A DNA stretch of 61,290 bases from Gammaproteobacteria bacterium (GCA_030432115.1 JAUIHY010000001.1:1-61290), one strand, 5' to 3'. Shown: positions 1-61,290, counted from the stretch's first letter. Program-made: numbers and translations. The notes: generated by a model from the sequence alone, not told the origin.

Positions 1-165
1 GCCACACTGGTCCACATTGATGTCGAAATTTGCAGCAGTAATGGCTTCGCGCAAAGTGCAGTTGTTATCTACCTGAATCACATCATCAGTGCTGTCAACC
101 ACTAACAAATTGGCTTGAGCAATTCCATTGGCTACCAATAACAAAGTTAAAATAAGTATTTTCAT
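1..165 (-). CDS. CSLREA-domain secreted protein, 5' part only (runs off window start; not in ORF track)
   Basis: Manual translation from ATG 165: MKILILTLLLVANGIAQANLLVVDSTDDVIQVDNNCTLREAITAANFDINVDQCG. Signal peptide, CTLREAI motif, RBS GAGGTGA upstream. Confidence 0.85.
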   Translation of the reverse strand, partial: MKILILTLLLVANGIAQANLLVVDSTDDVIQVDNNCTLREAITAANFDINVDQCG

Positions 166-196
166 GTTTCACCTCTAAAAAAACCTTTACACAGAT

Positions 197-224
197 AAAC
201 AATCAAACCACCGTTTTACTGCCA
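197..224 (-). promoter_or_regulatory. Putative ECF-sigma promoter, copy B: TGGCAG-N17-TGTTT
   Basis: Matches four other copies with identical spacing; TGTT starts 36 nt before ATG 165. Confidence 0.65.
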
Positions 225-252
225 AATTATTCAATATTGTTTTTGCATCAAT

Positions 253-280
253 TGTCAGTAAACCGACTGACTGACTGTTA
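253..280 (+). promoter_or_regulatory. Putative ECF-sigma promoter, copy A: TGTCAG-N17-TGTTA
   Basis: Same motif and spacing; TGTT starts 26 nt before ATG 302. Confidence 0.7.
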
Positions 281-301
281 TAGTGGTGCAGCGAGGTTAA
301 A

Positions 302-1726
302 ATGAACATAAAAATCAAGGTCATCATCATGGTATTTGGACTCAGTCAGTTGTTTTCATGTGGTCAAAGTAACCGCCTGTCAAACTGGTTGGAAAATGAA
401 AAGAAACTGTCACCCAAAGATGCCGAAATCATGACGCAATGGTTGCGCGCCAATCAACTCAAAGCCGAGGATTTTGAGGTATCGCCCAAAGGCTTGGCGA
501 AAAGCAATGCCGTTAAGGTGATTGATAAACAAGTGCATGCCATTCGGGCCAAAGGTGTCAGTGATTTAACAGGCTTATCTGGTTTAAGTCAGTTAACCGA
601 TTTGGAATTGAATCACGTCAAAAGCAGTGATTTGAATGCCTGTCCTGCTCAACTTCACTATCTACGACTTTCTGGTAAGAGTTTAACCTCACTGAGCGGC
701 ACCGCGTCTTGTCAGCATTTACGAAGGGTTAAAATCGTTCACAGTGGCATCCAATCGATTGCGCCTTTATTTTCTTTACCTGAGTTATCAGAGGTCACGG
801 CCAGTTACAATCAGCTGCATGAGGTTGAAATCAGTCAAAGCCTTGCAAAACTTCAGCATTTAGACCTCAGTAAAAATGCCATCAATTCATTTTCACTGAC
901 TGCTCCACTTGCCCAACTACAGCGCTTGGATTTGAGAAGCAATCAAATAACCATGCTCAACTTGGGTCAGCACACGCCTAAATTAAACAAACTGTTTTTG
1001 AAAGACAATCAAATCAAAAATACACAACAAATCAACGTTATCAATAGCTTGAGCTATATTGAATTAAAACAAAACCCACTGAACGATACGGCATCACTGG
1101 CATCATGGCCCAATTTACAATCTATTGATGTGGATGATTCGCTTAAACTGGCATCTGAATTAGCCGATAAAAGAAGAACTTATCCCCAATCAGCTGAAGC
1201 ATTGCAAATGGCAGAAGCCAGACATTTGAAAGCCAAGTACTTGGAAGGCGTCAGGTTTGTTGAAAAAAAACCACATGCTTTCAGTGGCAGGGCTTATCAC
1301 CTCAGCAGGAAGCTTAAACAAATGTTTTCCCTGACGCCTGACCGCACAGAAGTCAGTGGCGAAGTCACCATCAAAGAACTCAATGGTGGTTTTATGCTGA
1401 CCTTGGCTGATACCGACAACGTCCTTTATTACGGGCGGAAAGTCACCATCAAGGCCGCAGTATCGGTAGAACAAGGCCCCATCAGCATTTACAGTCCGAT
1501 TGAAGAAGATTTCTGGCAAATGGCGGCTTTATTTGTCGACACCCCTGTCAAAGAAAGGCCCAAAGAAGCCAACGATTTGATTTTGAAAGGTTATCTCATA
1601 ACCACGGTCAAACCGGGTGAAACGGTCAATAAACAGTTCAATTTAAGCCCCTTGGCTGGAGAGTTTAATTTGTTGATCAATGCCGATGAAGGCAGCGCCC
1701 AAAACATTAAGTTGTCGATTAAATAA
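302..1726 (+). CDS. Leucine-rich-repeat lipoprotein
   Basis: Lipobox-like LFSC at residue 20; LxxLxLxxNxI repeats (LQHLDLSKNAI, LQRLDLRSNQI, LNKLFLKDNQI); RBS GAGG. Confidence 0.8.
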   Translation: MNIKIKVIIMVFGLSQLFSCGQSNRLSNWLENEKKLSPKDAEIMTQWLRANQLKAEDFEVSPKGLAKSNAVKVIDKQVHAIRAKGVSDLTGLSGLSQLTDLELNHVKSSDLNACPAQLHYLRLSGKSLTSLSGTASCQHLRRVKIVHSGIQSIAPLFSLPELSEVTASYNQLHEVEISQSLAKLQHLDLSKNAINSFSLTAPLAQLQRLDLRSNQITMLNLGQHTPKLNKLFLKDNQIKNTQQINVINSLSYIELKQNPLNDTASLASWPNLQSIDVDDSLKLASELADKRRTYPQSAEALQMAEARHLKAKYLEGVRFVEKKPHAFSGRAYHLSRKLKQMFSLTPDRTEVSGEVTIKELNGGFMLTLADTDNVLYYGRKVTIKAAVSVEQGPISIYSPIEEDFWQMAALFVDTPVKERPKEANDLILKGYLITTVKPGETVNKQFNLSPLAGEFNLLINADEGSAQNIKLSIK

Positions 1727-2115
1727 TGAGCGTCTTGGTTTGTGCATTTATTGAATATTTCTCAGACCATCGTTGGCAACTGTTCCAACCTGAACACTTG
1801 ACCCAAAAATCACCGGCTTATAATTTCGCACCAGAGTCTTGGGGCAAATACAATTTCAACATTTACTACCAGCAGTCAGGTGAAAAAGGATTGCCCGATG
1901 ACCTGAGTATTGGACTCAAACAAGTCATTAAAACTCTGTTGAATCAATACAATGACGATGCCTTGAATCGGCCTTCTTGGATGTCATTGGATGAATTATT
2001 GGCGTTCTTTGCATCTGATGTGGAAGGTCAATTTGCGCATTTTGATTTGGATTACTTAAATCAACTCCAAGAGACATTAAATGCCGACATCCGAGTGCTG
2101 TTTTGGGCCGAATGA
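1726..2115 (+). CDS. Small acidic hypothetical protein
   Basis: TAATG coupling to the LRR gene; motifs GLPDDLS, SWMSLDELL, RVLFW. Confidence 0.7.
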   Translation: MSVLVCAFIEYFSDHRWQLFQPEHLTQKSPAYNFAPESWGKYNFNIYYQQSGEKGLPDDLSIGLKQVIKTLLNQYNDDALNRPSWMSLDELLAFFASDVEGQFAHFDLDYLNQLQETLNADIRVLFWAE

Positions 2116-2119
2116 ACGT

Positions 2120-2142
2120 AAAAACGGCACCCTCAAGGGTGC
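2120..2142 (-). terminator. Intrinsic terminator for the 2247-3809 gene
   Basis: GCACCC/GGGTGC stem with 4-nt loop, followed by TTTTT on the minus strand. Confidence 0.5.
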
Positions 2143-2216
2143 GACCTCAACATTTCCATAAAGGTGAAAATCCAGTTTGTAGTGCTAACAAGTTGGGGCG
2201 TCATCAAAGTGTTTCA

Positions 2217-2230
2217 GGGCATCCTTGCCC
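2217..2230 (-). promoter_or_regulatory. GGGCA-AGGA-TGCCC hairpin (CsrA/RsmA-site-like or small REP-like element)
   Basis: 5-bp stem with AGGA loop; a second copy with compensatory changes lies at 51771-51784. Confidence 0.35.
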
Positions 2231-2246
2231 CAAAGCACCGAGGTGA

Positions 2247-3809
2247 TTATTCGATTGACTCAAATCCATTAAAAAAGATCAAATCATCAGAACAGGCATC
2301 ACCAATGCCGTCCTGATTATTGTCCTCTTGTAATGGATCGAAATCATTGGGACAAACATCACACTGAGAACCCACATAATCTCCATCGGGGTCATCACCA
2401 AAACATTTGGCCTCATATGCGCCGATGTCACATGAATTTCCATCAAAAACATTGCTGTCACTGTCCAATGGTCGAGGCATGCCACGCTGATCAAAATCAA
2501 GCGGAACATCAGCCACATTGCCACCAAAGTTAATCTGATAACTGCAACCATCTGGATCACCACCGTCAGCTTCTAGCCCTTCACTGGTGATGGGGTGAAC
2601 TGGATGTAAGCCACCCAATGATGTTAAAGGGCCAAGTTTTGGAATGACTGAGCTGGTGTAGTTGGATTCACCAGTTATGTTGGTCAAGGGACAGTTGTCA
2701 TCATTCCCAACCATCACCCACCCCAAGGATTCGATACCTATGGTTCCGCCTTGGGTGTCATCACAGTTTCTTCCATTGGGGTAACAAAGCATACCTGGAG
2801 GGCAGGGTAAAAAATTGCCATGGATGATGGAATTTTTTGCAGTCACTACTGTTAAATCATTGATGTAAATGCCACCGCCAGTACCACCATTGCCATCATA
2901 GTCGGCTCTATTTTGAGTGATGGTGGCGTTTTCTAACCGCAAGGAGGGTGTTTGTGCATATATCCCTCCCCCATCATGATTGGCTTTGTTCTGACTGATG
3001 GTGCTGTTGATTATATGCAAACTGGTGTTATGTTGATTGGTGTAAATCCCACCACCACTACCGTTTCCATTGGGCAGAGGCCCCAGTGCCTTATTGTTAT
3101 CTATCAATGAGTCTCTGACGGTCAGCTGCCCCAATTGTAACCATACGCCACCGCCTTGCTGATTGTATGAATTGGTGTTTTCTGTGATTCTTGACTGATT
3201 CAAGGTCACATGCGATTCATCATTCCCGCCGCTGCCGAAGATCCTGAGGCCAATGTGATCACCATCACGAATTTCACAACGATTACAAATTAATTTACCA
3301 TCAAACACCGCCAAACCAGCTGCAGAGCTGTGTGGAATGATGGTGATGTCATTCAAAGTGGCTGTTTCTACACTGTTGACATAAAGACCATTAACGTAAG
3401 AACCTGATACGGTATTGGGGCGAAACTCCAAATTCTCAATCGTGGCTCGACTGCCTACATTAATCAACCCACTTTCAATGAATAAGTCACCCTCGATGAC
3501 CGCCCTTCCAGCACCTGTACCTCTAACCGTCATGTTCGTTGTGATCCAAACCCCTCCGCTTGCCAAGACAGGGTAGCTCTCGTTTACAAGGTATGGAATT
3601 TGAACCGTATGTGGACCATTCGGTGTGTAATTAGCCGACTCAATGGCAGCCCTCAATGTACATTGCCCATTTCCTAAGCCGGTTTCACAGACCCCATCCC
3701 CAGGCACTGGATCACTCAAGTCATCACCGTTGTAATTAACGGTAAAAAAAGCCGCAATCGAACAATTCATGTTCAAAAGCAATAACAAGAATAAATATTT
3801 TTTATTCAT
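2247..3809 (-). CDS. CSLREA-type secreted beta-helix protein with choice-of-anchor Q region, thrombospondin type-3 repeat and DLIFFNGFE tail
   Basis: Signal peptide; CTLRAAI; GGGI(Y/W) repeats; DQRGMPR...CDIGAYE; DPDGDYVGSQCDVCP...DGIGDAC. Start reassigned to ATG 3809 after GAGGTGA. Confidence 0.85.
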   Translation of the reverse strand: MNKKYLFLLLLLNMNCSIAAFFTVNYNGDDLSDPVPGDGVCETGLGNGQCTLRAAIESANYTPNGPHTVQIPYLVNESYPVLASGGVWITTNMTVRGTGAGRAVIEGDLFIESGLINVGSRATIENLEFRPNTVSGSYVNGLYVNSVETATLNDITIIPHSSAAGLAVFDGKLICNRCEIRDGDHIGLRIFGSGGNDESHVTLNQSRITENTNSYNQQGGGVWLQLGQLTVRDSLIDNNKALGPLPNGNGSGGGIYTNQHNTSLHIINSTISQNKANHDGGGIYAQTPSLRLENATITQNRADYDGNGGTGGGIYINDLTVVTAKNSIIHGNFLPCPPGMLCYPNGRNCDDTQGGTIGIESLGWVMVGNDDNCPLTNITGESNYTSSVIPKLGPLTSLGGLHPVHPITSEGLEADGGDPDGCSYQINFGGNVADVPLDFDQRGMPRPLDSDSNVFDGNSCDIGAYEAKCFGDDPDGDYVGSQCDVCPNDFDPLQEDNNQDGIGDACSDDLIFFNGFESIE

Positions 3810-3843
3810 AATCACCTCAAAATCTTAACAATTCCAGTCCATT

Positions 3844-3871
3844 AAACAGTTAAGTGCTTGATTGACTGACA
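3844..3871 (-). promoter_or_regulatory. Putative ECF-sigma promoter, copy C: TGTCAG-N17-TGTTT
   Basis: Same motif and spacing; TGTT starts 39 nt before ATG 3809. Confidence 0.7.
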
Positions 3872-3912
3872 AAGAATGATAATAATCCTGTGTTTTCAAA
3901 TTGAAGACACTC

Positions 3913-3947
3913 AAAAATTGCAGCCACAATCACATGGTTGTAGCTGC
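3913..3947 (-). terminator. Intrinsic terminator after the PAN-domain gene
   Basis: GCAGCTACAACCA/TGATTGTGGCTGC stem followed by AATTTTT on the minus strand. Confidence 0.6.
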
Positions 3948-3956
3948 TGTAAACAT

Positions 3957-4295
3957 TCAACGTGGCCCAATAACACCTGATGCACCACCTGTGAAGGGAG
4001 TTGTTAAGCCTTGCTCTTGCATCAATTGAGGTGATAATTTACAGGAATTAGGGCTGCCAAAACGTCCAGGCTTGAAGCTCCAAACCACACAGGCATTATT
4101 AGCCTCACAGGCTTTTAAGCATTGTGCAGCATCGGCCACTGAGCCTTTTGCAGGTTGTGCTTCATTGGGTAGGTAATACTGACTGTGATCAGCATCTGCC
4201 GGCATGCTATAAATCGTGTCTTTTTCCATGGCCAGTGCGGTCATTGATGCAGATACCAGAGCAAGTGTCATGATGGTGTTTTTAAATGTTTTCAT
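3957..4295 (-). CDS. Secreted PAN/Apple-domain protein
   Basis: Signal peptide; CxxxC-x5-C-x2-WSF...CxL pattern (QCLKACEANNACVVWSF...SCKL); RBS AAGGA. Confidence 0.75.
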   Translation of the reverse strand: MKTFKNTIMTLALVSASMTALAMEKDTIYSMPADADHSQYYLPNEAQPAKGSVADAAQCLKACEANNACVVWSFKPGRFGSPNSCKLSPQLMQEQGLTTPFTGGASGVIGPR

Positions 4296-4340
4296 AATGA
4301 TTATCCTTTGTTGTTAAAGAAAGTTTCTTCAAAATTGGCC

Positions 4341-6422
4341 TTACTGACAAACAATGCCATCAAAGCCGTCATTGAAGATGTAATCGCTTACTGCCAGTTG
4401 GTTGATGGTGATGACTTCAGCTCGATCCACGTCACCACCTTGGGTCTCAGTAGTGCCCACCACTTCATTCAAATAAATACCGGGCACCATGGCTGCATGA
4501 TTGATGGCAACGGTGAATGGAACAACTGATTGCTGAAAACTAAGTTCATCTGTGGGTGTGAATGAACAGCTACTGTCTGGATTGTCACAACTTAATCCCA
4601 CCTCATCACCCCAGCCATTCACCGCTTCGGCTTCGCAGTCCAATGAACAGGTCAAAGCTGAAGTTGTGGTGATTTTGGTATTGCGACAACTGACCGAAAA
4701 GTCTGGCTGTCCTGCCAAAGTAAAACCGGGTGAAAACTCAGAAGTCCGCCCACCACCTTCGGTGGCTGTGGTGACGATCACATCGCCTTCACTGATGGGC
4801 GCAGCAGCATTCAATGTTCTGGCCACAGGATTTCCTGCCAACCATTGTGATTCGGTAAAAGTGGTGCTGGCCAACCAGGTTTGGCCTTCTTGACCATCAC
4901 TGTCGGCAGCATAGACATCAACCGTGATTGGGTAGTCACTGGCACCATTGTGGCTGTCGATTTGGTAATTCAAATTGATGCGATTACCGCTGGGGTCGTG
5001 TTGAGCGGAGTTGATATCGGGAAAATTTTGCAAACGGTTGGCGCCAGAGTCGAAATCATCAGGATCATTGGGCGTGAAGCGGTCTGCCTCTAAGTCAATG
5101 CCTTCGTTTTCGTTGTTATAAATACTGTTGTGCCGAATTTCTATGATGTTGTTGCTGAAACTACTGACAACCACCCCACAACCTCTGGTGGGACCACACT
5201 GATTATAGGCAATGGTGTTGCCTTGGCCAGGCAATCCAATTCGGGTATCTATGGCTATCCCGCCTGAGTAAATACCGCCTCGCATATTTGGCAAAGGACT
5301 GACGCCATCTTCTGCCACACCAATCAGGTTACTCACAATATCCACCCGCCGCAATGGTGAGCCAGAATCTGTTGATAATGATAGCCCAATACCTGAGTTG
5401 CCTGATATGACATTTTTTTCTACAACGATGTCTCGGCCTCTTTGTAGGATGATGCCTTCGCGGTTGGGCAATGCATTCATGCCGCTGATGTCAGTGCCTA
5501 TCAGGTTGTTGGTGATTTTTAAGTTAAGTTCTTGGTCTGGTGATATATAAACACCACTGATGTTATTTCCAGAAATCAAATTACCCAAACCCGGTAGATC
5601 AGCACCGATGATGACATTCGACTTAGCTCGGGTAGATAAAATGATGCCAGTTGTATCATTGGGCACAGCCAAATCGCCTTCAGGATTGGTGCCAATTTTA
5701 TTTCCAAAAACCCCCACAGCACCATTTTCAAGGTAGTAATCAAAATGAATCCCAAATTGTAGATTACCCGATATAACATTGCCCTCTGTGGGCATATAGC
5801 CACCGATGACATTGTTTTCACCGCCATTGGTGGTAACAATGATGCCGTATTTATTCGGCGCACTGGCTTGACCATAGGGCATGTTCAGACCCAACCAAGA
5901 GCTGGTGATTTTGTTATTAAAACCATGGTCATCATAGCTACCGGTAAAGTAGCCCATCCTGGCACCGGCGTTGTACCAATTGGTCACTGACAGGGCTTTG
6001 ATGTGGCTGTTTTCCAATAGGGTGAGTCCATCCAAAGTGTCATAAGGCCCCGCATTAGAATCACCGGCCAATGCCCCATCTACCACAATGGTAGGATTAC
6101 CTGCCGTGGATGTCCCTGCCGTTGAACCATCAATGGTGATGTCAATCAAACTGGGAAGTTCTGAAGTCGGTTGAATCATCCAATAGAAAAAAGCACTGGC
6201 ACCTGTTCCGCCTTCAAAATAATTTTCATTCAATGCATCGGCTGGGATGTTGAATGTGATGGTGTCAGATTCGTTGTTATTCAGTCCTTGGTTGATTGCG
6301 CCACGCAAAGTACAAGTACTGGCGTTACACACATCACCATCTGCACTTGATGTCACGACAATGGTTGCAGCCTGACCTGTTACACTGACGACCAGCATCA
6401 GAATCATTAAAATGGTTTTCAT
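4341..6422 (-). CDS. CSLREA-type secreted parallel beta-helix protein with DYIFNDGFD tail
   Basis: Signal peptide; CTLRGAI; repeated GNxISGN/NxIGTD units; TPNDPDD...GANRLQNFP; TSEFS. Confidence 0.85.
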   Translation of the reverse strand: MKTILMILMLVVSVTGQAATIVVTSSADGDVCNASTCTLRGAINQGLNNNESDTITFNIPADALNENYFEGGTGASAFFYWMIQPTSELPSLIDITIDGSTAGTSTAGNPTIVVDGALAGDSNAGPYDTLDGLTLLENSHIKALSVTNWYNAGARMGYFTGSYDDHGFNNKITSSWLGLNMPYGQASAPNKYGIIVTTNGGENNVIGGYMPTEGNVISGNLQFGIHFDYYLENGAVGVFGNKIGTNPEGDLAVPNDTTGIILSTRAKSNVIIGADLPGLGNLISGNNISGVYISPDQELNLKITNNLIGTDISGMNALPNREGIILQRGRDIVVEKNVISGNSGIGLSLSTDSGSPLRRVDIVSNLIGVAEDGVSPLPNMRGGIYSGGIAIDTRIGLPGQGNTIAYNQCGPTRGCGVVVSSFSNNIIEIRHNSIYNNENEGIDLEADRFTPNDPDDFDSGANRLQNFPDINSAQHDPSGNRINLNYQIDSHNGASDYPITVDVYAADSDGQEGQTWLASTTFTESQWLAGNPVARTLNAAAPISEGDVIVTTATEGGGRTSEFSPGFTLAGQPDFSVSCRNTKITTTSALTCSLDCEAEAVNGWGDEVGLSCDNPDSSCSFTPTDELSFQQSVVPFTVAINHAAMVPGIYLNEVVGTTETQGGDVDRAEVITINQLAVSDYIFNDGFDGIVCQ

Positions 6423-6455
6423 AAATCACCTCAAAAATATTTCCTTTGCTTATAC

Positions 6456-6483
6456 AAACAAAGTACGGCGTGATTTACTGACA
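6456..6483 (-). promoter_or_regulatory. Putative ECF-sigma promoter, copy D: TGTCAG-N17-TGTTT
   Basis: Same motif and spacing; TGTT starts 38 nt before ATG 6422. Confidence 0.7.
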
Positions 6484-6604
6484 ACTATTTCAAAATTTCC
6501 GGTGCAAAGTGCTGATCAAATGGGCATTCACTTACTTTAAAGTAGGCTTTTAACAGTGGAAAAGGATTAATTATAGAGGTGTTTAGGTTTGATGTTTTAA
6601 ACAA

Positions 6605-7399
6605 CTAAGTACGCAATATATCAGCCAATTCATCACTGGACTGCCATGCTTCACCACAAACATAACGTGGCATGGCCCAAACCTGGCTGTTTTTGGTGAC
6701 ATGTTGTGGATCTGTGGTGAAAGCGGCCTCTATGCCCAGTGCTTGTTTTGGCAGGTAATTTGATTTCAGGTAGTCACTGTAATTACCATAGGGGTAGGCA
6801 AAAAATCGGGCATGAATGCCTTGGCTTTTGAGGTAAGCTTGTGACTGTTTGAGTTGATAATCACAGCTCGCAGCATCATTCACTTCTCTGAAGGAATGGT
6901 CACGGCTGAAATCACGGTGAAAAGTCACATGGTTGTGATCCCAGCTGTGGTTTTCTATGGCCATCAAGCCTGAGTTTTGGGCATCAAGCCACCAATCATC
7001 AGTCCACCAACCCAAGCCTGCCAAACAGGTTTTGTCTAATTCAACTCGACCCTCAGGTGAAACAATAACAAAACTGCTGATGTGCGCTGTTGAAGCTGTG
7101 GCTTTTTGATGGTCTTTGAGGATGTTGAAAAAACTGCGTTGTTTGCCAAAATGCGGGTGTTCGATGTCGTAATAATCAAACCAAGAGCCATCATCACAGG
7201 TCAGTACCACAGCCTGGGACATTTCGGCATCATCTGCGGCACCTTTGTGCCATTGCATCAGTTGTTGCAAAGTGATGATGCGCAGACCCAGTTTTTGAAT
7301 CAATTTGAGGTCTTCGGTCAATGCCACATGGTCGTTGTTGTGGTATTCATTGCCCATCACGTTGTTGCTGTGATAGGTAAGTATCGGTACCTTTAACAT
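6605..7399 (-). CDS. Polysaccharide deacetylase family protein (CE4/NodB-like)
   Basis: PILTYH, LTCDDG, ENHSWDH, FAYPYG motifs. Confidence 0.85.
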   Translation of the reverse strand: MLKVPILTYHSNNVMGNEYHNNDHVALTEDLKLIQKLGLRIITLQQLMQWHKGAADDAEMSQAVVLTCDDGSWFDYYDIEHPHFGKQRSFFNILKDHQKATASTAHISSFVIVSPEGRVELDKTCLAGLGWWTDDWWLDAQNSGLMAIENHSWDHNHVTFHRDFSRDHSFREVNDAASCDYQLKQSQAYLKSQGIHARFFAYPYGNYSDYLKSNYLPKQALGIEAAFTTDPQHVTKNSQVWAMPRYVCGEAWQSSDELADILRT

Positions 7400-7406
7400 C
7401 TATTGC

Positions 7407-7955
7407 CTATAACATACCCGTTTCTAATTTGGCGGCCTCAGACATCATGGTTGAATCCCATGGTGGGTCGAAAACGATTTTGCAATCCACTTTTTTGATA
7501 TTGGGTATCAGCTGAATTTTTGTGCTGGCATCAGAAACCAACACATCACCCATGCCACAGCCGGGTGCGGTTAAGGTCATGTCGATGTTGACGATGTAAC
7601 CATCCACTGCCTGCTCAACCTCACATTCATAAACCAAACCCAACTCCACGATATCAACCGGAATTTCTGGGTCATAAACACTGCGCAATTGGTTCCATAC
7701 GGCTTCCTCAACATCGGCTTTGTTGGCATTTTCCGGTAATTTCGGTGTCGGCAAAGGTTCTTTTCCCAATGCATCGGCATTGTGTCCCAAAACCATGAAC
7801 ATGCTGCCATCGACAAATATGGTGAAACTGCCACCCAAAGCTTGGGTGATGTAACCAACCACGCCGGCAGGCAGTTCAATGGTTTCGCCGGTGGGCACCG
7901 TGATGGCTTCGACATCACGTTCTAATTTGAAAGGTTCACTGGTCAAGCTGTACAT
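7407..7955 (-). CDS. sufT: Fe-S cluster assembly protein SufT (DUF59)
   Basis: ITQALGGSFT N-domain; YDPEIPVDIVELGLVY; MTLTAPGCGMG; FDPPW...MSEAAKLE. Confidence 0.9.
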   Translation of the reverse strand: MYSLTSEPFKLERDVEAITVPTGETIELPAGVVGYITQALGGSFTIFVDGSMFMVLGHNADALGKEPLPTPKLPENANKADVEEAVWNQLRSVYDPEIPVDIVELGLVYECEVEQAVDGYIVNIDMTLTAPGCGMGDVLVSDASTKIQLIPNIKKVDCKIVFDPPWDSTMMSEAAKLETGML

Positions 7956-8048
7956 GGACGTTCTGACGTTTTAAAGCAGCAGATTTTATCATGTTTGCTT
8001 GTTCAGGTGCGTTAGTTTACAGCCTGAGGTCATGAAACCCAGCATTTT

Positions 8049-8062
8049 TTGATGCACATCAA
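8049..8062. promoter_or_regulatory. FNR/Anr-type binding box TTGAT-GCAC-ATCAA
   Basis: Perfect TTGAT-N4-ATCAA in the divergent intergenic region; palindrome extends 8047-8064. Confidence 0.6.
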
Positions 8063-8142
8063 AACCACGTAAAAAATCTACGTGAATATTCGTAGCACCC
8101 TGTATTACAATATAGAATTTATACAAGTCAATCAACACCATC

Positions 8143-9852
8143 ATGCGCACTTCTTTTTTACTGACCTTATTGTTTGCCTCATGCACAGTCATGGCCTGCT
8201 TTACCCCTGACCGCTCTATCGAGCTAAAGAAAGCATACCCTGACTGGGGCTTCAGCAAAATGATGCATGAAATGCACAATCAAAAATACACAGGATACCA
8301 ATTCAAAGGAAGAAAAAACTGCCAAAATGGCAAAGCAGATATTTATGACTGCCACAATGTGGATTTGATAGGTCATTTGAACTTGAATGAGATAGGTGGT
8401 GGACAAGGTTCTGACAGCTGGGGCTGGAAAGACCAAAACTCGGGGCGCTACTTTGCCTTGGTGGGTCGATCCAATGGCACTTCTTTTGTTGAAATCACCA
8501 ACCCAGAGTCACCCAAATATTTAGGCAATTTACCCAGCACCAATGGTACATCCAGTGCTTGGCGCGATGTCAAAACTTATCAAAATTATGCCTATGTGGT
8601 TGCCGATGACATAAATGATCATGGCATGCAAGTCTTTGATTTGAATCAGTTACTCAACCTATCAGGCGATGCCAAAACATTTTCACCCTTGACCGTTTAC
8701 CGACAACAAGGCTTGCAAAGTGCTCACAACATCCACATCAATGAAGCCACAGGTTTTGCTTATGTCATTGGTGGCAACGTGTGTGCCGGTGGATTACATG
8801 TGGTTGATATCAACACGCCCAACAACCCCACTTTTTCAGCGTGTTATGACCAAGATGGTTACACCCATGATGTGCAATGTGTGGTTTATCAGGGTGCAGA
8901 CACAGCACATCAAAACAAAGAAATTTGCTTTGCCAGCAATGAAGACACGTTAACCATAGTGGATGTAAGCAACAAACAAAACATGAAACAATTGTCTCGC
9001 TTCAGCTATGCTGGCGCCAGTTATGTCCACCAAGGCTGGCTGACTCAAGACCATAACCATTTTCTGATTGATGACGAATTAGATGAATTGGGTCGTGGCC
9101 AAGGTGTTCCTGATGAGGCGCGGACCTATGTGGTGGATTTATCGGATTTGGACAACCCGGTTTTTAAAGGTTACCACCAAGCCAGTGGTAAAGCCATAGA
9201 CCACAACCAATATGTGGTGGGCAACCACAGTTACCAAGCCAATTACTCTGAAGGTTTGCGTATTTTGCAGTTGGATGATGTGTCACAAGCATCGTTTTCA
9301 GAAGTGGCCTATTTCGACACCCACCCTGACCAGCCTGCCGCCTCCAATTTCAGCGGTGCCTGGAATGTGTATCCATTCTTTGATAATGGCATGGTTTTGG
9401 TCTCGGACATCAACCGAGGGGTGTTTATTCTTAAGCCAAGCTTACCCTCCACCATTAACATTCACAATTACCACAGCGGCTTGTGGTACAACCCCGCACA
9501 AAGCGGTCATGGATTGAGTCTGGAAGTGCTGGCAGGCCAACGCATGGTGGTTTATTGGTACACCTATGACAAAGAAGGCAAGCAAATGTGGCTGGCAGGG
9601 ACAGGAACCTACCAAGACAACATCGCCACACTGGACGTGTTACATACGGACAACGCCTTGTTTCCCCCTTTGTTTTCTCCTGATGATGTGGTCAACACCC
9701 ACTGGGGTACCTTTGAAATTGAGTTCACTGGTTGTCATGACATGATTTTCCGTTGGTCATTGGAACCGGGCATCGATTTCGATCCAGGCGAAATGACCAT
9801 GACCCGCTTAACCGAAATTCCTGGGCTCAGCTGCGAAAACAACAGTAACTGA
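8143..9852 (+). CDS. Choice-of-anchor B family secreted protein (LVIVD-type propeller) with G-x-W C-terminal domain
   Basis: Signal peptide; SDSWGW, WRDVK, HGMQVFDL, YTHDVQC, HQGWLT, DDELDE, IDHNQY, GAWNVYPF; C-terminal SGLWYNPAQSGHG domain. Confidence 0.85.
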   Translation: MRTSFLLTLLFASCTVMACFTPDRSIELKKAYPDWGFSKMMHEMHNQKYTGYQFKGRKNCQNGKADIYDCHNVDLIGHLNLNEIGGGQGSDSWGWKDQNSGRYFALVGRSNGTSFVEITNPESPKYLGNLPSTNGTSSAWRDVKTYQNYAYVVADDINDHGMQVFDLNQLLNLSGDAKTFSPLTVYRQQGLQSAHNIHINEATGFAYVIGGNVCAGGLHVVDINTPNNPTFSACYDQDGYTHDVQCVVYQGADTAHQNKEICFASNEDTLTIVDVSNKQNMKQLSRFSYAGASYVHQGWLTQDHNHFLIDDELDELGRGQGVPDEARTYVVDLSDLDNPVFKGYHQASGKAIDHNQYVVGNHSYQANYSEGLRILQLDDVSQASFSEVAYFDTHPDQPAASNFSGAWNVYPFFDNGMVLVSDINRGVFILKPSLPSTINIHNYHSGLWYNPAQSGHGLSLEVLAGQRMVVYWYTYDKEGKQMWLAGTGTYQDNIATLDVLHTDNALFPPLFSPDDVVNTHWGTFEIEFTGCHDMIFRWSLEPGIDFDPGEMTMTRLTEIPGLSCENNSN

Positions 9853-9958
9853 ACCCAAACCACCGCATTCAGTGATGCAATTGGCATTTTATTCAATGTT
9901 AATTGCATTTTTTTTCACCTCATGAACAATGGTAGCAAAGTAACATTTAGAGGTGATT

Positions 9959-11692
9959 ATGAAAAAAGCGTGGATGGCAGGCTTGAGTCTGCTCAGTGGA
10001 TTGGCTGCGGCATCAGACAAACAAACATTGATTGTCTTTGATGCCTCAGGTTCGATGTGGGGACAAATTAATGGCAAAGCCAAAATCACTTTGGCCAGAC
10101 AAGCCATGGCTGACATCAGTGAACAATTAAACCAAAGCAGTACAGGTTTGATGGCTTATGGTCACCGCAGGAAAGGTGATTGTCAGGATATTGAAATGTT
10201 GGTGCCTTTGGGCAATAACAACGCCACTGAGTTACTCAACAGCGTCAACCAAATCAAACCCAAAGGCAAGACGCCCATTGCCAAGTCATTACAAATGGCC
10301 ACCGAAGCACTCAAAATCAGTGAACAAGCTGCCGAAATCATTTTGATTTCTGATGGTTTGGAAACCTGTGATTTGGATCCTTGCCAAGTGGCAGAAAATG
10401 CTGAGTCTTTGGGCATTGACTTCACCGCCCATGTGATCGGTTTTGGTTTATCCAATGAGCAGGGAAAACAACTGTCTTGCGTGGCAGACATCACCGGCGG
10501 ACAATATTTACCAGCCCAAGATGCGGCCAGTTTGGCCACCGCTTTGAATCAGGTATTGGCTGAAGCACCAACGAAACCGGAACCCGATGTTTTGCCCGAA
10601 GCCAGCATCACAGCACCTGAAACAGCGCCAGCCATAGGCACCGCTTTTTCGATTGAATGGTCAGGGCCAAGAGGTGAACACGATTACATCGACATTGTGC
10701 GCACTGATTATGACCGCGTTTATGGTGAATTGAATTATGCTTGGGCTCACCAAGGAACGCCTGCACAAATGAAAGCACCTGGCCAGCCTGGCATGTATCA
10801 ATTGCGTTATGTTTGGCAAGGACAACGCCAAAAACACGTTTTGGCCAGTGTTGAATTTGAAGTCAAAGACAGTGAAGTCAGCCTGGTGGCACCCGATGTG
10901 GTGCGTGCTGGTGAACATTTCACAGTTGAATGGCAAGGTCCCAATCAAGCCAATGACTATGTGGATCTGGTCAAAAAAGACGAACACCGAACCTATGGTG
11001 AAATCAGCTATTTTTATACCAAAGTGGGGCCAAAAGGTGAAATATTGGCACCTGCAGTCGCTGGTGAATACGACATTCGCTACATCTTAGAAGCCACCGA
11101 TGGCAGAAAAATATTACACCGCATTCCTATTCAGGTAGCAGAAAGTCAGGTCAGTTTAGCTGCACCACCTGAAGTGGAAATTGGCCAAGAGTTTGATGTT
11201 TATTGGACTGGCCCTAACAACAAAGACGGATACATTGATCTGGTTAAACGCGGAGACCACCGCACTTACGGCGAATTCAGTTACTTCTACCTCAAAGACC
11301 AACCCGAAAGCGGCACGCTCAAAGCCCATATCATTGCAGGTGAATACGACATTCGTTTTATTATGGTTGGTGGCGATGGACGAAAAATCATGGCCACTAA
11401 AGCCATCGATGTTTTACCCGTTGAGGTGCAATTATCAGCGCCTGAAAAGGCACAAGCAGGCACCAAGCTCAATGTCCAGTGGCAAGGCCCAGGCAGAAAA
11501 GGCGATTACATCGATTTGGCCAAACACAATGACAAAAGGCCATATGGTGAATTGAGTTATTTTTACACCAAAGGCAATCCAGAAAGCGGTGAGTTAACCC
11601 TACCCAAACAGCCAGGCACTTACACCATTCGCTACATCATCCAAGGGAAACAACGTGCCATCCTCGCTACGCGGGATGTTGTGGTTGAATAG
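9959..11692 (+). CDS. Secreted vWA-domain protein with four tandem Ig-like repeats
   Basis: Signal peptide; MIDAS DASGS...T...SDG; RBS GAGGTGA before ATG 9959. Confidence 0.85.
   Translation: MKKAWMAGLSLLSGLAAASDKQTLIVFDASGSMWGQINGKAKITLARQAMADISEQLNQSSTGLMAYGHRRKGDCQDIEMLVPLGNNNATELLNSVNQIKPKGKTPIAKSLQMATEALKISEQAAEIILISDGLETCDLDPCQVAENAESLGIDFTAHVIGFGLSNEQGKQLSCVADITGGQYLPAQDAASLATALNQVLAEAPTKPEPDVLPEASITAPETAPAIGTAFSIEWSGPRGEHDYIDIVRTDYDRVYGELNYAWAHQGTPAQMKAPGQPGMYQLRYVWQGQRQKHVLASVEFEVKDSEVSLVAPDVVRAGEHFTVEWQGPNQANDYVDLVKKDEHRTYGEISYFYTKVGPKGEILAPAVAGEYDIRYILEATDGRKILHRIPIQVAESQVSLAAPPEVEIGQEFDVYWTGPNNKDGYIDLVKRGDHRTYGEFSYFYLKDQPESGTLKAHIIAGEYDIRFIMVGGDGRKIMATKAIDVLPVEVQLSAPEKAQAGTKLNVQWQGPGRKGDYIDLAKHNDKRPYGELSYFYTKGNPESGELTLPKQPGTYTIRYIIQGKQRAILATRDVVVE
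10601..11689 (+). repeat. Four ~92-aa protein repeats (AP...WxGP...YIDLV...RxYGExxY...GxYxIR); bounds approximate
   Basis: Visible by aligning the translated C-terminal region. Confidence 0.8.
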
Positions 11693-11715
11693 TTTTATTG
11701 GACAAAATAATGGCC

Positions 11716-11755
11716 AAAAAAAAGCCCCGAACAACACAATGTTCGGGGCTTTTTT
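11716..11755. terminator. Bidirectional intrinsic terminator
   Basis: A-run, GCCCCGAACA/TGTTCGGGGC stem, T-run, between convergent genes. Confidence 0.9.
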
Positions 11756-11770
11756 ATTCTAGCTAAAGAC

Positions 11771-13945
11771 TTATTTCTTTTCAGGAACCGGGAAGCCTCG
11801 ATCTCGCATCAAGGCATCGATGCTGGCATCACGACCTCGGAACTTGCGGTAAGCTTCGGCTGGGTCCATGGCATTACGAGGAGCGAACAGGTATTTCACC
11901 AGTTTGGCCGCCACGTCTTTGTCATAGAAACCACCCGGTGCTTCTTTGAACGCTTCAGCAGCATCCGAAGTCAACACATCAGCCCACATATACCCATAGT
12001 AAGCGGTGGCATAGCCTTCACCTGAGAACACGTGACCAAAGTGAGGTGTGCGGTGGCGCATCACCAACTCTTTGGGCATGTTCAAAGCGGCCAATGTTTC
12101 GCGTTCGAATTTATCAGGATTGATGCCTTCAGGATCGGCCAAATGGAATTTCATGTCCATCAAGGCAGATGCCAAGTATTCTGTGGTGGCAAAACCTTGA
12201 TTGAAGGTCGCTGCTTTTTTGATTTTAGCAATCAAAGATTTAGGGATCACTTCGCCTGTTTTGCTGTGTTTCAGGTATTTGTTGATCACTTCGTCTGTTG
12301 ACAACCAACGCTCCAACAACTGTGATTGGAATTCTGTGTAATCACGAACACCACCGTTCAAGCTGGGGTAACGCACATTCGATGCCAAGGCGTGCAAGGC
12401 GTGACCAAACTCATGGAAGAAGGTGTTGGCATCGTCCCAAGAAACCAACAAGGCTTCACCCGGAGCGGGTTTGATGAAATTGGAATTGTTCGATGACAAA
12501 ACGGTTTGTTTGCCGTTGTAAGTTTCATGTGAACGGTAAGAAGTGGCCCAAGCGCCTGAACGCTTGCCTTGACGCGCATAAGGGTCCAAATACCACAAAC
12601 CGATGTGCTCACCCGATGTTTTGTCGGTCACTTCCCAAACATTCACGTCTTCGTGGAACACTGGTACTTTGCCTTTTTCAATGGCAGTGAATTTGAAGTT
12701 GAACAACTCACCAGCAACATAAAACATCGCTTCGGTCAGGTTGTCCAGCTGCAAATACTGCTTCACTTCATTTGAATCTAGGTCGTACTTTTTCTTGCGC
12801 ACTTTTTCTGCGTAGTAACGATAATCCCATGGTTCAATGGTGATGCCATGTTTCAGTTCATCGGCCACCGTTTGCATGTCGGCGACTTCTTCTTTAACAC
12901 GGGCAATGGCAGCAGGCCATACCGCTTCCATCAGTTTCATGGCGTTTTCTGGTGTTTTCGCCATGCGGTTTTGTAAACGCCACTCGGCGTAGTTTTTGTG
13001 GCCCAATAAACCGACGCGTTCTTTGCGCAGCTTCAGGATTTTGGCAATCAATTCGTTGTTGTCATACTCATCACCATTGTCACCGCGAGAGTAATAGTTA
13101 GTCCAAATGGTTTTGCGCAGTTCACGTTCATCAGAAAAGGTCAAAAACGGGTCCATGGACGAACGGGTGTTGGTCACTGCATACATGCCTTCTTTGCCTT
13201 TGTCGGCTGCTGCTTTGGCCGCTGCCTTAACAAATGATTCTGGCAAACCTGATAATTGGTCTTTGGTCAAAAAGGTGACATAGCCTTCTTCATCGTGCAA
13301 GACATTGTTCGAAAACTGGGTGTACATACCAGATAGTTCTTTGGCGATTTCGGCATACCGCTTCTGCTTTTCTGGTGATAAGTCTGCACCATTCATGGCA
13401 AAACCTTCATAGGTGGTCAACGTCAATCGTTGCTGATCTGGATCCAATGGTGTTTTCAAAGCATCTTCATAGACTTTCTTCACGCGGGCGAAAAGCTTTT
13501 TGTTTTGAGAAATTTTTGAAGACATTTCTGAAAACTTGGGTGACAATTCCATTTGCAGTTTGCGCACTTCCATGCTCGACATGTTGCTGCTCCAAATACC
13601 GAAGTAAGTGAAGGCACGACCTAATTTTTCGCCTGTAGACTCCATCGCCACAATGGTGTTTTCAAAAGTGGCAGGCTCAGGGTTGTTGGCAATTTTGTCG
13701 TAATCTGCCAAATTTTCTGCCATGGCGATTTTGAATGCTTCGCGGGCATCAGCAATGTCCATTTTATCGAAAGCCGGCACACCGCCATAAGGACCAGTCC
13801 ATTCTGCCAACAAAGGGTTGACCTCTTGAACCTGAACCGTTTCTTGGACCTGATTCTCTTTCGCTGAAACGGGTGCAACACCAAAAGACAATGCCAGAGC
13901 CAGCGACAAGCCAGCAACCAGACTGTGTTTTTTCAAAGTTTTCAT
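11771..13945 (-). CDS. dcp: M3 family metallopeptidase (peptidyl-dipeptidase Dcp-like), exported
   Basis: FHEFGHALH; GKRSGAW; FGHVFSGEGY; signal peptide from ATG 13945 with RBS GAGGA. Confidence 0.85.
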   Translation of the reverse strand: MKTLKKHSLVAGLSLALALSFGVAPVSAKENQVQETVQVQEVNPLLAEWTGPYGGVPAFDKMDIADAREAFKIAMAENLADYDKIANNPEPATFENTIVAMESTGEKLGRAFTYFGIWSSNMSSMEVRKLQMELSPKFSEMSSKISQNKKLFARVKKVYEDALKTPLDPDQQRLTLTTYEGFAMNGADLSPEKQKRYAEIAKELSGMYTQFSNNVLHDEEGYVTFLTKDQLSGLPESFVKAAAKAAADKGKEGMYAVTNTRSSMDPFLTFSDERELRKTIWTNYYSRGDNGDEYDNNELIAKILKLRKERVGLLGHKNYAEWRLQNRMAKTPENAMKLMEAVWPAAIARVKEEVADMQTVADELKHGITIEPWDYRYYAEKVRKKKYDLDSNEVKQYLQLDNLTEAMFYVAGELFNFKFTAIEKGKVPVFHEDVNVWEVTDKTSGEHIGLWYLDPYARQGKRSGAWATSYRSHETYNGKQTVLSSNNSNFIKPAPGEALLVSWDDANTFFHEFGHALHALASNVRYPSLNGGVRDYTEFQSQLLERWLSTDEVINKYLKHSKTGEVIPKSLIAKIKKAATFNQGFATTEYLASALMDMKFHLADPEGINPDKFERETLAALNMPKELVMRHRTPHFGHVFSGEGYATAYYGYMWADVLTSDAAEAFKEAPGGFYDKDVAAKLVKYLFAPRNAMDPAEAYRKFRGRDASIDALMRDRGFPVPEKK

Positions 13946-14114
13946 ATCTATCCTCTTAAAAAATTTGGCAACCATGATGCCCAAAGCCCTGTGCTTTGTT
14001 AAGTACCAAAAGTCATGCTCGAATTGTACTGGAGGCTAAAGAATCAAAGCAGTTTATTATTAGTCACTGTCATACTGCCATTCAAGTATTGGCTTTTAAA
14101 GAGTAAATGAGGTT

Positions 14115-15305
14115 TTAATTGTGGCTTTTGGTTTTGGATTTCATGACATCGTATTTGGTTTGATACACCGACACCATTTGCCCATTGTGGGCATTTTCTA
14201 TAGCCTGCCTGATGGCAGCTATGGCTTTGTGGGTGCGGCCAAGAAAGAAATTGGCCTTGGCCAAACCAGCATATGGTTGGTGCAAGTAGTCCGCTTTCTG
14301 AATGGCTTTTTCATAATAACGAATCGCACGAATGTAGTTTTCGTTCTTCAATTCTTGGTCAGCCAGATCCAACCACTTGAACGGATCTGGGTCATCGTAA
14401 TCATCTAAAATAGTGGCAATTTCCAATGCTTTTGCTGTGCGGTTATTTCTTTCCAGAAGTTTATGGTAATTGTTCAGCATTTCTAATTGATCATGGCCAA
14501 ATGACAAACCATGTTCAAACAAGCGTTCCGCATAATTCGCATGGCCCATTCGGCCGTATAAGACTCCCAGCATGTTGATGGCCACCAAATTATCAGGATC
14601 TAATTGGATGGCTTCTTTTAAATGCCAATACGCCGATTTCATTTCGCCGTCGATCATGGCTTCGGCGGCTCGGTTGCTATAAAACATGGCATAAAACTCG
14701 TCTTTATTGACCTTTCGCAATGTCCGTGAGCCCAAGGTTGAAAAATAATCGATTTTAATCTTTAGGTCCTTGCTTGAATAATAAGGTGAATACCTTTGGT
14801 TTTTATCAAATATAACCGTCCTGATGTGCTGGGAATTCAATAAAAAACCATTTTCCCTTTGGAACACTCCCGGTGTTTTGGCCAGTTCGTATTGAATCCC
14901 AACATTATTCATTTTTGCCAAAGCTTTGGTCAATATGGCCAGTGACAAGCAATTGCCTGCGTTTTGATCCAGTGCCTCATGGGCAATCAAAGTTTTGGAG
15001 TAAAAATTAAAATGATGGAGCTGGGTTTTTAGGAATTGATAGACTTGCTGGCTGGGTGACAGGTTCCTGTAATCTGCGGAACGAAATAAACGCTTGATGT
15101 CTTCTTTTTGTTTGGGTGTTAAGTCAAAAACTTCATCTTGACTCAACAACACGCTGGGCTTACCCATGACTTGGTCATTAAATAAGGCTTGAGGCTGATA
15201 TTGTTGATCAATTTTGTAGGTTTTTACTGAAGTGCAAGCGGTCAATACCCAGAAAAAAATTAAGGGTAAAAGGCTTTGATTTATGTGCTTGCAGGATGCC
15301 TTCAT
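14115..15305 (-). CDS. TPR-repeat lipoprotein with transglutaminase-like N-domain
   Basis: Lipobox LTAC; GNCLSLA; C-terminal TPR helices. Start uncertain (15305 or 15341). Confidence 0.7.
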   Translation of the reverse strand: MKASCKHINQSLLPLIFFWVLTACTSVKTYKIDQQYQPQALFNDQVMGKPSVLLSQDEVFDLTPKQKEDIKRLFRSADYRNLSPSQQVYQFLKTQLHHFNFYSKTLIAHEALDQNAGNCLSLAILTKALAKMNNVGIQYELAKTPGVFQRENGFLLNSQHIRTVIFDKNQRYSPYYSSKDLKIKIDYFSTLGSRTLRKVNKDEFYAMFYSNRAAEAMIDGEMKSAYWHLKEAIQLDPDNLVAINMLGVLYGRMGHANYAERLFEHGLSFGHDQLEMLNNYHKLLERNNRTAKALEIATILDDYDDPDPFKWLDLADQELKNENYIRAIRYYEKAIQKADYLHQPYAGLAKANFFLGRTHKAIAAIRQAIENAHNGQMVSVYQTKYDVMKSKTKSHN

Positions 15306-15331
15306 CCTATTTATTATAAACCAAATGATTG

Positions 15332-16042
15332 TTATTGGCAATGGTCTAAAAAATGTTGAATCAAGCTGTGGTTGTTTTCTGTTTCACTTTTTGTAGGCAC
15401 CATGGCGGGAACATCAAATGCTTCAGCTTTTAGGTCAGTCAATCGGTCTTTGATGTATGCCTGCATGATGAGGCCATTCCATTCTGGGTGAAATTGGACA
15501 CCATACACATGCTTTTGGTACCGAAACACATGGTTTTGGTCTTTTTCACTGCTTGCCAACCTGGCACAACTTGTTGGCAATGCCAGTACCGACTGTAAAT
15601 GTGATACCCACGTGGAAAATGAAGCTTGTTCTGACCCATTGAATAATGGATCTTTCACGCCTTCTGCTGTCAATGTACAAACACTGCGTCCCATGCTCCT
15701 GCCCAATGGGTTGTAATCCACATGGCCACCCAGCAGGTCTGCCAGTAATTGGTGGCCAAAACAGACACCCAAGGTGGGGATGTCTTCTATGCATAGTGAC
15801 AGCCAATGCTGGGTTTCGCGCATCCATCTCTGCTGCGCTGTCACCATGGCAGCAGAACCGGTGATGATGATGTGACTGTACGAGTCTTGAGCCGCCTCTT
15901 GGTCTGGTAATGGCTCACCTCTATGCACATGAATGGTTTGACTGGATCGGTTTGGAATTGCTTGCTTGAACCAATCATCAAAATTACCGTACTGGCGAGC
16001 AGAAATGGTGGCATCACCCGTTTGTATGATCAGCACCGTCAT
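15332..16042 (-). CDS. Class I glutamine amidotransferase
   Basis: IITGS, LGVCFGHQLL, GVQFHPE. Confidence 0.9.
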   Translation of the reverse strand: MTVLIIQTGDATISARQYGNFDDWFKQAIPNRSSQTIHVHRGEPLPDQEAAQDSYSHIIITGSAAMVTAQQRWMRETQHWLSLCIEDIPTLGVCFGHQLLADLLGGHVDYNPLGRSMGRSVCTLTAEGVKDPLFNGSEQASFSTWVSHLQSVLALPTSCARLASSEKDQNHVFRYQKHVYGVQFHPEWNGLIMQAYIKDRLTDLKAEAFDVPAMVPTKSETENNHSLIQHFLDHCQ

Positions 16043-16049
16043 GCCCGTC

Positions 16050-17819
16050 TCAATGGGTGGAAGGCGGGGCAATGCGAATCGCTTCCTCTAATGAAGTGCT
16101 GCCTTCTTTGAGTAATTTGGCCATCCCAATCCGCAATGGCAACATCCCTTGCTGGAAAGCAGCGGCTGTCAGTTTCTCTGAGGGTATCTCTGATTTAATC
16201 AAAGTCCTGATGTTGCCCTTGATGGGCATCATTTCAAAAACCCCTGAACGACCATGGTATCCGGTGTTTCTGCACTCATCACAACCTTTGGCTTGGTACA
16301 ATTTTTCAGGGGGACTGATGTCCCAAGGGTGAACCATAGAGACCCACTTTTCCGCATCTACCTTGGTTGGCGTTTTACAATGAGGGCAGAGTAGCCGTAT
16401 CAATCTTTGGGCTATCACCCCTGCCAAGGTACTGCGCAATAAATAATCAGGCACGCCCAAATCCAACAATCGATTGATGGCAGAAGGCGCGTCATTGGTG
16501 TGCAAGGTGGACAGCACCAAATGACCGGTTAATGAAGCTTGAACCGCCATGGTGGCCGTTTCTAAATCGCGTATCTCACCTATCATGATGATGTCCGGAT
16601 CTTGGCGCAGCAGTGTCCGCACACCGTCTGAAAAGTGCAGATCAATTTTCGGATTAACTTGCATTTGATTCAAAATGGGTACCACCATTTCAATCGGATC
16701 TTCCACCGTTGACACATTCACATCAGGGGTGGCCAATTGTTTTAATGTGGAATACAAAGTCGTGGTTTTACCCGAACCTGTTGGACCTGTGACCAAGACT
16801 ATGCCATGAGGTCGATCGATCATCTCACGCCAAGCCGCCGCTTCTTCAACACTGAATCCCAAATCCTGATAGTTAATCACCACCGCATCTGGATCAAAAA
16901 TACGCATCACGCATTTTTCTCCAAAAGTGGTTGGCATGGTGGACACACGCAGTTCAATTTCACGATCACCTTCTGACAGGGTTTTGATGCGGCCATCTTG
17001 TGGTCGGCGCTTTTCTGCCACGTCAATGCGTGCCAATATTTTGATTCGGCTGGTTACCGCCGCCATCACAGCCGGTGGTAAGTCATAAACTTGCATCAAA
17101 CGACCATCCACCCTGAACCTGACCATGCCATTGTCCCGCTTGGGTTCTAAATGGATATCACTGGCCCGCTGATCAAAAGCATATTGAAGCAACCAATCCA
17201 CCAAACCGATCACATGTTGGTCATCGGCATTGATGTCTTTCTTGCTGCCCAGCTTGACCAATTGCTCTAAATTCAGAACGGGGTCAATCGATTTTTTGGC
17301 ATGCCGTTTCTTGGCACTTTGCACCTGTTTGTTGACGCCATAAAATTCATACAACAGGCGCTGAATGTCTATCGGGTTGGCATGGATGCGTTTGATTTCT
17401 TGGCGGTGTATTTTATTCAAATCCGCCATCCAAGAAGTGTTCAATGGATTGGCAACAGCTATGGTGATGCTATGCGGTGTCACCTCAATGGGTAAAATCT
17501 GGTGCTGTCTGGCGTAGGCTTGCGAAATCACCTGTGTGACTTGATTGACATTGACCTTGGTGGGGTCAATTTTCAAATAGGGCATGTCATGGGTTTTTGC
17601 CACCCACCGGGTGATGAACTCCATGGTGATGGGCTTTTGATTGCGTTGATTGATTAATTTGTTATCAACGATGGCAACATAGGGGTGTACTGATGCCGAT
17701 GCCACCGTGGCTTTTTCCAACAAGGTAATGAAATCTTTTTGACTGATGATATTGGCTTGTAACCACTGCTTTGCAATGGCTGCCATAAAGGTGTTTTTTA
17801 TCGAGTTATTTTCAGTCAT
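16050..17819 (-). CDS. GspE/PulE/PilB family secretion ATPase
   Basis: ASDIHLEP, RRPQDGR, GPTGSGKTTTLY, EDPIE, LRQDPDIIMIGEIRD, TGHLVLSTLHTND, two CxxC motifs. Confidence 0.92.
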   Translation of the reverse strand: MTENNSIKNTFMAAIAKQWLQANIISQKDFITLLEKATVASASVHPYVAIVDNKLINQRNQKPITMEFITRWVAKTHDMPYLKIDPTKVNVNQVTQVISQAYARQHQILPIEVTPHSITIAVANPLNTSWMADLNKIHRQEIKRIHANPIDIQRLLYEFYGVNKQVQSAKKRHAKKSIDPVLNLEQLVKLGSKKDINADDQHVIGLVDWLLQYAFDQRASDIHLEPKRDNGMVRFRVDGRLMQVYDLPPAVMAAVTSRIKILARIDVAEKRRPQDGRIKTLSEGDREIELRVSTMPTTFGEKCVMRIFDPDAVVINYQDLGFSVEEAAAWREMIDRPHGIVLVTGPTGSGKTTTLYSTLKQLATPDVNVSTVEDPIEMVVPILNQMQVNPKIDLHFSDGVRTLLRQDPDIIMIGEIRDLETATMAVQASLTGHLVLSTLHTNDAPSAINRLLDLGVPDYLLRSTLAGVIAQRLIRLLCPHCKTPTKVDAEKWVSMVHPWDISPPEKLYQAKGCDECRNTGYHGRSGVFEMMPIKGNIRTLIKSEIPSEKLTAAAFQQGMLPLRIGMAKLLKEGSTSLEEAIRIAPPSTH

Positions 17820-18504
17820 CAAACAGTCTTTGTAGATTTTTGTCATTCAGTATTGTAGCGGATTCACCAGCCAGATAACAATCTTTCGCCAAAAGCAACA
17901 ACACATGCGTGCAATGGGCCTGGATGGCGGTCACATCATGACAAACCATCACCACCGATTGATGTTGACTTTGTTTGACCAATAAACGCATTAAAAACTG
18001 TTGGTAAACACAATCCAAGTGATTAAGTGGCTCATCGAGGATCAGGTGTGGGCTTTTTTGTGCCAAACAGGTGGCCAATTCCACCTTCCGTCGCTCACCT
18101 CCAGATAAGTGCAACAAAGAACGGTCTTTTAAGTGGCTGATTTTTAACATGGTCATCAATTCATCCACTGCCTCAGCCTCATTGTGCTTGGCTTGCCAAG
18201 CAAACTGGCCCATGGCTATGGCCTGTGAGACCGAGCAATCCAAACAAGGCTCTTGGATTTGAAGCAGGTAACTGATTTGCCTGGCTCGTGCTTGGATATC
18301 AATGGCTTCCAATGGCATGCCGTCAATGTGTATCGACTGATTGCGGGATGGCAATAAGCCTGCCATTTGATGTAACAAGGTGGTTTTGCCCAATCCATTG
18401 CGACCCAATATGCCCCAAAACTGACCTTTTTCAAAAGTCACATCCAAACCCTGAAGCAACACCTTTTCATCACGAATCACGTCCAATTGCTTAATACTGA
18501 TCAT
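17812..18504 (-). CDS. ABC transporter ATP-binding protein (FecE/BtuD-like)
   Basis: GRNGLGKT, LSGGE, LILDEP; ATGA-coupled to the permease. Confidence 0.9.
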   Translation of the reverse strand: MISIKQLDVIRDEKVLLQGLDVTFEKGQFWGILGRNGLGKTTLLHQMAGLLPSRNQSIHIDGMPLEAIDIQARARQISYLLQIQEPCLDCSVSQAIAMGQFAWQAKHNEAEAVDELMTMLKISHLKDRSLLHLSGGERRKVELATCLAQKSPHLILDEPLNHLDCVYQQFLMRLLVKQSQHQSVVMVCHDVTAIQAHCTHVLLLLAKDCYLAGESATILNDKNLQRLFDD

Positions 18505-19460
18505 GGTGTTTTGCTGTTCAACCAAAGAAACACGGGCACACCAATCAGTGCAGTAAAAATGCCCACAGGCAATTGAATCGGCGCCATCACGGTGCGAGAC
18601 AGGGTGTCAGCAGTCAATAAGAAAATCGCCCCACCCAGCAGACTCATGGGAATCAATACTTGGTGTTTGTTACCCACCAATAAACGCATCAAATGCGGCA
18701 CCACCAAGCCAACAAAGCCTATGGTTCCCGCTTGTGCCACCGCCACCGACGTGAGCAGCGCCGTCAGGCTGAAAACCAACACGTTCAAACGCACGGCATT
18801 GACACCTGATTTGGTGGCAAACAATTCGCCACGGGACAATATATCCAAAGGCCGATGCTGTCGAAAGAGCAACAGGCCTGCCAAGCCAACAATAACAAAA
18901 TGCCACCATTGCGTTCGAACAAAGGATAAATCACCCATCAACCAAAACATCATGGATTTCATTTGATCAGGCGGCGCCAAAGCCAGCATCATGCTGATCA
19001 GCGCAGCAAAACCAAAAGCCAAGACCACACCATTCAAAGTCAGCTTATTGGTTCTGATTTGTCCAAAATAGCTGAGTTTCAACAACAGCATGGCGGCAGC
19101 AAAACCTCCAGCAAAACCAGCCAGAACTTGAAGGTTGGCTGACAAGGAAGTAGCGGTTAAGATAAAAAACAATTGGACACTGGCAGCACCACCAGAAACG
19201 CCCAACAAATAAGGGTCTGCCAAGGGGTTTTTGACCATGTTCTGAATCAACAAGCCTGCCAATGACAAACAAGCCCCGACTAAAAGGGCATTCAAAACAC
19301 GCGGCCAGCGCACTTGCCAGATGATTTCATGCAATGGATTTTGTGCATCGATCAAGGCATTGATGGGTGTTGAGACTGGACCAAGTAACAAGCTGGCGAC
19401 CACCACCAACAGCAATAACAAGCCGCCCATCACAACCCCAGCCAATAAGCCCTGCTTCAT
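18501..19460 (-). CDS. FecCD/BtuC family ABC permease
   Basis: RWPR, NPLADPYLLGVSGGA, IGFVGLVVPH, LPVGIFTALIG. Confidence 0.9.
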   Translation of the reverse strand: MKQGLLAGVVMGGLLLLLVVVASLLLGPVSTPINALIDAQNPLHEIIWQVRWPRVLNALLVGACLSLAGLLIQNMVKNPLADPYLLGVSGGAASVQLFFILTATSLSANLQVLAGFAGGFAAAMLLLKLSYFGQIRTNKLTLNGVVLAFGFAALISMMLALAPPDQMKSMMFWLMGDLSFVRTQWWHFVIVGLAGLLLFRQHRPLDILSRGELFATKSGVNAVRLNVLVFSLTALLTSVAVAQAGTIGFVGLVVPHLMRLLVGNKHQVLIPMSLLGGAIFLLTADTLSRTVMAPIQLPVGIFTALIGVPVFLWLNSKTP

Positions 19461-19473
19461 GCTGAAAACGAAG

Positions 19474-20793
19474 TCAGCGGCTCAAACCCACCGACATGAC
19501 TTCTTTTCTGAGCACAGTCAAAGTGGCATTGCCTGACATATAGCGAGTTGAAACCGTCAGTTGGTTGGCATCCATGGACAACAACTTACCAAAAATGGGG
19601 CGCCCCCTTTTGGTTTTTATTCTGACGTTTTTACCAATCGCATCGGCCCAATTGGACAAGTTGTTGGCCTTTTTCACAGTTCCTATTTTATGGGTAACGA
19701 CTTGGATCAATTCTTTGGGTTTGTTCTTTTCCGCTTCGGCTGCGGCTTTCTGCTCTTGAGCCTCCATTTGAGAACGCAACAATTCCATATTCAAATCCAA
19801 ATGGTCAATCGCTTTCAATTCAACCACCGAATATTCATTTTCACCCAAAGCCACTTCCAGTCCACTGTTTTCTAATATTTCATTTTGCGACATGGAAGCC
19901 AATTCAAACATATATTTTGGTTCATCCAACTTCAGTATGGCATTCAATTCGGTGTCTGCAGCCAACGACCTTTGGTACATGTTGCTGAGCTTTTCTGGCA
20001 TGTCCTTGGCCACCAGTGCACGCAATAATTGTTGTAATTGGTTGGCACTGTCCAGTCTAAACGCAGCAAATGAATTGCGGTGTTTTTTGGCACACATTTC
20101 ATTGCGTTTGGCATTAAAGCCTTGGTCAGCTTGGTAATAATACAGGGTATCAACAATGGTGTCGTTGAATGTGATTCTGGGCACATCACTGGCACGGGCC
20201 AATGAGCCGGACCAGGTGATATACCAAGCATCTTCGGTTTGGATATTGATACTGAAATCGATGTTCAATGCATCGGTCAGTTGATAGGTGATTTCTAAAT
20301 CATGGCTTAAACCATTTGGATACATACTTTGCCATTGGTCAGTACTGAATGCACCATTGGTCTCTTCACCGCAAGCAAAATGTCCCAAATGTCCCGCTGC
20401 CAACGGCCAAAAATCAGCCGCATACACTTCAGACATCAGGTCGTTACCATTGCTGTTAAAACGCACACCATTTAAATTCACACCCAGACTTTCTGGAGCC
20501 AAGGCAACCAAATCGCGAGAATTCTTCAACAACAAATCCCATACATCTGCTTGGATAAGCATGGAATCAATCTGATAGCCTTGTCTTTTCCCGGCCGGAA
20601 TAAAGGTCAATCGTGACAACCTGATTTGACCATCTAATGTGGTTTCCATTTGGCTGTGTTTCCAAGTACCCAAAGCACCCAAATGCCCCATCAAGCCTTC
20701 CACATAGTATTTGCTGTTGTCTTGTATGCGCCAGAAAGGCAAGCCCACCAGCAAAGCAATCACAATCAAAGCTATTATTTTATTGTTATTCAT
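19474..20793 (-). CDS. Hypothetical N-terminally anchored protein
   Basis: 439-aa ORF within the operon; hydrophobic N-terminus; no family recognised. Confidence 0.7.
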   Translation of the reverse strand: MNNNKIIALIVIALLVGLPFWRIQDNSKYYVEGLMGHLGALGTWKHSQMETTLDGQIRLSRLTFIPAGKRQGYQIDSMLIQADVWDLLLKNSRDLVALAPESLGVNLNGVRFNSNGNDLMSEVYAADFWPLAAGHLGHFACGEETNGAFSTDQWQSMYPNGLSHDLEITYQLTDALNIDFSINIQTEDAWYITWSGSLARASDVPRITFNDTIVDTLYYYQADQGFNAKRNEMCAKKHRNSFAAFRLDSANQLQQLLRALVAKDMPEKLSNMYQRSLAADTELNAILKLDEPKYMFELASMSQNEILENSGLEVALGENEYSVVELKAIDHLDLNMELLRSQMEAQEQKAAAEAEKNKPKELIQVVTHKIGTVKKANNLSNWADAIGKNVRIKTKRGRPIFGKLLSMDANQLTVSTRYMSGNATLTVLRKEVMSVGLSR

Positions 20794-20802
20794 AGAGTTA
20801 TC

Positions 20803-22536
20803 TTACATCACGGGTTCAGCAAATCCAGCAAAAGCAGAGATTATTATTGTCTGAATCTGCTTCAAAGGCAAATTCACTTCTGGGAAATTGCCAACGGCTT
20901 CAAAATTTTTGTAAAAATCTGGATGAGAAGGTGGCACTTCCTCATGCCCAGGCTTTAACTCATAGCTGGTTGCATAACGAAAAGGCCAAATGTCCAAGAC
21001 AGGTAGTTTTCTTGATATGGTGGCTAATACACCACTGACGTCACTGAAAAAAGGAATTTGTTCCTTGGCGGCCACCCGCCATGCATTTTTATTCAACAGG
21101 TCTTGATTGATATTTTTTGTCAGTTTTTCAGCAAATTCATGACTGTCAATGATGAAACCCGCTTCGGTGTTTAAATAATCCGACCTGGGGTCAAAATTAT
21201 GAGAACCAATCATGGAGTAACGGTCATCGACAACAAAGGATTTACCGTGCATGCCAAAGCGTGTTCGTTCATTGATTTGTCCAAGCGAAAACATCTGCGT
21301 CCAATCCGCGGGTTTGGCCCTGAACTCATGGATGTTCATGCCCAGTGTTTTTAAATAATAGCGTTTCTTCTTAAATGAAATGGCATACACATAAAAGGCA
21401 TCGGTTGAGGCCAATGAATTGGTTGAAACCGTCAGTTCGTAATTGGGTTTTTCTTTGCGCAATTTTTTTAGGATTTTGCGGGCTTTTTTACTGAACACCA
21501 AATAAGGTGTTTGCATCAAAAGCTTCCTTTCCGTTGATTCTATCAGTCTGTTTATTTTTTCGGTTAATTGGGCATTGCGCTTCCGAGAGGCTTTGTTGAA
21601 GGGTTTGTCATGGCTGTCACTGAAAAAATCCAACTGGGTTACTGTTATCAGTTCGGGTATCCAGTTGGCTTGAATCCATTCGGTATCCAACGCTTGATTG
21701 ATCTTGATGGTGGCTTTGGCATCATAAGCTTTGGTCCAATCGTTGTGCGTGATGTTATCTGACAATATCCTTTGGCTGACATCCATCAAGTATTCTGTTG
21801 GTACCACATGTTTAGAGTTCCAGAAAGTCTCGAAAGAGGCCACCATGTCCACCACTTCTGGACCCACGGCCAACACATCCCGGTCTTTGTAATTAAAACT
21901 TTCATCCCAATCATAATAGCGACTTTGGTAATTTCGACCACCCACCATGCCATACTGACCATCAACCACAAACACTTTGTTGTGCATTCTTTTGTTCATT
22001 GATGCCAAGCAACAAGCCAAGGCACTGAAAAAATCAAATGGTGATGTGTGCGCTTCTCCCAGCACGGGGTTGTACATGCGGAATGACAAATTTTCATGTA
22101 AGGTGCTGATTTCTGCAACAAACCGCGATGAACCCATGGAAAACATTTGGTCAATGATGACCCGAACTTTCACCCCCCTTTTGGCAGCTGTTAACAATTC
22201 TTGAATCATCAAATGCCCTGCATCGTCATTCACCCAAATGAATGATTGGATGTTGATGCTGACTCTGGCCGACCTGATTAAGTGCAGACGCAAAGCCAAT
22301 GCATCAGAACCTGAATCCAGTAGTTGGGCGCGGTTTTGTCCATCGATGGTGCTTCGCAGAAAAACACTTTCATAGGGTGATGACAGTGCACATCGGGTGA
22401 CAGGGTCATCACAGGTCAGGCTGCTGTCTTTTTTAACTGCAATCACTTGCGATACTTGCTGTTTGGTTTGTCTGGAAATTTGGCAAGAACTCAACAGCAT
22501 CAAAACCAATAAAACCCATGGCATGCGTTTACTCAT
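20803..22536 (-). CDS. clsC: Phospholipase D family lipoprotein (cardiolipin synthase ClsC/YmdC-like)
   Basis: Two HKD motifs (HNKVFVVD, HGKSFVVD), GGRN, STNSLASTD, GSHNFDPRS; lipobox LSSC; TAATG coupling sets the start at 22536. Confidence 0.8.
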   Translation of the reverse strand: MSKRMPWVLLVLMLLSSCQISRQTKQQVSQVIAVKKDSSLTCDDPVTRCALSSPYESVFLRSTIDGQNRAQLLDSGSDALALRLHLIRSARVSINIQSFIWVNDDAGHLMIQELLTAAKRGVKVRVIIDQMFSMGSSRFVAEISTLHENLSFRMYNPVLGEAHTSPFDFFSALACCLASMNKRMHNKVFVVDGQYGMVGGRNYQSRYYDWDESFNYKDRDVLAVGPEVVDMVASFETFWNSKHVVPTEYLMDVSQRILSDNITHNDWTKAYDAKATIKINQALDTEWIQANWIPELITVTQLDFFSDSHDKPFNKASRKRNAQLTEKINRLIESTERKLLMQTPYLVFSKKARKILKKLRKEKPNYELTVSTNSLASTDAFYVYAISFKKKRYYLKTLGMNIHEFRAKPADWTQMFSLGQINERTRFGMHGKSFVVDDRYSMIGSHNFDPRSDYLNTEAGFIIDSHEFAEKLTKNINQDLLNKNAWRVAAKEQIPFFSDVSGVLATISRKLPVLDIWPFRYATSYELKPGHEEVPPSHPDFYKNFEAVGNFPEVNLPLKQIQTIIISAFAGFAEPVM

Positions 22537-23078
22537 TATTTCACCACATTCAAGCTGACATGATTGATTTTTTGCCGTGTGGCTATGGCGCAAGCCATCC
22601 CTTGTATGTCATGCACGTCATAGAATTTCAAGCCACTTTCTCGCACCGCCTTGGGCAGAAAATACCACAACACACCGCCATGGAATTTACACCAAGCTTC
22701 TTTTTGTGCCCACCATTGATAAAATGTGTTCATTTGATCTTGTGCGTTCAATGTTTGCATGTGTTGCCACTCTGTTTCATGATAATGCCTTTCTGCCACT
22801 CCCAGGTAATTGCGTCGGCTGTTGATTCGCTCCAAATCAATGCCCAGGGGTTCATCATCAATGACATAGGCATGGAGTCGGCCACTGTGGGCATATGAAA
22901 AATGAGGCCCACCTTCTATAAATGGTTTTCCATTTTTTCCTCTTTGTACCTCAAAAAACCCTGTCTGGGGGTGAAATTGCTTTAACAATTTCTGTAAAAT
23001 GTCGTCACTGTACTGTTTGGCTTTTCGCCGGTCGTGATGCGGATTGACATTCAGCCAAACTTTCAACTCTTTACCCAT
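22536..23078 (-). CDS. 4'-phosphopantetheinyl transferase (Sfp type)
   Basis: NGKP, FSYAHSG, GIDLE, WAQKEAWCK. Confidence 0.85.
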   Translation of the reverse strand: MGKELKVWLNVNPHHDRRKAKQYSDDILQKLLKQFHPQTGFFEVQRGKNGKPFIEGGPHFSYAHSGRLHAYVIDDEPLGIDLERINSRRNYLGVAERHYHETEWQHMQTLNAQDQMNTFYQWWAQKEAWCKFHGGVLWYFLPKAVRESGLKFYDVHDIQGMACAIATRQKINHVSLNVVK

Positions 23079-23085
23079 TAATTTT

Positions 23086-24216
23086 ATGACTTCCAGTGCT
23101 CAACAAATCAGCAATACATTGCAACATAAAATCACCCAAGAAATCAACAACAGCGGTGCCATCAGTTTTGCAAAATTCATGGAAATGGCCCTGTACCAAC
23201 CTGGATTGGGTTATTACAGTGCTGGCTTGAAAAAATTCGGCAAAGAAGGTGACTTCATCACTTCACCTGAGTTGGGGCATTTGTTTGCACACTGTCATGC
23301 CGCTGTCTTTGCACCTGTCTTGGCCAGTTTAGACGATGCCGTGATTTTCGAGTTGGGTGCGGGTATGGGCAGTTTTTGTCACGATGTACTGCTGGCATTG
23401 GATGCCAAAAATCAGCTGCCGGATGCCTACTGGATTTTGGAGGTCAGTGCCGATCTGAAACACCAACAACAACTGACGGTTGCCCAATTGCCTCCACATT
23501 TGGCAGAGAAAGTGCAGTGGTTAAATGAATTACCCCAGAAACCCTTCAATGGCATTGTGTTTGGCAATGAAGTTTTGGATGCTTTGCCAGTTGAAGTATA
23601 CCAACAACAAGGCAATGAGAAAAAACGCTTAATGTTGAGCAATGTTGAAGAGAAACTAAGTGAATCGTGGGTCGATTTTCCGGATGACTTGGCACAACAA
23701 TTGGCTGCCAAACAACTGTCTTTATCTGAAGGCCACCGCAGCGAGTTCATCCCCAATTTGGCACAATGGCTGTCAAGCATCACCCAACAGCTACAATCAG
23801 GCTTGGTGCTTTGGGTGGATTACGGTCACGGATCACCGGCTTTTCATCACCCCGTGCGAAACCAAGGCAGCTTGGTCTGTCACCAAAGACACGAAGCCAA
23901 TTTCAACCCGTATCAATCCATAGGATTACAAGACATCACCGCATTTGTAGACTTCACTCATGTGGCAGAATGCCTTTCATCACTGGGCTTTGAAATCCAA
24001 GGCTTCACCACTCAAGGTGATTTTTTGGCCGATGCCGGCATTGCCAATTTGTTGGATCCTGAGGGTGAGTTCAATGAATATTTTCAACTGGCCAGTGAAA
24101 TGAAGCAATTGATGCTGCCAACCGAAATGGGTGAAAAGTTTAAAGTTTTGGCCGCCACAAAAGCTTTTGAACAAGCGGTGCTGGGGTTTGCCAATAACAA
24201 ACTTTACGACTTGTGA
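23086..24216 (+). CDS. SAM-dependent methyltransferase, MidA/NDUFAF7 family
   Basis: FMEMALYQPGLGYY, GDFITSPE, ELGAG, NEVLDALP, DYG, DITAFVDF, MGEKFK. Confidence 0.9.
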   Translation: MTSSAQQISNTLQHKITQEINNSGAISFAKFMEMALYQPGLGYYSAGLKKFGKEGDFITSPELGHLFAHCHAAVFAPVLASLDDAVIFELGAGMGSFCHDVLLALDAKNQLPDAYWILEVSADLKHQQQLTVAQLPPHLAEKVQWLNELPQKPFNGIVFGNEVLDALPVEVYQQQGNEKKRLMLSNVEEKLSESWVDFPDDLAQQLAAKQLSLSEGHRSEFIPNLAQWLSSITQQLQSGLVLWVDYGHGSPAFHHPVRNQGSLVCHQRHEANFNPYQSIGLQDITAFVDFTHVAECLSSLGFEIQGFTTQGDFLADAGIANLLDPEGEFNEYFQLASEMKQLMLPTEMGEKFKVLAATKAFEQAVLGFANNKLYDL

Positions 24217-24824
24217 TGGATGCGAGCCGCAATGCTTGAAATGTTGGCTTTTGCATCCTCGTATTCTTTATCAATGAGGTTGGCAATCCAGCCATGAAAC
24301 CTTTGACCGTCATTGATGATTTGATGCACAGTCAACAAACTGTGGTTGATGCAACCCAGACCTATTCTTGACACCATCACCACCGGTATATTCAATGCTG
24401 CTGCCAAATCGTTCAACATCCAGTCAGCTGACAAGGGAACGCACCAGCCCCCCACACCTTCGACCAGAACGCGATCATACTGCTTTTCTAGCTGGTGATA
24501 CTGCGCCACACAGCTTGCCAAATCAAATGCAGCCTCAACATCGGCTATGTGTGGTGAAGCGGGTTTTTCAAATGTATATGGGTTGATTTCAGTGGTGTCT
24601 TGCCCGGTCACAGCTGCCAAGCGCAAAGCATCTTCGCTGACCAATTGGCCCTTTTGCCAAATGGCGCCAGATGCAATCGGTTTGTAAGCTCCTACAGACA
24701 GTCCTTGGTCTTGCCATGACTTTAATATTTCACAGGCAATGTACGTTTTCCCGGCATCTGTATCGGTCGCAGTTAATAAACAATTGGGCAGTTTGTGAAA
24801 AGATCTGGCTGCTATAGGGTTCAT
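24204..24824 (-). CDS. bioD: Dethiobiotin synthase
   Basis: TATDTDAGKT, YKPIASG, SPH, VEGVGG, LGCINH. Confidence 0.92.
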   Translation of the reverse strand: MNPIAARSFHKLPNCLLTATDTDAGKTYIACEILKSWQDQGLSVGAYKPIASGAIWQKGQLVSEDALRLAAVTGQDTTEINPYTFEKPASPHIADVEAAFDLASCVAQYHQLEKQYDRVLVEGVGGWCVPLSADWMLNDLAAALNIPVVMVSRIGLGCINHSLLTVHQIINDGQRFHGWIANLIDKEYEDAKANISSIAARIHHKS

Positions 24825-25582
24825 GACTTTTCTGCTTCAATCACGTTCGTCAATGCTTCAAACTGTGCAACAGTGATGGTTTCTGGGCGTTGACTTGGAT
24901 CGATACCCACGGCTTCCAATTGCGTGACCGTGACCTGCTTTTTCAAGTTGTTCCTGATGGTTTTGCGTCTTTGTTGAAATGCTTGCTTCACCAATGCTTC
25001 CAAAGCTGGCAATGACACTTTTGTGACCTCTTCTTTGCGTGTCAGTTGTACGATCTGAGAGTCAATTTTGGGAGGGGGATTGAAGGCTTCTGGTTTGATG
25101 ACCAGGTGCGCAGAACAATCAAATTGGTGCTGTAACATCACAGACAATCGACCAAAGTTCTTTTCGCCTGGAGCCGCACAAATGCGTTGCACCACTTCTT
25201 TTTGTAACATGAACACCATGTTATTGATTTGTGAGGACTGGTACAGCATGTTAATTAACAACGGTGTGGAAATGTTGTAAGGCAAATTGCCAACGACCTT
25301 GTAAGGGCCCTGGGTTAATTTCAACTGCAAGGCATCCATATGATGAATCTGAACGTTGGCAGCTGCACCAAATTTTTCGGTTAAGACGGGGATTAAATCA
25401 TTGTCCAGTTCTATCAAATGTAAATCGGCTTCACTGGCTTGAATGTATTGGGTGATGGCGCCATGACCTGGGCCAATTTCTATGATTTTTTCACCCACCT
25501 TAGGGCGAATGATTTTGACGATGTTGTTAATCACGCCTTCATCATGGAGAAAATTTTGCCCCAGGTGTTTTTTTGCTTTCAT
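24821..25582 (-). CDS. rsmA: 16S rRNA dimethyladenosine transferase
   Basis: KKHLGQNFL, EIGPG, NLPYNIS, MLQKEV, QRRKT; ATGA-coupled to pdxA. Confidence 0.95.
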   Translation of the reverse strand: MKAKKHLGQNFLHDEGVINNIVKIIRPKVGEKIIEIGPGHGAITQYIQASEADLHLIELDNDLIPVLTEKFGAAANVQIHHMDALQLKLTQGPYKVVGNLPYNISTPLLINMLYQSSQINNMVFMLQKEVVQRICAAPGEKNFGRLSVMLQHQFDCSAHLVIKPEAFNPPPKIDSQIVQLTRKEEVTKVSLPALEALVKQAFQQRRKTIRNNLKKQVTVTQLEAVGIDPSQRPETITVAQFEALTNVIEAEKS

Positions 25583-26493
25583 TGTTGATTCCTTACACAT
25601 GCTTTGGCGCATGCTATGGCGGCAGCCAAGCTGCCTGAATTGGCCGAACCTTGGCCGGCGATGTCCAAAGCCGTGCCATGGTCCACGCTGGTTCTGATGA
25701 TGGGCAGCCCCAATGTGATGTTGACAGACTGGCCAAAGCCAGCATATTTCAGCGGGGCCAAACCTTGGTCATGGTACATCGCAATGATGGCATCAAAGGG
25801 TTTGACTTTTTCAGGAGTGAACAAAGTATCTGCTGGATAAGGACCATGCACATCTAATCCTTTGGTTTTGAGTGCCGCAATGGCCGGTTCAATGATTTCT
25901 ATTTCTTCACTACCCATGTGACCGGATTCACCCGCATGGGGATTGAGTCCACATACGGCCAATTGGGGGGATTTGATGCCAAATTTCTGTTTAAGATCAG
26001 CAGCCACAATCTCACAGGTTTCCATCACTGATGCTTTGGTAACATGTGCCGGCACGTCTTTCAATGGCAGGTGTGTGGTGACCAAAGCCACACGCATGGA
26101 CTGGTTCAGCAACATCATCACCACTTGGTCTGTGTTTGTTAAGCTGGCCAGATACTCTGTATGACCTGAAAATGCGATGCCTGCATCATTGATCACACCT
26201 TTGTGAATTGGGCAGGTAACCATGGCTTGATATACACCTGTTTGACAACCTTTTACCGCTGTTGCGATGGTTTCAAGCACATATGCGGCATTTTCAGGGT
26301 TCAACTGCCCCAGTTGATTAGGTCCTTTTAAAGGGATGTGACAAATTTGCTCTGCCGGCCATGTAGGTATGGATTGATGAATCAGTTGCTGATCACCAAT
26401 CAACACACAGCCTTCTAATTTTTCCGCTTTTGACAGTTGTGCCACCAGCTCCAATCCAATGCCCGCAGGCTCGCCTAAAGTGATGGCCAACAT
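25579..26493 (-). CDS. pdxA: 4-hydroxythreonine-4-phosphate dehydrogenase
   Basis: GEPAGIG, GHTEYL, GLNPHAGE, MYHDQGL, RTSVDHGTA. Confidence 0.95.
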   Translation of the reverse strand: MLAITLGEPAGIGLELVAQLSKAEKLEGCVLIGDQQLIHQSIPTWPAEQICHIPLKGPNQLGQLNPENAAYVLETIATAVKGCQTGVYQAMVTCPIHKGVINDAGIAFSGHTEYLASLTNTDQVVMMLLNQSMRVALVTTHLPLKDVPAHVTKASVMETCEIVAADLKQKFGIKSPQLAVCGLNPHAGESGHMGSEEIEIIEPAIAALKTKGLDVHGPYPADTLFTPEKVKPFDAIIAMYHDQGLAPLKYAGFGQSVNITLGLPIIRTSVDHGTALDIAGQGSANSGSLAAAIACAKACVRNQQ

Positions 26494-26499
26494 CTGGTG

Positions 26500-27768
26500 T
26501 TAAATTCTGATGTCCACAAATGCTTCGCCACGGATTTCACGAATCCAGTATTCAATGGCTTCTTGCATTTTTCGTTCTTTGATGGCACTTTCAGCTTGCT
26601 GTCTTTTGAATGCTTCTGTGACATCAGACTCTTTTTTACCCAAGTATTTAATGATGTGCCAACCGTTATCAGTTTGGAATGGTCTGGAGGTTTCTCCTTC
26701 CTTTAATGATTTGATCACATCTCCGATGCGTTGTCCGTATTGGTTGATTTCAAACCAACCCAAATCACCACCCAAAGGTGCTGAATTATGGTCATCAGAT
26801 TCTGCCTCTGCCAAGGTGGCAAAATCTTCACCAGCCAATAATTTTTCATGTAAATTGTTGATCACTTTCATACCGTCTCTGGGTGTCACCACTTGGTTGG
26901 TTTCTACCATGATGTGCAGGGCATTGAATTGTTCTACTGTTTTGACGCTGTTGGTTCTCTTGTCTAACAGTTTAATTAAGTGATAGCCATTGGGTGAACG
27001 GATGGGACGAGACAATTCGCCAACCGCCATTGATTTGATTTGGTCAGTGAACAGTGGTGGTAATTGGTTGATTGGACGCCAACCCAATCTACCACCTTCC
27101 AATGCACGCTGTCCATCTGAGACCTGGGTGGCCAAGACGGCAAAATTTTCACCTGCCAACAATTTCTCATGAACGGAATCAATCTCTTGTCTCGCAGCTT
27201 CCGCAGCACTTGCACTGCCACCTGCGGGTGTGGCAATCAAAATGTGTTGTAATTGAACTTCGCCTTGGTCCAATTCATTGTCAGCTAAAAACAATTCTAT
27301 TTCATGATCACTGACTTTCACTTTGGAGTTGGCATAAGCATAACGGACACGTTCTGTTTGCATGTCACGTTTCATGTCACGCCTGAAATCAGCAAATTCA
27401 AATCCATCCTTTTCAACCGCATTTTTCATTTGTTCAGGCGTTACACCGTTTTGTTGTGCAATGTTACTGATGGCGCCATCCACTTCTTCTTCTGAAATTT
27501 GAATGCCCACCTGTTCGGCCCTGGCAATTTGAACCTCTTGAACAATCATCCGTTCCAACACCTGACTTTCTAAGATGTCACTGGGTGGGATCTGGTTGCC
27601 TTGCGCCTCAATTTGTCTGATGATAGATGTCATGGCACGGTCCAGTTCGGAACGCATGATGATGGCATCATCCACCACCGCCACGATTTCATCCAACAAC
27701 TGTTCTTCTGCATGCCCAGACATGGCCAATTGCATCATGCACATGGCTAAAATTATTTTTTTAAACAT
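26500..27768 (-). CDS. surA: Periplasmic chaperone/PPIase SurA
   Basis: SurA N-domain, two parvulin domains (HILI...GGRLGW, GGDLGW), synteny. Confidence 0.93.
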   Translation of the reverse strand: MFKKIILAMCMMQLAMSGHAEEQLLDEIVAVVDDAIIMRSELDRAMTSIIRQIEAQGNQIPPSDILESQVLERMIVQEVQIARAEQVGIQISEEEVDGAISNIAQQNGVTPEQMKNAVEKDGFEFADFRRDMKRDMQTERVRYAYANSKVKVSDHEIELFLADNELDQGEVQLQHILIATPAGGSASAAEAARQEIDSVHEKLLAGENFAVLATQVSDGQRALEGGRLGWRPINQLPPLFTDQIKSMAVGELSRPIRSPNGYHLIKLLDKRTNSVKTVEQFNALHIMVETNQVVTPRDGMKVINNLHEKLLAGEDFATLAEAESDDHNSAPLGGDLGWFEINQYGQRIGDVIKSLKEGETSRPFQTDNGWHIIKYLGKKESDVTEAFKRQQAESAIKERKMQEAIEYWIREIRGEAFVDIRI

Positions 27769-29954
27769 TAAAATGCCTCTTTGTATCCTAAAATAGATTG
27801 CCTCAATAAGCGCCTTGGGCTTCTGCCCAGCGCGCCCAAGCCGTTGAGTTGAAATTCTGCATAAAAACCATTGTTACTCAAACCGGTTTCATCGACCAAA
27901 TAATGGCGGCCCATCAAGCGCAGGGCCCAACAGCACCCTTTATACTCGTAGCCAAATAAAGCTTCAATGGTTTTGTTGCTTTTGGTTGAATAATTGACGC
28001 GTGTTAACAACCTGTGCGCTGATTTTATGGGTATCACAGCAGATGCATCAATTTGTTCAATTTTATCTTGTCGGTAACGGTAAGCAAAGTTAAACACATC
28101 ACCTCGATTGGTTTTTCTTTGCACTTTGAACAAGCCACGCTCTAATTTTTTGCTTTCTTGGTCATAGTGCAAACTGACACCAGCACTCCAGTTATTGTGC
28201 AGGTAGAGATTATATTCACCAATCAATGGAGATTTCGTTAAATCTTGAGGTTCACCGCTTAACTGAACCAGTTGATCGTCAAAATAGTTGATTTGGCCCA
28301 GCGTCAGGTTCCACTTTTCTGCCCCAGATGATGAAAAACTGCGGTGGGTCAATGCCAATGCCGCTTGGTTCATGTCAGCTTGTCTGTCGGCACCTGAAAA
28401 ACGGTTTGTTTGAAATAACATGGTGGAACCAAAGGTTAACCTGCGGCTGTCAAAAAGCGGGATGTCATCCTGATTTTTCTCAGGTACATACACATAAAAC
28501 AGTCGTGGCTCTATGGTTTTGTACGCACCATTGTCTTCCCACTTTTCAAAAGTCATGCTTGAATCCAAAGAAAACACGGGCAGTGACCGAGAAATATTGG
28601 ATCGACCATCATCAAAATCATAGTGTGTGGATCGGTACTCAACTTTCGGTTTTATCCGACCCCATGTGTTAGAAAATTCGGTGCTCAACCAAGGCTTCAA
28701 TTCAGTGCGCCAGGCCCCAACAACATCTTCTCTGTAAAAATTGATTAAGGTGGTGTTGATGCCATAATCATATCCCGAGGTGCTGGCTGGTTTGTACCAA
28801 TTAAAATTGATTTCTGGCAGTTTTTGATAAGGCTCATTGGCCGCCGAAATGTTTTCACTCAAAACCTGATAGTCTTCAAAACCCGCAAAGAAATCCCAAC
28901 TGCTGGCGTGACCCCTTACATTGACTTGGCTTTTTAAATAGGGGGTGGAAGTGATGAATGAACTGGAAGCAAAATCTTCATAATAGCGACTGTCTGATAC
29001 ATGGTTCAAATCAGCAGCAAATCGCCATTGTTTGTTGAAACGGGTGCTGTGCTGGTAATGCAACCAACCACGATCATCTCCACGCTTGTCATCATTGGGC
29101 AAATAGGTGCCTTCTAACACCCCATTGGAACGCTCGGCTTTGTACCTGAATTCTGCTCCCAGCATCAAACCATGGTCTTGCAAATATCGCGGTGTTAAGG
29201 TGAGGTCGTATTGTGGATGGATGTTGAAGTAATAGGGCAAAGTCAAATCCAAACCGGTGGTGTTTGAATAAGAAAAGCTGGGCACCAGTAAACCACTGCG
29301 TCGATCATCATTAAGGGGTAATTTAATCCATGGTATATAGAGCCATGTTCTGTCCTTCACTTTCAGCCTGGCACCTTTGAATGTACCCATACCTTCTTGA
29401 TTGTCCAAATGGGCTTCTCGTGCTGTGATTTCCCAACTTCTTTGGTCAGGCGAGCAGGTTGAAAACGTCATGTTTTGTACCACCGCCAAGTCATCACTTA
29501 AAGTCATCTGCTCAGCTTGACCATTCATGTCTGAATCGAGCATAAAATAGCGCAGGTGTTTGATGTCCGCCGTTTTATTTTGGTTGTCCATTTCTGCATC
29601 TTGGGCCGTAATGCGTTGGGCGTTATTTTGCAACCACACACCGCCATTGGTTTTAAAACGTTGCGTGTCCTTGTGAAAGGTCAACTGAGGCGTCATGAAA
29701 CGCAATTGTTCCCGCTTGATACACACATTACCTGACAATAAAAAAGTTTGATCTGAAAGTTTTTGTGAGTGGGTGGCCGCCACATTGATGTTGGCGTTTG
29801 CTGTCGCCTGTGCCAAACAGCGTTCTTGGGTTGGTGTCAGGTTGATGTCTTTTACTTCACACTGCTGTACAGCCAATACGGCATTGGGTGAACCGGCAGC
29901 AAGGCACATCATGAGCAAAATAAACGGGGGTGATTTTTTCAATGGATAACTCAA
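27768..29954 (-). CDS. lptD: LPS-assembly outer-membrane protein LptD
   Basis: FSTC, RRSGLL, PYYFNI, EPRLFY, NRFSGADR, CCWALR; synteny with surA. Start uncertain. Confidence 0.93.
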   Translation of the reverse strand: MSYPLKKSPPFILLMMCLAAGSPNAVLAVQQCEVKDINLTPTQERCLAQATANANINVAATHSQKLSDQTFLLSGNVCIKREQLRFMTPQLTFHKDTQRFKTNGGVWLQNNAQRITAQDAEMDNQNKTADIKHLRYFMLDSDMNGQAEQMTLSDDLAVVQNMTFSTCSPDQRSWEITAREAHLDNQEGMGTFKGARLKVKDRTWLYIPWIKLPLNDDRRSGLLVPSFSYSNTTGLDLTLPYYFNIHPQYDLTLTPRYLQDHGLMLGAEFRYKAERSNGVLEGTYLPNDDKRGDDRGWLHYQHSTRFNKQWRFAADLNHVSDSRYYEDFASSSFITSTPYLKSQVNVRGHASSWDFFAGFEDYQVLSENISAANEPYQKLPEINFNWYKPASTSGYDYGINTTLINFYREDVVGAWRTELKPWLSTEFSNTWGRIKPKVEYRSTHYDFDDGRSNISRSLPVFSLDSSMTFEKWEDNGAYKTIEPRLFYVYVPEKNQDDIPLFDSRRLTFGSTMLFQTNRFSGADRQADMNQAALALTHRSFSSSGAEKWNLTLGQINYFDDQLVQLSGEPQDLTKSPLIGEYNLYLHNNWSAGVSLHYDQESKKLERGLFKVQRKTNRGDVFNFAYRYRQDKIEQIDASAVIPIKSAHRLLTRVNYSTKSNKTIEALFGYEYKGCCWALRLMGRHYLVDETGLSNNGFYAEFQLNGLGALGRSPRRLLRQSILGYKEAF

Positions 29955-30032
29955 TTGTAAATTTTTATGATATCTGTTTTACATTCCAAGCGGGCTATTT
30001 TAATATGGTTGGAGCTAAAAGTCTGTAGCTGT

Positions 30033-30062
30033 TCGACATTCTGTCCTTCAGCCGCATAAAAT
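30033..30062 (+). promoter_or_regulatory. Possible sigma70 promoter TCGACA-N18-TAAAAT
   Basis: 5/6 matches to both hexamers upstream of yegP. Confidence 0.4.
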
Positions 30063-30090
30063 TAACATTGTTTACAGAGGTGAATAAATC

Positions 30091-30426
30091 ATGGCAGGTA
30101 AGTTTGTAGTCACAAGTGGCAAAGACGGTAAAGATTATTTTGTACTCAAAGCCGGTAACGGTGAAGTGATTTTGCAATCACAAGGATACAGCTCAGCATC
30201 TGGTTGTGAAAACGGCATCGAATCGGTAAAAAACAATGCCGGTGATGAAAGTAAATTCGAATGCAGAGAAGCCAAAGACGGGCGAGTTTACTTTGTCTTA
30301 AAAGCATCCAATGGCCAAGAAATCGGTCGCTCTCAAATGTACAAATCAGACAGTGGTTGTAAAAATGGCATGGCTTCAGTGGCCAAAAATGCAGCTGATG
30401 CTTCTGTTGTTGATGAAAGAGGCTAA
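30091..30426 (+). CDS. yegP: YegP family protein (two DUF1508 repeats)
   Basis: YFVLKAGNGEVI...NGIESVK and YFVLKASNGQEI...NGMASVA. Confidence 0.9.
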   Translation: MAGKFVVTSGKDGKDYFVLKAGNGEVILQSQGYSSASGCENGIESVKNNAGDESKFECREAKDGRVYFVLKASNGQEIGRSQMYKSDSGCKNGMASVAKNAADASVVDERG

Positions 30427-30445
30427 GAAACCTTTGCAAAATTTG

Positions 30446-30474
30446 AAGGGCACGTATATCGTGTCCTTTTTTTT
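30446..30474 (+). terminator. Intrinsic terminator after yegP
   Basis: AAGGGCACG/CGTGTCCTT stem plus T-run. Confidence 0.8.
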
Positions 30475-30486
30475 GCCTGAAAAATC

Positions 30487-31224
30487 ATGAGTTGGTACCA
30501 AGACGAATCACTGTGGGAAGTTTTTTATGATTGCATGTTTGATCAAGCCAGTTTTGATTTGGCCAAACAGCAATGTCCTCAAATACTTGAGATGGTCGGC
30601 CACCCTGTCAGTAACATGCTCGATTTGGCTTGTGGTCCTGGCAGGCATTTGCTGGGCTTTGCCTCATTTGGTATTGACGTCACTGGCGTGGACTTGAGCG
30701 GCTATTTACTCAGTCATGCTGCCAATCACTTTGAACAAGAACAAGTGGCAGGCACTTTGGTTCATAGTGATATGTTGGCCTATGAACCCAAACAAAAGTT
30801 TGACCTGATCACCAATTTATTCACATCTTTCGGTTACTACCCTGAGGCCAATGACAACCAAAAGGTGTTGAATCAAGCTTACCAGTGGTTGAACAAAGGT
30901 GGCTCTTTGGTGATAGACACCTTTGGTAAAGAGCAATTGGCACACACCATGGAACCCGTTCACTTGACTGAATATGACAACGGTGATTTAAGGGTGGAAC
31001 GCCCTCTGTTAATAAATAACATGCGCGTTTTTGCCAATGAGTGGATCTTGATCAGGGGCAATGAAGCCTTCCGACGAGAATACCAGCACTTTGTTTACAG
31101 CGCCCAAGAAATGGAAACCATGCTGTCTTTAGCCGGTTTTGAAGACATCCGAATTTACGGGTCATTTGAAGGCGATGAATACGATTTATCCTGCGAGCGA
31201 TTGATTGCTGTGGCGCAAAAATAA
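30487..31224 (+). CDS. Class I SAM-dependent methyltransferase
   Basis: LDLACGPGRH, GVDLS, FTSFGY. Confidence 0.9.
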   Translation: MSWYQDESLWEVFYDCMFDQASFDLAKQQCPQILEMVGHPVSNMLDLACGPGRHLLGFASFGIDVTGVDLSGYLLSHAANHFEQEQVAGTLVHSDMLAYEPKQKFDLITNLFTSFGYYPEANDNQKVLNQAYQWLNKGGSLVIDTFGKEQLAHTMEPVHLTEYDNGDLRVERPLLINNMRVFANEWILIRGNEAFRREYQHFVYSAQEMETMLSLAGFEDIRIYGSFEGDEYDLSCERLIAVAQK

Positions 31225-31260
31225 AAAAAGCCTGTGGGTTCCAAAACCCACAGGCTTTTT
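31225..31260. terminator. Bidirectional intrinsic terminator
   Basis: AAAAAGCCTGTGGGTT/AACCCACAGGCTTTTT between convergent genes. Confidence 0.9.
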
Positions 31261-31276
31261 AAAGCAAATGATTCAT

Positions 31277-32776
31277 TCACTCCAAGGGTTCAAGCGTCAA
31301 AGGGTCTTTTAAAGCCACCTTTTGCATGGTCAATCCCGTAATTTCAGCCAGGGTGCCATGCTTGCCATCTCCGGCTTCAGCTTCTGAAAGCTTACCCACC
31401 AACAAGATACGTAACTCATCTTTATTAAGGTATTTTTTAGCCACCCTTTGGACATCAGCGATACTGACCGCCCGAATTTTGGCTTCATAATTTTTCCAAT
31501 AATCAGCCGCTTCTTCATTCAAATCATCGGTCACAAAACGATTGGCTTTGCTTTGTGGGCTGGCATACAAATCAGCCAAAAAAGTCACTTGAGATTCCTG
31601 AGCAGTTTTCAACTCTTTGGGGCTCACTGGCTCATTTTGAATGCGGGCTATTTCTTCCAAAACTATCGCCGTGGCTTGGGCCACTGATGGATTCTTAGAT
31701 TGAAAGTAGGCACGGAATTGTCCGTTGAAGTTTCTGCCTGCCGTATAGCGAGAGCCTGCCGAATAAGCCAGACCTTCATCCGAACGAACACGTTTGGTGA
31801 TGCGAGAGGTGAAACCACCACCGCCCAAAATGTCATTCATCACTTGAATGGCATAAAAATCTGGGTTACTTCTTTTAACACCTGGGTGACCAATGGTCAC
31901 ACGGGTTTGGGTAACGTCATCTTTGTTCACACCATACAAACCTGGCGCTTGTGGCATCAAATCATCTGGAATTTGGCGTTGTACTGACATTTTAGGTAAC
32001 CGCGCCAGTTGCTTGTTCAATTTTTCTACCACACTGGCTTTATCTACGGCGCCAGAGACAGCAATCAATAATTGACCTGAACCAAACACCTTGGCCACAT
32101 AATCACGCATGGCATCGGCATCAACGGCATTGACTTCAGTTTCGGTGGCCATTCGGTTGGTGTAAAAATCTTCACCCCTGATGATTTCTGCCCAAACCCT
32201 GGGCTCAATGGTACGGGTGTCGTCATTTCGACGGCGCATGCCTTCCAAGGCTTTGTCTTTATTGATTTGAAGACGCTCACCATCCATTCTCGCCTCAGTT
32301 ATCATGTCGAACATCAAATCCAAAGACTCATCCAGATTATTACTCAATGTGTCCAAACTGGCCGATGAACTCACTGAGTTGCTGCCAAATCCAATGCTGG
32401 TGGCGAGAAAATCCAACCGTTCATCCAAAGCATCAGGCGCCAAATCTTGGGTCCCACCATCACGCAACATGGTCATGGCCATGCGACCGGTAACCGATGT
32501 TTCTTGGCTCAAAATAAACTCACCGATGGGTGATGTGATGCTGATGCGTACCAAAGGAAACTTATGGTCTTCAACCACATAGGCCACATTGCCATCAGCC
32601 AAAGCCACGCGATGAGTGTCGGCATCTGCAAAATAGAGACTGCTGTCTTCAAACTTTAATTGGCTTGGGTGTTTAACGATTCCTTTCTGGCTGATGCCTT
32701 TTTTCGCCACCGCTGCTCCAGAAACCAGGATGGCACTTGCCATTGCAGTGGCCAATAATATGTTTTTCAATCTCAT
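31277..32776 (-). CDS. M16 peptidase, non-catalytic subunit, exported
   Basis: LGGGGFTSR...VRSDEGLAYS; no HxxEH; signal peptide. Confidence 0.85.
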   Translation of the reverse strand: MRLKNILLATAMASAILVSGAAVAKKGISQKGIVKHPSQLKFEDSSLYFADADTHRVALADGNVAYVVEDHKFPLVRISITSPIGEFILSQETSVTGRMAMTMLRDGGTQDLAPDALDERLDFLATSIGFGSNSVSSSASLDTLSNNLDESLDLMFDMITEARMDGERLQINKDKALEGMRRRNDDTRTIEPRVWAEIIRGEDFYTNRMATETEVNAVDADAMRDYVAKVFGSGQLLIAVSGAVDKASVVEKLNKQLARLPKMSVQRQIPDDLMPQAPGLYGVNKDDVTQTRVTIGHPGVKRSNPDFYAIQVMNDILGGGGFTSRITKRVRSDEGLAYSAGSRYTAGRNFNGQFRAYFQSKNPSVAQATAIVLEEIARIQNEPVSPKELKTAQESQVTFLADLYASPQSKANRFVTDDLNEEAADYWKNYEAKIRAVSIADVQRVAKKYLNKDELRILLVGKLSEAEAGDGKHGTLAEITGLTMQKVALKDPLTLEPLE

Positions 32777-32778
32777 GA

Positions 32779-34521
32779 TTATTCTCCTGCCTTAGCTAAT
32801 CGTTTTTTCAATTGTTTCAGCAAATAATTCATTGCTGCTTGTTTGTCTGCTGGCGCTTGTGCCAAACTGCCTTCAATGCGTTGCACTATGGCAGGCAGTT
32901 GTGCCGGCGGCACCATGGCCAGTTGACCCAACATTTGCTTCACTTGATCTTGGTCTTCTTGACTCAAGGCCGCCAACTCTGGATCCACAGGCTCATCAGA
33001 AACCTTGCGGGTGTATAACGCGCTGCCTTTGAAACCATTCAGGTATTTTTGCGCCGCAGCTTGAACATCTTGTTTGCTGACTTTTGTCAAACGCTCAAAG
33101 TTGGTGTCCATGGTGCGCCAATCCCGCAACCCTTCAAAATACAACAATTGAATGGCCAAGAAAAACGGATCTTCTAAGCGCCTGAATTGACTGGCTGCAT
33201 TTTGATTCAATTGTTTTTCTAATTCATAATCTGTGATACCCTCATCGATGATTTTTTGCACCTCTTCCAACAAGGTTTTCTTCAATAAGTCTGGGCTGAC
33301 ACCTTTCTTACCATTGGCTGAAACGGTGAAACTGCCATCAAATTTCTGGGTGTTGCTTTGGGCCGAAGCCGAAGTGGCGATTTGGTCTTCCAGCACCAAA
33401 CGCTTGTACAATCGCCCCGTTTTTCCTGACAACACACCCGCCAAAACACTCAAAGCTGGGTCATCTTTGCCACCAAATGCCGTGGTGCGCCAATCAATGC
33501 TGGCAGAAGGTGGTGCATCCACTTCAGCACGGTAATCGAAATCACCCATTAAAGGCATGGCCAAAGTGATAACATCGTCAGCTTTTTTGCCGTTTGATGG
33601 GATGCGGCCAAAATATTTTTTAGCCAATTTGATCGCCTGGGCTTCATCAAAATCACCCACCAAAGCAAAGGTTAAATTGTTAGGTGCATAATATTGGTCA
33701 AAGTAGTTGGCCGCTTGTTCTCGGGTGATGGCTGATATGTCTGATGGCCAACCAACCACAGGCCAACCATAGGGATGGCCACGCCAAAACAATGAATTAT
33801 AAACTTCATCCTGCGCGCCAGTCGGCGTAGATTCAGTTCGCATGCGGCGCTCTTCATATACCACATCGCGCTCTGAATAAAACTCTCGGAACACCGGCTG
33901 AGACAAGCGTTCAGATTCCATCCACATCCACATTTCTAATTTGTTTTTAGGCACACGAATAAAATAAACAGTCATGTCTTGGTTGGTGAATGCGTTCATG
34001 CCAGAAGCACCCGCTTCGGTATACACCTGGTCAAATTCATCTTTCACCAAATTGGCCCTTTGTTTTTCTATCAAGGCATCGAACTGTGCTTGCAAATCTT
34101 TCATTTCTTCGTCTTGCAAGTGGGCGTCATTGATACCATCACCATGACCCAAACGCACCTGTTCACGGTAACCGCGCTCTTTTTCAATCATCTGACTGCG
34201 GATGTCATCTAATTGGCCACGCAATTTGTCGTCCAATTTCGCTTTTTTAACACCGATGCGGGGTGAACCTTTGAACAACATGTGTTCAAATAAATGTGAG
34301 ATTCCCGTGATGCCAGGCTGTTCATTGGCTGACCCCACTCGAGCCACCCAACCGCCAACAATGTTGGCTTGCCCTGGTTGTTGAACCATTAAAAATTTCA
34401 TGCCGTTGTCTAAAACGACTTCTTTGACGCTGTCTTGTAGCTTGGTTGTTGCTGCCTGTGTCACAGACACGGTCAGCAAACCCAATACCGCAACAGCACG
34501 TTTGAGCTTAATGAAAGCCAT
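32779..34521 (-). CDS. M16 zinc peptidase, catalytic subunit, exported
   Basis: GISHLFEHMLFKG, NAFT, ESERL, EERRMR; start ATG 34521 after GAGGAG. Confidence 0.9.
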   Translation of the reverse strand: MAFIKLKRAVAVLGLLTVSVTQAATTKLQDSVKEVVLDNGMKFLMVQQPGQANIVGGWVARVGSANEQPGITGISHLFEHMLFKGSPRIGVKKAKLDDKLRGQLDDIRSQMIEKERGYREQVRLGHGDGINDAHLQDEEMKDLQAQFDALIEKQRANLVKDEFDQVYTEAGASGMNAFTNQDMTVYFIRVPKNKLEMWMWMESERLSQPVFREFYSERDVVYEERRMRTESTPTGAQDEVYNSLFWRGHPYGWPVVGWPSDISAITREQAANYFDQYYAPNNLTFALVGDFDEAQAIKLAKKYFGRIPSNGKKADDVITLAMPLMGDFDYRAEVDAPPSASIDWRTTAFGGKDDPALSVLAGVLSGKTGRLYKRLVLEDQIATSASAQSNTQKFDGSFTVSANGKKGVSPDLLKKTLLEEVQKIIDEGITDYELEKQLNQNAASQFRRLEDPFFLAIQLLYFEGLRDWRTMDTNFERLTKVSKQDVQAAAQKYLNGFKGSALYTRKVSDEPVDPELAALSQEDQDQVKQMLGQLAMVPPAQLPAIVQRIEGSLAQAPADKQAAMNYLLKQLKKRLAKAGE

Positions 34522-34705
34522 GGGGTGTTTCTCCTCTTTCAGTGGTTTTGTCATCAGTTCACAAAGACACTTTATGATTAAATTGGACATTGATGCAAAG
34601 CATAGCAAGTGCATAAAAGAAGCCAGCCACTGCATCAAAATGAACGAACATTTTAACGCAGAATGGGGTCAGCTCACAAGGCAAAGCTGGCGGACTTTCG
34701 GGTGA

Positions 34706-36370
34706 CTACTGATACAATTCTGGTAAACCCTTGTTGGCTTTGTTGGCCCTCTTCTGGCGCTTGAAACCACCTTGTTTGGCCAGCTGAAACCAGCTGATAC
34801 TGTGGTCATAATCGGCGCCTTGATACAAACTATTTTGCAGGGTTTCTATCGCCTGTAACGTGGCTTGATCTTCAATTTGATTGGCAATTTGGCTTAAGTT
34901 GGTGACTTGTTGTTGATGCTCCTGGTTCCACCAGGCAAGCAATGTTTGTTGAATACGGCTTGGGGTGGCTTCTTTCAAAGCCCTCAGATTGGGGTCAAAA
35001 CGATTAACATTGGCTTGTTTTGTTGCTGGAACCATTTGAGCCGTGCGCATGCGACGCAGCATAAAAATGGTGGTCAATACCCACAAACTGGCAAAAATCA
35101 AAGCCAAGGGTCGCCAAATATCTGCTGCCTTTGAATCCACTGGATTTATGTTGGTTGCTGGGTCTGAAATCACCAATTGGCTGGCAGGTATTTCTTTTTG
35201 AATTTGAGCCGTAGGCTGCGGTGTGTTTTGGTTGGCCACATCTGCACGGGCCACGTCAAATGTGGTGCTGGCCAATGTGGCCGTGCGGGTTTGCTCCAAC
35301 TGGGTGTCATACCATTCCAATGTGTATTCTGGAATCTCCAGCTGCCCAGCTTGACTCGGAATCACCGCGTATTTGATGGTTTTGGTGGCTATCAATCGCT
35401 CACCATCGGTGCGCGTCATGGTGTCGGTTTTGTCCTGATAAATTTTGGCACCCTCAAACTGGTCCATATTAATTTCTGGCAATTGCGTTTCAGACAATCC
35501 CGTAGCGACCAAGTTGATGGTGCGTGTGATGGGCTCACCCACCTTATATTCACCTTGCGACCAAGTTTGGGTGACATTCAGATCACTCGCTGGAATCCAC
35601 GGCTTATTAATAAAAGCTTGGGGAATGGGCTTGATGTCCAAAGCCAACATTTCAGATACTTGACGCACCGGTCTACCACGCTGAAACATGCTGTAGCTGG
35701 AGCGGCGACTGTTGTCAGTGACTTCTCCTTCAAACACCAAAGGATTTAATTCTAAAGGACCTGAATTTTCAGCGTAAATGGCGTATTTTCGTTCCAAAAC
35801 CTGGTATGTTTTGCCGTCTCTTTGTGTGCTGTAGCTGGCACCTTTGTTGATTTGTTGAACAATCACCCCATCAGCACTGGGATCAGTTAATCCACCATTT
35901 TTCAAATTGACTGCATACAACAAGCGCACCGTTAAGATGATTTCTTCTTGAACAAAAGCACTGGTTTTGCTGGGTATTAATTCAATAAATATATCACCTT
36001 GGGCTTTGGCATTGGGATCCGGTTTATTCACCTCAATGCGCAGCGCTTGTGTCGATTCACCAGCCACTTCAATTGGTGGAATGATGTGCTTACCCAAAGA
36101 TTTAGGCACCAATAAGACTTGCCAAGTGGTGCTGGAAGAGGTTTCACCATTGATGATTTGTGTTGAACTGGATCTGCCCGTACTTCCGACATGAAACACC
36201 GCATCAAGCACCGTGAAGTCGGGTTGTTCATTGGTGTTTTTATCCAAGGTCACTTCCATCGTGATGGATTCACCCAAAAACAAACTACTGCGATCTACTT
36301 TGGCTGTTAATTTGGCAGCTGCCGAGCCACACAACAACAGCAACATCATCAAAAAACTGTATTTATTCAT
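34706..36370 (-). CDS. BatD family protein
   Basis: Signal peptide, QIING, GEPITR, C-terminal TM; last gene of the MoxR cluster. Confidence 0.85.
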   Translation of the reverse strand: MNKYSFLMMLLLLCGSAAAKLTAKVDRSSLFLGESITMEVTLDKNTNEQPDFTVLDAVFHVGSTGRSSSTQIINGETSSSTTWQVLLVPKSLGKHIIPPIEVAGESTQALRIEVNKPDPNAKAQGDIFIELIPSKTSAFVQEEIILTVRLLYAVNLKNGGLTDPSADGVIVQQINKGASYSTQRDGKTYQVLERKYAIYAENSGPLELNPLVFEGEVTDNSRRSSYSMFQRGRPVRQVSEMLALDIKPIPQAFINKPWIPASDLNVTQTWSQGEYKVGEPITRTINLVATGLSETQLPEINMDQFEGAKIYQDKTDTMTRTDGERLIATKTIKYAVIPSQAGQLEIPEYTLEWYDTQLEQTRTATLASTTFDVARADVANQNTPQPTAQIQKEIPASQLVISDPATNINPVDSKAADIWRPLALIFASLWVLTTIFMLRRMRTAQMVPATKQANVNRFDPNLRALKEATPSRIQQTLLAWWNQEHQQQVTNLSQIANQIEDQATLQAIETLQNSLYQGADYDHSISWFQLAKQGGFKRQKRANKANKGLPELYQ

Positions 36371-38196
36371 CACCAATCCTCTGTGGTTTGAAATTCATCA
36401 CCGCTTTGGTTTCTGCGGTGGTATTGATATAAAAATTTGCGTCTGAGCAGGCCACCTGGGTCATCTTTGATGCGCCTGAGCCACTGTTCCATGGCTTGTT
36501 TTTCTTCGGCATCCAAGGCTTGTTCCTCTGGTGTCAACTCAGCTTCCTGTTGAGGTTGCTGCTGTTCAGACTCTTGTTGCTCTGCTTGTTCCTGCTGTTG
36601 TTGTTCTTCTTGCTCAGCCTCGGATTGCTCATCTTTGTTGGCCTGTTGCTTTTGCTCTTCGCTGTCTTGTTGCTGTTCTTGCTCAGATTGTTCTTGTTCT
36701 GATTGTTCTGAATCTTGTTGCTCACCTGATTGGTTTTCATCAGACTCATCACCTTGTTCGCCCTGTTGCTCTTGTTGCTGTTCTTGCTGTTGTTTCAAAG
36801 CTTCTTCAACGATTTTTTTGTTGTACAGCGTGTCTTCATCATTGGGGTCATAGGTCAGCGCCTGCTCATAACTGGCCAATGCTTTTTCTAAGTCGCCTGA
36901 CTGCGCCAAAGCATTGCCCTGGTTGTAATGGCGATCTAAATCATTCGGTTGCATTTGATACAAGTCAGCGGCCTGCTTGAATTGTTTGTTCTGGTAGGCG
37001 GCGGCGGCTTGAATTTTAGGATCAAGCGCTGTTTTTTGTGCTTCTGCCGCTTGATCGTTTTGCAGTTGTTTCCAAGCTTGCTGGTCTTTGTTTAACCACA
37101 ACTCATCCCATGACAATGCATGCGATTGTTCCACCGGCAAAACCACCCCAAGAGCCAAAAACAGCAGTAAGCCACGCCGATACAACAAGGCCACCATGGG
37201 TAGCAACAACAAAGCCAAAAATGGCCCATCATCTATATAGTTTTGACGCCCCATGTCATCCTCACCCCCAAATGGCTGGTCTTCTGCAGAACGATCTTTG
37301 TTTTCACTCAAGTCAGCTGCAGCATCAAACATGCCAGCAAAATCATCACCACTTGACAGCACAGTGAAATAACCTGACCCCAGAGTCGCCGCTTGCTGCA
37401 AAGCACTGAAATCCAATTTTGGAATGACGATTTGGCCACGCAAATCTTTAACAAAACCACGAGGTGTTGGGATGGGAGCCCCAGTTTCTGTGCCCACTGC
37501 CATCACATGGGTTTTGATGTTTTCAGCACTTAATTGACGCAAAGTGTCTTCCGTTTTGGACACTGAAATGCCGTCTGTGATAAGTAAAATTTCACCTTTG
37601 AGCACCGCCGATTGTTTGAGCAGTTCAGCAGACTTTTCCAATGCGGTAACGGTATTGGTTCCTTTAACCGGCATGATGGAAGGCTCGATGGCTTCCAGCA
37701 TGGCTGCAATGGTTTCCACATCATCAGTCAGTGGCGTCACCACAAATGCATCTCCTGCATAAACCACCAAAGCGGTTTGACCGTCTTTTCTTTGGTCGAG
37801 TAAATCTTTGATTTTAAATTTGGCCCGTTGTAGTCGAGAAGGCTTGATGTCATCAGACAACATGCTGCGCGAAACATCCAAAGCCAACACCAAAGCAGAC
37901 TGGTTTTGGACCACAGGAACCGGTACCTTTCGCACCGCAGGTCCTGAGATGGCCAACACGGCAATCAATGCCGCAGGCCAATACAGCCATTGCCAACGGC
38001 TGCCTTTTTGGGCTGTTTGTACCTGCATGGCCTGTAACAGCTCAGGATCACAGCTTTGTTGCCAGCCGTCTTGACCGCCACCGCTTTTTAACCCTCGCCA
38101 CAACAACAGCGCTGCAGGCAACAGCAACCACAAAAACGCCGGGCGTAAGAAATGAAATTCAGACCAATTCCATTCAGCCATGGTCAACACGTCCAT
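36370..38196 (-). CDS. vWA + TPR protein (BatB/BatC-like fusion)
   Basis: HFLRP, DVSRSM, PLTDD, YNQGNALA, Q/E-rich linker, WLRRIKDDPGGLLRRKF. Confidence 0.88.
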   Translation of the reverse strand: MDVLTMAEWNWSEFHFLRPAFLWLLLPAALLLWRGLKSGGGQDGWQQSCDPELLQAMQVQTAQKGSRWQWLYWPAALIAVLAISGPAVRKVPVPVVQNQSALVLALDVSRSMLSDDIKPSRLQRAKFKIKDLLDQRKDGQTALVVYAGDAFVVTPLTDDVETIAAMLEAIEPSIMPVKGTNTVTALEKSAELLKQSAVLKGEILLITDGISVSKTEDTLRQLSAENIKTHVMAVGTETGAPIPTPRGFVKDLRGQIVIPKLDFSALQQAATLGSGYFTVLSSGDDFAGMFDAAADLSENKDRSAEDQPFGGEDDMGRQNYIDDGPFLALLLLPMVALLYRRGLLLFLALGVVLPVEQSHALSWDELWLNKDQQAWKQLQNDQAAEAQKTALDPKIQAAAAYQNKQFKQAADLYQMQPNDLDRHYNQGNALAQSGDLEKALASYEQALTYDPNDEDTLYNKKIVEEALKQQQEQQQEQQGEQGDESDENQSGEQQDSEQSEQEQSEQEQQQDSEEQKQQANKDEQSEAEQEEQQQQEQAEQQESEQQQPQQEAELTPEEQALDAEEKQAMEQWLRRIKDDPGGLLRRKFLYQYHRRNQSGDEFQTTEDW

Positions 38197-39161
38197 CAGT
38201 CCAACCTCCTGATCCACATCGAAGCCATCAAGGCCAACAAGGCAGCCAGTAATGGCCAATAAAACAGTTCATCGGTGGGTCTGAAAAATTGTTCATCTTC
38301 AGCCAAGGGCTCTAATTCATCCAACATCTGATAAATCTGCTCTAATTCCTTTGAATTCCTGGCTCGAAAATATTGACCTTCGGTGATTTTAGCGATGCGC
38401 TTCAACGTGGCTTCATCCAAGTCCGCTGAGGGGTTAATCAACCTTTGACCAAAGAAGCCATTGCTCACCAATTCATCGGCACCCACGCCGATGGTGTATA
38501 TTTTCAAGCCTTCTTCTCGTGCCAATTCTGCGGCTTTTAAGGGCTCAATTGCCCCGGCGGTGTTTTGCCCATCAGTCAAGACGATCAAAATGCGGTTGTT
38601 GTTTTCCACCTCTCTGGCTTTTTTTACCGCCAAGCCTATTGAATCACCAATGGCTGTGGACTTACCCGCCAAACCAATGGCCGCCTCATACAACAAAGTT
38701 TGTACAGTTTTCCTGTCAAAAGTCAGCGGGGTTTGTAAATAGGCGTTTTCACCAAACAGAATCAATCCAATACGATCACCGGTGCGGCGTTCAATGAATT
38801 CGCCAGCCACTTTTTTTACTGCGGTCAAACGATCAACAGGCTGGCCACCAATCTGCATGTCTTTTTGTTCCATTGAGCCTGATATATCGATGGCCAACAT
38901 CAAATCACGTCCTTCGATTGGCAAAGGAATCGGCTCACCCACCCACTGGGGGCGACTGACTGCCAACAACAAAAACAGCCACAACAACAAATTCAACCAG
39001 CGCCAAGGGTGCTTGTTTTTTTGTTGCTCGCTGGTGAACATGTTTTTCAAAAAAGGCACATCTAAGGTGGTGATGCTGGCTTGCTTTACCCTAGGCAACA
39101 GTCGAATCAAAAACGGCAATGGCAACAAAAATAACAACAAAGGCCAAGCAAAACTATACAT
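38196..39161 (-). CDS. vWA domain protein (BatA-like)
   Basis: RPQW, DISGSM, PLTFD, TAIGD, LTDG. Confidence 0.9.
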   Translation of the reverse strand: MYSFAWPLLLFLLPLPFLIRLLPRVKQASITTLDVPFLKNMFTSEQQKNKHPWRWLNLLLWLFLLLAVSRPQWVGEPIPLPIEGRDLMLAIDISGSMEQKDMQIGGQPVDRLTAVKKVAGEFIERRTGDRIGLILFGENAYLQTPLTFDRKTVQTLLYEAAIGLAGKSTAIGDSIGLAVKKAREVENNNRILIVLTDGQNTAGAIEPLKAAELAREEGLKIYTIGVGADELVSNGFFGQRLINPSADLDEATLKRIAKITEGQYFRARNSKELEQIYQMLDELEPLAEDEQFFRPTDELFYWPLLAALLALMASMWIRRLD

Positions 39162-39714
39162 TTTTGGCCTCCTGAAAATTTATTTTGGCCAATTGCTTTG
39201 GTGTCATCATCACCACTTTTTTGATGTGCTGTCCAAGCAGATCTATCAATGCCTTGCTGTCAAATTCCACCTCAGGCAAATAAACCCCTTGGGTCAGCAA
39301 TGCCTGATAAGGTGCGAATGGTTGGTCTTTGTGGTAACGGTTCAAATGCGTTATCCACTCAGCACCGCTGGTCGTCACGGCCTGGTCTTGGTGTTGCTGA
39401 AATTTTTCAAATCGGCGCAATAACATGGATAAGTCTGACAACAATTGACGCTGGTCTTGGTGTGACTGATAAGCAAAATCAATCGCCCCCAATTGTTTTT
39501 CAATGGCCAGCAAGCGTTGTTGCCTCTTGCGCCTTTGCAACCAGCGGTATGTCAAATAAACAAACAGCAGTAACAACGCGCCAGCCAGCAGCCACCAACC
39601 AGGTGCCAATGGCCAAAACCCGGGTTCTGCCGGCAAATGTAACCCCCTCAGTGGCAATTCTTGTGCACCCTGAGTCATCGGTCCTTGGTTTATGGGTACG
39701 GTCTGTTGCATCAT
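39154..39714 (-). CDS. DUF4381 family protein
   Basis: LRGLHLP...WPLAPGWW. Confidence 0.85.
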   Translation of the reverse strand: MMQQTVPINQGPMTQGAQELPLRGLHLPAEPGFWPLAPGWWLLAGALLLLFVYLTYRWLQRRKRQQRLLAIEKQLGAIDFAYQSHQDQRQLLSDLSMLLRRFEKFQQHQDQAVTTSGAEWITHLNRYHKDQPFAPYQALLTQGVYLPEVEFDSKALIDLLGQHIKKVVMMTPKQLAKINFQEAKNV

Positions 39715-40685
39715 GCTTTGGCTCCCAACCAGTGGTTGAATGCCAGGGCTGGATTGTTCAATCCATTGCGCATTTTATTCACCCATTGGTCATTGGTTTG
39801 AACCGGTATGATGGGAACACCAGCTTTTATGACCTCATTCTTTAACCTGCTGATGTGGTTTTGTTGTTGTTCAGACAGCAAGGTTAAGGTGCTGTCTTTG
39901 CGGGTGTCCATCACCCGCACCTGACGCTGGCCTTGGGATTGTGTCCGAATACCATACCTCGCTGCCAACGGGGCCTCCACTTCAAATGGGTCGGCCACCT
40001 TGATGGCCAACACATCATTGTGTTTACGCAATTGCAACAATTGTCGTTTGGCCTCTGGTCCCATATTCAAAAAGTCACTGACCACAAAGACCAAACTGCC
40101 TGGACGAATCACAGTACGCAACTGCTTTAATGCTTGGTCCAAATGTGACTGTTGTTCTTGTTCATGTCGCACCGATGTTTTCAACACATGAGACATCATG
40201 GCCATCATGCCACGCTTTCCAGGTGTGGCTTTGACTACATGTGTGCCGTGAACACCGTAGGTCAAAACACCAATGCGATCGCCATTTTGAATCGAAGACC
40301 AGCCCAAAAAAGCCGCAATTTCACTGGCCAAAACCATTTTGAACTTGTTCTGGGTGCCAAAAAACATCGAAGCATTGCTGTCTAAAATCACATAAGTTGG
40401 TCGCTCGCGTTCTTCTTGAAACAACTTGGTGTGTGCCTCCCCGGTACGGGCCGTCACGCGCCAGTCCATATTTCTGATGTCATCGCCAGCTTGGTAAATA
40501 CGCGACTCCAAATAATCCATACCTCGCCCACGAAAACGTGAATCATGCAAACCTGAGATGGCAGATGAGGCTTTCTTCATTCTGGCCATACCCAGTTGTC
40601 GCGCATGGTGACGGGTGTTGACCATGGTTTTGGCCATCACATCAATGGCTGGGTTTTGTTTGCTTGCTACGCTCATTGCACTCAA
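39711..40685 (-). CDS. DUF58 family protein
   Basis: GRGMDY, YQAGDDIRNMDWRVTAR, EERER, SDF. Confidence 0.9.
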   Translation of the reverse strand: MSAMSVASKQNPAIDVMAKTMVNTRHHARQLGMARMKKASSAISGLHDSRFRGRGMDYLESRIYQAGDDIRNMDWRVTARTGEAHTKLFQEERERPTYVILDSNASMFFGTQNKFKMVLASEIAAFLGWSSIQNGDRIGVLTYGVHGTHVVKATPGKRGMMAMMSHVLKTSVRHEQEQQSHLDQALKQLRTVIRPGSLVFVVSDFLNMGPEAKRQLLQLRKHNDVLAIKVADPFEVEAPLAARYGIRTQSQGQRQVRVMDTRKDSTLTLLSEQQQNHISRLKNEVIKAGVPIIPVQTNDQWVNKMRNGLNNPALAFNHWLGAKA

Positions 40686-41665
40686 GGCAAAGGCACAATC
40701 GCCAACAACTGATCGATCACTTCATCGGCCGTGTGGCCTTCTGCTTCGGCTTCAAAAGACAAAATAATGCGGTGACGCAAGACATCATGAATCACAGCAT
40801 GGATGTCTTCGGGAAGCATGTGATCGCGCCCTTGTAAAAAGGCATGCGCACGGGCGCAACGATCCAGTGCAATGGTGGCACGGGGCGAACCACCAAAATC
40901 AATTTGTTCTGCCAATTGGGCATCGTATTTGGCTGGGTTTCGTGTGGCCAGTATCAACTCAACCAAATATTTTTCCAGATTTTCTGCCACAAACAAGTTC
41001 AAAATGTGTTTTTGAGCGGCAAAAATTTGTTCTTGAGTCAACAGTTCTTCATGTTTCACCTTGTGGTCCATTTCTGCCAAATCTTTTTTCTGTGCCAGTT
41101 TTAAAATGTCCAGTTCAGTGTCGGCTTCTGGGTAATCGATGGTCACATGCATCAAAAAACGGTCCAATTGCGCTTCAGGCAAAGGGTAAGTGCCTTCTTG
41201 TTCAATCGGGTTTTGGGTCGCCATCACCAAAAACAGTTCTGGTAAGTTGTATGTGGTTTTGCCCACGGTGATTTGTTGTTCACCCATGGCTTCTAACAAA
41301 GCCGACTGCACCTTGGCAGGGGCACGGTTGACCTCATCAGCCAACACCAAGTTATGAAACAAAGGACCTTTTTGAAACTCAAAAGTGGCCGATTGGGCAT
41401 GATATACATCGGTGCCTGTCAAATCGGCTGGCAACAAATCAGGGGTGAATTGGATGCGGTGAAAATTGCCTTCTATGCATTCTGACAGCACTTTAATCGC
41501 TGTGGTTTTGGCCAAGCCGGGCGCACCTTCAACCAATAAATGACCATGTGATAACAAGGCCATCAACAAGCGATCAACCAGCTTTTGTTGACCAAGTATT
41601 TGTGTGCCTATGGCTTGTCTGATGTTTTGAAAGGCTTGTGTTAATTGTTCTGTGCTTTGTTCCAT
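40682..41665 (-). CDS. moxR: MoxR family AAA+ ATPase
   Basis: EGAPGLAKT, RIQFTPDLLPAD, DEVNRAPAKVQSALLE, ATQNPIEQEGTYPLPEAQLDRF. Confidence 0.93.
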   Translation of the reverse strand: MEQSTEQLTQAFQNIRQAIGTQILGQQKLVDRLLMALLSHGHLLVEGAPGLAKTTAIKVLSECIEGNFHRIQFTPDLLPADLTGTDVYHAQSATFEFQKGPLFHNLVLADEVNRAPAKVQSALLEAMGEQQITVGKTTYNLPELFLVMATQNPIEQEGTYPLPEAQLDRFLMHVTIDYPEADTELDILKLAQKKDLAEMDHKVKHEELLTQEQIFAAQKHILNLFVAENLEKYLVELILATRNPAKYDAQLAEQIDFGGSPRATIALDRCARAHAFLQGRDHMLPEDIHAVIHDVLRHRIILSFEAEAEGHTADEVIDQLLAIVPLP

Positions 41666-41877
41666 AATTCACCTGATGTTGGGTATCGGCTTTGACTGAG
41701 TGTGCTTATCATAGTTCCACGAAAAAAAATTTCAAGGCCACCAAAGATAAAGGCAATCAAGCATGAAAGCCAAGCATTATAAACCCTGACAATATTTTCG
41801 GATGTGTCAAAAGTCGTGATTCTGCCACCGTGTGTAACATTTGGCCTATAATGTGCCTTTTCCCATCGCCTGTTGTT

Positions 41878-42573
41878 ATGAAACCCGCTTTGCTGCTGCG
41901 TAAAATTCACAAATGGATTGGCCTGATTATTGGCATCCAAATCTTGCTTTGGTTTGTCAGTGGCTTGGTGATGAGCTGGTTTGACATAGACACCGTGCGT
42001 GGCGACCATTTATTGAAAACAACGGAAAAAGTGGGCACCTTAGACTTGCCACAAAGCCTATTGGCATTTCAAAGCCAAGGCCACCCAGTGGTCGCTGCAG
42101 AGCTGGTTTATTTGATGTCTGACATTTTTGTCTTGGTGGACACGGGTCATGGACAAGCATTGTTTGACCCTCGCACAAAAAAAATCATTTCACCACTGAC
42201 AAAAGCCCATGTGAATGCCATCATTGAATCGCAATTGGCACAGGCCACACCGATCATTGAGACCCTGTTGTTAGATGAAGTGCCTGCAGAAGTGCGTGGC
42301 AGACCGGCACCCATTTGGCAGGTTCAATTGGCCGACGATGACAACAGCCGCATCTACCTGTCACCGGTCAGTGGCCAGGTATTGGCCAAACGCACCGACA
42401 CTTGGCGTTTGTTCGATTTTTTTTGGATGCTACACATCATGGACTATGATGAGCGCAGTGATTTCAACCACCCATTGCTCATCATATCCACATTATTGGC
42501 CCTCTTTGTCGCCGTCTCTGGAATCTGGCTGCTGTTTTATACCATCAAGCTGAAAAGAAAGAAAACGCTGTAA
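41878..42573 (+). CDS. PepSY-domain / PepSY-TM membrane protein
   Basis: RKIHKWIGLIIG, WRLFDFFWMLHIMDY; TATAAT at 41847-41852. Confidence 0.8.
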   Translation: MKPALLLRKIHKWIGLIIGIQILLWFVSGLVMSWFDIDTVRGDHLLKTTEKVGTLDLPQSLLAFQSQGHPVVAAELVYLMSDIFVLVDTGHGQALFDPRTKKIISPLTKAHVNAIIESQLAQATPIIETLLLDEVPAEVRGRPAPIWQVQLADDDNSRIYLSPVSGQVLAKRTDTWRLFDFFWMLHIMDYDERSDFNHPLLIISTLLALFVAVSGIWLLFYTIKLKRKKTL

Positions 42574-44406
42574 TTATTCGGCGCTTTCTTTGGGTGCTTC
42601 TGACACCCTTATCAGCGACATCACCTTCCAGTCGCTTTTTAAGTCTTCTAAACTGTGCATGCCAGTGATCACCTTGAGGCGCTTGCCTGCCGGGCTGATG
42701 GCGAACAATGGAATGGCATTTTTTCCATGTTTGGCCAAATATTCATCAATGCCAAAACTGTCCGTCATCAAAGTGGTTTTGATATGTGCGCCTTGGGCAA
42801 TCAGGCTCGCCAACTTGGCATAGGTTTCATCTTTACCAAACAACATTCTGGCCTTGCCTTGTTTCGAGACGCTGTGTTTTTCACCATTTTTACTTTTTTC
42901 CTCAATTGGCAAGACAAAGGTGTTGGCCACGCCAAACTCCGTCTTGTATCGACTGGCTGCCAACACATTCAAATCATTGTTCATAGACAATCCCAGCATT
43001 TTACCGACACCAATAAAGTCCAAATGGTGATCGGCATGCTCAGAGACTGGGTTACCATAATAAGTTTTGATGCCTTTCATTCTGGCTTCTTGGATGAACC
43101 GCCAATGTGAATCACTCACCATAGGTTCGAAGCCTTGTTGCTGTAAGGCCTCGGCCACTTTAACAGCGACCACATTGCTGCCAATGATGAACACCCCTTT
43201 GCTTTCAGGGTTAGCGACACCCAGTTTTCTGGAAACCCAAGGTGCTGTTGCTGATTGAAAAACCACCGTTCCAATGATGACCATGAATGTCAATGACACC
43301 ATCAAAGACGCGCCTTCAATGCCCTCTTGTTCTAACCTCAAAGCAAACAAGGCTGAAACCGCAGCGGCAACAATCCCTCTGGGCGCAATCCATGAAAGCG
43401 TGACTTTTTCTTGCCAAGTCAGCTCAGAACCCATGGTTGATACCCACACTTTAAGCGGCCTGGCGACAAATTGAACCACCAAGAACAATAAAATGGCTGA
43501 CCAGCCAAGGTCAAGTAACTGCGTCACATCCAAACGTGCAGCCAACAAGATAAACAAGCCAGAAATCAACAAGATGGTCAAACTTTCTTTGAAATGAAGA
43601 ATGTCATGAATCGGCGTGTTTTTGCTGTTGGCCAGCCACATGCCCATCACAGTGACCGCCAACAAGCCCGATTCATGCGCCAAAGTGTGCGAGGCAGCAA
43701 ATGTGATGAACACCAAGGTCAAGACAAACACATTGTGCAGATAATCAGGCAGCCAATGCCTTCTCAAAATCAGCCCCAATAAACTGCCGGATACCGCACC
43801 AATGACGGCACCCACAGCCATGATCCAGAAGAAACTCTTGATGACGACCAACCAACCTGCATCCCCTTGCTGTGAAGCCATGATGAAATTGAACACCAAT
43901 ACTGCCAATAAAGCACCAAATGGATCAATAACAATGCCTTCCCAACGCAACACATTAGATAATTTTTTATTCAGGTTCAAAATCCTAAGCATCGGCACAA
44001 TCACGGTTGGCCCCGTGACCACCACCAAAGAGCCAAATAAAAACGACATTGGCCATGACAAATCAATAACAAAATGAGTCGCCACAGCAATGGTCACCCA
44101 GGTCACCAACATACCGCCGGTGACCATTCGTCTGACCACAGATTCTAGACCTTTGACCTCTTTGAATTTCAGTGTCAATGCGCCTTCAAATAGAATCACA
44201 GACACTGCCAAAGAGACGATCGGAAACAGCAGATCACCGAATAATGCATCGGGATTGACCCAACCCAACACCGGCTTACCCAGCACCAATCCCAATAGCA
44301 ATAAAAGCAGTATTGAAGGTAACTTCAACCACCACGACAACCACTGTGCCATGGAACCCAATATGCCGATCAAGGCCAGCACCAACATCAGATTTTGCGA
44401 AATCAT
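42574..44406 (-). CDS. CPA1 (NhaP-type) cation:proton antiporter with C-terminal RCK-like domain
   Basis: ILFEG, VTGPTV, WEGIVIDP, APRGIVAAA; many TM helices. Confidence 0.9.
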   Translation of the reverse strand: MISQNLMLVLALIGILGSMAQWLSWWLKLPSILLLLLLGLVLGKPVLGWVNPDALFGDLLFPIVSLAVSVILFEGALTLKFKEVKGLESVVRRMVTGGMLVTWVTIAVATHFVIDLSWPMSFLFGSLVVVTGPTVIVPMLRILNLNKKLSNVLRWEGIVIDPFGALLAVLVFNFIMASQQGDAGWLVVIKSFFWIMAVGAVIGAVSGSLLGLILRRHWLPDYLHNVFVLTLVFITFAASHTLAHESGLLAVTVMGMWLANSKNTPIHDILHFKESLTILLISGLFILLAARLDVTQLLDLGWSAILLFLVVQFVARPLKVWVSTMGSELTWQEKVTLSWIAPRGIVAAAVSALFALRLEQEGIEGASLMVSLTFMVIIGTVVFQSATAPWVSRKLGVANPESKGVFIIGSNVVAVKVAEALQQQGFEPMVSDSHWRFIQEARMKGIKTYYGNPVSEHADHHLDFIGVGKMLGLSMNNDLNVLAASRYKTEFGVANTFVLPIEEKSKNGEKHSVSKQGKARMLFGKDETYAKLASLIAQGAHIKTTLMTDSFGIDEYLAKHGKNAIPLFAISPAGKRLKVITGMHSLEDLKSDWKVMSLIRVSEAPKESAE

Positions 44407-45201
44407 TTATTCAGCCAAATCCTTTTGAGCCGCCTTCATCTTCGATAATTTTTTCGAATATCTAGATTGAACAAACTCGGTAATAACCAAAATAACAATA
44501 ACAAAATAAAACGTTGCTTTACTCATCTGAGTGATTTCATGGCCGAAGAATTTCAAATGCGCAATGTGACCACCTTCAGATAACAACATGATGCCGACTA
44601 TGAACAGAATAAATAACCCCAAGACCTCATACATGCGGTTTTTCTGCAAAAAGGCCGCAATACTGTCAGCCAACCAAACCATCAGAATGGCACCAATCAA
44701 AATGGCCGCTGCCATCACATAAAAATTGTCGGTCAATGCCATGGCAGACAAGATGGAATCAAAAGAAAACACCACATTCATGGTCACAATCAGCACCAAA
44801 GCCGTTGTAAAGCTTGATTTCTTTTCTTTCTGCTCAGCCATGGCATCTTCTAATGACAACATGTGCCAGATTTCCTTCATCGCCGTGTAAATAATAAACA
44901 CACCACCCAAAAGCACAACCACAGCCCGCAGGTTAAACGAACCCTCAACCACGCCTTCCCAAGCCAATGTGAATAATGGTTCGGTGAAATACGACAGCAG
45001 TTTCAATAAGGCGAACAACAGCACCAAACGGAACAATACCGCCAACCAAATGCCTGTTTTGCGCAATTTAGACTGCTGCGATTTTTCTACACGTTGTGAC
45101 TCAATGATGATATACAGCAGGTTATCAAAACCCAAAACCGCCTGTAACATCACCAACATACCCAAAGTGAATAAATTCTCTAAAGTAAATAAACCTTCCA
45201 T
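44407..45201 (-). CDS. TerC family membrane protein
   Basis: VLGFDNL, FSFDS; start ATG 45201. Confidence 0.88.
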   Translation of the reverse strand: MEGLFTLENLFTLGMLVMLQAVLGFDNLLYIIIESQRVEKSQQSKLRKTGIWLAVLFRLVLLFALLKLLSYFTEPLFTLAWEGVVEGSFNLRAVVVLLGGVFIIYTAMKEIWHMLSLEDAMAEQKEKKSSFTTALVLIVTMNVVFSFDSILSAMALTDNFYVMAAAILIGAILMVWLADSIAAFLQKNRMYEVLGLFILFIVGIMLLSEGGHIAHLKFFGHEITQMSKATFYFVIVILVITEFVQSRYSKKLSKMKAAQKDLAE

Positions 45202-45404
45202 AATCAACTCAAGCAAAAAACAATCATTCTCAACAATGGCACAGTTTTTTGCAAGCCACAATTATTCAAAGCCATGATTATGAGGTTGTTACTGGGCACT
45301 TGAAGCATCCTTTTTACATTTTTGGCTTAAATATAAACGCGCTTTATTTGACTACTGACGCTTAAATCAGCATACTTTCACTTTTGTTTTTTTAAAACCA
45401 CCAC

Positions 45405-46367
45405 ATGAAATCATCCCCGATTCGTCACGACTGGAAAATTGAAGAAGTCGAGAAATTATTTGCCTTGCCTTTCAATGACTTGCTATTTAAGGCACATTGT
45501 ATTCACCGTGAAAACTTTGACCCCAACCAAGTTCAAATCAGCACTTTGTTAAGCATCAAAACAGGTGCTTGTCCTGAAGATTGCAGCTATTGTCCACAAT
45601 CTGTTCGCTATGATACCGGTGTAGAAAAAGAGCCTTTGATGGCCGTTGATACCGTGATTGAGCAGGCCAGTCAGGCCAAAGAGCAAGGTGCCACTCGTTT
45701 TTGTATGGGTGCCGCTTGGCGCAGCCCCAAGGACAAAGACTTGGATCAAGTAATCAAGATGGTCCAAGGCGTCAAAGCTTTGGGTATGGAAACCTGTTTG
45801 ACTTTGGGCATGCTGAAAAAAGAGCAGTCGGAAAAACTGTCAGCAGCGGGTTTGGATTATTACAACCACAACATCGACTCTTCAGAAGAGTTTTATGACA
45901 AAATCATCACCACCAGAAAATTCGATCAACGCATAGACACTTTGAAAAACGTACAAGACGCGGGCATCAACGTTTGTTCAGGCGGCATTGTCGGCATGGG
46001 CGAGTCTCAGCGTGATCGCGGTGGCATGTTGATGGCTTTGGCCAACCTGGAAAAACACCCAGGCTCAGTGCCCATCAATTCACTGGTACAAGTCAAAGGG
46101 ACACCTTTGCATGGCATTGAAAAAATTGATGCTTTGGATTTTGTCCGCACCATAGCCGTGGCACGCATCATGATGCCTGAGTCCATGGTTCGTTTATCAG
46201 CCGGGCGCAATGAAATGTCCGAAGCGGTGCAAGCGATGTGCTTCTTTGCTGGTGCCAATTCTATTTTTTATGGCGAAAAATTGCTCACCACCGCCAACCC
46301 AGAAGAAAACAAAGACATGGCCTTGTTCAATAAACTGGGCATCGAACCCATGCCAGCCAAACACTGA
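45405..46367 (+). CDS. bioB: Biotin synthase
   Basis: [11 protein letters not shown] radical-SAM motif, YNHNID, SVPIN, RLSAGR. Confidence 0.97.
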
Positions 46368-46390
46368 ACGGATTAGACTCGGACTCACAC

Positions 46391-47542
46391 ATGAATTATG
46401 GCCAACAAATAACCCAGCTCAAGGAACAGCAGTTGTATCGCGAACGCGTGGTACGTACTTCAAAAGTTGGTCGATATGTGTCCATCAACGGTAAACAACT
46501 GCTCAACTTTAATTGCAATGATTACTTGGATTTATCCGCTCACCCAGCACTGATCATAGCCGCCACCAATGCGTCTCAAAAATTGGGCTTGGGTTCAACG
46601 GGTTCGCCTTTGATGTCTGGTTACACATCCTTGCATCAGGAGCTGGAGTTTGCCATGGCATCATTTTTGGGCTATGACCGTGGCTTGCTTTTTTCCACCG
46701 GTTATATGGCCAACTTGGGTATCGCACAGGCTTTATTGAATGACAATGATGTGTTGATAGAAGACAAATTAAACCATGCCTCCTTGATAGACGGCGCCTT
46801 GCTGGCGCGTGCCCAGTTAAAACGCTATCCACATTTAAACTACGACAAAGCCGAAGAAGCTTTGCAGCTCAATTGGAAAAAAAATGCGGTGTTAGTGACC
46901 GACGGCATTTTCAGCATGGACGGCGATTCGCCGAACCTGCGCCCCCTGTCTGTGATGGCGCAAACCCATGATGCTTTGCTGTGGGTAGATGACGCCCATG
47001 GTGTTGGTGTGTCTGGCGATTCAGGCCGGGGAACCATAGAGTCACAAGGTTTAAATAAAAACAATGTGCCGCTGCTTTCCGGCACCTTTGGCAAAGCTTT
47101 TGGCAGCAGTGGTGCTTATGTGGTTGGTTCTGATGACGTGATCGAAACCATCATACAAAAGGCAAGAACTTACAAGTTCAATACATCCATGCCTGTGGCC
47201 ACTGTAGCGGCGAACCTAAAAGCATTGGAAATCATTCAATCAGAACCTTGGCGCCGTGAAAAAGTGTTGGACTTGATTCATTATTACAAAGAACAGATCA
47301 ATTTATATGGCCTGGAAGATTGTGCCATGGACAGCAACACCGCCATCCAACCATTTGTTCTTGGCAGCGAACAAGAGGCTTTGGAAAAGGCTGCTTACTT
47401 GCTTGACCGCGGCATTTTTGTTTCTGCCATCAGGCCACCCACCGTGGCTAAAAACCAATGTCGCCTGCGATTCACATTAACTGCCGCTTTGGAAAAAGAA
47501 GACATTGACCTGTTGGTACAATGCCTGATTGGTAACTACTGA
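46391..47542 (+). CDS. bioF: 8-amino-7-oxononanoate synthase
   Basis: NDYL, NHASLIDG, FSMDGD, DDAH, GTFGKAFG, AIRPPTV. Confidence 0.95.
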   Translation: MNYGQQITQLKEQQLYRERVVRTSKVGRYVSINGKQLLNFNCNDYLDLSAHPALIIAATNASQKLGLGSTGSPLMSGYTSLHQELEFAMASFLGYDRGLLFSTGYMANLGIAQALLNDNDVLIEDKLNHASLIDGALLARAQLKRYPHLNYDKAEEALQLNWKKNAVLVTDGIFSMDGDSPNLRPLSVMAQTHDALLWVDDAHGVGVSGDSGRGTIESQGLNKNNVPLLSGTFGKAFGSSGAYVVGSDDVIETIIQKARTYKFNTSMPVATVAANLKALEIIQSEPWRREKVLDLIHYYKEQINLYGLEDCAMDSNTAIQPFVLGSEQEALEKAAYLLDRGIFVSAIRPPTVAKNQCRLRFTLTAALEKEDIDLLVQCLIGNY

Positions 47543-47552
47543 ACAAACCCAC

Positions 47553-48302
47553 ATGAAAATTGTTTCCTCTTTGGGGCAGGGCCCTGTCTTGAATGTGTTA
47601 CATGGCTGGGGTATGAATGCCCATTTGTTTGACCAATGGTCAAAACAATTATCACAACATTTTCAAGTCAATTTGATTGACTTACCTGGCCATGGCCTGA
47701 ACCATGAACAGGCTTTCCCAGAAGATTTAACCAGCCTTGTCGCATTGGGTCATGACATCCCCAAAGGCATTTGGTTGGGTTGGTCTATGGGTGGCCTGTT
47801 GGCACTGAACCAAGCTCTTCACCAGCCTGAGCAGGTAACTGCCTTGGTTATGATGTGTGCCACACCATGTTTCACAGCCCGTCACCATTGGCCTCATGGT
47901 ACCGATGTTCAAGTATTGCAACAGTTTGGCAAATCTTTGCAACAGGATGTCAAGAAAACCATACACACCTTTTTGGCCTTGGAGGTGATGGGTTCACCTG
48001 ACGAACGGTCACAACTGCGTGAGTTAAAAAACAAAGTCTTTGAACGACCACTGCCTGATGCCACGGCTTTAGAACATGGTTTGTCCTTGTTGGGCCAAAC
48101 AGACCTCAGTTCTCAATTGAAAAATCTTCAAATGCCCTCATTATGGCTGGCAGGTCGCAGAGACCGACTGGTTTTACCAGCGGCAGTAGAACAAGCTGCC
48201 GACTTGTGTGGCGGTGAATACCACATGGTTCGTGGCGCATCTCATGCACCTTTTATTCACCATGAAGCAGAGATCACAGAAACCTTATTGGATTTTTTAT
48301 GA
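47553..48302 (+). CDS. bioH: Pimeloyl-ACP methyl ester esterase
   Basis: HGWG, DLPGHG, GWSMGG, DRLV, HAPF; position in the bio operon. Confidence 0.92.
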   Translation: MKIVSSLGQGPVLNVLHGWGMNAHLFDQWSKQLSQHFQVNLIDLPGHGLNHEQAFPEDLTSLVALGHDIPKGIWLGWSMGGLLALNQALHQPEQVTALVMMCATPCFTARHHWPHGTDVQVLQQFGKSLQQDVKKTIHTFLALEVMGSPDERSQLRELKNKVFERPLPDATALEHGLSLLGQTDLSSQLKNLQMPSLWLAGRRDRLVLPAAVEQAADLCGGEYHMVRGASHAPFIHHEAEITETLLDFL

Positions 48303-49114
48303 GTTTAGAACACCACCAAATCAAAGCCGCCTTTGACAAAGCCGCGACACAGTATGAACAACATGCGGTGCTCCAGAAAGAAGCCATGTCGCGTTTGGTA
48401 GAACGGGTGCAATTTGACCTCAAAAAACCACCCAATCAAATTTTAGACTTGGGCTGTGGTACCGGTTGGGCCAGCCAATCTTTACTGGACCTTTACCCCC
48501 AAAGCCAAATCATTGCTGCTGATTTTGCAGAATCAATGGTTAACGCCGTACCCAAACACCCCCAAGTGACACCACGAGTAACCGACGCCCACTGTCTGGA
48601 CGTTCACGCCAGCAGCTTGGATTTGGTGTTTTCCAATATGATGATTCAATGGTGCGACACCCAGACCGCTTTGGAAGAAATCAAAAGGGCATTGAAACCC
48701 ACTGGTTTGGTGCATTTGACCAGCATGGGAGAACACACATTGCATGAACTGAAATCTGCATGGGCCAGCATCGATGAGTTGCCCCATGTGAATGATTTTA
48801 TGCCAGCGGCTGAATTGGCCGATTTGACCTTGAGAATGGGATATGAAGATGTGATTGCCGATTCTGAATTTATCACCATGACCTATGCCAATGTGGTGGA
48901 TTTGATGCGTGATTTAAAAAACATCGGCGCCCACAACACCGACCACCAACGCAACAAAGGACTGACTTCACCCAAGGTATTGAAACAATTAGATGCCGCC
49001 TACCAACAATTCAGAACTGTAGATGGTTTGTATCCCGCCACTTATGAGCTAGTGTATCTGCGTGCCAGAAAACCTGAAGCAGACCAAGGGTTGAATTTGA
49101 AAATCAAAACTTAA
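48299..49114 (+). CDS. bioC: Malonyl-ACP O-methyltransferase
   Basis: FDKAA, LDLGCGTG, TLHEL, HVNDF, LKNIGA, PATY. Confidence 0.92.
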   Translation: MSLEHHQIKAAFDKAATQYEQHAVLQKEAMSRLVERVQFDLKKPPNQILDLGCGTGWASQSLLDLYPQSQIIAADFAESMVNAVPKHPQVTPRVTDAHCLDVHASSLDLVFSNMMIQWCDTQTALEEIKRALKPTGLVHLTSMGEHTLHELKSAWASIDELPHVNDFMPAAELADLTLRMGYEDVIADSEFITMTYANVVDLMRDLKNIGAHNTDHQRNKGLTSPKVLKQLDAAYQQFRTVDGLYPATYELVYLRARKPEADQGLNLKIKT

Positions 49115-49932
49115 CGCTCAAATACCCAGTTCAAGCGCGTTTTTTTGACCAATCGATAACACTTGCTTTTCAAGGCAGCCATCAAATCCAGTTGCCATTG
49201 GCTGCTATTGTCTTCAAAAATCAAAACTTTGGGTAACATAGCCGCTGGTGCTTTGGTCAAAAATGGCACCAATGCCAAATCTTCAGCCCCCTCTATATCC
49301 ACCTTCATGACATCAATTTGGCTCAGTTGGTGATTGTCTAAAATGTCATGCAGTGGAAAGCATGCCACCTGTATGGTTTGGGTGCTGTGGCCTTTTAAAC
49401 TGCTGGCCCCCAAGTTGTCTTGATTTAAGTACAAGGGAAAGGTCCCTTTGACATCACTGACTCCGCATTGGAGCACCTTCACTTCGGCCTGAGAGCTGTG
49501 GTGCTGCGCGGTGGCAGCCAAGTTGAAACGCAAACGGTCAGCCACCGGTGGATTAGGCTCTATGGCAATCACTCGTCCGTTTGGGCCCAATTTTGTCAAA
49601 GCGCTGCAACCATAAATGCCCACATTAGCACCCACATCCACCAAAACACCGTTCACCGGCAATTGCTTTAACAAAAATTCACGCTCAAAATGATCAAAGC
49701 GCCAAGGCATAAAAACAAAGCCCCGCTCAGAAATGTTGTCTTCAATATAACAACGCATGGCCAAACCATCCAAGAGCAGGTCCATGGGAAAAGTCGCACC
49801 TTTCAACACTTTTTTTCTGATCCATTGAGCCCGCTGCTTGCCCCACCAGGTGGCCGCTTGCTGCCTGGATTGATGAATCAGCTTCATTCGACGGGCATCA
49901 GGCAGGAATTGCCCAAAGGGTAGTGGGTTCAT
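49111..49932 (-). CDS. FkbM family methyltransferase
   Basis: VDVGANVG, AIEPNP, MKVDIEGAE. Confidence 0.9.
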   Translation of the reverse strand: MNPLPFGQFLPDARRMKLIHQSRQQAATWWGKQRAQWIRKKVLKGATFPMDLLLDGLAMRCYIEDNISERGFVFMPWRFDHFEREFLLKQLPVNGVLVDVGANVGIYGCSALTKLGPNGRVIAIEPNPPVADRLRFNLAATAQHHSSQAEVKVLQCGVSDVKGTFPLYLNQDNLGASSLKGHSTQTIQVACFPLHDILDNHQLSQIDVMKVDIEGAEDLALVPFLTKAPAAMLPKVLIFEDNSSQWQLDLMAALKSKCYRLVKKTRLNWVFER

Positions 49933-50042
49933 GAAAACTCTGAAAAGTATTGAGACCGCACTTTAGCAAAAATATCATGACATAAGACAAATTTTTGTGC
50001 TTTTAAAACATTTTTCTAACTTTTCATCATTACAATACAATC

Positions 50043-50846
50043 ATGGATAAATCATTGACCAGTCAATTGGAAAAATGGCACATCAGCGATCAAGAGTGGC
50101 AATCTGCACTGCAATCTGATGAACGCATTTGCTATATTCACAACCATCAAAATCAAATGTTTTGGCTCAAGAAAAAGGCGCCCGCTCGCGGTTATTGGCG
50201 CTATAAAGCACTCAATCTATTCAGCCGACTGGCTGGCATTCCATTGATTAAATCAGTCCCTCAATACGGCGGTCAAACTGCTTTGAACACCGAGGCCCGC
50301 CGCATCACTTCTTTGGCATCCAAAGGGATTGTTGTGCCTGAATTGTTGATACAGCAGCCTGGTTTTTTATTGCTCAGCCACTTGGGTGATTCACTAATCA
50401 TTCAATTCAAAGACCCAAACACAAGCCAAGGCCGCAAAAGGGCATTACTCACTGCTTGTTTACAAGCCATCAAATCAGTGCACCAAAAAAACCAACACCT
50501 GAGTCAAGCTTTTGTCAGAAACATGGTGCAAGTCAGCGAAGAACCTTTGATCATAGGCTTTATCGATTTTGAAGACGACCCCAAGACGGTGATGTCTTTA
50601 CCAGAAGCACAAGCCAGAGATTTGTTGCTTTTTGTTGATTCGGTGGCCAGATTTTTTCTACAAGACCGTGCCTATTTTCAACAGGCCATCACCCGATTTT
50701 TGGCAGGTCACGATCCACAGATGGTGCGAACATTGAAAGAAACCACCAACAAGCTGCAGTGGGTGACTCGCATGCCTTTTCAATCGCTGTTAGGCCATGA
50801 TTATGAAAAACTCAAATTGGCACTGTTGGCAATGAAGACAGTTTAG
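50043..50846 (+). CDS. Kinase-like-fold hypothetical protein (Kdo/WaaP/InaA-like, divergent)
   Basis: WLKK, EARRI, VPEL, RNM, GFIDFE. Confidence 0.5.
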   Translation: MDKSLTSQLEKWHISDQEWQSALQSDERICYIHNHQNQMFWLKKKAPARGYWRYKALNLFSRLAGIPLIKSVPQYGGQTALNTEARRITSLASKGIVVPELLIQQPGFLLLSHLGDSLIIQFKDPNTSQGRKRALLTACLQAIKSVHQKNQHLSQAFVRNMVQVSEEPLIIGFIDFEDDPKTVMSLPEAQARDLLLFVDSVARFFLQDRAYFQQAITRFLAGHDPQMVRTLKETTNKLQWVTRMPFQSLLGHDYEKLKLALLAMKTV

Positions 50847-50902
50847 AAAAGTTTTCCCCAGTTTTGCAATCAAGAACCTTCAAAACCTGGTCTGATGCCA
50901 AT

Positions 50903-51340
50903 TCATTGTTTTTTCATTTCCCAGTATTTTTGCATTTCAAAAAACAAAAATGAGGCCGACCAGGTGATCAAAACCAGCCCAGTCAACGATTCAATACCGG
51001 TCAGAAAACGGATGTCCCCTGTCGGCACGATGTCTCCAAAACCCAAGGTGGTAAAATTGGTGTATGAGAAATACACGCAATCAAGAATACCGCCATCAAA
51101 ATTACCTTCTAAGGTACCCCAATACCCCAACTGATAAATAAAATAATAGGCAAAGGCAAAAATCCACACTTCGATGGAATGTGCAATCAAGGCACCAAAC
51201 ACCCCAATGACAATTCGGAAACGCGGCTTTATGCGTAACTTAGGTATCAGTTTTGACAAATAAAACAAGCATTCATAATGAATCAATACCACCAATGTCA
51301 CAACCACGCAGTTTATGACAGTTGCCCAAATGATGCTCAC
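50903..51340 (-). CDS. Small potassium-channel-family protein (Ion_trans_2)
   Basis: YFSYTNFTTLGFGDIVP pore signature. Confidence 0.85.
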   Translation of the reverse strand: MSIIWATVINCVVVTLVVLIHYECLFYLSKLIPKLRIKPRFRIVIGVFGALIAHSIEVWIFAFAYYFIYQLGYWGTLEGNFDGGILDCVYFSYTNFTTLGFGDIVPTGDIRFLTGIESLTGLVLITWSASFLFFEMQKYWEMKKQ

Positions 51341-51750
51341 AGGACCTCCAAAGCTTGGCGCAATTTTTGTGGCAGTTCACTCAGTTCATTTTCTGAATAA
51401 CCACTGAAAGGCAATTCCTGACCCCAGACCACATCAGGCCACAATGGATCATGATGAAATCGGCCTACCACATGAACATGCAGTTGCGACACCACATTGC
51501 CAATACTGGCAGTGTTTATCTTGTCACATTGATGCTCTTGTTGCAGAAACAAAGCCAGTTTGCGCAATAAATTGGCCAGTTGTGATTGCAATTCCTGGCT
51601 CAAATCAAACCACTCTGTAGCAGCAACTTTAGGTACCACGATAAACCAGGGTAGGGATTTGTTCTTATTCAGTAGGACAAAAAAATCATCACAGCTGAGC
51701 AGCTCATGCGTGTCATTTGCCAATCGAGGGTCTAAGGTAAATTCAGTCAT
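51337..51750 (-). CDS. HIT family protein
   Basis: FTLDPRL, GNVVSQLHVHVVGR. Confidence 0.9.
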   Translation of the reverse strand: MTEFTLDPRLANDTHELLSCDDFFVLLNKNKSLPWFIVVPKVAATEWFDLSQELQSQLANLLRKLALFLQQEHQCDKINTASIGNVVSQLHVHVVGRFHHDPLWPDVVWGQELPFSGYSENELSELPQKLRQALEVL

Positions 51751-51770
51751 ACTGACATTGTAACAAAAGT

Positions 51771-51784
51771 GGCCATCCTTGGCC
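51771..51784 (-). promoter_or_regulatory. GGCCA-AGGA-TGGCC hairpin (CsrA/RsmA-site-like or small REP-like element)
   Basis: 5-bp stem with AGGA loop between the CSLREA gene and the HIT gene. Confidence 0.35.
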
Positions 51785-51807
51785 TCGGCAGCTCAACCCT
51801 ATTTAAT

Positions 51808-53256
51808 TTAACCTCCAAAACCATCAGACCAAAGCAAATCATGATCCTCAGGAACTTCGATGGCACCAATGTCACACATCGAGTTGTTGTCACCATCGCC
51901 ATCCATCGGGCGAGGGTTGTTTTGTTGGTCTTTTTCTAAATCTCCACCACCGTAGAACAAACACGCCGACAAAGGAACCCCATCAATTGCCGAAGAGTCA
52001 GTAGTTGGTGTCAGAGCAGGAAATCCAGCGTCATCAAATGATATCCCTGACAGCAAAGGGTCTTCACGGCGATCTGTGGTCGGGCTGAAAGGACATGAAG
52101 TGTCATCAATGATGGTCCTTGCTGTGTTCAAGATGGATGTGCTGCCACTACAATTTGATCCACCTTGAGGGTAGGCCAAAATACTGGCGCCAATGCTGCC
52201 CAATGTGCCACCATATGCATAAATATTACCACCCAATGAAGCGGTGTTATGTGCCAAGGTTGAATGATAAATATATAACCAAGCATTTTGCCCATTGCCT
52301 CCAGAGCTTGAAAGCGCACCGCCACGATCTGCGACATTATGAGCCATCACACTGTTATAAACCCATGCTTGCGCATCAAGCGCCACATACAAGGCACCAC
52401 CACTGCTGCTGGCCGTGTTGCCAATGAAAGCATTGCGATTAAAAATATAGTTTTGCACTGCAGCAGTGGCAAATATGGCCATACCACCCCCGCTTTCCTC
52501 ACTTAAATTGTGATAAAACTGGTTATGACTGATTGAGAAGTTATCAGAACCCGTGTCTGCCACCAATATTGCCCCACCTGTGCCTGCTGATACATTGTTT
52601 TGAAAACGGTTGTTTAATAAAGTGAATTCACCTGCAGTGCCTTCGCTTAAATAAATCGCACCGCCGTCTTCATTGGCTTGGTTACCTACAAATATACTGT
52701 CTCTGATGGTGATTTTTCCTGTGGCATTAACGCCTTCTATTGATATAGCACCACCAAATGACCCCTCATTATTTTCAAACACAGACTCACTGATAAATAC
52801 CTGACTCGTTAAGCCATTTGTGCCATTATTGTGGACGTAGATCGCACCACCTGAACCATTGGCTGTGTCACCGTTAGTCAAATGTAATCCAATGAATTCA
52901 AATATATGACCACTGCTTTGAATGGGATAAACCTCAAAAATGCGGTGATTATTTGCTGCTTGAATAAGCACAGGTTCATCGGCTCCAAACGGCGCCCTGA
53001 TGGCGATTGAGCTGGTCACATTAATCTGTGACGTCAGTTGAATGGAGCCATTGACATCAATAATAACAATGTCCACAGCATTACCCGCTGTACAGCCATC
53101 AACTGCTACATCGGTGTTCGCTGCTTTGACCGCTTCTCGCAAGTCACAACCACCGTCATTGCTGTTGTTATTGTCTGTGACTTTGTTCACCGTGATGATG
53201 CCACTTTGAGCGACATGGAGCCACATTGTCAAAAGTAAAATTGCGATAAATTTCAT
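51808..53256 (-). CDS. CSLREA-domain secreted protein with Pmp-like GGA(I/L)/FxxN repeats, choice-of-anchor Q region and DLLWSDGF tail
   Basis: Signal peptide; CDLREAV; FENN..GGAI, FVGN..GGAI, FQNN..GGAI; DQQNNPR...CDIGAIE. Confidence 0.88.
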   Translation of the reverse strand: MKFIAILLLTMWLHVAQSGIITVNKVTDNNNSNDGGCDLREAVKAANTDVAVDGCTAGNAVDIVIIDVNGSIQLTSQINVTSSIAIRAPFGADEPVLIQAANNHRIFEVYPIQSSGHIFEFIGLHLTNGDTANGSGGAIYVHNNGTNGLTSQVFISESVFENNEGSFGGAISIEGVNATGKITIRDSIFVGNQANEDGGAIYLSEGTAGEFTLLNNRFQNNVSAGTGGAILVADTGSDNFSISHNQFYHNLSEESGGGMAIFATAAVQNYIFNRNAFIGNTASSSGGALYVALDAQAWVYNSVMAHNVADRGGALSSSGGNGQNAWLYIYHSTLAHNTASLGGNIYAYGGTLGSIGASILAYPQGGSNCSGSTSILNTARTIIDDTSCPFSPTTDRREDPLLSGISFDDAGFPALTPTTDSSAIDGVPLSACLFYGGGDLEKDQQNNPRPMDGDGDNNSMCDIGAIEVPEDHDLLWSDGFGG

Positions 53257-53281
53257 GATTCACCTCTTTCAAAAACACTGT

Positions 53282-53309
53282 TAACAAGTAATCAGGATTT
53301 TTACTGACA
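53282..53309 (-). promoter_or_regulatory. Putative ECF-sigma promoter, copy E: TGTCAG-N17-TGTTA
   Basis: Same motif and spacing; TGTT starts 30 nt before ATG 53256; directly divergent from the sigma gene. Confidence 0.72.
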
Positions 53310-53379
53310 TTTATTTTGAAAAAATTGAGAAAAAGTGACATTTTTGATACCCTCAAGTCATCGTTTATGGACGACAAAT

Positions 53380-53913
53380 ATGGAATATCAACAATTGACC
53401 CAAGCACTGAACCAAAAACCCAACGACCTGTCCGATCACCAGAAACAGGACTTGACTTATGTTTACTCGCATTTAAAAAAAATTGCGCGATCTCAACGAT
53501 TTAAGGTCAAAGGCACGGGTCTTAACACCACCGCATTGGTTAATGAAGCATGGATCAAAAGCCAAGGCAGCGCCAAAAGTTTCAATGACCGCAACCACTT
53601 TTTCGCTTATTGTGCATTGGCCATGCGTCATATCCTGCTTAATGAAGCCAAAAAACACCGCCTGATTACCTATGTAGACAACGCCGCTGACTTCGAACAA
53701 CCCTTGATTAAAGAAGCCGATGCCTTATTGGATTTAGAACGGCATTTAGAAAAACTCAAAAACTTTTCCCCCCGGTTAGAACAAATATTCACCTATAAAT
53801 TTTTTGGTGACATGGAGTTTGATGCCATTGCTGAGGTTTTGAATGTCAGCGAACGGACTGTTTTCCGTGATTGGAAAAAAGCCAAAGCCATGTTGGCCGC
53901 AGCAATGCAATGA
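53380..53913 (+). CDS. ECF sigma factor, TIGR02999 / kinase-associated (ECF43-like)
   Basis: VYSHLKKIA, LNTTALVNEAW, DRNHFFA..ALAMRHIL, IAEVLNVSERTVFRDW. Confidence 0.9.
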   Translation: MEYQQLTQALNQKPNDLSDHQKQDLTYVYSHLKKIARSQRFKVKGTGLNTTALVNEAWIKSQGSAKSFNDRNHFFAYCALAMRHILLNEAKKHRLITYVDNAADFEQPLIKEADALLDLERHLEKLKNFSPRLEQIFTYKFFGDMEFDAIAEVLNVSERTVFRDWKKAKAMLAAAMQ

Positions 53914-56363
53914 AAGAAGACATAGAAAAAATTTGGGCACAAATCGATGCCGACTTTGAAGCCGATGATGCGCAAGATGTCACGGAGTATTTAATCAAAA
54001 AAGGCTGGAACAAAGGTGTTGAAAACGGTGTGGCAGACCTGGCTGAAAGCATTGTAGAACAGGCATTTATAGAGCAAGACACATTAAAAGTCAGCCCCTC
54101 TGAAAAGTACCGCATCATCAAACAATTAGATTTTGGTGGCCAAAGCGACATTTATTTGGCCGAACGTTCAGACGGTATTTACCACAAAACCGTCATCATT
54201 AAATTCATTTCTCAGTTGCATCACCACGCAGGTGCAAAACAACAGTTTTTACAAGAAATGCAAATGTTGGCCGACCTCAACCACCCCGGTGTGGTCGGCA
54301 TTTTAGACGGAGGGCTGACAGACCAAGGTCAGCCATGGCTGGTGTTGGATTACATTGAAGGGGAACACATTGATGACTATTGCCTCAAGCAAGCTGCCAG
54401 CAATCAAGACATCATCAAACTCATCATTGACCTTTGCGATGCCTTGCGTTTTGTCCATCGCCGTCAGGTACTGCATTTGGACATCAAACCCAGCAATGTT
54501 TTGATCAAGCGCATCAACCAAGTACCGCACCCCGTTTTGATTGATTTTGGTATCGCCAAGAAGCAACAAGAACAAGATGATGCGGCCTATGGCACACCTG
54601 GATATGCAGCACCAGAGACTTTAAAATCTGAGAGCCCACCGGACATCAGGGCCGATGTTTTTGCACTGGGTATGTTGCTGGCACAACTGATTTGTCGCAA
54701 TGATGTCAGTAACGTGGGCTTGCTGTCCTCTCAAGATCGCCAAGAATTATTAAGCAAACACAAAGCCAGTTCTGATTTGCAGGCCATCATCAGCCAAGCC
54801 ACTCAAAAAGATCGCAACTACCGATACCAAGACACTGAAGCTTTCAGAAATGATTTAAATCGATACCTCTTGGGCATGCCCTTGAGCATGGACTCTGGCC
54901 TTCCTCAAATGATATGGAAAGGTGTAAAGCGCCACAAAATGCTGGTCACTGCCGCTTCTGTTGCCATGATCTTTGCCATTTACTTTGCGATACAGTACAC
55001 CCAAGAAATTCGTCAGCTACAAAGAATCACACTGCAAGAAAAACAACAAAGTGATGAATTGATGAATTATATGCTGGATGAATTATTTGAAGAATTAGCC
55101 AAAATTGGTCGTGTTGATGTACTGAAATCTGTGACAGAAAAAAGCGTCAACCATTTGGCATCTCAAGACCCCAGGGCCATGACAGATTTAGATCATTTAC
55201 AAACAGCCAAAGCCTATATGAACGCCGGTCAAGTTTTTGATGCCTTAGAACTTTCTCAACAAGGCAAGCAAGCCTACCTCAAAGCCAAAGAAAACCTCAA
55301 ACCCTTGGATTCTTTGCCATATGCTCAAGTGAATAAAGACAATTTACTGGGTGAAATCAACATCGGCCTGAGTCAAGTGTTGAGCTCTGAAGGCCAAGAG
55401 GAGGCCACAGAAAAAATATTAACTGAAACCATCAGAATCACCGAAGGCTTACAAGAGTTAGGCATGTTAAAAAACCCGTTGACCCTTTGGGAAGCTTACT
55501 TACAACTGGGTTGGCACCATTTAGAGTATGGAAAAGACAGAACAGCAAAGGACAACATTGATGCCGCATTGATGCTGAGCCAAGCGATGCTTGAGGACAA
55601 AAATCAAAACCGTGCACAATGGTTGTATGCGCATTCACATGGTTTGCAGCTCAAGGCTTGGTATGAAATTGATTTTGGTACGCTTGATACCGGTATCCAA
55701 GACCTCACCAATGCAGTCTCATTTGCCCAGGAAGCCATCTCATCAGATCCGGAAGACATAAAAAAGCTCAACAACCGCCGCATATTATTAAATCAGCTGG
55801 GCTATTTTTTATTGGAAAAACAAGCCTTTGATGTGGCTTTGCCCTACGCAGAAGAAGCAGTCAAACAAGGACAACAATTACAGCTTAAAGTACCCAAAAA
55901 CTTAGAGTTTAAAAGAGAATTGGCCGTCTCTTATTCCACTCTGGGAGAAGTGCTGCAACAATTGGGCAACAACGAATCTGCTTTGAACTACTACCAAGCC
56001 AGCTTGAACATTTCCGAACTATTGGCCACTCAAGATAAAAACAATTATTCAACCATCAATGATTTCGCTATTGATATTTTATTGGTTGCCAACCTCAATC
56101 ACCAGTTGGGCTACCAAAAAGAAGCCCTGAATTTATGGCACAAAGCCGCTGATTTAATGCGCCCCATTCAAGAAAAGGAACCCAACAACAAATACTATAA
56201 CCACACGCTTTTCGTTGCTTTGGTGCAACTTAAAAAATACCTAGAGGCCAAAGTCCTTTACCAAACACTGGTAGATAATGGCATGGACGACCAACAAATC
56301 AAAGACCTGCTGGTTCAGCACCAGTTAAGCGCTTGGGAGAACAACAAAAAGGGCCCTGAATGA
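53910..56363 (+). CDS. Membrane Ser/Thr protein kinase with extracytoplasmic TPR domain
   Basis: LADLNHPGVV, HLDIKPSN, DFG, GTPGYAAPE, DVFALG; one TM segment; TPR helices; ATGA-coupled to the sigma gene. Confidence 0.92.
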   Translation: MKEDIEKIWAQIDADFEADDAQDVTEYLIKKGWNKGVENGVADLAESIVEQAFIEQDTLKVSPSEKYRIIKQLDFGGQSDIYLAERSDGIYHKTVIIKFISQLHHHAGAKQQFLQEMQMLADLNHPGVVGILDGGLTDQGQPWLVLDYIEGEHIDDYCLKQAASNQDIIKLIIDLCDALRFVHRRQVLHLDIKPSNVLIKRINQVPHPVLIDFGIAKKQQEQDDAAYGTPGYAAPETLKSESPPDIRADVFALGMLLAQLICRNDVSNVGLLSSQDRQELLSKHKASSDLQAIISQATQKDRNYRYQDTEAFRNDLNRYLLGMPLSMDSGLPQMIWKGVKRHKMLVTAASVAMIFAIYFAIQYTQEIRQLQRITLQEKQQSDELMNYMLDELFEELAKIGRVDVLKSVTEKSVNHLASQDPRAMTDLDHLQTAKAYMNAGQVFDALELSQQGKQAYLKAKENLKPLDSLPYAQVNKDNLLGEINIGLSQVLSSEGQEEATEKILTETIRITEGLQELGMLKNPLTLWEAYLQLGWHHLEYGKDRTAKDNIDAALMLSQAMLEDKNQNRAQWLYAHSHGLQLKAWYEIDFGTLDTGIQDLTNAVSFAQEAISSDPEDIKKLNNRRILLNQLGYFLLEKQAFDVALPYAEEAVKQGQQLQLKVPKNLEFKRELAVSYSTLGEVLQQLGNNESALNYYQASLNISELLATQDKNNYSTINDFAIDILLVANLNHQLGYQKEALNLWHKAADLMRPIQEKEPNNKYYNHTLFVALVQLKKYLEAKVLYQTLVDNGMDDQQIKDLLVQHQLSAWENNKKGPE

Positions 56364-56373
56364 GCCCTTTTTT
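56346..56373. terminator. Bidirectional terminator overlapping the kinase stop codon
   Basis: AAAAAGGGC...GCCCTTTTTT. Confidence 0.7.
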
Positions 56374-56393
56374 GTTTTGAGTTCTCGGCTGTT

Positions 56394-57125
56394 TTAGAAA
56401 CTGAACCAAATTCCGAAATCACCGTCTCCAATTCTCCAACCACCATGGTGGTGCCAGTTGCTGTAATAGTTTCGATAGAAGTATTCATCGTGGTCATGGT
56501 CACACCAATAACCGTCATGCCAATGGCCCCATCCATAGCCTGATCTCAAGAAGTAGTGACCCAAACCCCTTAATGGTCTGTAACGGTACCTGTCATCATA
56601 ATAAGGCGAATAGTTGCTGTAGTAATTGTTGTAATATCGGTTGTGTTTTCTCCAATACTTACGTTGTTTCTTTAACCGTTTTTTCCAGTTCTTATACTTG
56701 CCCTTGTAGTGTCTGCCATTGTAGTTGTGTTTACCATAATACCTGCGATCATCATGTCTGTCATGCCCATAATATTGGTTGTGTCTGTAATCGTGGCGAT
56801 TGAAATGCTTGCCACCCTTTCGGTAGTCATATCGTCGGTGTTTGTTGTCCTTATAACCATGTCTGTTTCCGTGTCCATGTTTTGACACATGACGATTCGG
56901 TTTGCCGTAGTCATTGTGGTTTTGGTGTTTCCAAGGTTGCTTATTGTGACCTCCAGAATGGTGTCTTTTTTGCTCATGTTTTGTCGCAGAACGGTGTTTT
57001 TGTCCGCTGACTGATTTTCTGTCATGCCCACCACTTCTGTCTCGATCAACACGTTCTCTGGCATCTGCTGCTGATAGGGTGAATGCCAAAGCAGTCACTG
57101 ATAATAAGGTTTTGAAAGCGTTCAT
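56394..57125 (-). CDS. Exported His/Arg/Tyr/Lys-rich low-complexity protein
   Basis: Signal peptide from ATG 57125 (RBS AAGGAG); C-terminus ...GDFGIWFSF. Confidence 0.75.
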   Translation of the reverse strand: MNAFKTLLSVTALAFTLSAADARERVDRDRSGGHDRKSVSGQKHRSATKHEQKRHHSGGHNKQPWKHQNHNDYGKPNRHVSKHGHGNRHGYKDNKHRRYDYRKGGKHFNRHDYRHNQYYGHDRHDDRRYYGKHNYNGRHYKGKYKNWKKRLKKQRKYWRKHNRYYNNYYSNYSPYYDDRYRYRPLRGLGHYFLRSGYGWGHWHDGYWCDHDHDEYFYRNYYSNWHHHGGWRIGDGDFGIWFSF

Positions 57126-57169
57126 TTGTTGCTCCTTTGTTGTTACATGATTCAGCTTACGGATATTGT

Positions 57170-57214
57170 CTGAACACTTTCTGAACCTTAAATGGCTGTT
57201 CATTTGGCGTTAAG
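57170..57214. promoter_or_regulatory. 11-bp-period direct repeats, OmpR/PhoB-family-like operator
   Basis: CTGAAC at 57170 and 57181; on the minus strand CTTAAC-N5-ATGAAC (57214-57198). Confidence 0.45.
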
Positions 57215-57246
57215 AAAAGTAGAATGATTTGATTTGAGGATGTGCG

Positions 57247-58719
57247 ATGAACAAATTCTGGTTATTGATGGTATTGAGTTCTGCTTGGGTTCATGCAGAA
57301 AAATTGCACAACCAAAAACATGATGAACTGTTGGTTATCAATGCCATGGTAGTGGCAGGTGTCGGCACACCTGCCGAAGGCCCATATGACATCCACATCA
57401 AAAAAGGTATCATCCATGACCTCAAAGCCAGCAAAGATGACAGTGACCTGCGAAAAGAAATTAAACAGCAAATAGATGCCAAAAATGGCCATGTATTGCC
57501 TGGCTTTATCAACATGCATGCCCACAGCATGAATACACGGGCAGGCATAGATATGTCACAACCTTATCAACATTACCTGTGGCTCTCAGCTGGTATCACC
57601 ACCATACGAGACCTTGGCAGCAATTTAGAACAAACACTCAAGAACAAAGCCGACAGCACCAAAGGCGATATCATAGCCCCCAGAATTTTTGTCTATCCGG
57701 GCATCTGGGGTAACCACACAGAAAAAGACTTGAAAGCAAGAATGTCAGACCTACTGAAAAAAGACATTGACGGTTTCAAGTTTGGCATGATGGACAAACA
57801 AACCTTTAATGCGGCTTCGGAAATAGCTCAAAAACACAACATGCCGGTGGCCAACCATGTTGGTGTCGAGGACATGAATGCATGGGACAACATCAAAGCA
57901 GGCACCACCACCATTGAACATTGGTACGGTGTACCCGATGCGGCTTTGCACGGTGTTCAAAATTTTCCAGCTGACATGAATTACAGCAATGAATTACACC
58001 GCTTCCGTTATGCTGGTCGCTTGTGGCGTGAAGCACAACCCGAAAAATTAAAACAAGTGTTGAATGCCATGGCAGAAAATGGCGTGGCTTGGGACCCAAC
58101 GTTGGTCATCTACGAAGCCTCTAGAGATTTACAAAGAGCAGTGACGTCACCTTGGTTTCAGGATTATCTCCACCCGGGCTTAGAAAAATTCTTTCAACCC
58201 GATGCCGATTCGCATGGCTCATTTTTTTGGGGTTGGACTTCTGAAGATGAAACCCACTGGAAAAACAATTACCAAATTTGGTTCAAAGCCTTGCGTCAAT
58301 TTTCTGATTTAGGCGGCACCATCACCACGGGTGAAGACGGTGGCTACATTTATCAGCTTTTTGGTTTTGGCTACCTGCGCGAACTGCAATTACACCAAGA
58401 AGCTGGCTTTCACCCCTTGGAGGTGATCAAACACGCCACAGTAAATTCAGCAAAAGTCTTGGGACAAGGCAACCATTTAGGTCAAATCCGCATCGGCTAC
58501 GCCGCAGATATGGTTATTGTGAACGGTAACCCTTTAGCAGACTTTCAAGTTTTGCTACCCAGAAACATCAAACCCATCACCGGTGATGAAACCACCGGCG
58601 GCATCACATGGACGATAAAAGATGGCATTCCTTACCATATCCCAACCTTATTGAAATCGGTTAAGGACATGGTTAAGGAATCAAGAGCAGAACACAAAAT
58701 TGATTATCTGGTTAACTAG
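57247..58719 (+). CDS. Exported amidohydrolase family protein
   Basis: LPGFINMHAH, GITTIRD, TIEH, ATVNSAKVLG, GYAADMVIV. Confidence 0.88.
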   Translation: MNKFWLLMVLSSAWVHAEKLHNQKHDELLVINAMVVAGVGTPAEGPYDIHIKKGIIHDLKASKDDSDLRKEIKQQIDAKNGHVLPGFINMHAHSMNTRAGIDMSQPYQHYLWLSAGITTIRDLGSNLEQTLKNKADSTKGDIIAPRIFVYPGIWGNHTEKDLKARMSDLLKKDIDGFKFGMMDKQTFNAASEIAQKHNMPVANHVGVEDMNAWDNIKAGTTTIEHWYGVPDAALHGVQNFPADMNYSNELHRFRYAGRLWREAQPEKLKQVLNAMAENGVAWDPTLVIYEASRDLQRAVTSPWFQDYLHPGLEKFFQPDADSHGSFFWGWTSEDETHWKNNYQIWFKALRQFSDLGGTITTGEDGGYIYQLFGFGYLRELQLHQEAGFHPLEVIKHATVNSAKVLGQGNHLGQIRIGYAADMVIVNGNPLADFQVLLPRNIKPITGDETTGGITWTIKDGIPYHIPTLLKSVKDMVKESRAEHKIDYLVN

Positions 58720-60398
58720 TCGTTCAAACACAAGTGGCTGTAGTGTACATTATCAATTCGGCTTAAGTTGAGAACAAAGCTGTCCGTGTCTGAAACCAAT
58801 GTGGCTTTTAATTGATCACAGGCCGTCATTTCGAGCCTCAAGGAACCAAACACACTTTCTGTTGGTGTGGCTTCGGGATCAAACATGTTGCTGTTTGAAT
58901 ATTCACCCACCAGCATTTCTATGCTTGATTGTGGGTGGACAATATTGGCCACACCTGCCAGCCACAAAGGCGCACCATCTTGGTATGTATACACAGTAGC
59001 GAATATATACTTTGATCCATCACCTCTTTCGCCCGTGTGAATGGAAAGGCCTTGGTTTTTTATTTCTGGGTCATTCCACATGCCATTGATAGAATCACCA
59101 ATTCCCGGCACATATGTCAAAGCCACAATGGATCTCTTGGCCGTAGTTTTATCTTTCAGCATCAAAAACACATCTTGTTCATCTTCGTGTGATGTGACGT
59201 TTTCAACTAAAGCATTGCTGACTGATAAAATAACAAATTCCGAATCAAAACTGACATCTTCTGCAATCAAACTGGGGTTTGTGTAATTGTTGTTTAGGTA
59301 GATTTGGCCCCTACCAGAAGGGTAGTACTCAGGAATGGGAACAAAGGCACCACCTAAATCGGGGATTTCATTCAAATCGGCATCAAAATAAAGTGTACCT
59401 CGAACCGCAGGTGAAATATTAGGCGTAGTCGTTTGAGCAACAATATAATCATTCAAAACTTCAGCGTTATACATATAAATGCCTAAAGAATCTCCATACA
59501 CTTTGTCTGTACCGTCTAAGCTTTGATTCAATCTCACCAACCTACTTTCGTCATTTATATATGTTCTGGCATAAATTCGGTTATTAAATACAAATATTTG
59601 TTCCATACCCGAGGTATTAAATTGCTCACTGAGGTAATTCACTTCACCCGATTCAGACACCATCAAAACATCTGACGTGATGTTATTGCGAAATAAACCG
59701 AAGTAACAAACATCACCCAAACGCCACACTTCATCTGTATCCAAGGAGAAAAAAGCATTGCCTCCTGGAAGGGGAATGTCGGTCAGTACACCGTCTTTTG
59801 ATCGCTTTATGTATGTGGTGGAGTTGGATGAATCAAAGTCAGTGGTGATTAAATCATTGAGCCCAAAAGCACAGACATTGTCAGTGTTAGGGAATCGAAA
59901 CTGATGTTCAGTCACGTTTTCGCCGTCAGTGGCTATGATATTACCGCCCACTGAATGGGAAAAAACCAAACCCTGTGAAGACACCAGGTCTTGATACACA
60001 ATGGAGCTGTCTAATTTAAATGTGCCTGTTTTCGTGCCGTCTGTGCGCCATATTTGTTTTTCTCCATGCTGTTCACCAACCAAGAAAAACACCAAATCTT
60101 CATTCCTTAGCAACTGTTTGGGCTCGGATGAATATTCAGTAGGCACTTGAAAGTTAGCGATTGCTCCTTCAAATAAAGAAACACGGGCATTGCTCTCTGT
60201 GTTTTGTGCCCACAAAGTCATGCCATGTGCTTCTGCTGTTTGAAACAACAAACGGTTACCTAGCAACACGAGATTGGTGTCTGCCAAAGTCAGGTCAGCA
60301 ACGTCTTCAACAACTGTCAGTCTGGATGAGGCCCAGGTCTGAGCAGACAAAAAGGCGAGGATAAGTAATACACTGCACTGTGGTGTTATTTTTTTCAT
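58716..60398 (-). CDS. Secreted ELWxxDGT-like propeller protein with G-x-W C-terminal domain
   Basis: Signal peptide; QIWRTDGT; C-terminal NGMWNDPEIKNQG domain. Confidence 0.75.
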   Translation of the reverse strand: MKKITPQCSVLLILAFLSAQTWASSRLTVVEDVADLTLADTNLVLLGNRLLFQTAEAHGMTLWAQNTESNARVSLFEGAIANFQVPTEYSSEPKQLLRNEDLVFFLVGEQHGEKQIWRTDGTKTGTFKLDSSIVYQDLVSSQGLVFSHSVGGNIIATDGENVTEHQFRFPNTDNVCAFGLNDLITTDFDSSNSTTYIKRSKDGVLTDIPLPGGNAFFSLDTDEVWRLGDVCYFGLFRNNITSDVLMVSESGEVNYLSEQFNTSGMEQIFVFNNRIYARTYINDESRLVRLNQSLDGTDKVYGDSLGIYMYNAEVLNDYIVAQTTTPNISPAVRGTLYFDADLNEIPDLGGAFVPIPEYYPSGRGQIYLNNNYTNPSLIAEDVSFDSEFVILSVSNALVENVTSHEDEQDVFLMLKDKTTAKRSIVALTYVPGIGDSINGMWNDPEIKNQGLSIHTGERGDGSKYIFATVYTYQDGAPLWLAGVANIVHPQSSIEMLVGEYSNSNMFDPEATPTESVFGSLRLEMTACDQLKATLVSDTDSFVLNLSRIDNVHYSHLCLND

Positions 60399-60448
60399 TT
60401 TATAAATCCATTAAATTTAAGTTGTATTATTGTTCTAGAAAAAGTTGT

Positions 60449-61290
60449 TCAATCCTGACAAACATCACGGATGGCTATGTTGTCCATGCGTTTGACTTGA
60501 AATGAGGTTAATGTGTCTTGGATGTCAAAACTGACGTTTAGCTTGTCGCAACTGGCATGTTGTATGGTCATTTCGCCCAGTTGGGTCTGTTCTGCTGCTG
60601 CGTCGGTTTGCCACATGTTCAAGCCGTCAAAGCGATACAAAGGCAGTGTGGCCGATGTCATGTTGCCATCCAGTTCAACCATCCCCGCCATCCAAAGTGG
60701 CGAACCTTCCTGATAGGTATAGACAGCAATGAATAGGTACTCGCTGAGGTTGCCACGAACGCCGTGACTGATCGACAGACCTTGGTTTTTGTATTCGCTG
60801 CTGTGCCAGTGACCACCGGTGTGGCTTGCTAATTTTGTTTGGTCTGTAACTTTGTAAATTAATTGATCATTGGTGGCGACATTAAATGCCATGATATAGG
60901 CATGGTGCCGATTATCTGATGAAACCAACTGTGCACCGTCAACACCGTTCAGTTCTAAGGGTGATGATAGTTGACCATTTGATTCAGAATATAGTTGCAT
61001 GGTGCCGTATCCACCCGCAAACCATGACTTATTGAATAAAATCAGGGATTGGTTACGCCAAAATTGATGATTAGGCCAATCGTATGCATTGAACGGTAGG
61101 TTCTCGATTAAAGTTAAATCCTGGGTAAAATATTCAACCAATGGAACGCTTGGCGATTCAGCCGGCGTGTCATACAAAGCAGCAACTTTACCATTTAAGA
61201 AAACATAGTTTCTCATCGAAAATCGGTTATCTAATTTGTTGTAAGAAGCAACTTCACTGCCATCATTGATATCAAAAGACATCAATGTAG
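60449..61290 (-). CDS. Paralog of the 58716-60398 protein, 3' part only (open to window end)
   Basis: Frame open to the edge; GGHWHSSEYKNQGLSISHGVRG...YTYQEGSPLWMAG aligns with the neighbour. Confidence 0.75.
   Translation of the reverse strand, partial: TLMSFDINDGSEVASYNKLDNRFSMRNYVFLNGKVAALYDTPAESPSVPLVEYFTQDLTLIENLPFNAYDWPNHQFWRNQSLILFNKSWFAGGYGTMQLYSESNGQLSSPLELNGVDGAQLVSSDNRHHAYIMAFNVATNDQLIYKVTDQTKLASHTGGHWHSSEYKNQGLSISHGVRGNLSEYLFIAVYTYQEGSPLWMAGMVELDGNMTSATLPLYRFDGLNMWQTDAAAEQTQLGEMTIQHASCDKLNVSFDIQDTLTSFQVKRMDNIAIRDVCQD

What the first reader, a model, noticed from the sequence alone, without database searches (positions are those of the whole stretch)
51808..56363. Candidate kinase-activated ECF sigma regulon controlling a dispersed family of CSLREA surface proteins
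Seen: five upstream regions share one bipartite motif with exactly 17 nt between hexamer and TGTT. On the transcribed strand they are 253-280(+) TGTCAG TAAACCGACTGACTGAC TGTTA; 224-197(-) TGGCAG TAAAACGGTGGTTTGAT TGTTT; 3871-3844(-) TGTCAG TCAATCAAGCACTTAAC TGTTT; 6483-6456(-) TGTCAG TAAATCACGCCGTACTT TGTTT; 53309-53282(-) TGTCAG TAAAAATCCTGATTACT TGTTA. The consensus is TGTCAGTAAA-N12-YTGTTW, always in sense orientation with TGTT 26-39 nt before the ATG. All four CSLREA-type genes have it, across about 53 kb, and I did not see it before other genes I inspected by eye. One copy is back-to-back with a TIGR02999/ECF43-like sigma plus TM kinase pair. Known: ECF43 sigmas (Xanthomonas citri EcfK/PknS, Vibrio parahaemolyticus EcfP/PknT) lack anti-sigmas and are activated by a neighbouring Ser/Thr kinase. 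Inference: this motif is the -35/-10 promoter of this sigma or a paralog, and an extracytoplasmic signal sensed by the TPR domain switches on a set of beta-helix surface proteins. I do not know of this regulon being described.
Basis: partly seen in the sequence, partly recalled or inferred. Interest (0 to 1): 0.92.

Follow-up and report, generated by a model that had tools for sequence, protein, structure and literature searches.

The report
Kinase-gated sigma's surface-protein promoter
In a marine bacterium, a short two-part DNA signal sits just before a small set of genes for predicted exported proteins and travels with one alternative sigma factor and its partner kinase across related genomes, so it is likely the promoter that this sigma factor reads once the kinase likely switches it on.

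Summary
In detail: five TGKCAG-N17-TGTT sites (0.69 expected), each 22-35 nt before a gene. The genome is probably Marinicella. The sigma has the ECF43 phospho-threonine motif; the kinase's best structural match is X. citri PknS. The motif tracks this sigma: at 14 ortholog loci it precedes 34 of 35 CSLREA or lipoprotein genes and 0 of 55 other neighbours. A motif-only scan found a further genus, with the hit 103 bp from an ortholog. Corrections: the 'dispersed' genes are one cluster beside the sigma in 10 of 14 relatives, split here; the set includes two unrelated lipoproteins; most CSLREA or tailed genes lack the motif; TAAA is not conserved. Paralogous sigmas have variant motifs that change with one helix residue (held-out 8 of 10, p=0.065). 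Against: a csgG-like gene keeps the motif without this sigma, and published mutagenesis of another sigma gives Phe->G, not A. No expression data. The scan found similar ECF43 regulons before on other DNA. Verdict: a well-supported, untested new member of a known kind.

The parts
53380..53913 (+). ECF43-type sigma factor, 177 aa; NTTAL motif at residues 49-53 (T51 = likely phospho-site); region-4 helix SERTVFRDW at 157-165 (F162)
   Evidence: PF07638 E 1.7e-20; TIGR02999 125.3 bits; start fixed by orthologs; residue numbers
53910..56363 (+). Hanks-type Ser/Thr kinase, 817 aa: N-terminal extension, kinase domain, one hydrophobic helix (344-362), predicted periplasmic TPR-like helical stack (about 400-811)
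   Evidence: Pfam; hydropathy and motifs; model pLDDT 79; best Foldseek hit X. citri PknS 9EED E 2.7e-9, TPR part like LGN/Pins
53282..53309 (-). Promoter motif copy, back-to-back with the sigma gene (-35 box 53309-53303, -10 box 53287-53282)
   Evidence: conserved before the divergent gene of orthologs
51808..53256 (-). CSLREA beta-helix protein, 482 aa, signal peptide, tail DLLWSDGFGG; resembles Acinetobacter RbtA
   Evidence: model pLDDT 86, pTM 0.88; Foldseek 9CDU E 1.8e-8; profile search E 5.6e-14
6456..6483 (-). Promoter motif copy before the 693-aa CSLREA gene
   Evidence: present before 9 of 9 orthologs scored at sigma loci
4341..6422 (-). CSLREA beta-helix protein, 693 aa, tailed; found in 12 of 14 genus genomes with the sigma, 0 of 10 without
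3957..4295 (-). Secreted PAN-domain protein, 112 aa; no own motif, 45 nt behind the 693-aa gene, likely co-transcribed
   Evidence: PF14295 E 5.2e-6, just under cut-off; gap; 0 of 8 orthologs with motif
3844..3871 (-). Promoter motif copy before the 520-aa CSLREA gene
2247..3809 (-). CSLREA beta-helix / choice-of-anchor Q protein, 520 aa, tailed
253..280 (+). Promoter motif copy before the LRR lipoprotein gene, back-to-back (28 bp) with the copy at 224-197
   Evidence: also before divergent LRR orthologs in G002, G022, G018, G011, G008, G014
302..1726 (+). LRR lipoprotein, 474 aa (lipobox LFSC); in 13 of 14 genus genomes with the sigma, 1 of 10 without
1726..2115 (+). 129-aa protein without a family, start overlaps the LRR stop; likely co-transcribed
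197..224 (-). Promoter motif copy before the CSLREA gene at the contig edge
1..165 (-). First 55 codons of a CSLREA gene cut by the contig end
   Evidence: TIGR04214 31.6 bits

Best explanation
TGKCAGT-N15-YTGTTW lies 22-36 nt before seven genes of this genome and is likely the -35/-10 promoter of the window's ECF43 sigma, which its co-encoded membrane kinase would switch on by phosphorylating Thr51 so that it likely transcribes a small set of predicted exported proteins (five CSLREA beta-helix proteins, an LRR lipoprotein and a 140-aa lipoprotein, plus two genes likely read through). Shown: the motif, its fixed spacing and orientation, its conservation with a random spacer, its linkage and co-occurrence with this sigma, the absence of the motif before sigma and kinase (no autoregulation). 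Inferred from the family: TPR domain outside the membrane senses a ligand, the kinase autophosphorylates and phosphorylates the TT motif that replaces the acidic DAED patch, the sigma binds core polymerase. Inferred from co-variation: helix residue F162 helps set base 5 of the -35 box. Predicted start of transcription about 9 nt after the last T of TGTT. The likely output is remodelling of the cell surface with binding proteins in answer to a contact or envelope cue; the cue is not known.
For: Five sites against 0.69 expected. A matrix built from 30 sites of other genomes ranks 6 of 1217 G000 gene starts at 18 bits or more: four window genes, the C42 lipoprotein and the C140 CSLREA gene; antisense 0, spacer shifted by -1 or -2 gives 0, 0 of 500 shuffled matrices reach 6. 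The last 12 spacer bases of the seven sites are 26% alike and the LRR and lipoprotein targets share no similarity with the CSLREA ones. At 14 ortholog loci, 34 of 35 CSLREA or lipoprotein genes have it and 0 of 55 sigma, kinase and housekeeping neighbours. The motif stays at the divergent position whether the gene there is a CSLREA gene or the unrelated lipoprotein. LRR genes carry it where they lead a unit and not where they are internal. Genes that moved away from the sigma keep it (lipoprotein in G000 and G018, left cluster in G000 and G018, 693-aa gene in G023, C140 homolog in G004). Targets co-occur with the sigma: 12/14 vs 0/10, 11/14 vs 0/10, 13/14 vs 1/10. Whole-genome motif+SD scan: 8 of 12 genus genomes with the sigma, 0 of 7 without (p=0.013); its hit in G164, another genus, lies 103 bp from a 61%-identical sigma, before lipoprotein and 693-aa orthologs. 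All 9 tabulated sigmas with F/Y at the helix position sit by TGNCAG, and they are not one clade (AU p=2.8e-5); R/K goes with C in 14 of 15, D/E with G in 7 of 8. Of the G000 ECF43-like sigmas whose helix is visible only this one has F. ECF41 and ECF42 promoters begin alike, TGTCACA and TGTCGAT (PMC7826278 supplement).
Against: No expression, TSS or binding data. A csgG-like gene keeps a 16-bit copy in 4 of 4 scorable genomes without the ortholog as well as 9 of 10 rows with it. G013 and G009 carry cluster genes with the motif but no ortholog was found (contig edge; 97% and 66% complete). In published mutagenesis of another ECF, Phe or Tyr at the equivalent position prefers G (0.86), not A (0.03) (PMC7776599 Dataset S3). 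The held-out test of the residue-base rule gave 8 of 10, p=0.065, and only 21 of 160 loci yielded a site; independent pairs on supported branches number only 2. The 11.5-bit cut-off was set after seeing the scores (32 of 35 at 14.5; best negative 10.4), and the 30 training sites were picked with a matrix made from the window sites. Genomes are kin, so the p-values overstate. One G000 paralog (C144) is cut before its helix. The predicted ECF43 motif in print is GTC / CAG, which fits only the -35 half.
Confidence: 0.8

Rival explanations
1. The motif is an ECF promoter but is read mainly or also by another sigma: a paralog missing or cut in this 90%-complete assembly, or several ECF43 paralogs that share TGNCAG.
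For: csgG-like site conserved without the ortholog; TGTCAG-N17-CGTA before a CSLREA gene in G015, which lacks the ortholog; G000 holds at least 8 other ECF43-like matches, one cut before the helix and one with Ile there; the C140 site has TGTA as -10.
Against: Cluster and motif sit beside this sigma in unrelated arrangements and are not found in complete genomes without it; other paralogs have their own variant beside them; the C140 homolog in G004 has GGTT like other cluster sites.
Confidence: 0.12
2. The motif is the operator of an ordinary transcription factor that is inherited with the cluster, and the genes use sigma-70 promoters.
For: The csgG-like site overlaps TATA-rich sequence; a weak 9/12 sigma-70 match overlaps the 53.3-kb site.
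Against: Non-palindromic, strand-specific, fixed 17-nt gap and fixed distance to the start; no such factor among the genes identified at the 14 loci; the motif changes with the sigma's helix; sigma-70 matches in the region do not exceed shuffles (5 vs 3.4 +/- 1.7).
Confidence: 0.05
3. The upstream regions are alike by descent (gene duplication) or by chance.
For: Four of the five window genes are distant paralogs; the bare pattern occurs 45 times in the genome.
Against: Spacer identity 26%, proteins at most 25-29% alike over long stretches (40% over the 55 residues of the edge gene), two targets unrelated; 0 of 500 shuffled matrices match.
Confidence: 0.02

Closest known systems
EcfK / PknS of Xanthomonas citri (ECF43; PMC13147305, passages read)
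   Same: Sigma with TT motif next to a TM Hanks kinase with an N-terminal extension and periplasmic TPRs, of like length (833 vs 817 aa); PknS is the best structural match of the kinase; no anti-sigma.
   Different: Output is a T6SS against amoebae there, a set of beta-helix, LRR and lipoprotein genes here; no promoter consensus appeared in the passages read; the second phospho-site (T106) was not mapped here.
EcfP / PknT of Vibrio parahaemolyticus (ECF43; PMC8999054, passages read)
   Same: Intrinsically inactive sigma whose STTA second Thr is phosphorylated; the window has NTTA.
   Different: Polymyxin-resistance regulon; cue known there, unknown here.
ECF41 and ECF42 promoters (PMC7826278 supplement part 13)
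   Same: -35 boxes begin TGTC (TGTCACA, TGTCGAT) and -10 is CGTC, close to TGKCAGT and YGTT.
   Different: Those sigmas have C-terminal regulatory extensions and no kinase; the window sigma is 177 aa with none.
General ECF specificity code (Todor et al., PMC7776599, sections 5-7 and Dataset S3)
   Same: The residue equivalent to RpoE Arg171 reads -31; Arg/Lys give C (0.88, 0.98), as in 14 of 15 rows here; small local regulons near the sigma are common.
   Different: Phe/Tyr gave G in their ECF32 scaffold but go with A in 9 of 9 ECF43 rows here; their motifs came from autoregulatory upstream regions, and this sigma does not autoregulate.
Rhombotarget A (RbtA) of Acinetobacter baumannii, PDB 9CDU/9CDV
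   Same: Best structural and profile match of the 482-aa target; described as a cell-surface protein (PMC12643943, passages).
   Different: 17-19% identity, TM about 0.5; different C-terminal end; function not transferable.

Membership tests
ECF43 sigma / Ser-Thr kinase pair | Matches Pfam Sigma70_ECF (PF07638) rather than separate sigma2 and sigma4 models | tested here: met
   E 1.7e-20, 74 bits vs cut-off 21.1; no sigma2 model hit; criterion from PMC7826278 supplement. TIGR02999 is 125.3 bits, 0.85 under its cut-off.
ECF43 sigma / Ser-Thr kinase pair | Kinase encoded at position +1, one TM helix, extracytoplasmic TPRs | tested here: met
   ATG overlaps sigma stop; TM 344-362; TPR families and helical stack; same pair at 14 ortholog loci
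ECF43 sigma / Ser-Thr kinase pair | DAED patch of region 2.2 replaced by (Q/S)TTA with phospho-acceptor Thr | tested here: met
   NTTAL at 49-53; T50 and T51 invariant in 16 of 16 aligned; criterion from PMC13147305 and PMC8999054
ECF43 sigma / Ser-Thr kinase pair | No anti-sigma gene next to the sigma | tested here: met
   Neighbours are the kinase and a CSLREA or lipoprotein gene
ECF43 sigma / Ser-Thr kinase pair | Kinase catalytic motifs intact | tested here: met
   K98, HLDIKPSN, DFG, APE present; K98, H189, D191, K193, N196, D212-G214, P235-E236 invariant in 15 of 15
ECF43 sigma / Ser-Thr kinase pair | Direct phosphorylation activates the sigma | not testable with these tools
   Needs kinase assay and T51A / T51E alleles
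ECF43 sigma / Ser-Thr kinase pair | Score against the ECF43 group HMM; linker phospho-site equal to EcfK T106 | not tested
ECF43 sigma / Ser-Thr kinase pair | Published predicted promoter: GTC in -35, CAG in -10 | tested here: inconclusive
   -35 TGTCAG contains GTC; -10 here is YTGTTW, not CAG. The printed motif is a prediction for 69 proteins.
ECF-type promoter | Two conserved boxes, fixed spacer, sense orientation, room for a 5' UTR with SD | tested here: met
ECF-type promoter | Transcription starts downstream of the -10 box and depends on the sigma | not testable with these tools
   Needs TSS mapping and mutants
ECF41 / ECF42 | C-terminal SnoaL or TPR extension on the sigma | tested here: not met
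   Sigma ends at residue 177 right after region 4
CSLREA domain protein (TIGR04214) | N-terminal CSLREA motif after a signal peptide | tested here: met
   Over the cut-off in the six-frame search for three window genes (31.6, 29.4, 28.4 bits); the 520-aa gene scores 20.3, under the cut-off

The most novel reading that the evidence does not exclude
Marinicella and related Xanthomonadales run banks of up to about 20 ECF43-kinase pairs as insulated receptor-to-promoter channels: each TPR kinase activates its own sigma, a readable one-residue code in the region-4 helix sets that sigma's TG[T/G/A]Cnn-N17-nGT[T/A] promoter, and each channel drives its own exported proteins that share a DxIFxxGFE-like C-terminal tail, an undescribed sorting signal that the peptide-binding TPR groove may itself monitor.
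Probability: 0.3. Interest if true: 0.75.

Novelty: new member of a known kind. Interest (0 to 1): 0.5.

Why it matters
ECF43 sigmas are activated by phosphorylation and, like this one, need not autoregulate, so upstream-motif methods can miss their targets; two members are described in the papers read. This locus gives a concrete promoter, a seven-unit target list and single-base predictions that can be tested in a cultured, harmless marine genus or in an E. coli reporter. The variant motifs beside paralogs suggest that targets of many ECF43 pairs can be read from sequence, and the regulon ties CSLREA beta-helix proteins of unknown role to an inducible surface response.

Tried and rejected
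TAAA extension of the -35 box: not conserved. Regulon of all CSLREA or tailed genes: rejected. csgG-like gene as a member: dropped, since the site does not track the sigma and the gene was not found in G000. C139 ABC-F gene (20.1 bits): not in the top 25 with the cross-genome matrix, taken as chance. Strict-pattern hits in genomes without the ortholog were in coding or unrelated sequence (12 regions). Second rule, acidic helix position 2 -> G at base 6: not supported (p=0.28; 5/8 vs 3/6). Autoregulation: no motif before 14 sigma or 15 kinase genes. RNA: no RNA holder listed; the one run laid gave short contigs over the kinase only and says nothing on expression. Atlas: the 140-aa lipoprotein gave only leads under 0.9, NTF2/DUF4878-like; the LRR protein was not held. 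BLASTP of the sigma against the genome's RpoE-like protein found no alignment, so the helix register was set by eye. No solved ECF43 sigma matched. One search's motif pattern was one base short and was redone. Literature: ten searches found no paper on this motif, on ECF sigmas of Marinicella or on the tail; subscription papers are not covered, and Datasets S1-S2 of PMC7776599 were too large to read and may hold predicted motifs for relatives.


Full report
Observation. They end 22-35 nt before an ATG with a Shine-Dalgarno-like sequence. Four precede CSLREA-type exported proteins, one of them cut by the contig end; the fifth precedes an LRR lipoprotein. The window is contig C187 of a 2.54-Mb, 303-contig assembly, 90% complete. 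The closest named records of the sigma are Marinicella (66-69% identity), so the genome is probably of that genus.

The regulator pair. The sigma starts at 53380 (177 aa), matches PF07638 and, just under cut-off, TIGR02999, and has NTTAL where ECF43 members have the phospho-acceptor (Q/S)TTA (PMC13147305 and PMC8999054, passages); both threonines are invariant in 16 aligned sequences. The kinase start overlaps the sigma stop; it has intact Hanks motifs, one hydrophobic helix and a long helical stack. Its best structural match is X. citri PknS, and the stack resembles peptide-binding TPR superhelices such as LGN. No anti-sigma lies nearby.

Rest of the genome. The bare pattern occurs 45 times, mostly in ORFs. 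Two further upstream sites appeared that were not used for training: before a CSLREA gene on C140 and before a 140-aa lipoprotein on C42. A matrix built from 30 sites of other genomes puts 6 of 1217 SD-bearing G000 starts at 18 bits or more, namely the four complete window genes and these two; the next scores 14.8. Antisense windows and spacer shifts of -1 and -2 give none, and 0 of 500 column-shuffled matrices reach six. Those 30 sites were chosen with a matrix from the window sites, so this is not fully independent. The edge gene is too short to be in that list. The motif is not a mark of the family: 3 of 37 genes with the DxIFxxGFE-like tail have it. The spacers are 26% alike over their last 12 bases and two targets are unrelated to the rest, which rules out shared descent.

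Relatives. Orthologs at 59-81% identity occur in 15 of 40 other genomes. At 14 of these loci (G031, 58-59%, treated apart), 34 of 35 CSLREA or lipoprotein genes carry the motif 25-50 nt upstream and 0 of 55 sigma, kinase, HIT, channel, amidohydrolase and other neighbours do (cut-off 11.5 bits set after seeing the scores; 32 of 35 at 14.5; best negative 10.4). In 10 of the 14, homologs of the window's left-end genes and, in 9, of the C42 lipoprotein lie directly beside the sigma. So the 'dispersed' set is one cluster that this lineage has split by about 47 kb and across contigs, and the moved genes kept the motif. The motif stays at the divergent position whichever gene lies there. LRR genes have it when they lead a unit and not when they follow another member; PAN and the 129-aa gene never have it. 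G031 has TGTCAG-N17-AGTT before an exported protein behind its kinase. The conserved core is TGKCAGT-N15-YDGTTW.

Co-occurrence. Among 24 genus genomes, 14 have the sigma and kinase. The 693-aa gene is in 12 of 14 against 0 of 10, the lipoprotein in 11 of 14 against 0 of 10, the LRR gene in 13 of 14 against 1 of 10. Three of the ten are under 90% complete, and kin are not independent. Of 21 CSLREA genes scored in genomes without the ortholog, 2 have the motif, both on G013 C40, a contig that begins inside the LRR gene; of 22 scored away from the sigma in genomes with it, 4 do, all homologs of cluster genes (40 regions picked from 184 matches; three gave no scorable start). A scan of 251 genomes for motif plus SD matched 8 of 12 genus genomes with the sigma and 0 of 7 without (Fisher p=0.013). 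Of 11 hits outside known clusters that I looked at, one, in G164 of another genus, was a real cluster: 103 bp from a 61%-identical sigma, before lipoprotein and 693-aa orthologs; the other ten showed no cluster gene.

Which sigma. Paralogous ECF43 pairs mostly sit beside a tailed exported gene with their own TG[T/G/A]Cnn-N17-nGT[T/A] variant. Base 5 follows the residue at F162: F/Y with A in 9 of 9 rows, R/K with C in 14 of 15, D/E with G in 7 of 8, Q with C in 0 of 3 (45 rows; 10 Marinicella orthologs and duplicate loci were left out first). F/Y sigmas are not one clade (AU p=2.8e-5, four changes); distant ones in Rudaea and G037 sit by TGTCAG-N17-CGTA. The clustered test (12 of 16, p=1e-4) is partly circular; the held-out test gave 8 of 10, p=0.065, from 21 of 160 loci with a site; only two independent pairs rest on supported branches. 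By eye F162 aligns with the Arg of the genome's RpoE-like TVR helix, the position that Todor et al. showed to read -31 (PMC7776599 section 6); with the first T as -35, base 5 is -31. Their data agree for Arg and Lys (C) but give G for Phe and Tyr (Dataset S3). Among G000's ECF43-like sigmas only the window's shows F; one is cut before the helix.

Against. A csgG-like gene, present in 21 of 24 genus genomes but not found in G000, keeps the motif in 4 of 4 scorable genomes without the ortholog and 9 of 10 rows with it (15 of 22 loci parsed); its whole upstream region is conserved, so it may be a relic, a site for another paralog, or a sign that the motif is not private to this sigma. There is no expression evidence.

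Targets. The 482-aa protein models as a beta-helix (pLDDT 86), closest to Acinetobacter RbtA, called a cell-surface protein (PMC12643943, passages); a CSLREA protein is listed among Acinetobacter T2SS substrates (10.1101/2022.02.01.478765, one passage). With LRR, PAN and lipoprotein members, the set looks like surface binding proteins; this is inference.

Mechanism and novelty. Most likely: cue at the TPR domain, kinase activation, phosphorylation of T51, holoenzyme formation, transcription of seven units from the motif; sigma and kinase are not under their own control. The switch is a known kind. The motif and target set were not found in ten literature searches or in the readable supplements of PMC7776599 (two large datasets unread); PMC7826278's supplement predicts only GTC / CAG for ECF43. 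Papers seen: PMC7826278 passages and supplement part 13; PMC13147305, PMC8999054, PMC12643943 and the InvL preprint as passages; PMC7776599 abstract, passages, sections 5-7, Dataset S3 part 1. Earlier notes of this scan describe similar ECF43 regulons in other genomes, two with residue-base co-variation; none lies on this DNA or its look-alikes. Score 0.5: strong comparative support and directly testable, but a new member of a known kind.

Noticed in passing
G000 genome-wide; window 2247-2290, 4341-4380, 51808-51840: 37 proteins end in a DxIFxxGFE-like tail, also common in relatives; probably a C-terminal sorting signal. No paper matched five search terms.
   Followed up: partly
G000 C136, C165, C70, C301, C227, C40, C220; loci L111-L150: Most other ECF43-kinase pairs lie beside tailed exported genes, often with their own motif variant, e.g. 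TGGCCG-N17-TGTA on C136. Relatives hold up to 24 matches to the sigma.
   Followed up: partly
L311-L332: A 233-aa CsgG-family gene (PF03783) has a very conserved upstream region with the motif in Marinicella with and without this sigma.
   Followed up: yes
window 197-280: Two motif copies back-to-back, 28 bp apart, form a divergent promoter pair; the same arrangement is not universal (in G018 the LRR unit and next CSLREA gene are co-directional).
   Followed up: partly
G020:C248:1-2570 (L359): A second copy of the sigma end and kinase ortholog, with the kinase in two frames.
   Followed up: no
G013:C40 (L130) and G019/G004: Upstream regions of two cluster genes are identical in G013 and G019, suggesting recent exchange or a binning error.
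   Followed up: no
L048, L049: The 50-53% sister clade (longer, 1095-aa kinases; helix SPRTIDR) has TGGCGT-N16-GGTTA close before its 35-37% homolog of the 482-aa gene (by eye).
   Followed up: partly
window 8143-11692: Choice-of-anchor B protein and a VWA protein, both predicted exported, next to the left cluster but without the motif.
   Followed up: no
window 16050-17846 and 34706-41665: A lone MshEN + T2SSE ATPase gene, and a MoxR-DUF58-VWA-BatD operon.
   Followed up: no
G000:C42:1153-1295; L063, L064: The lipoprotein gene in G000 and the csgG-like genes are each divergent from what looks by eye like a chorismate-mutase fusion gene; not tested.
   Followed up: no
L230, L287: In the SEATVLR helix class a TGTCCC-N17-TGTT site lies 40 nt before a gene that looks like the kinase rather than before an exported gene.
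   Followed up: no
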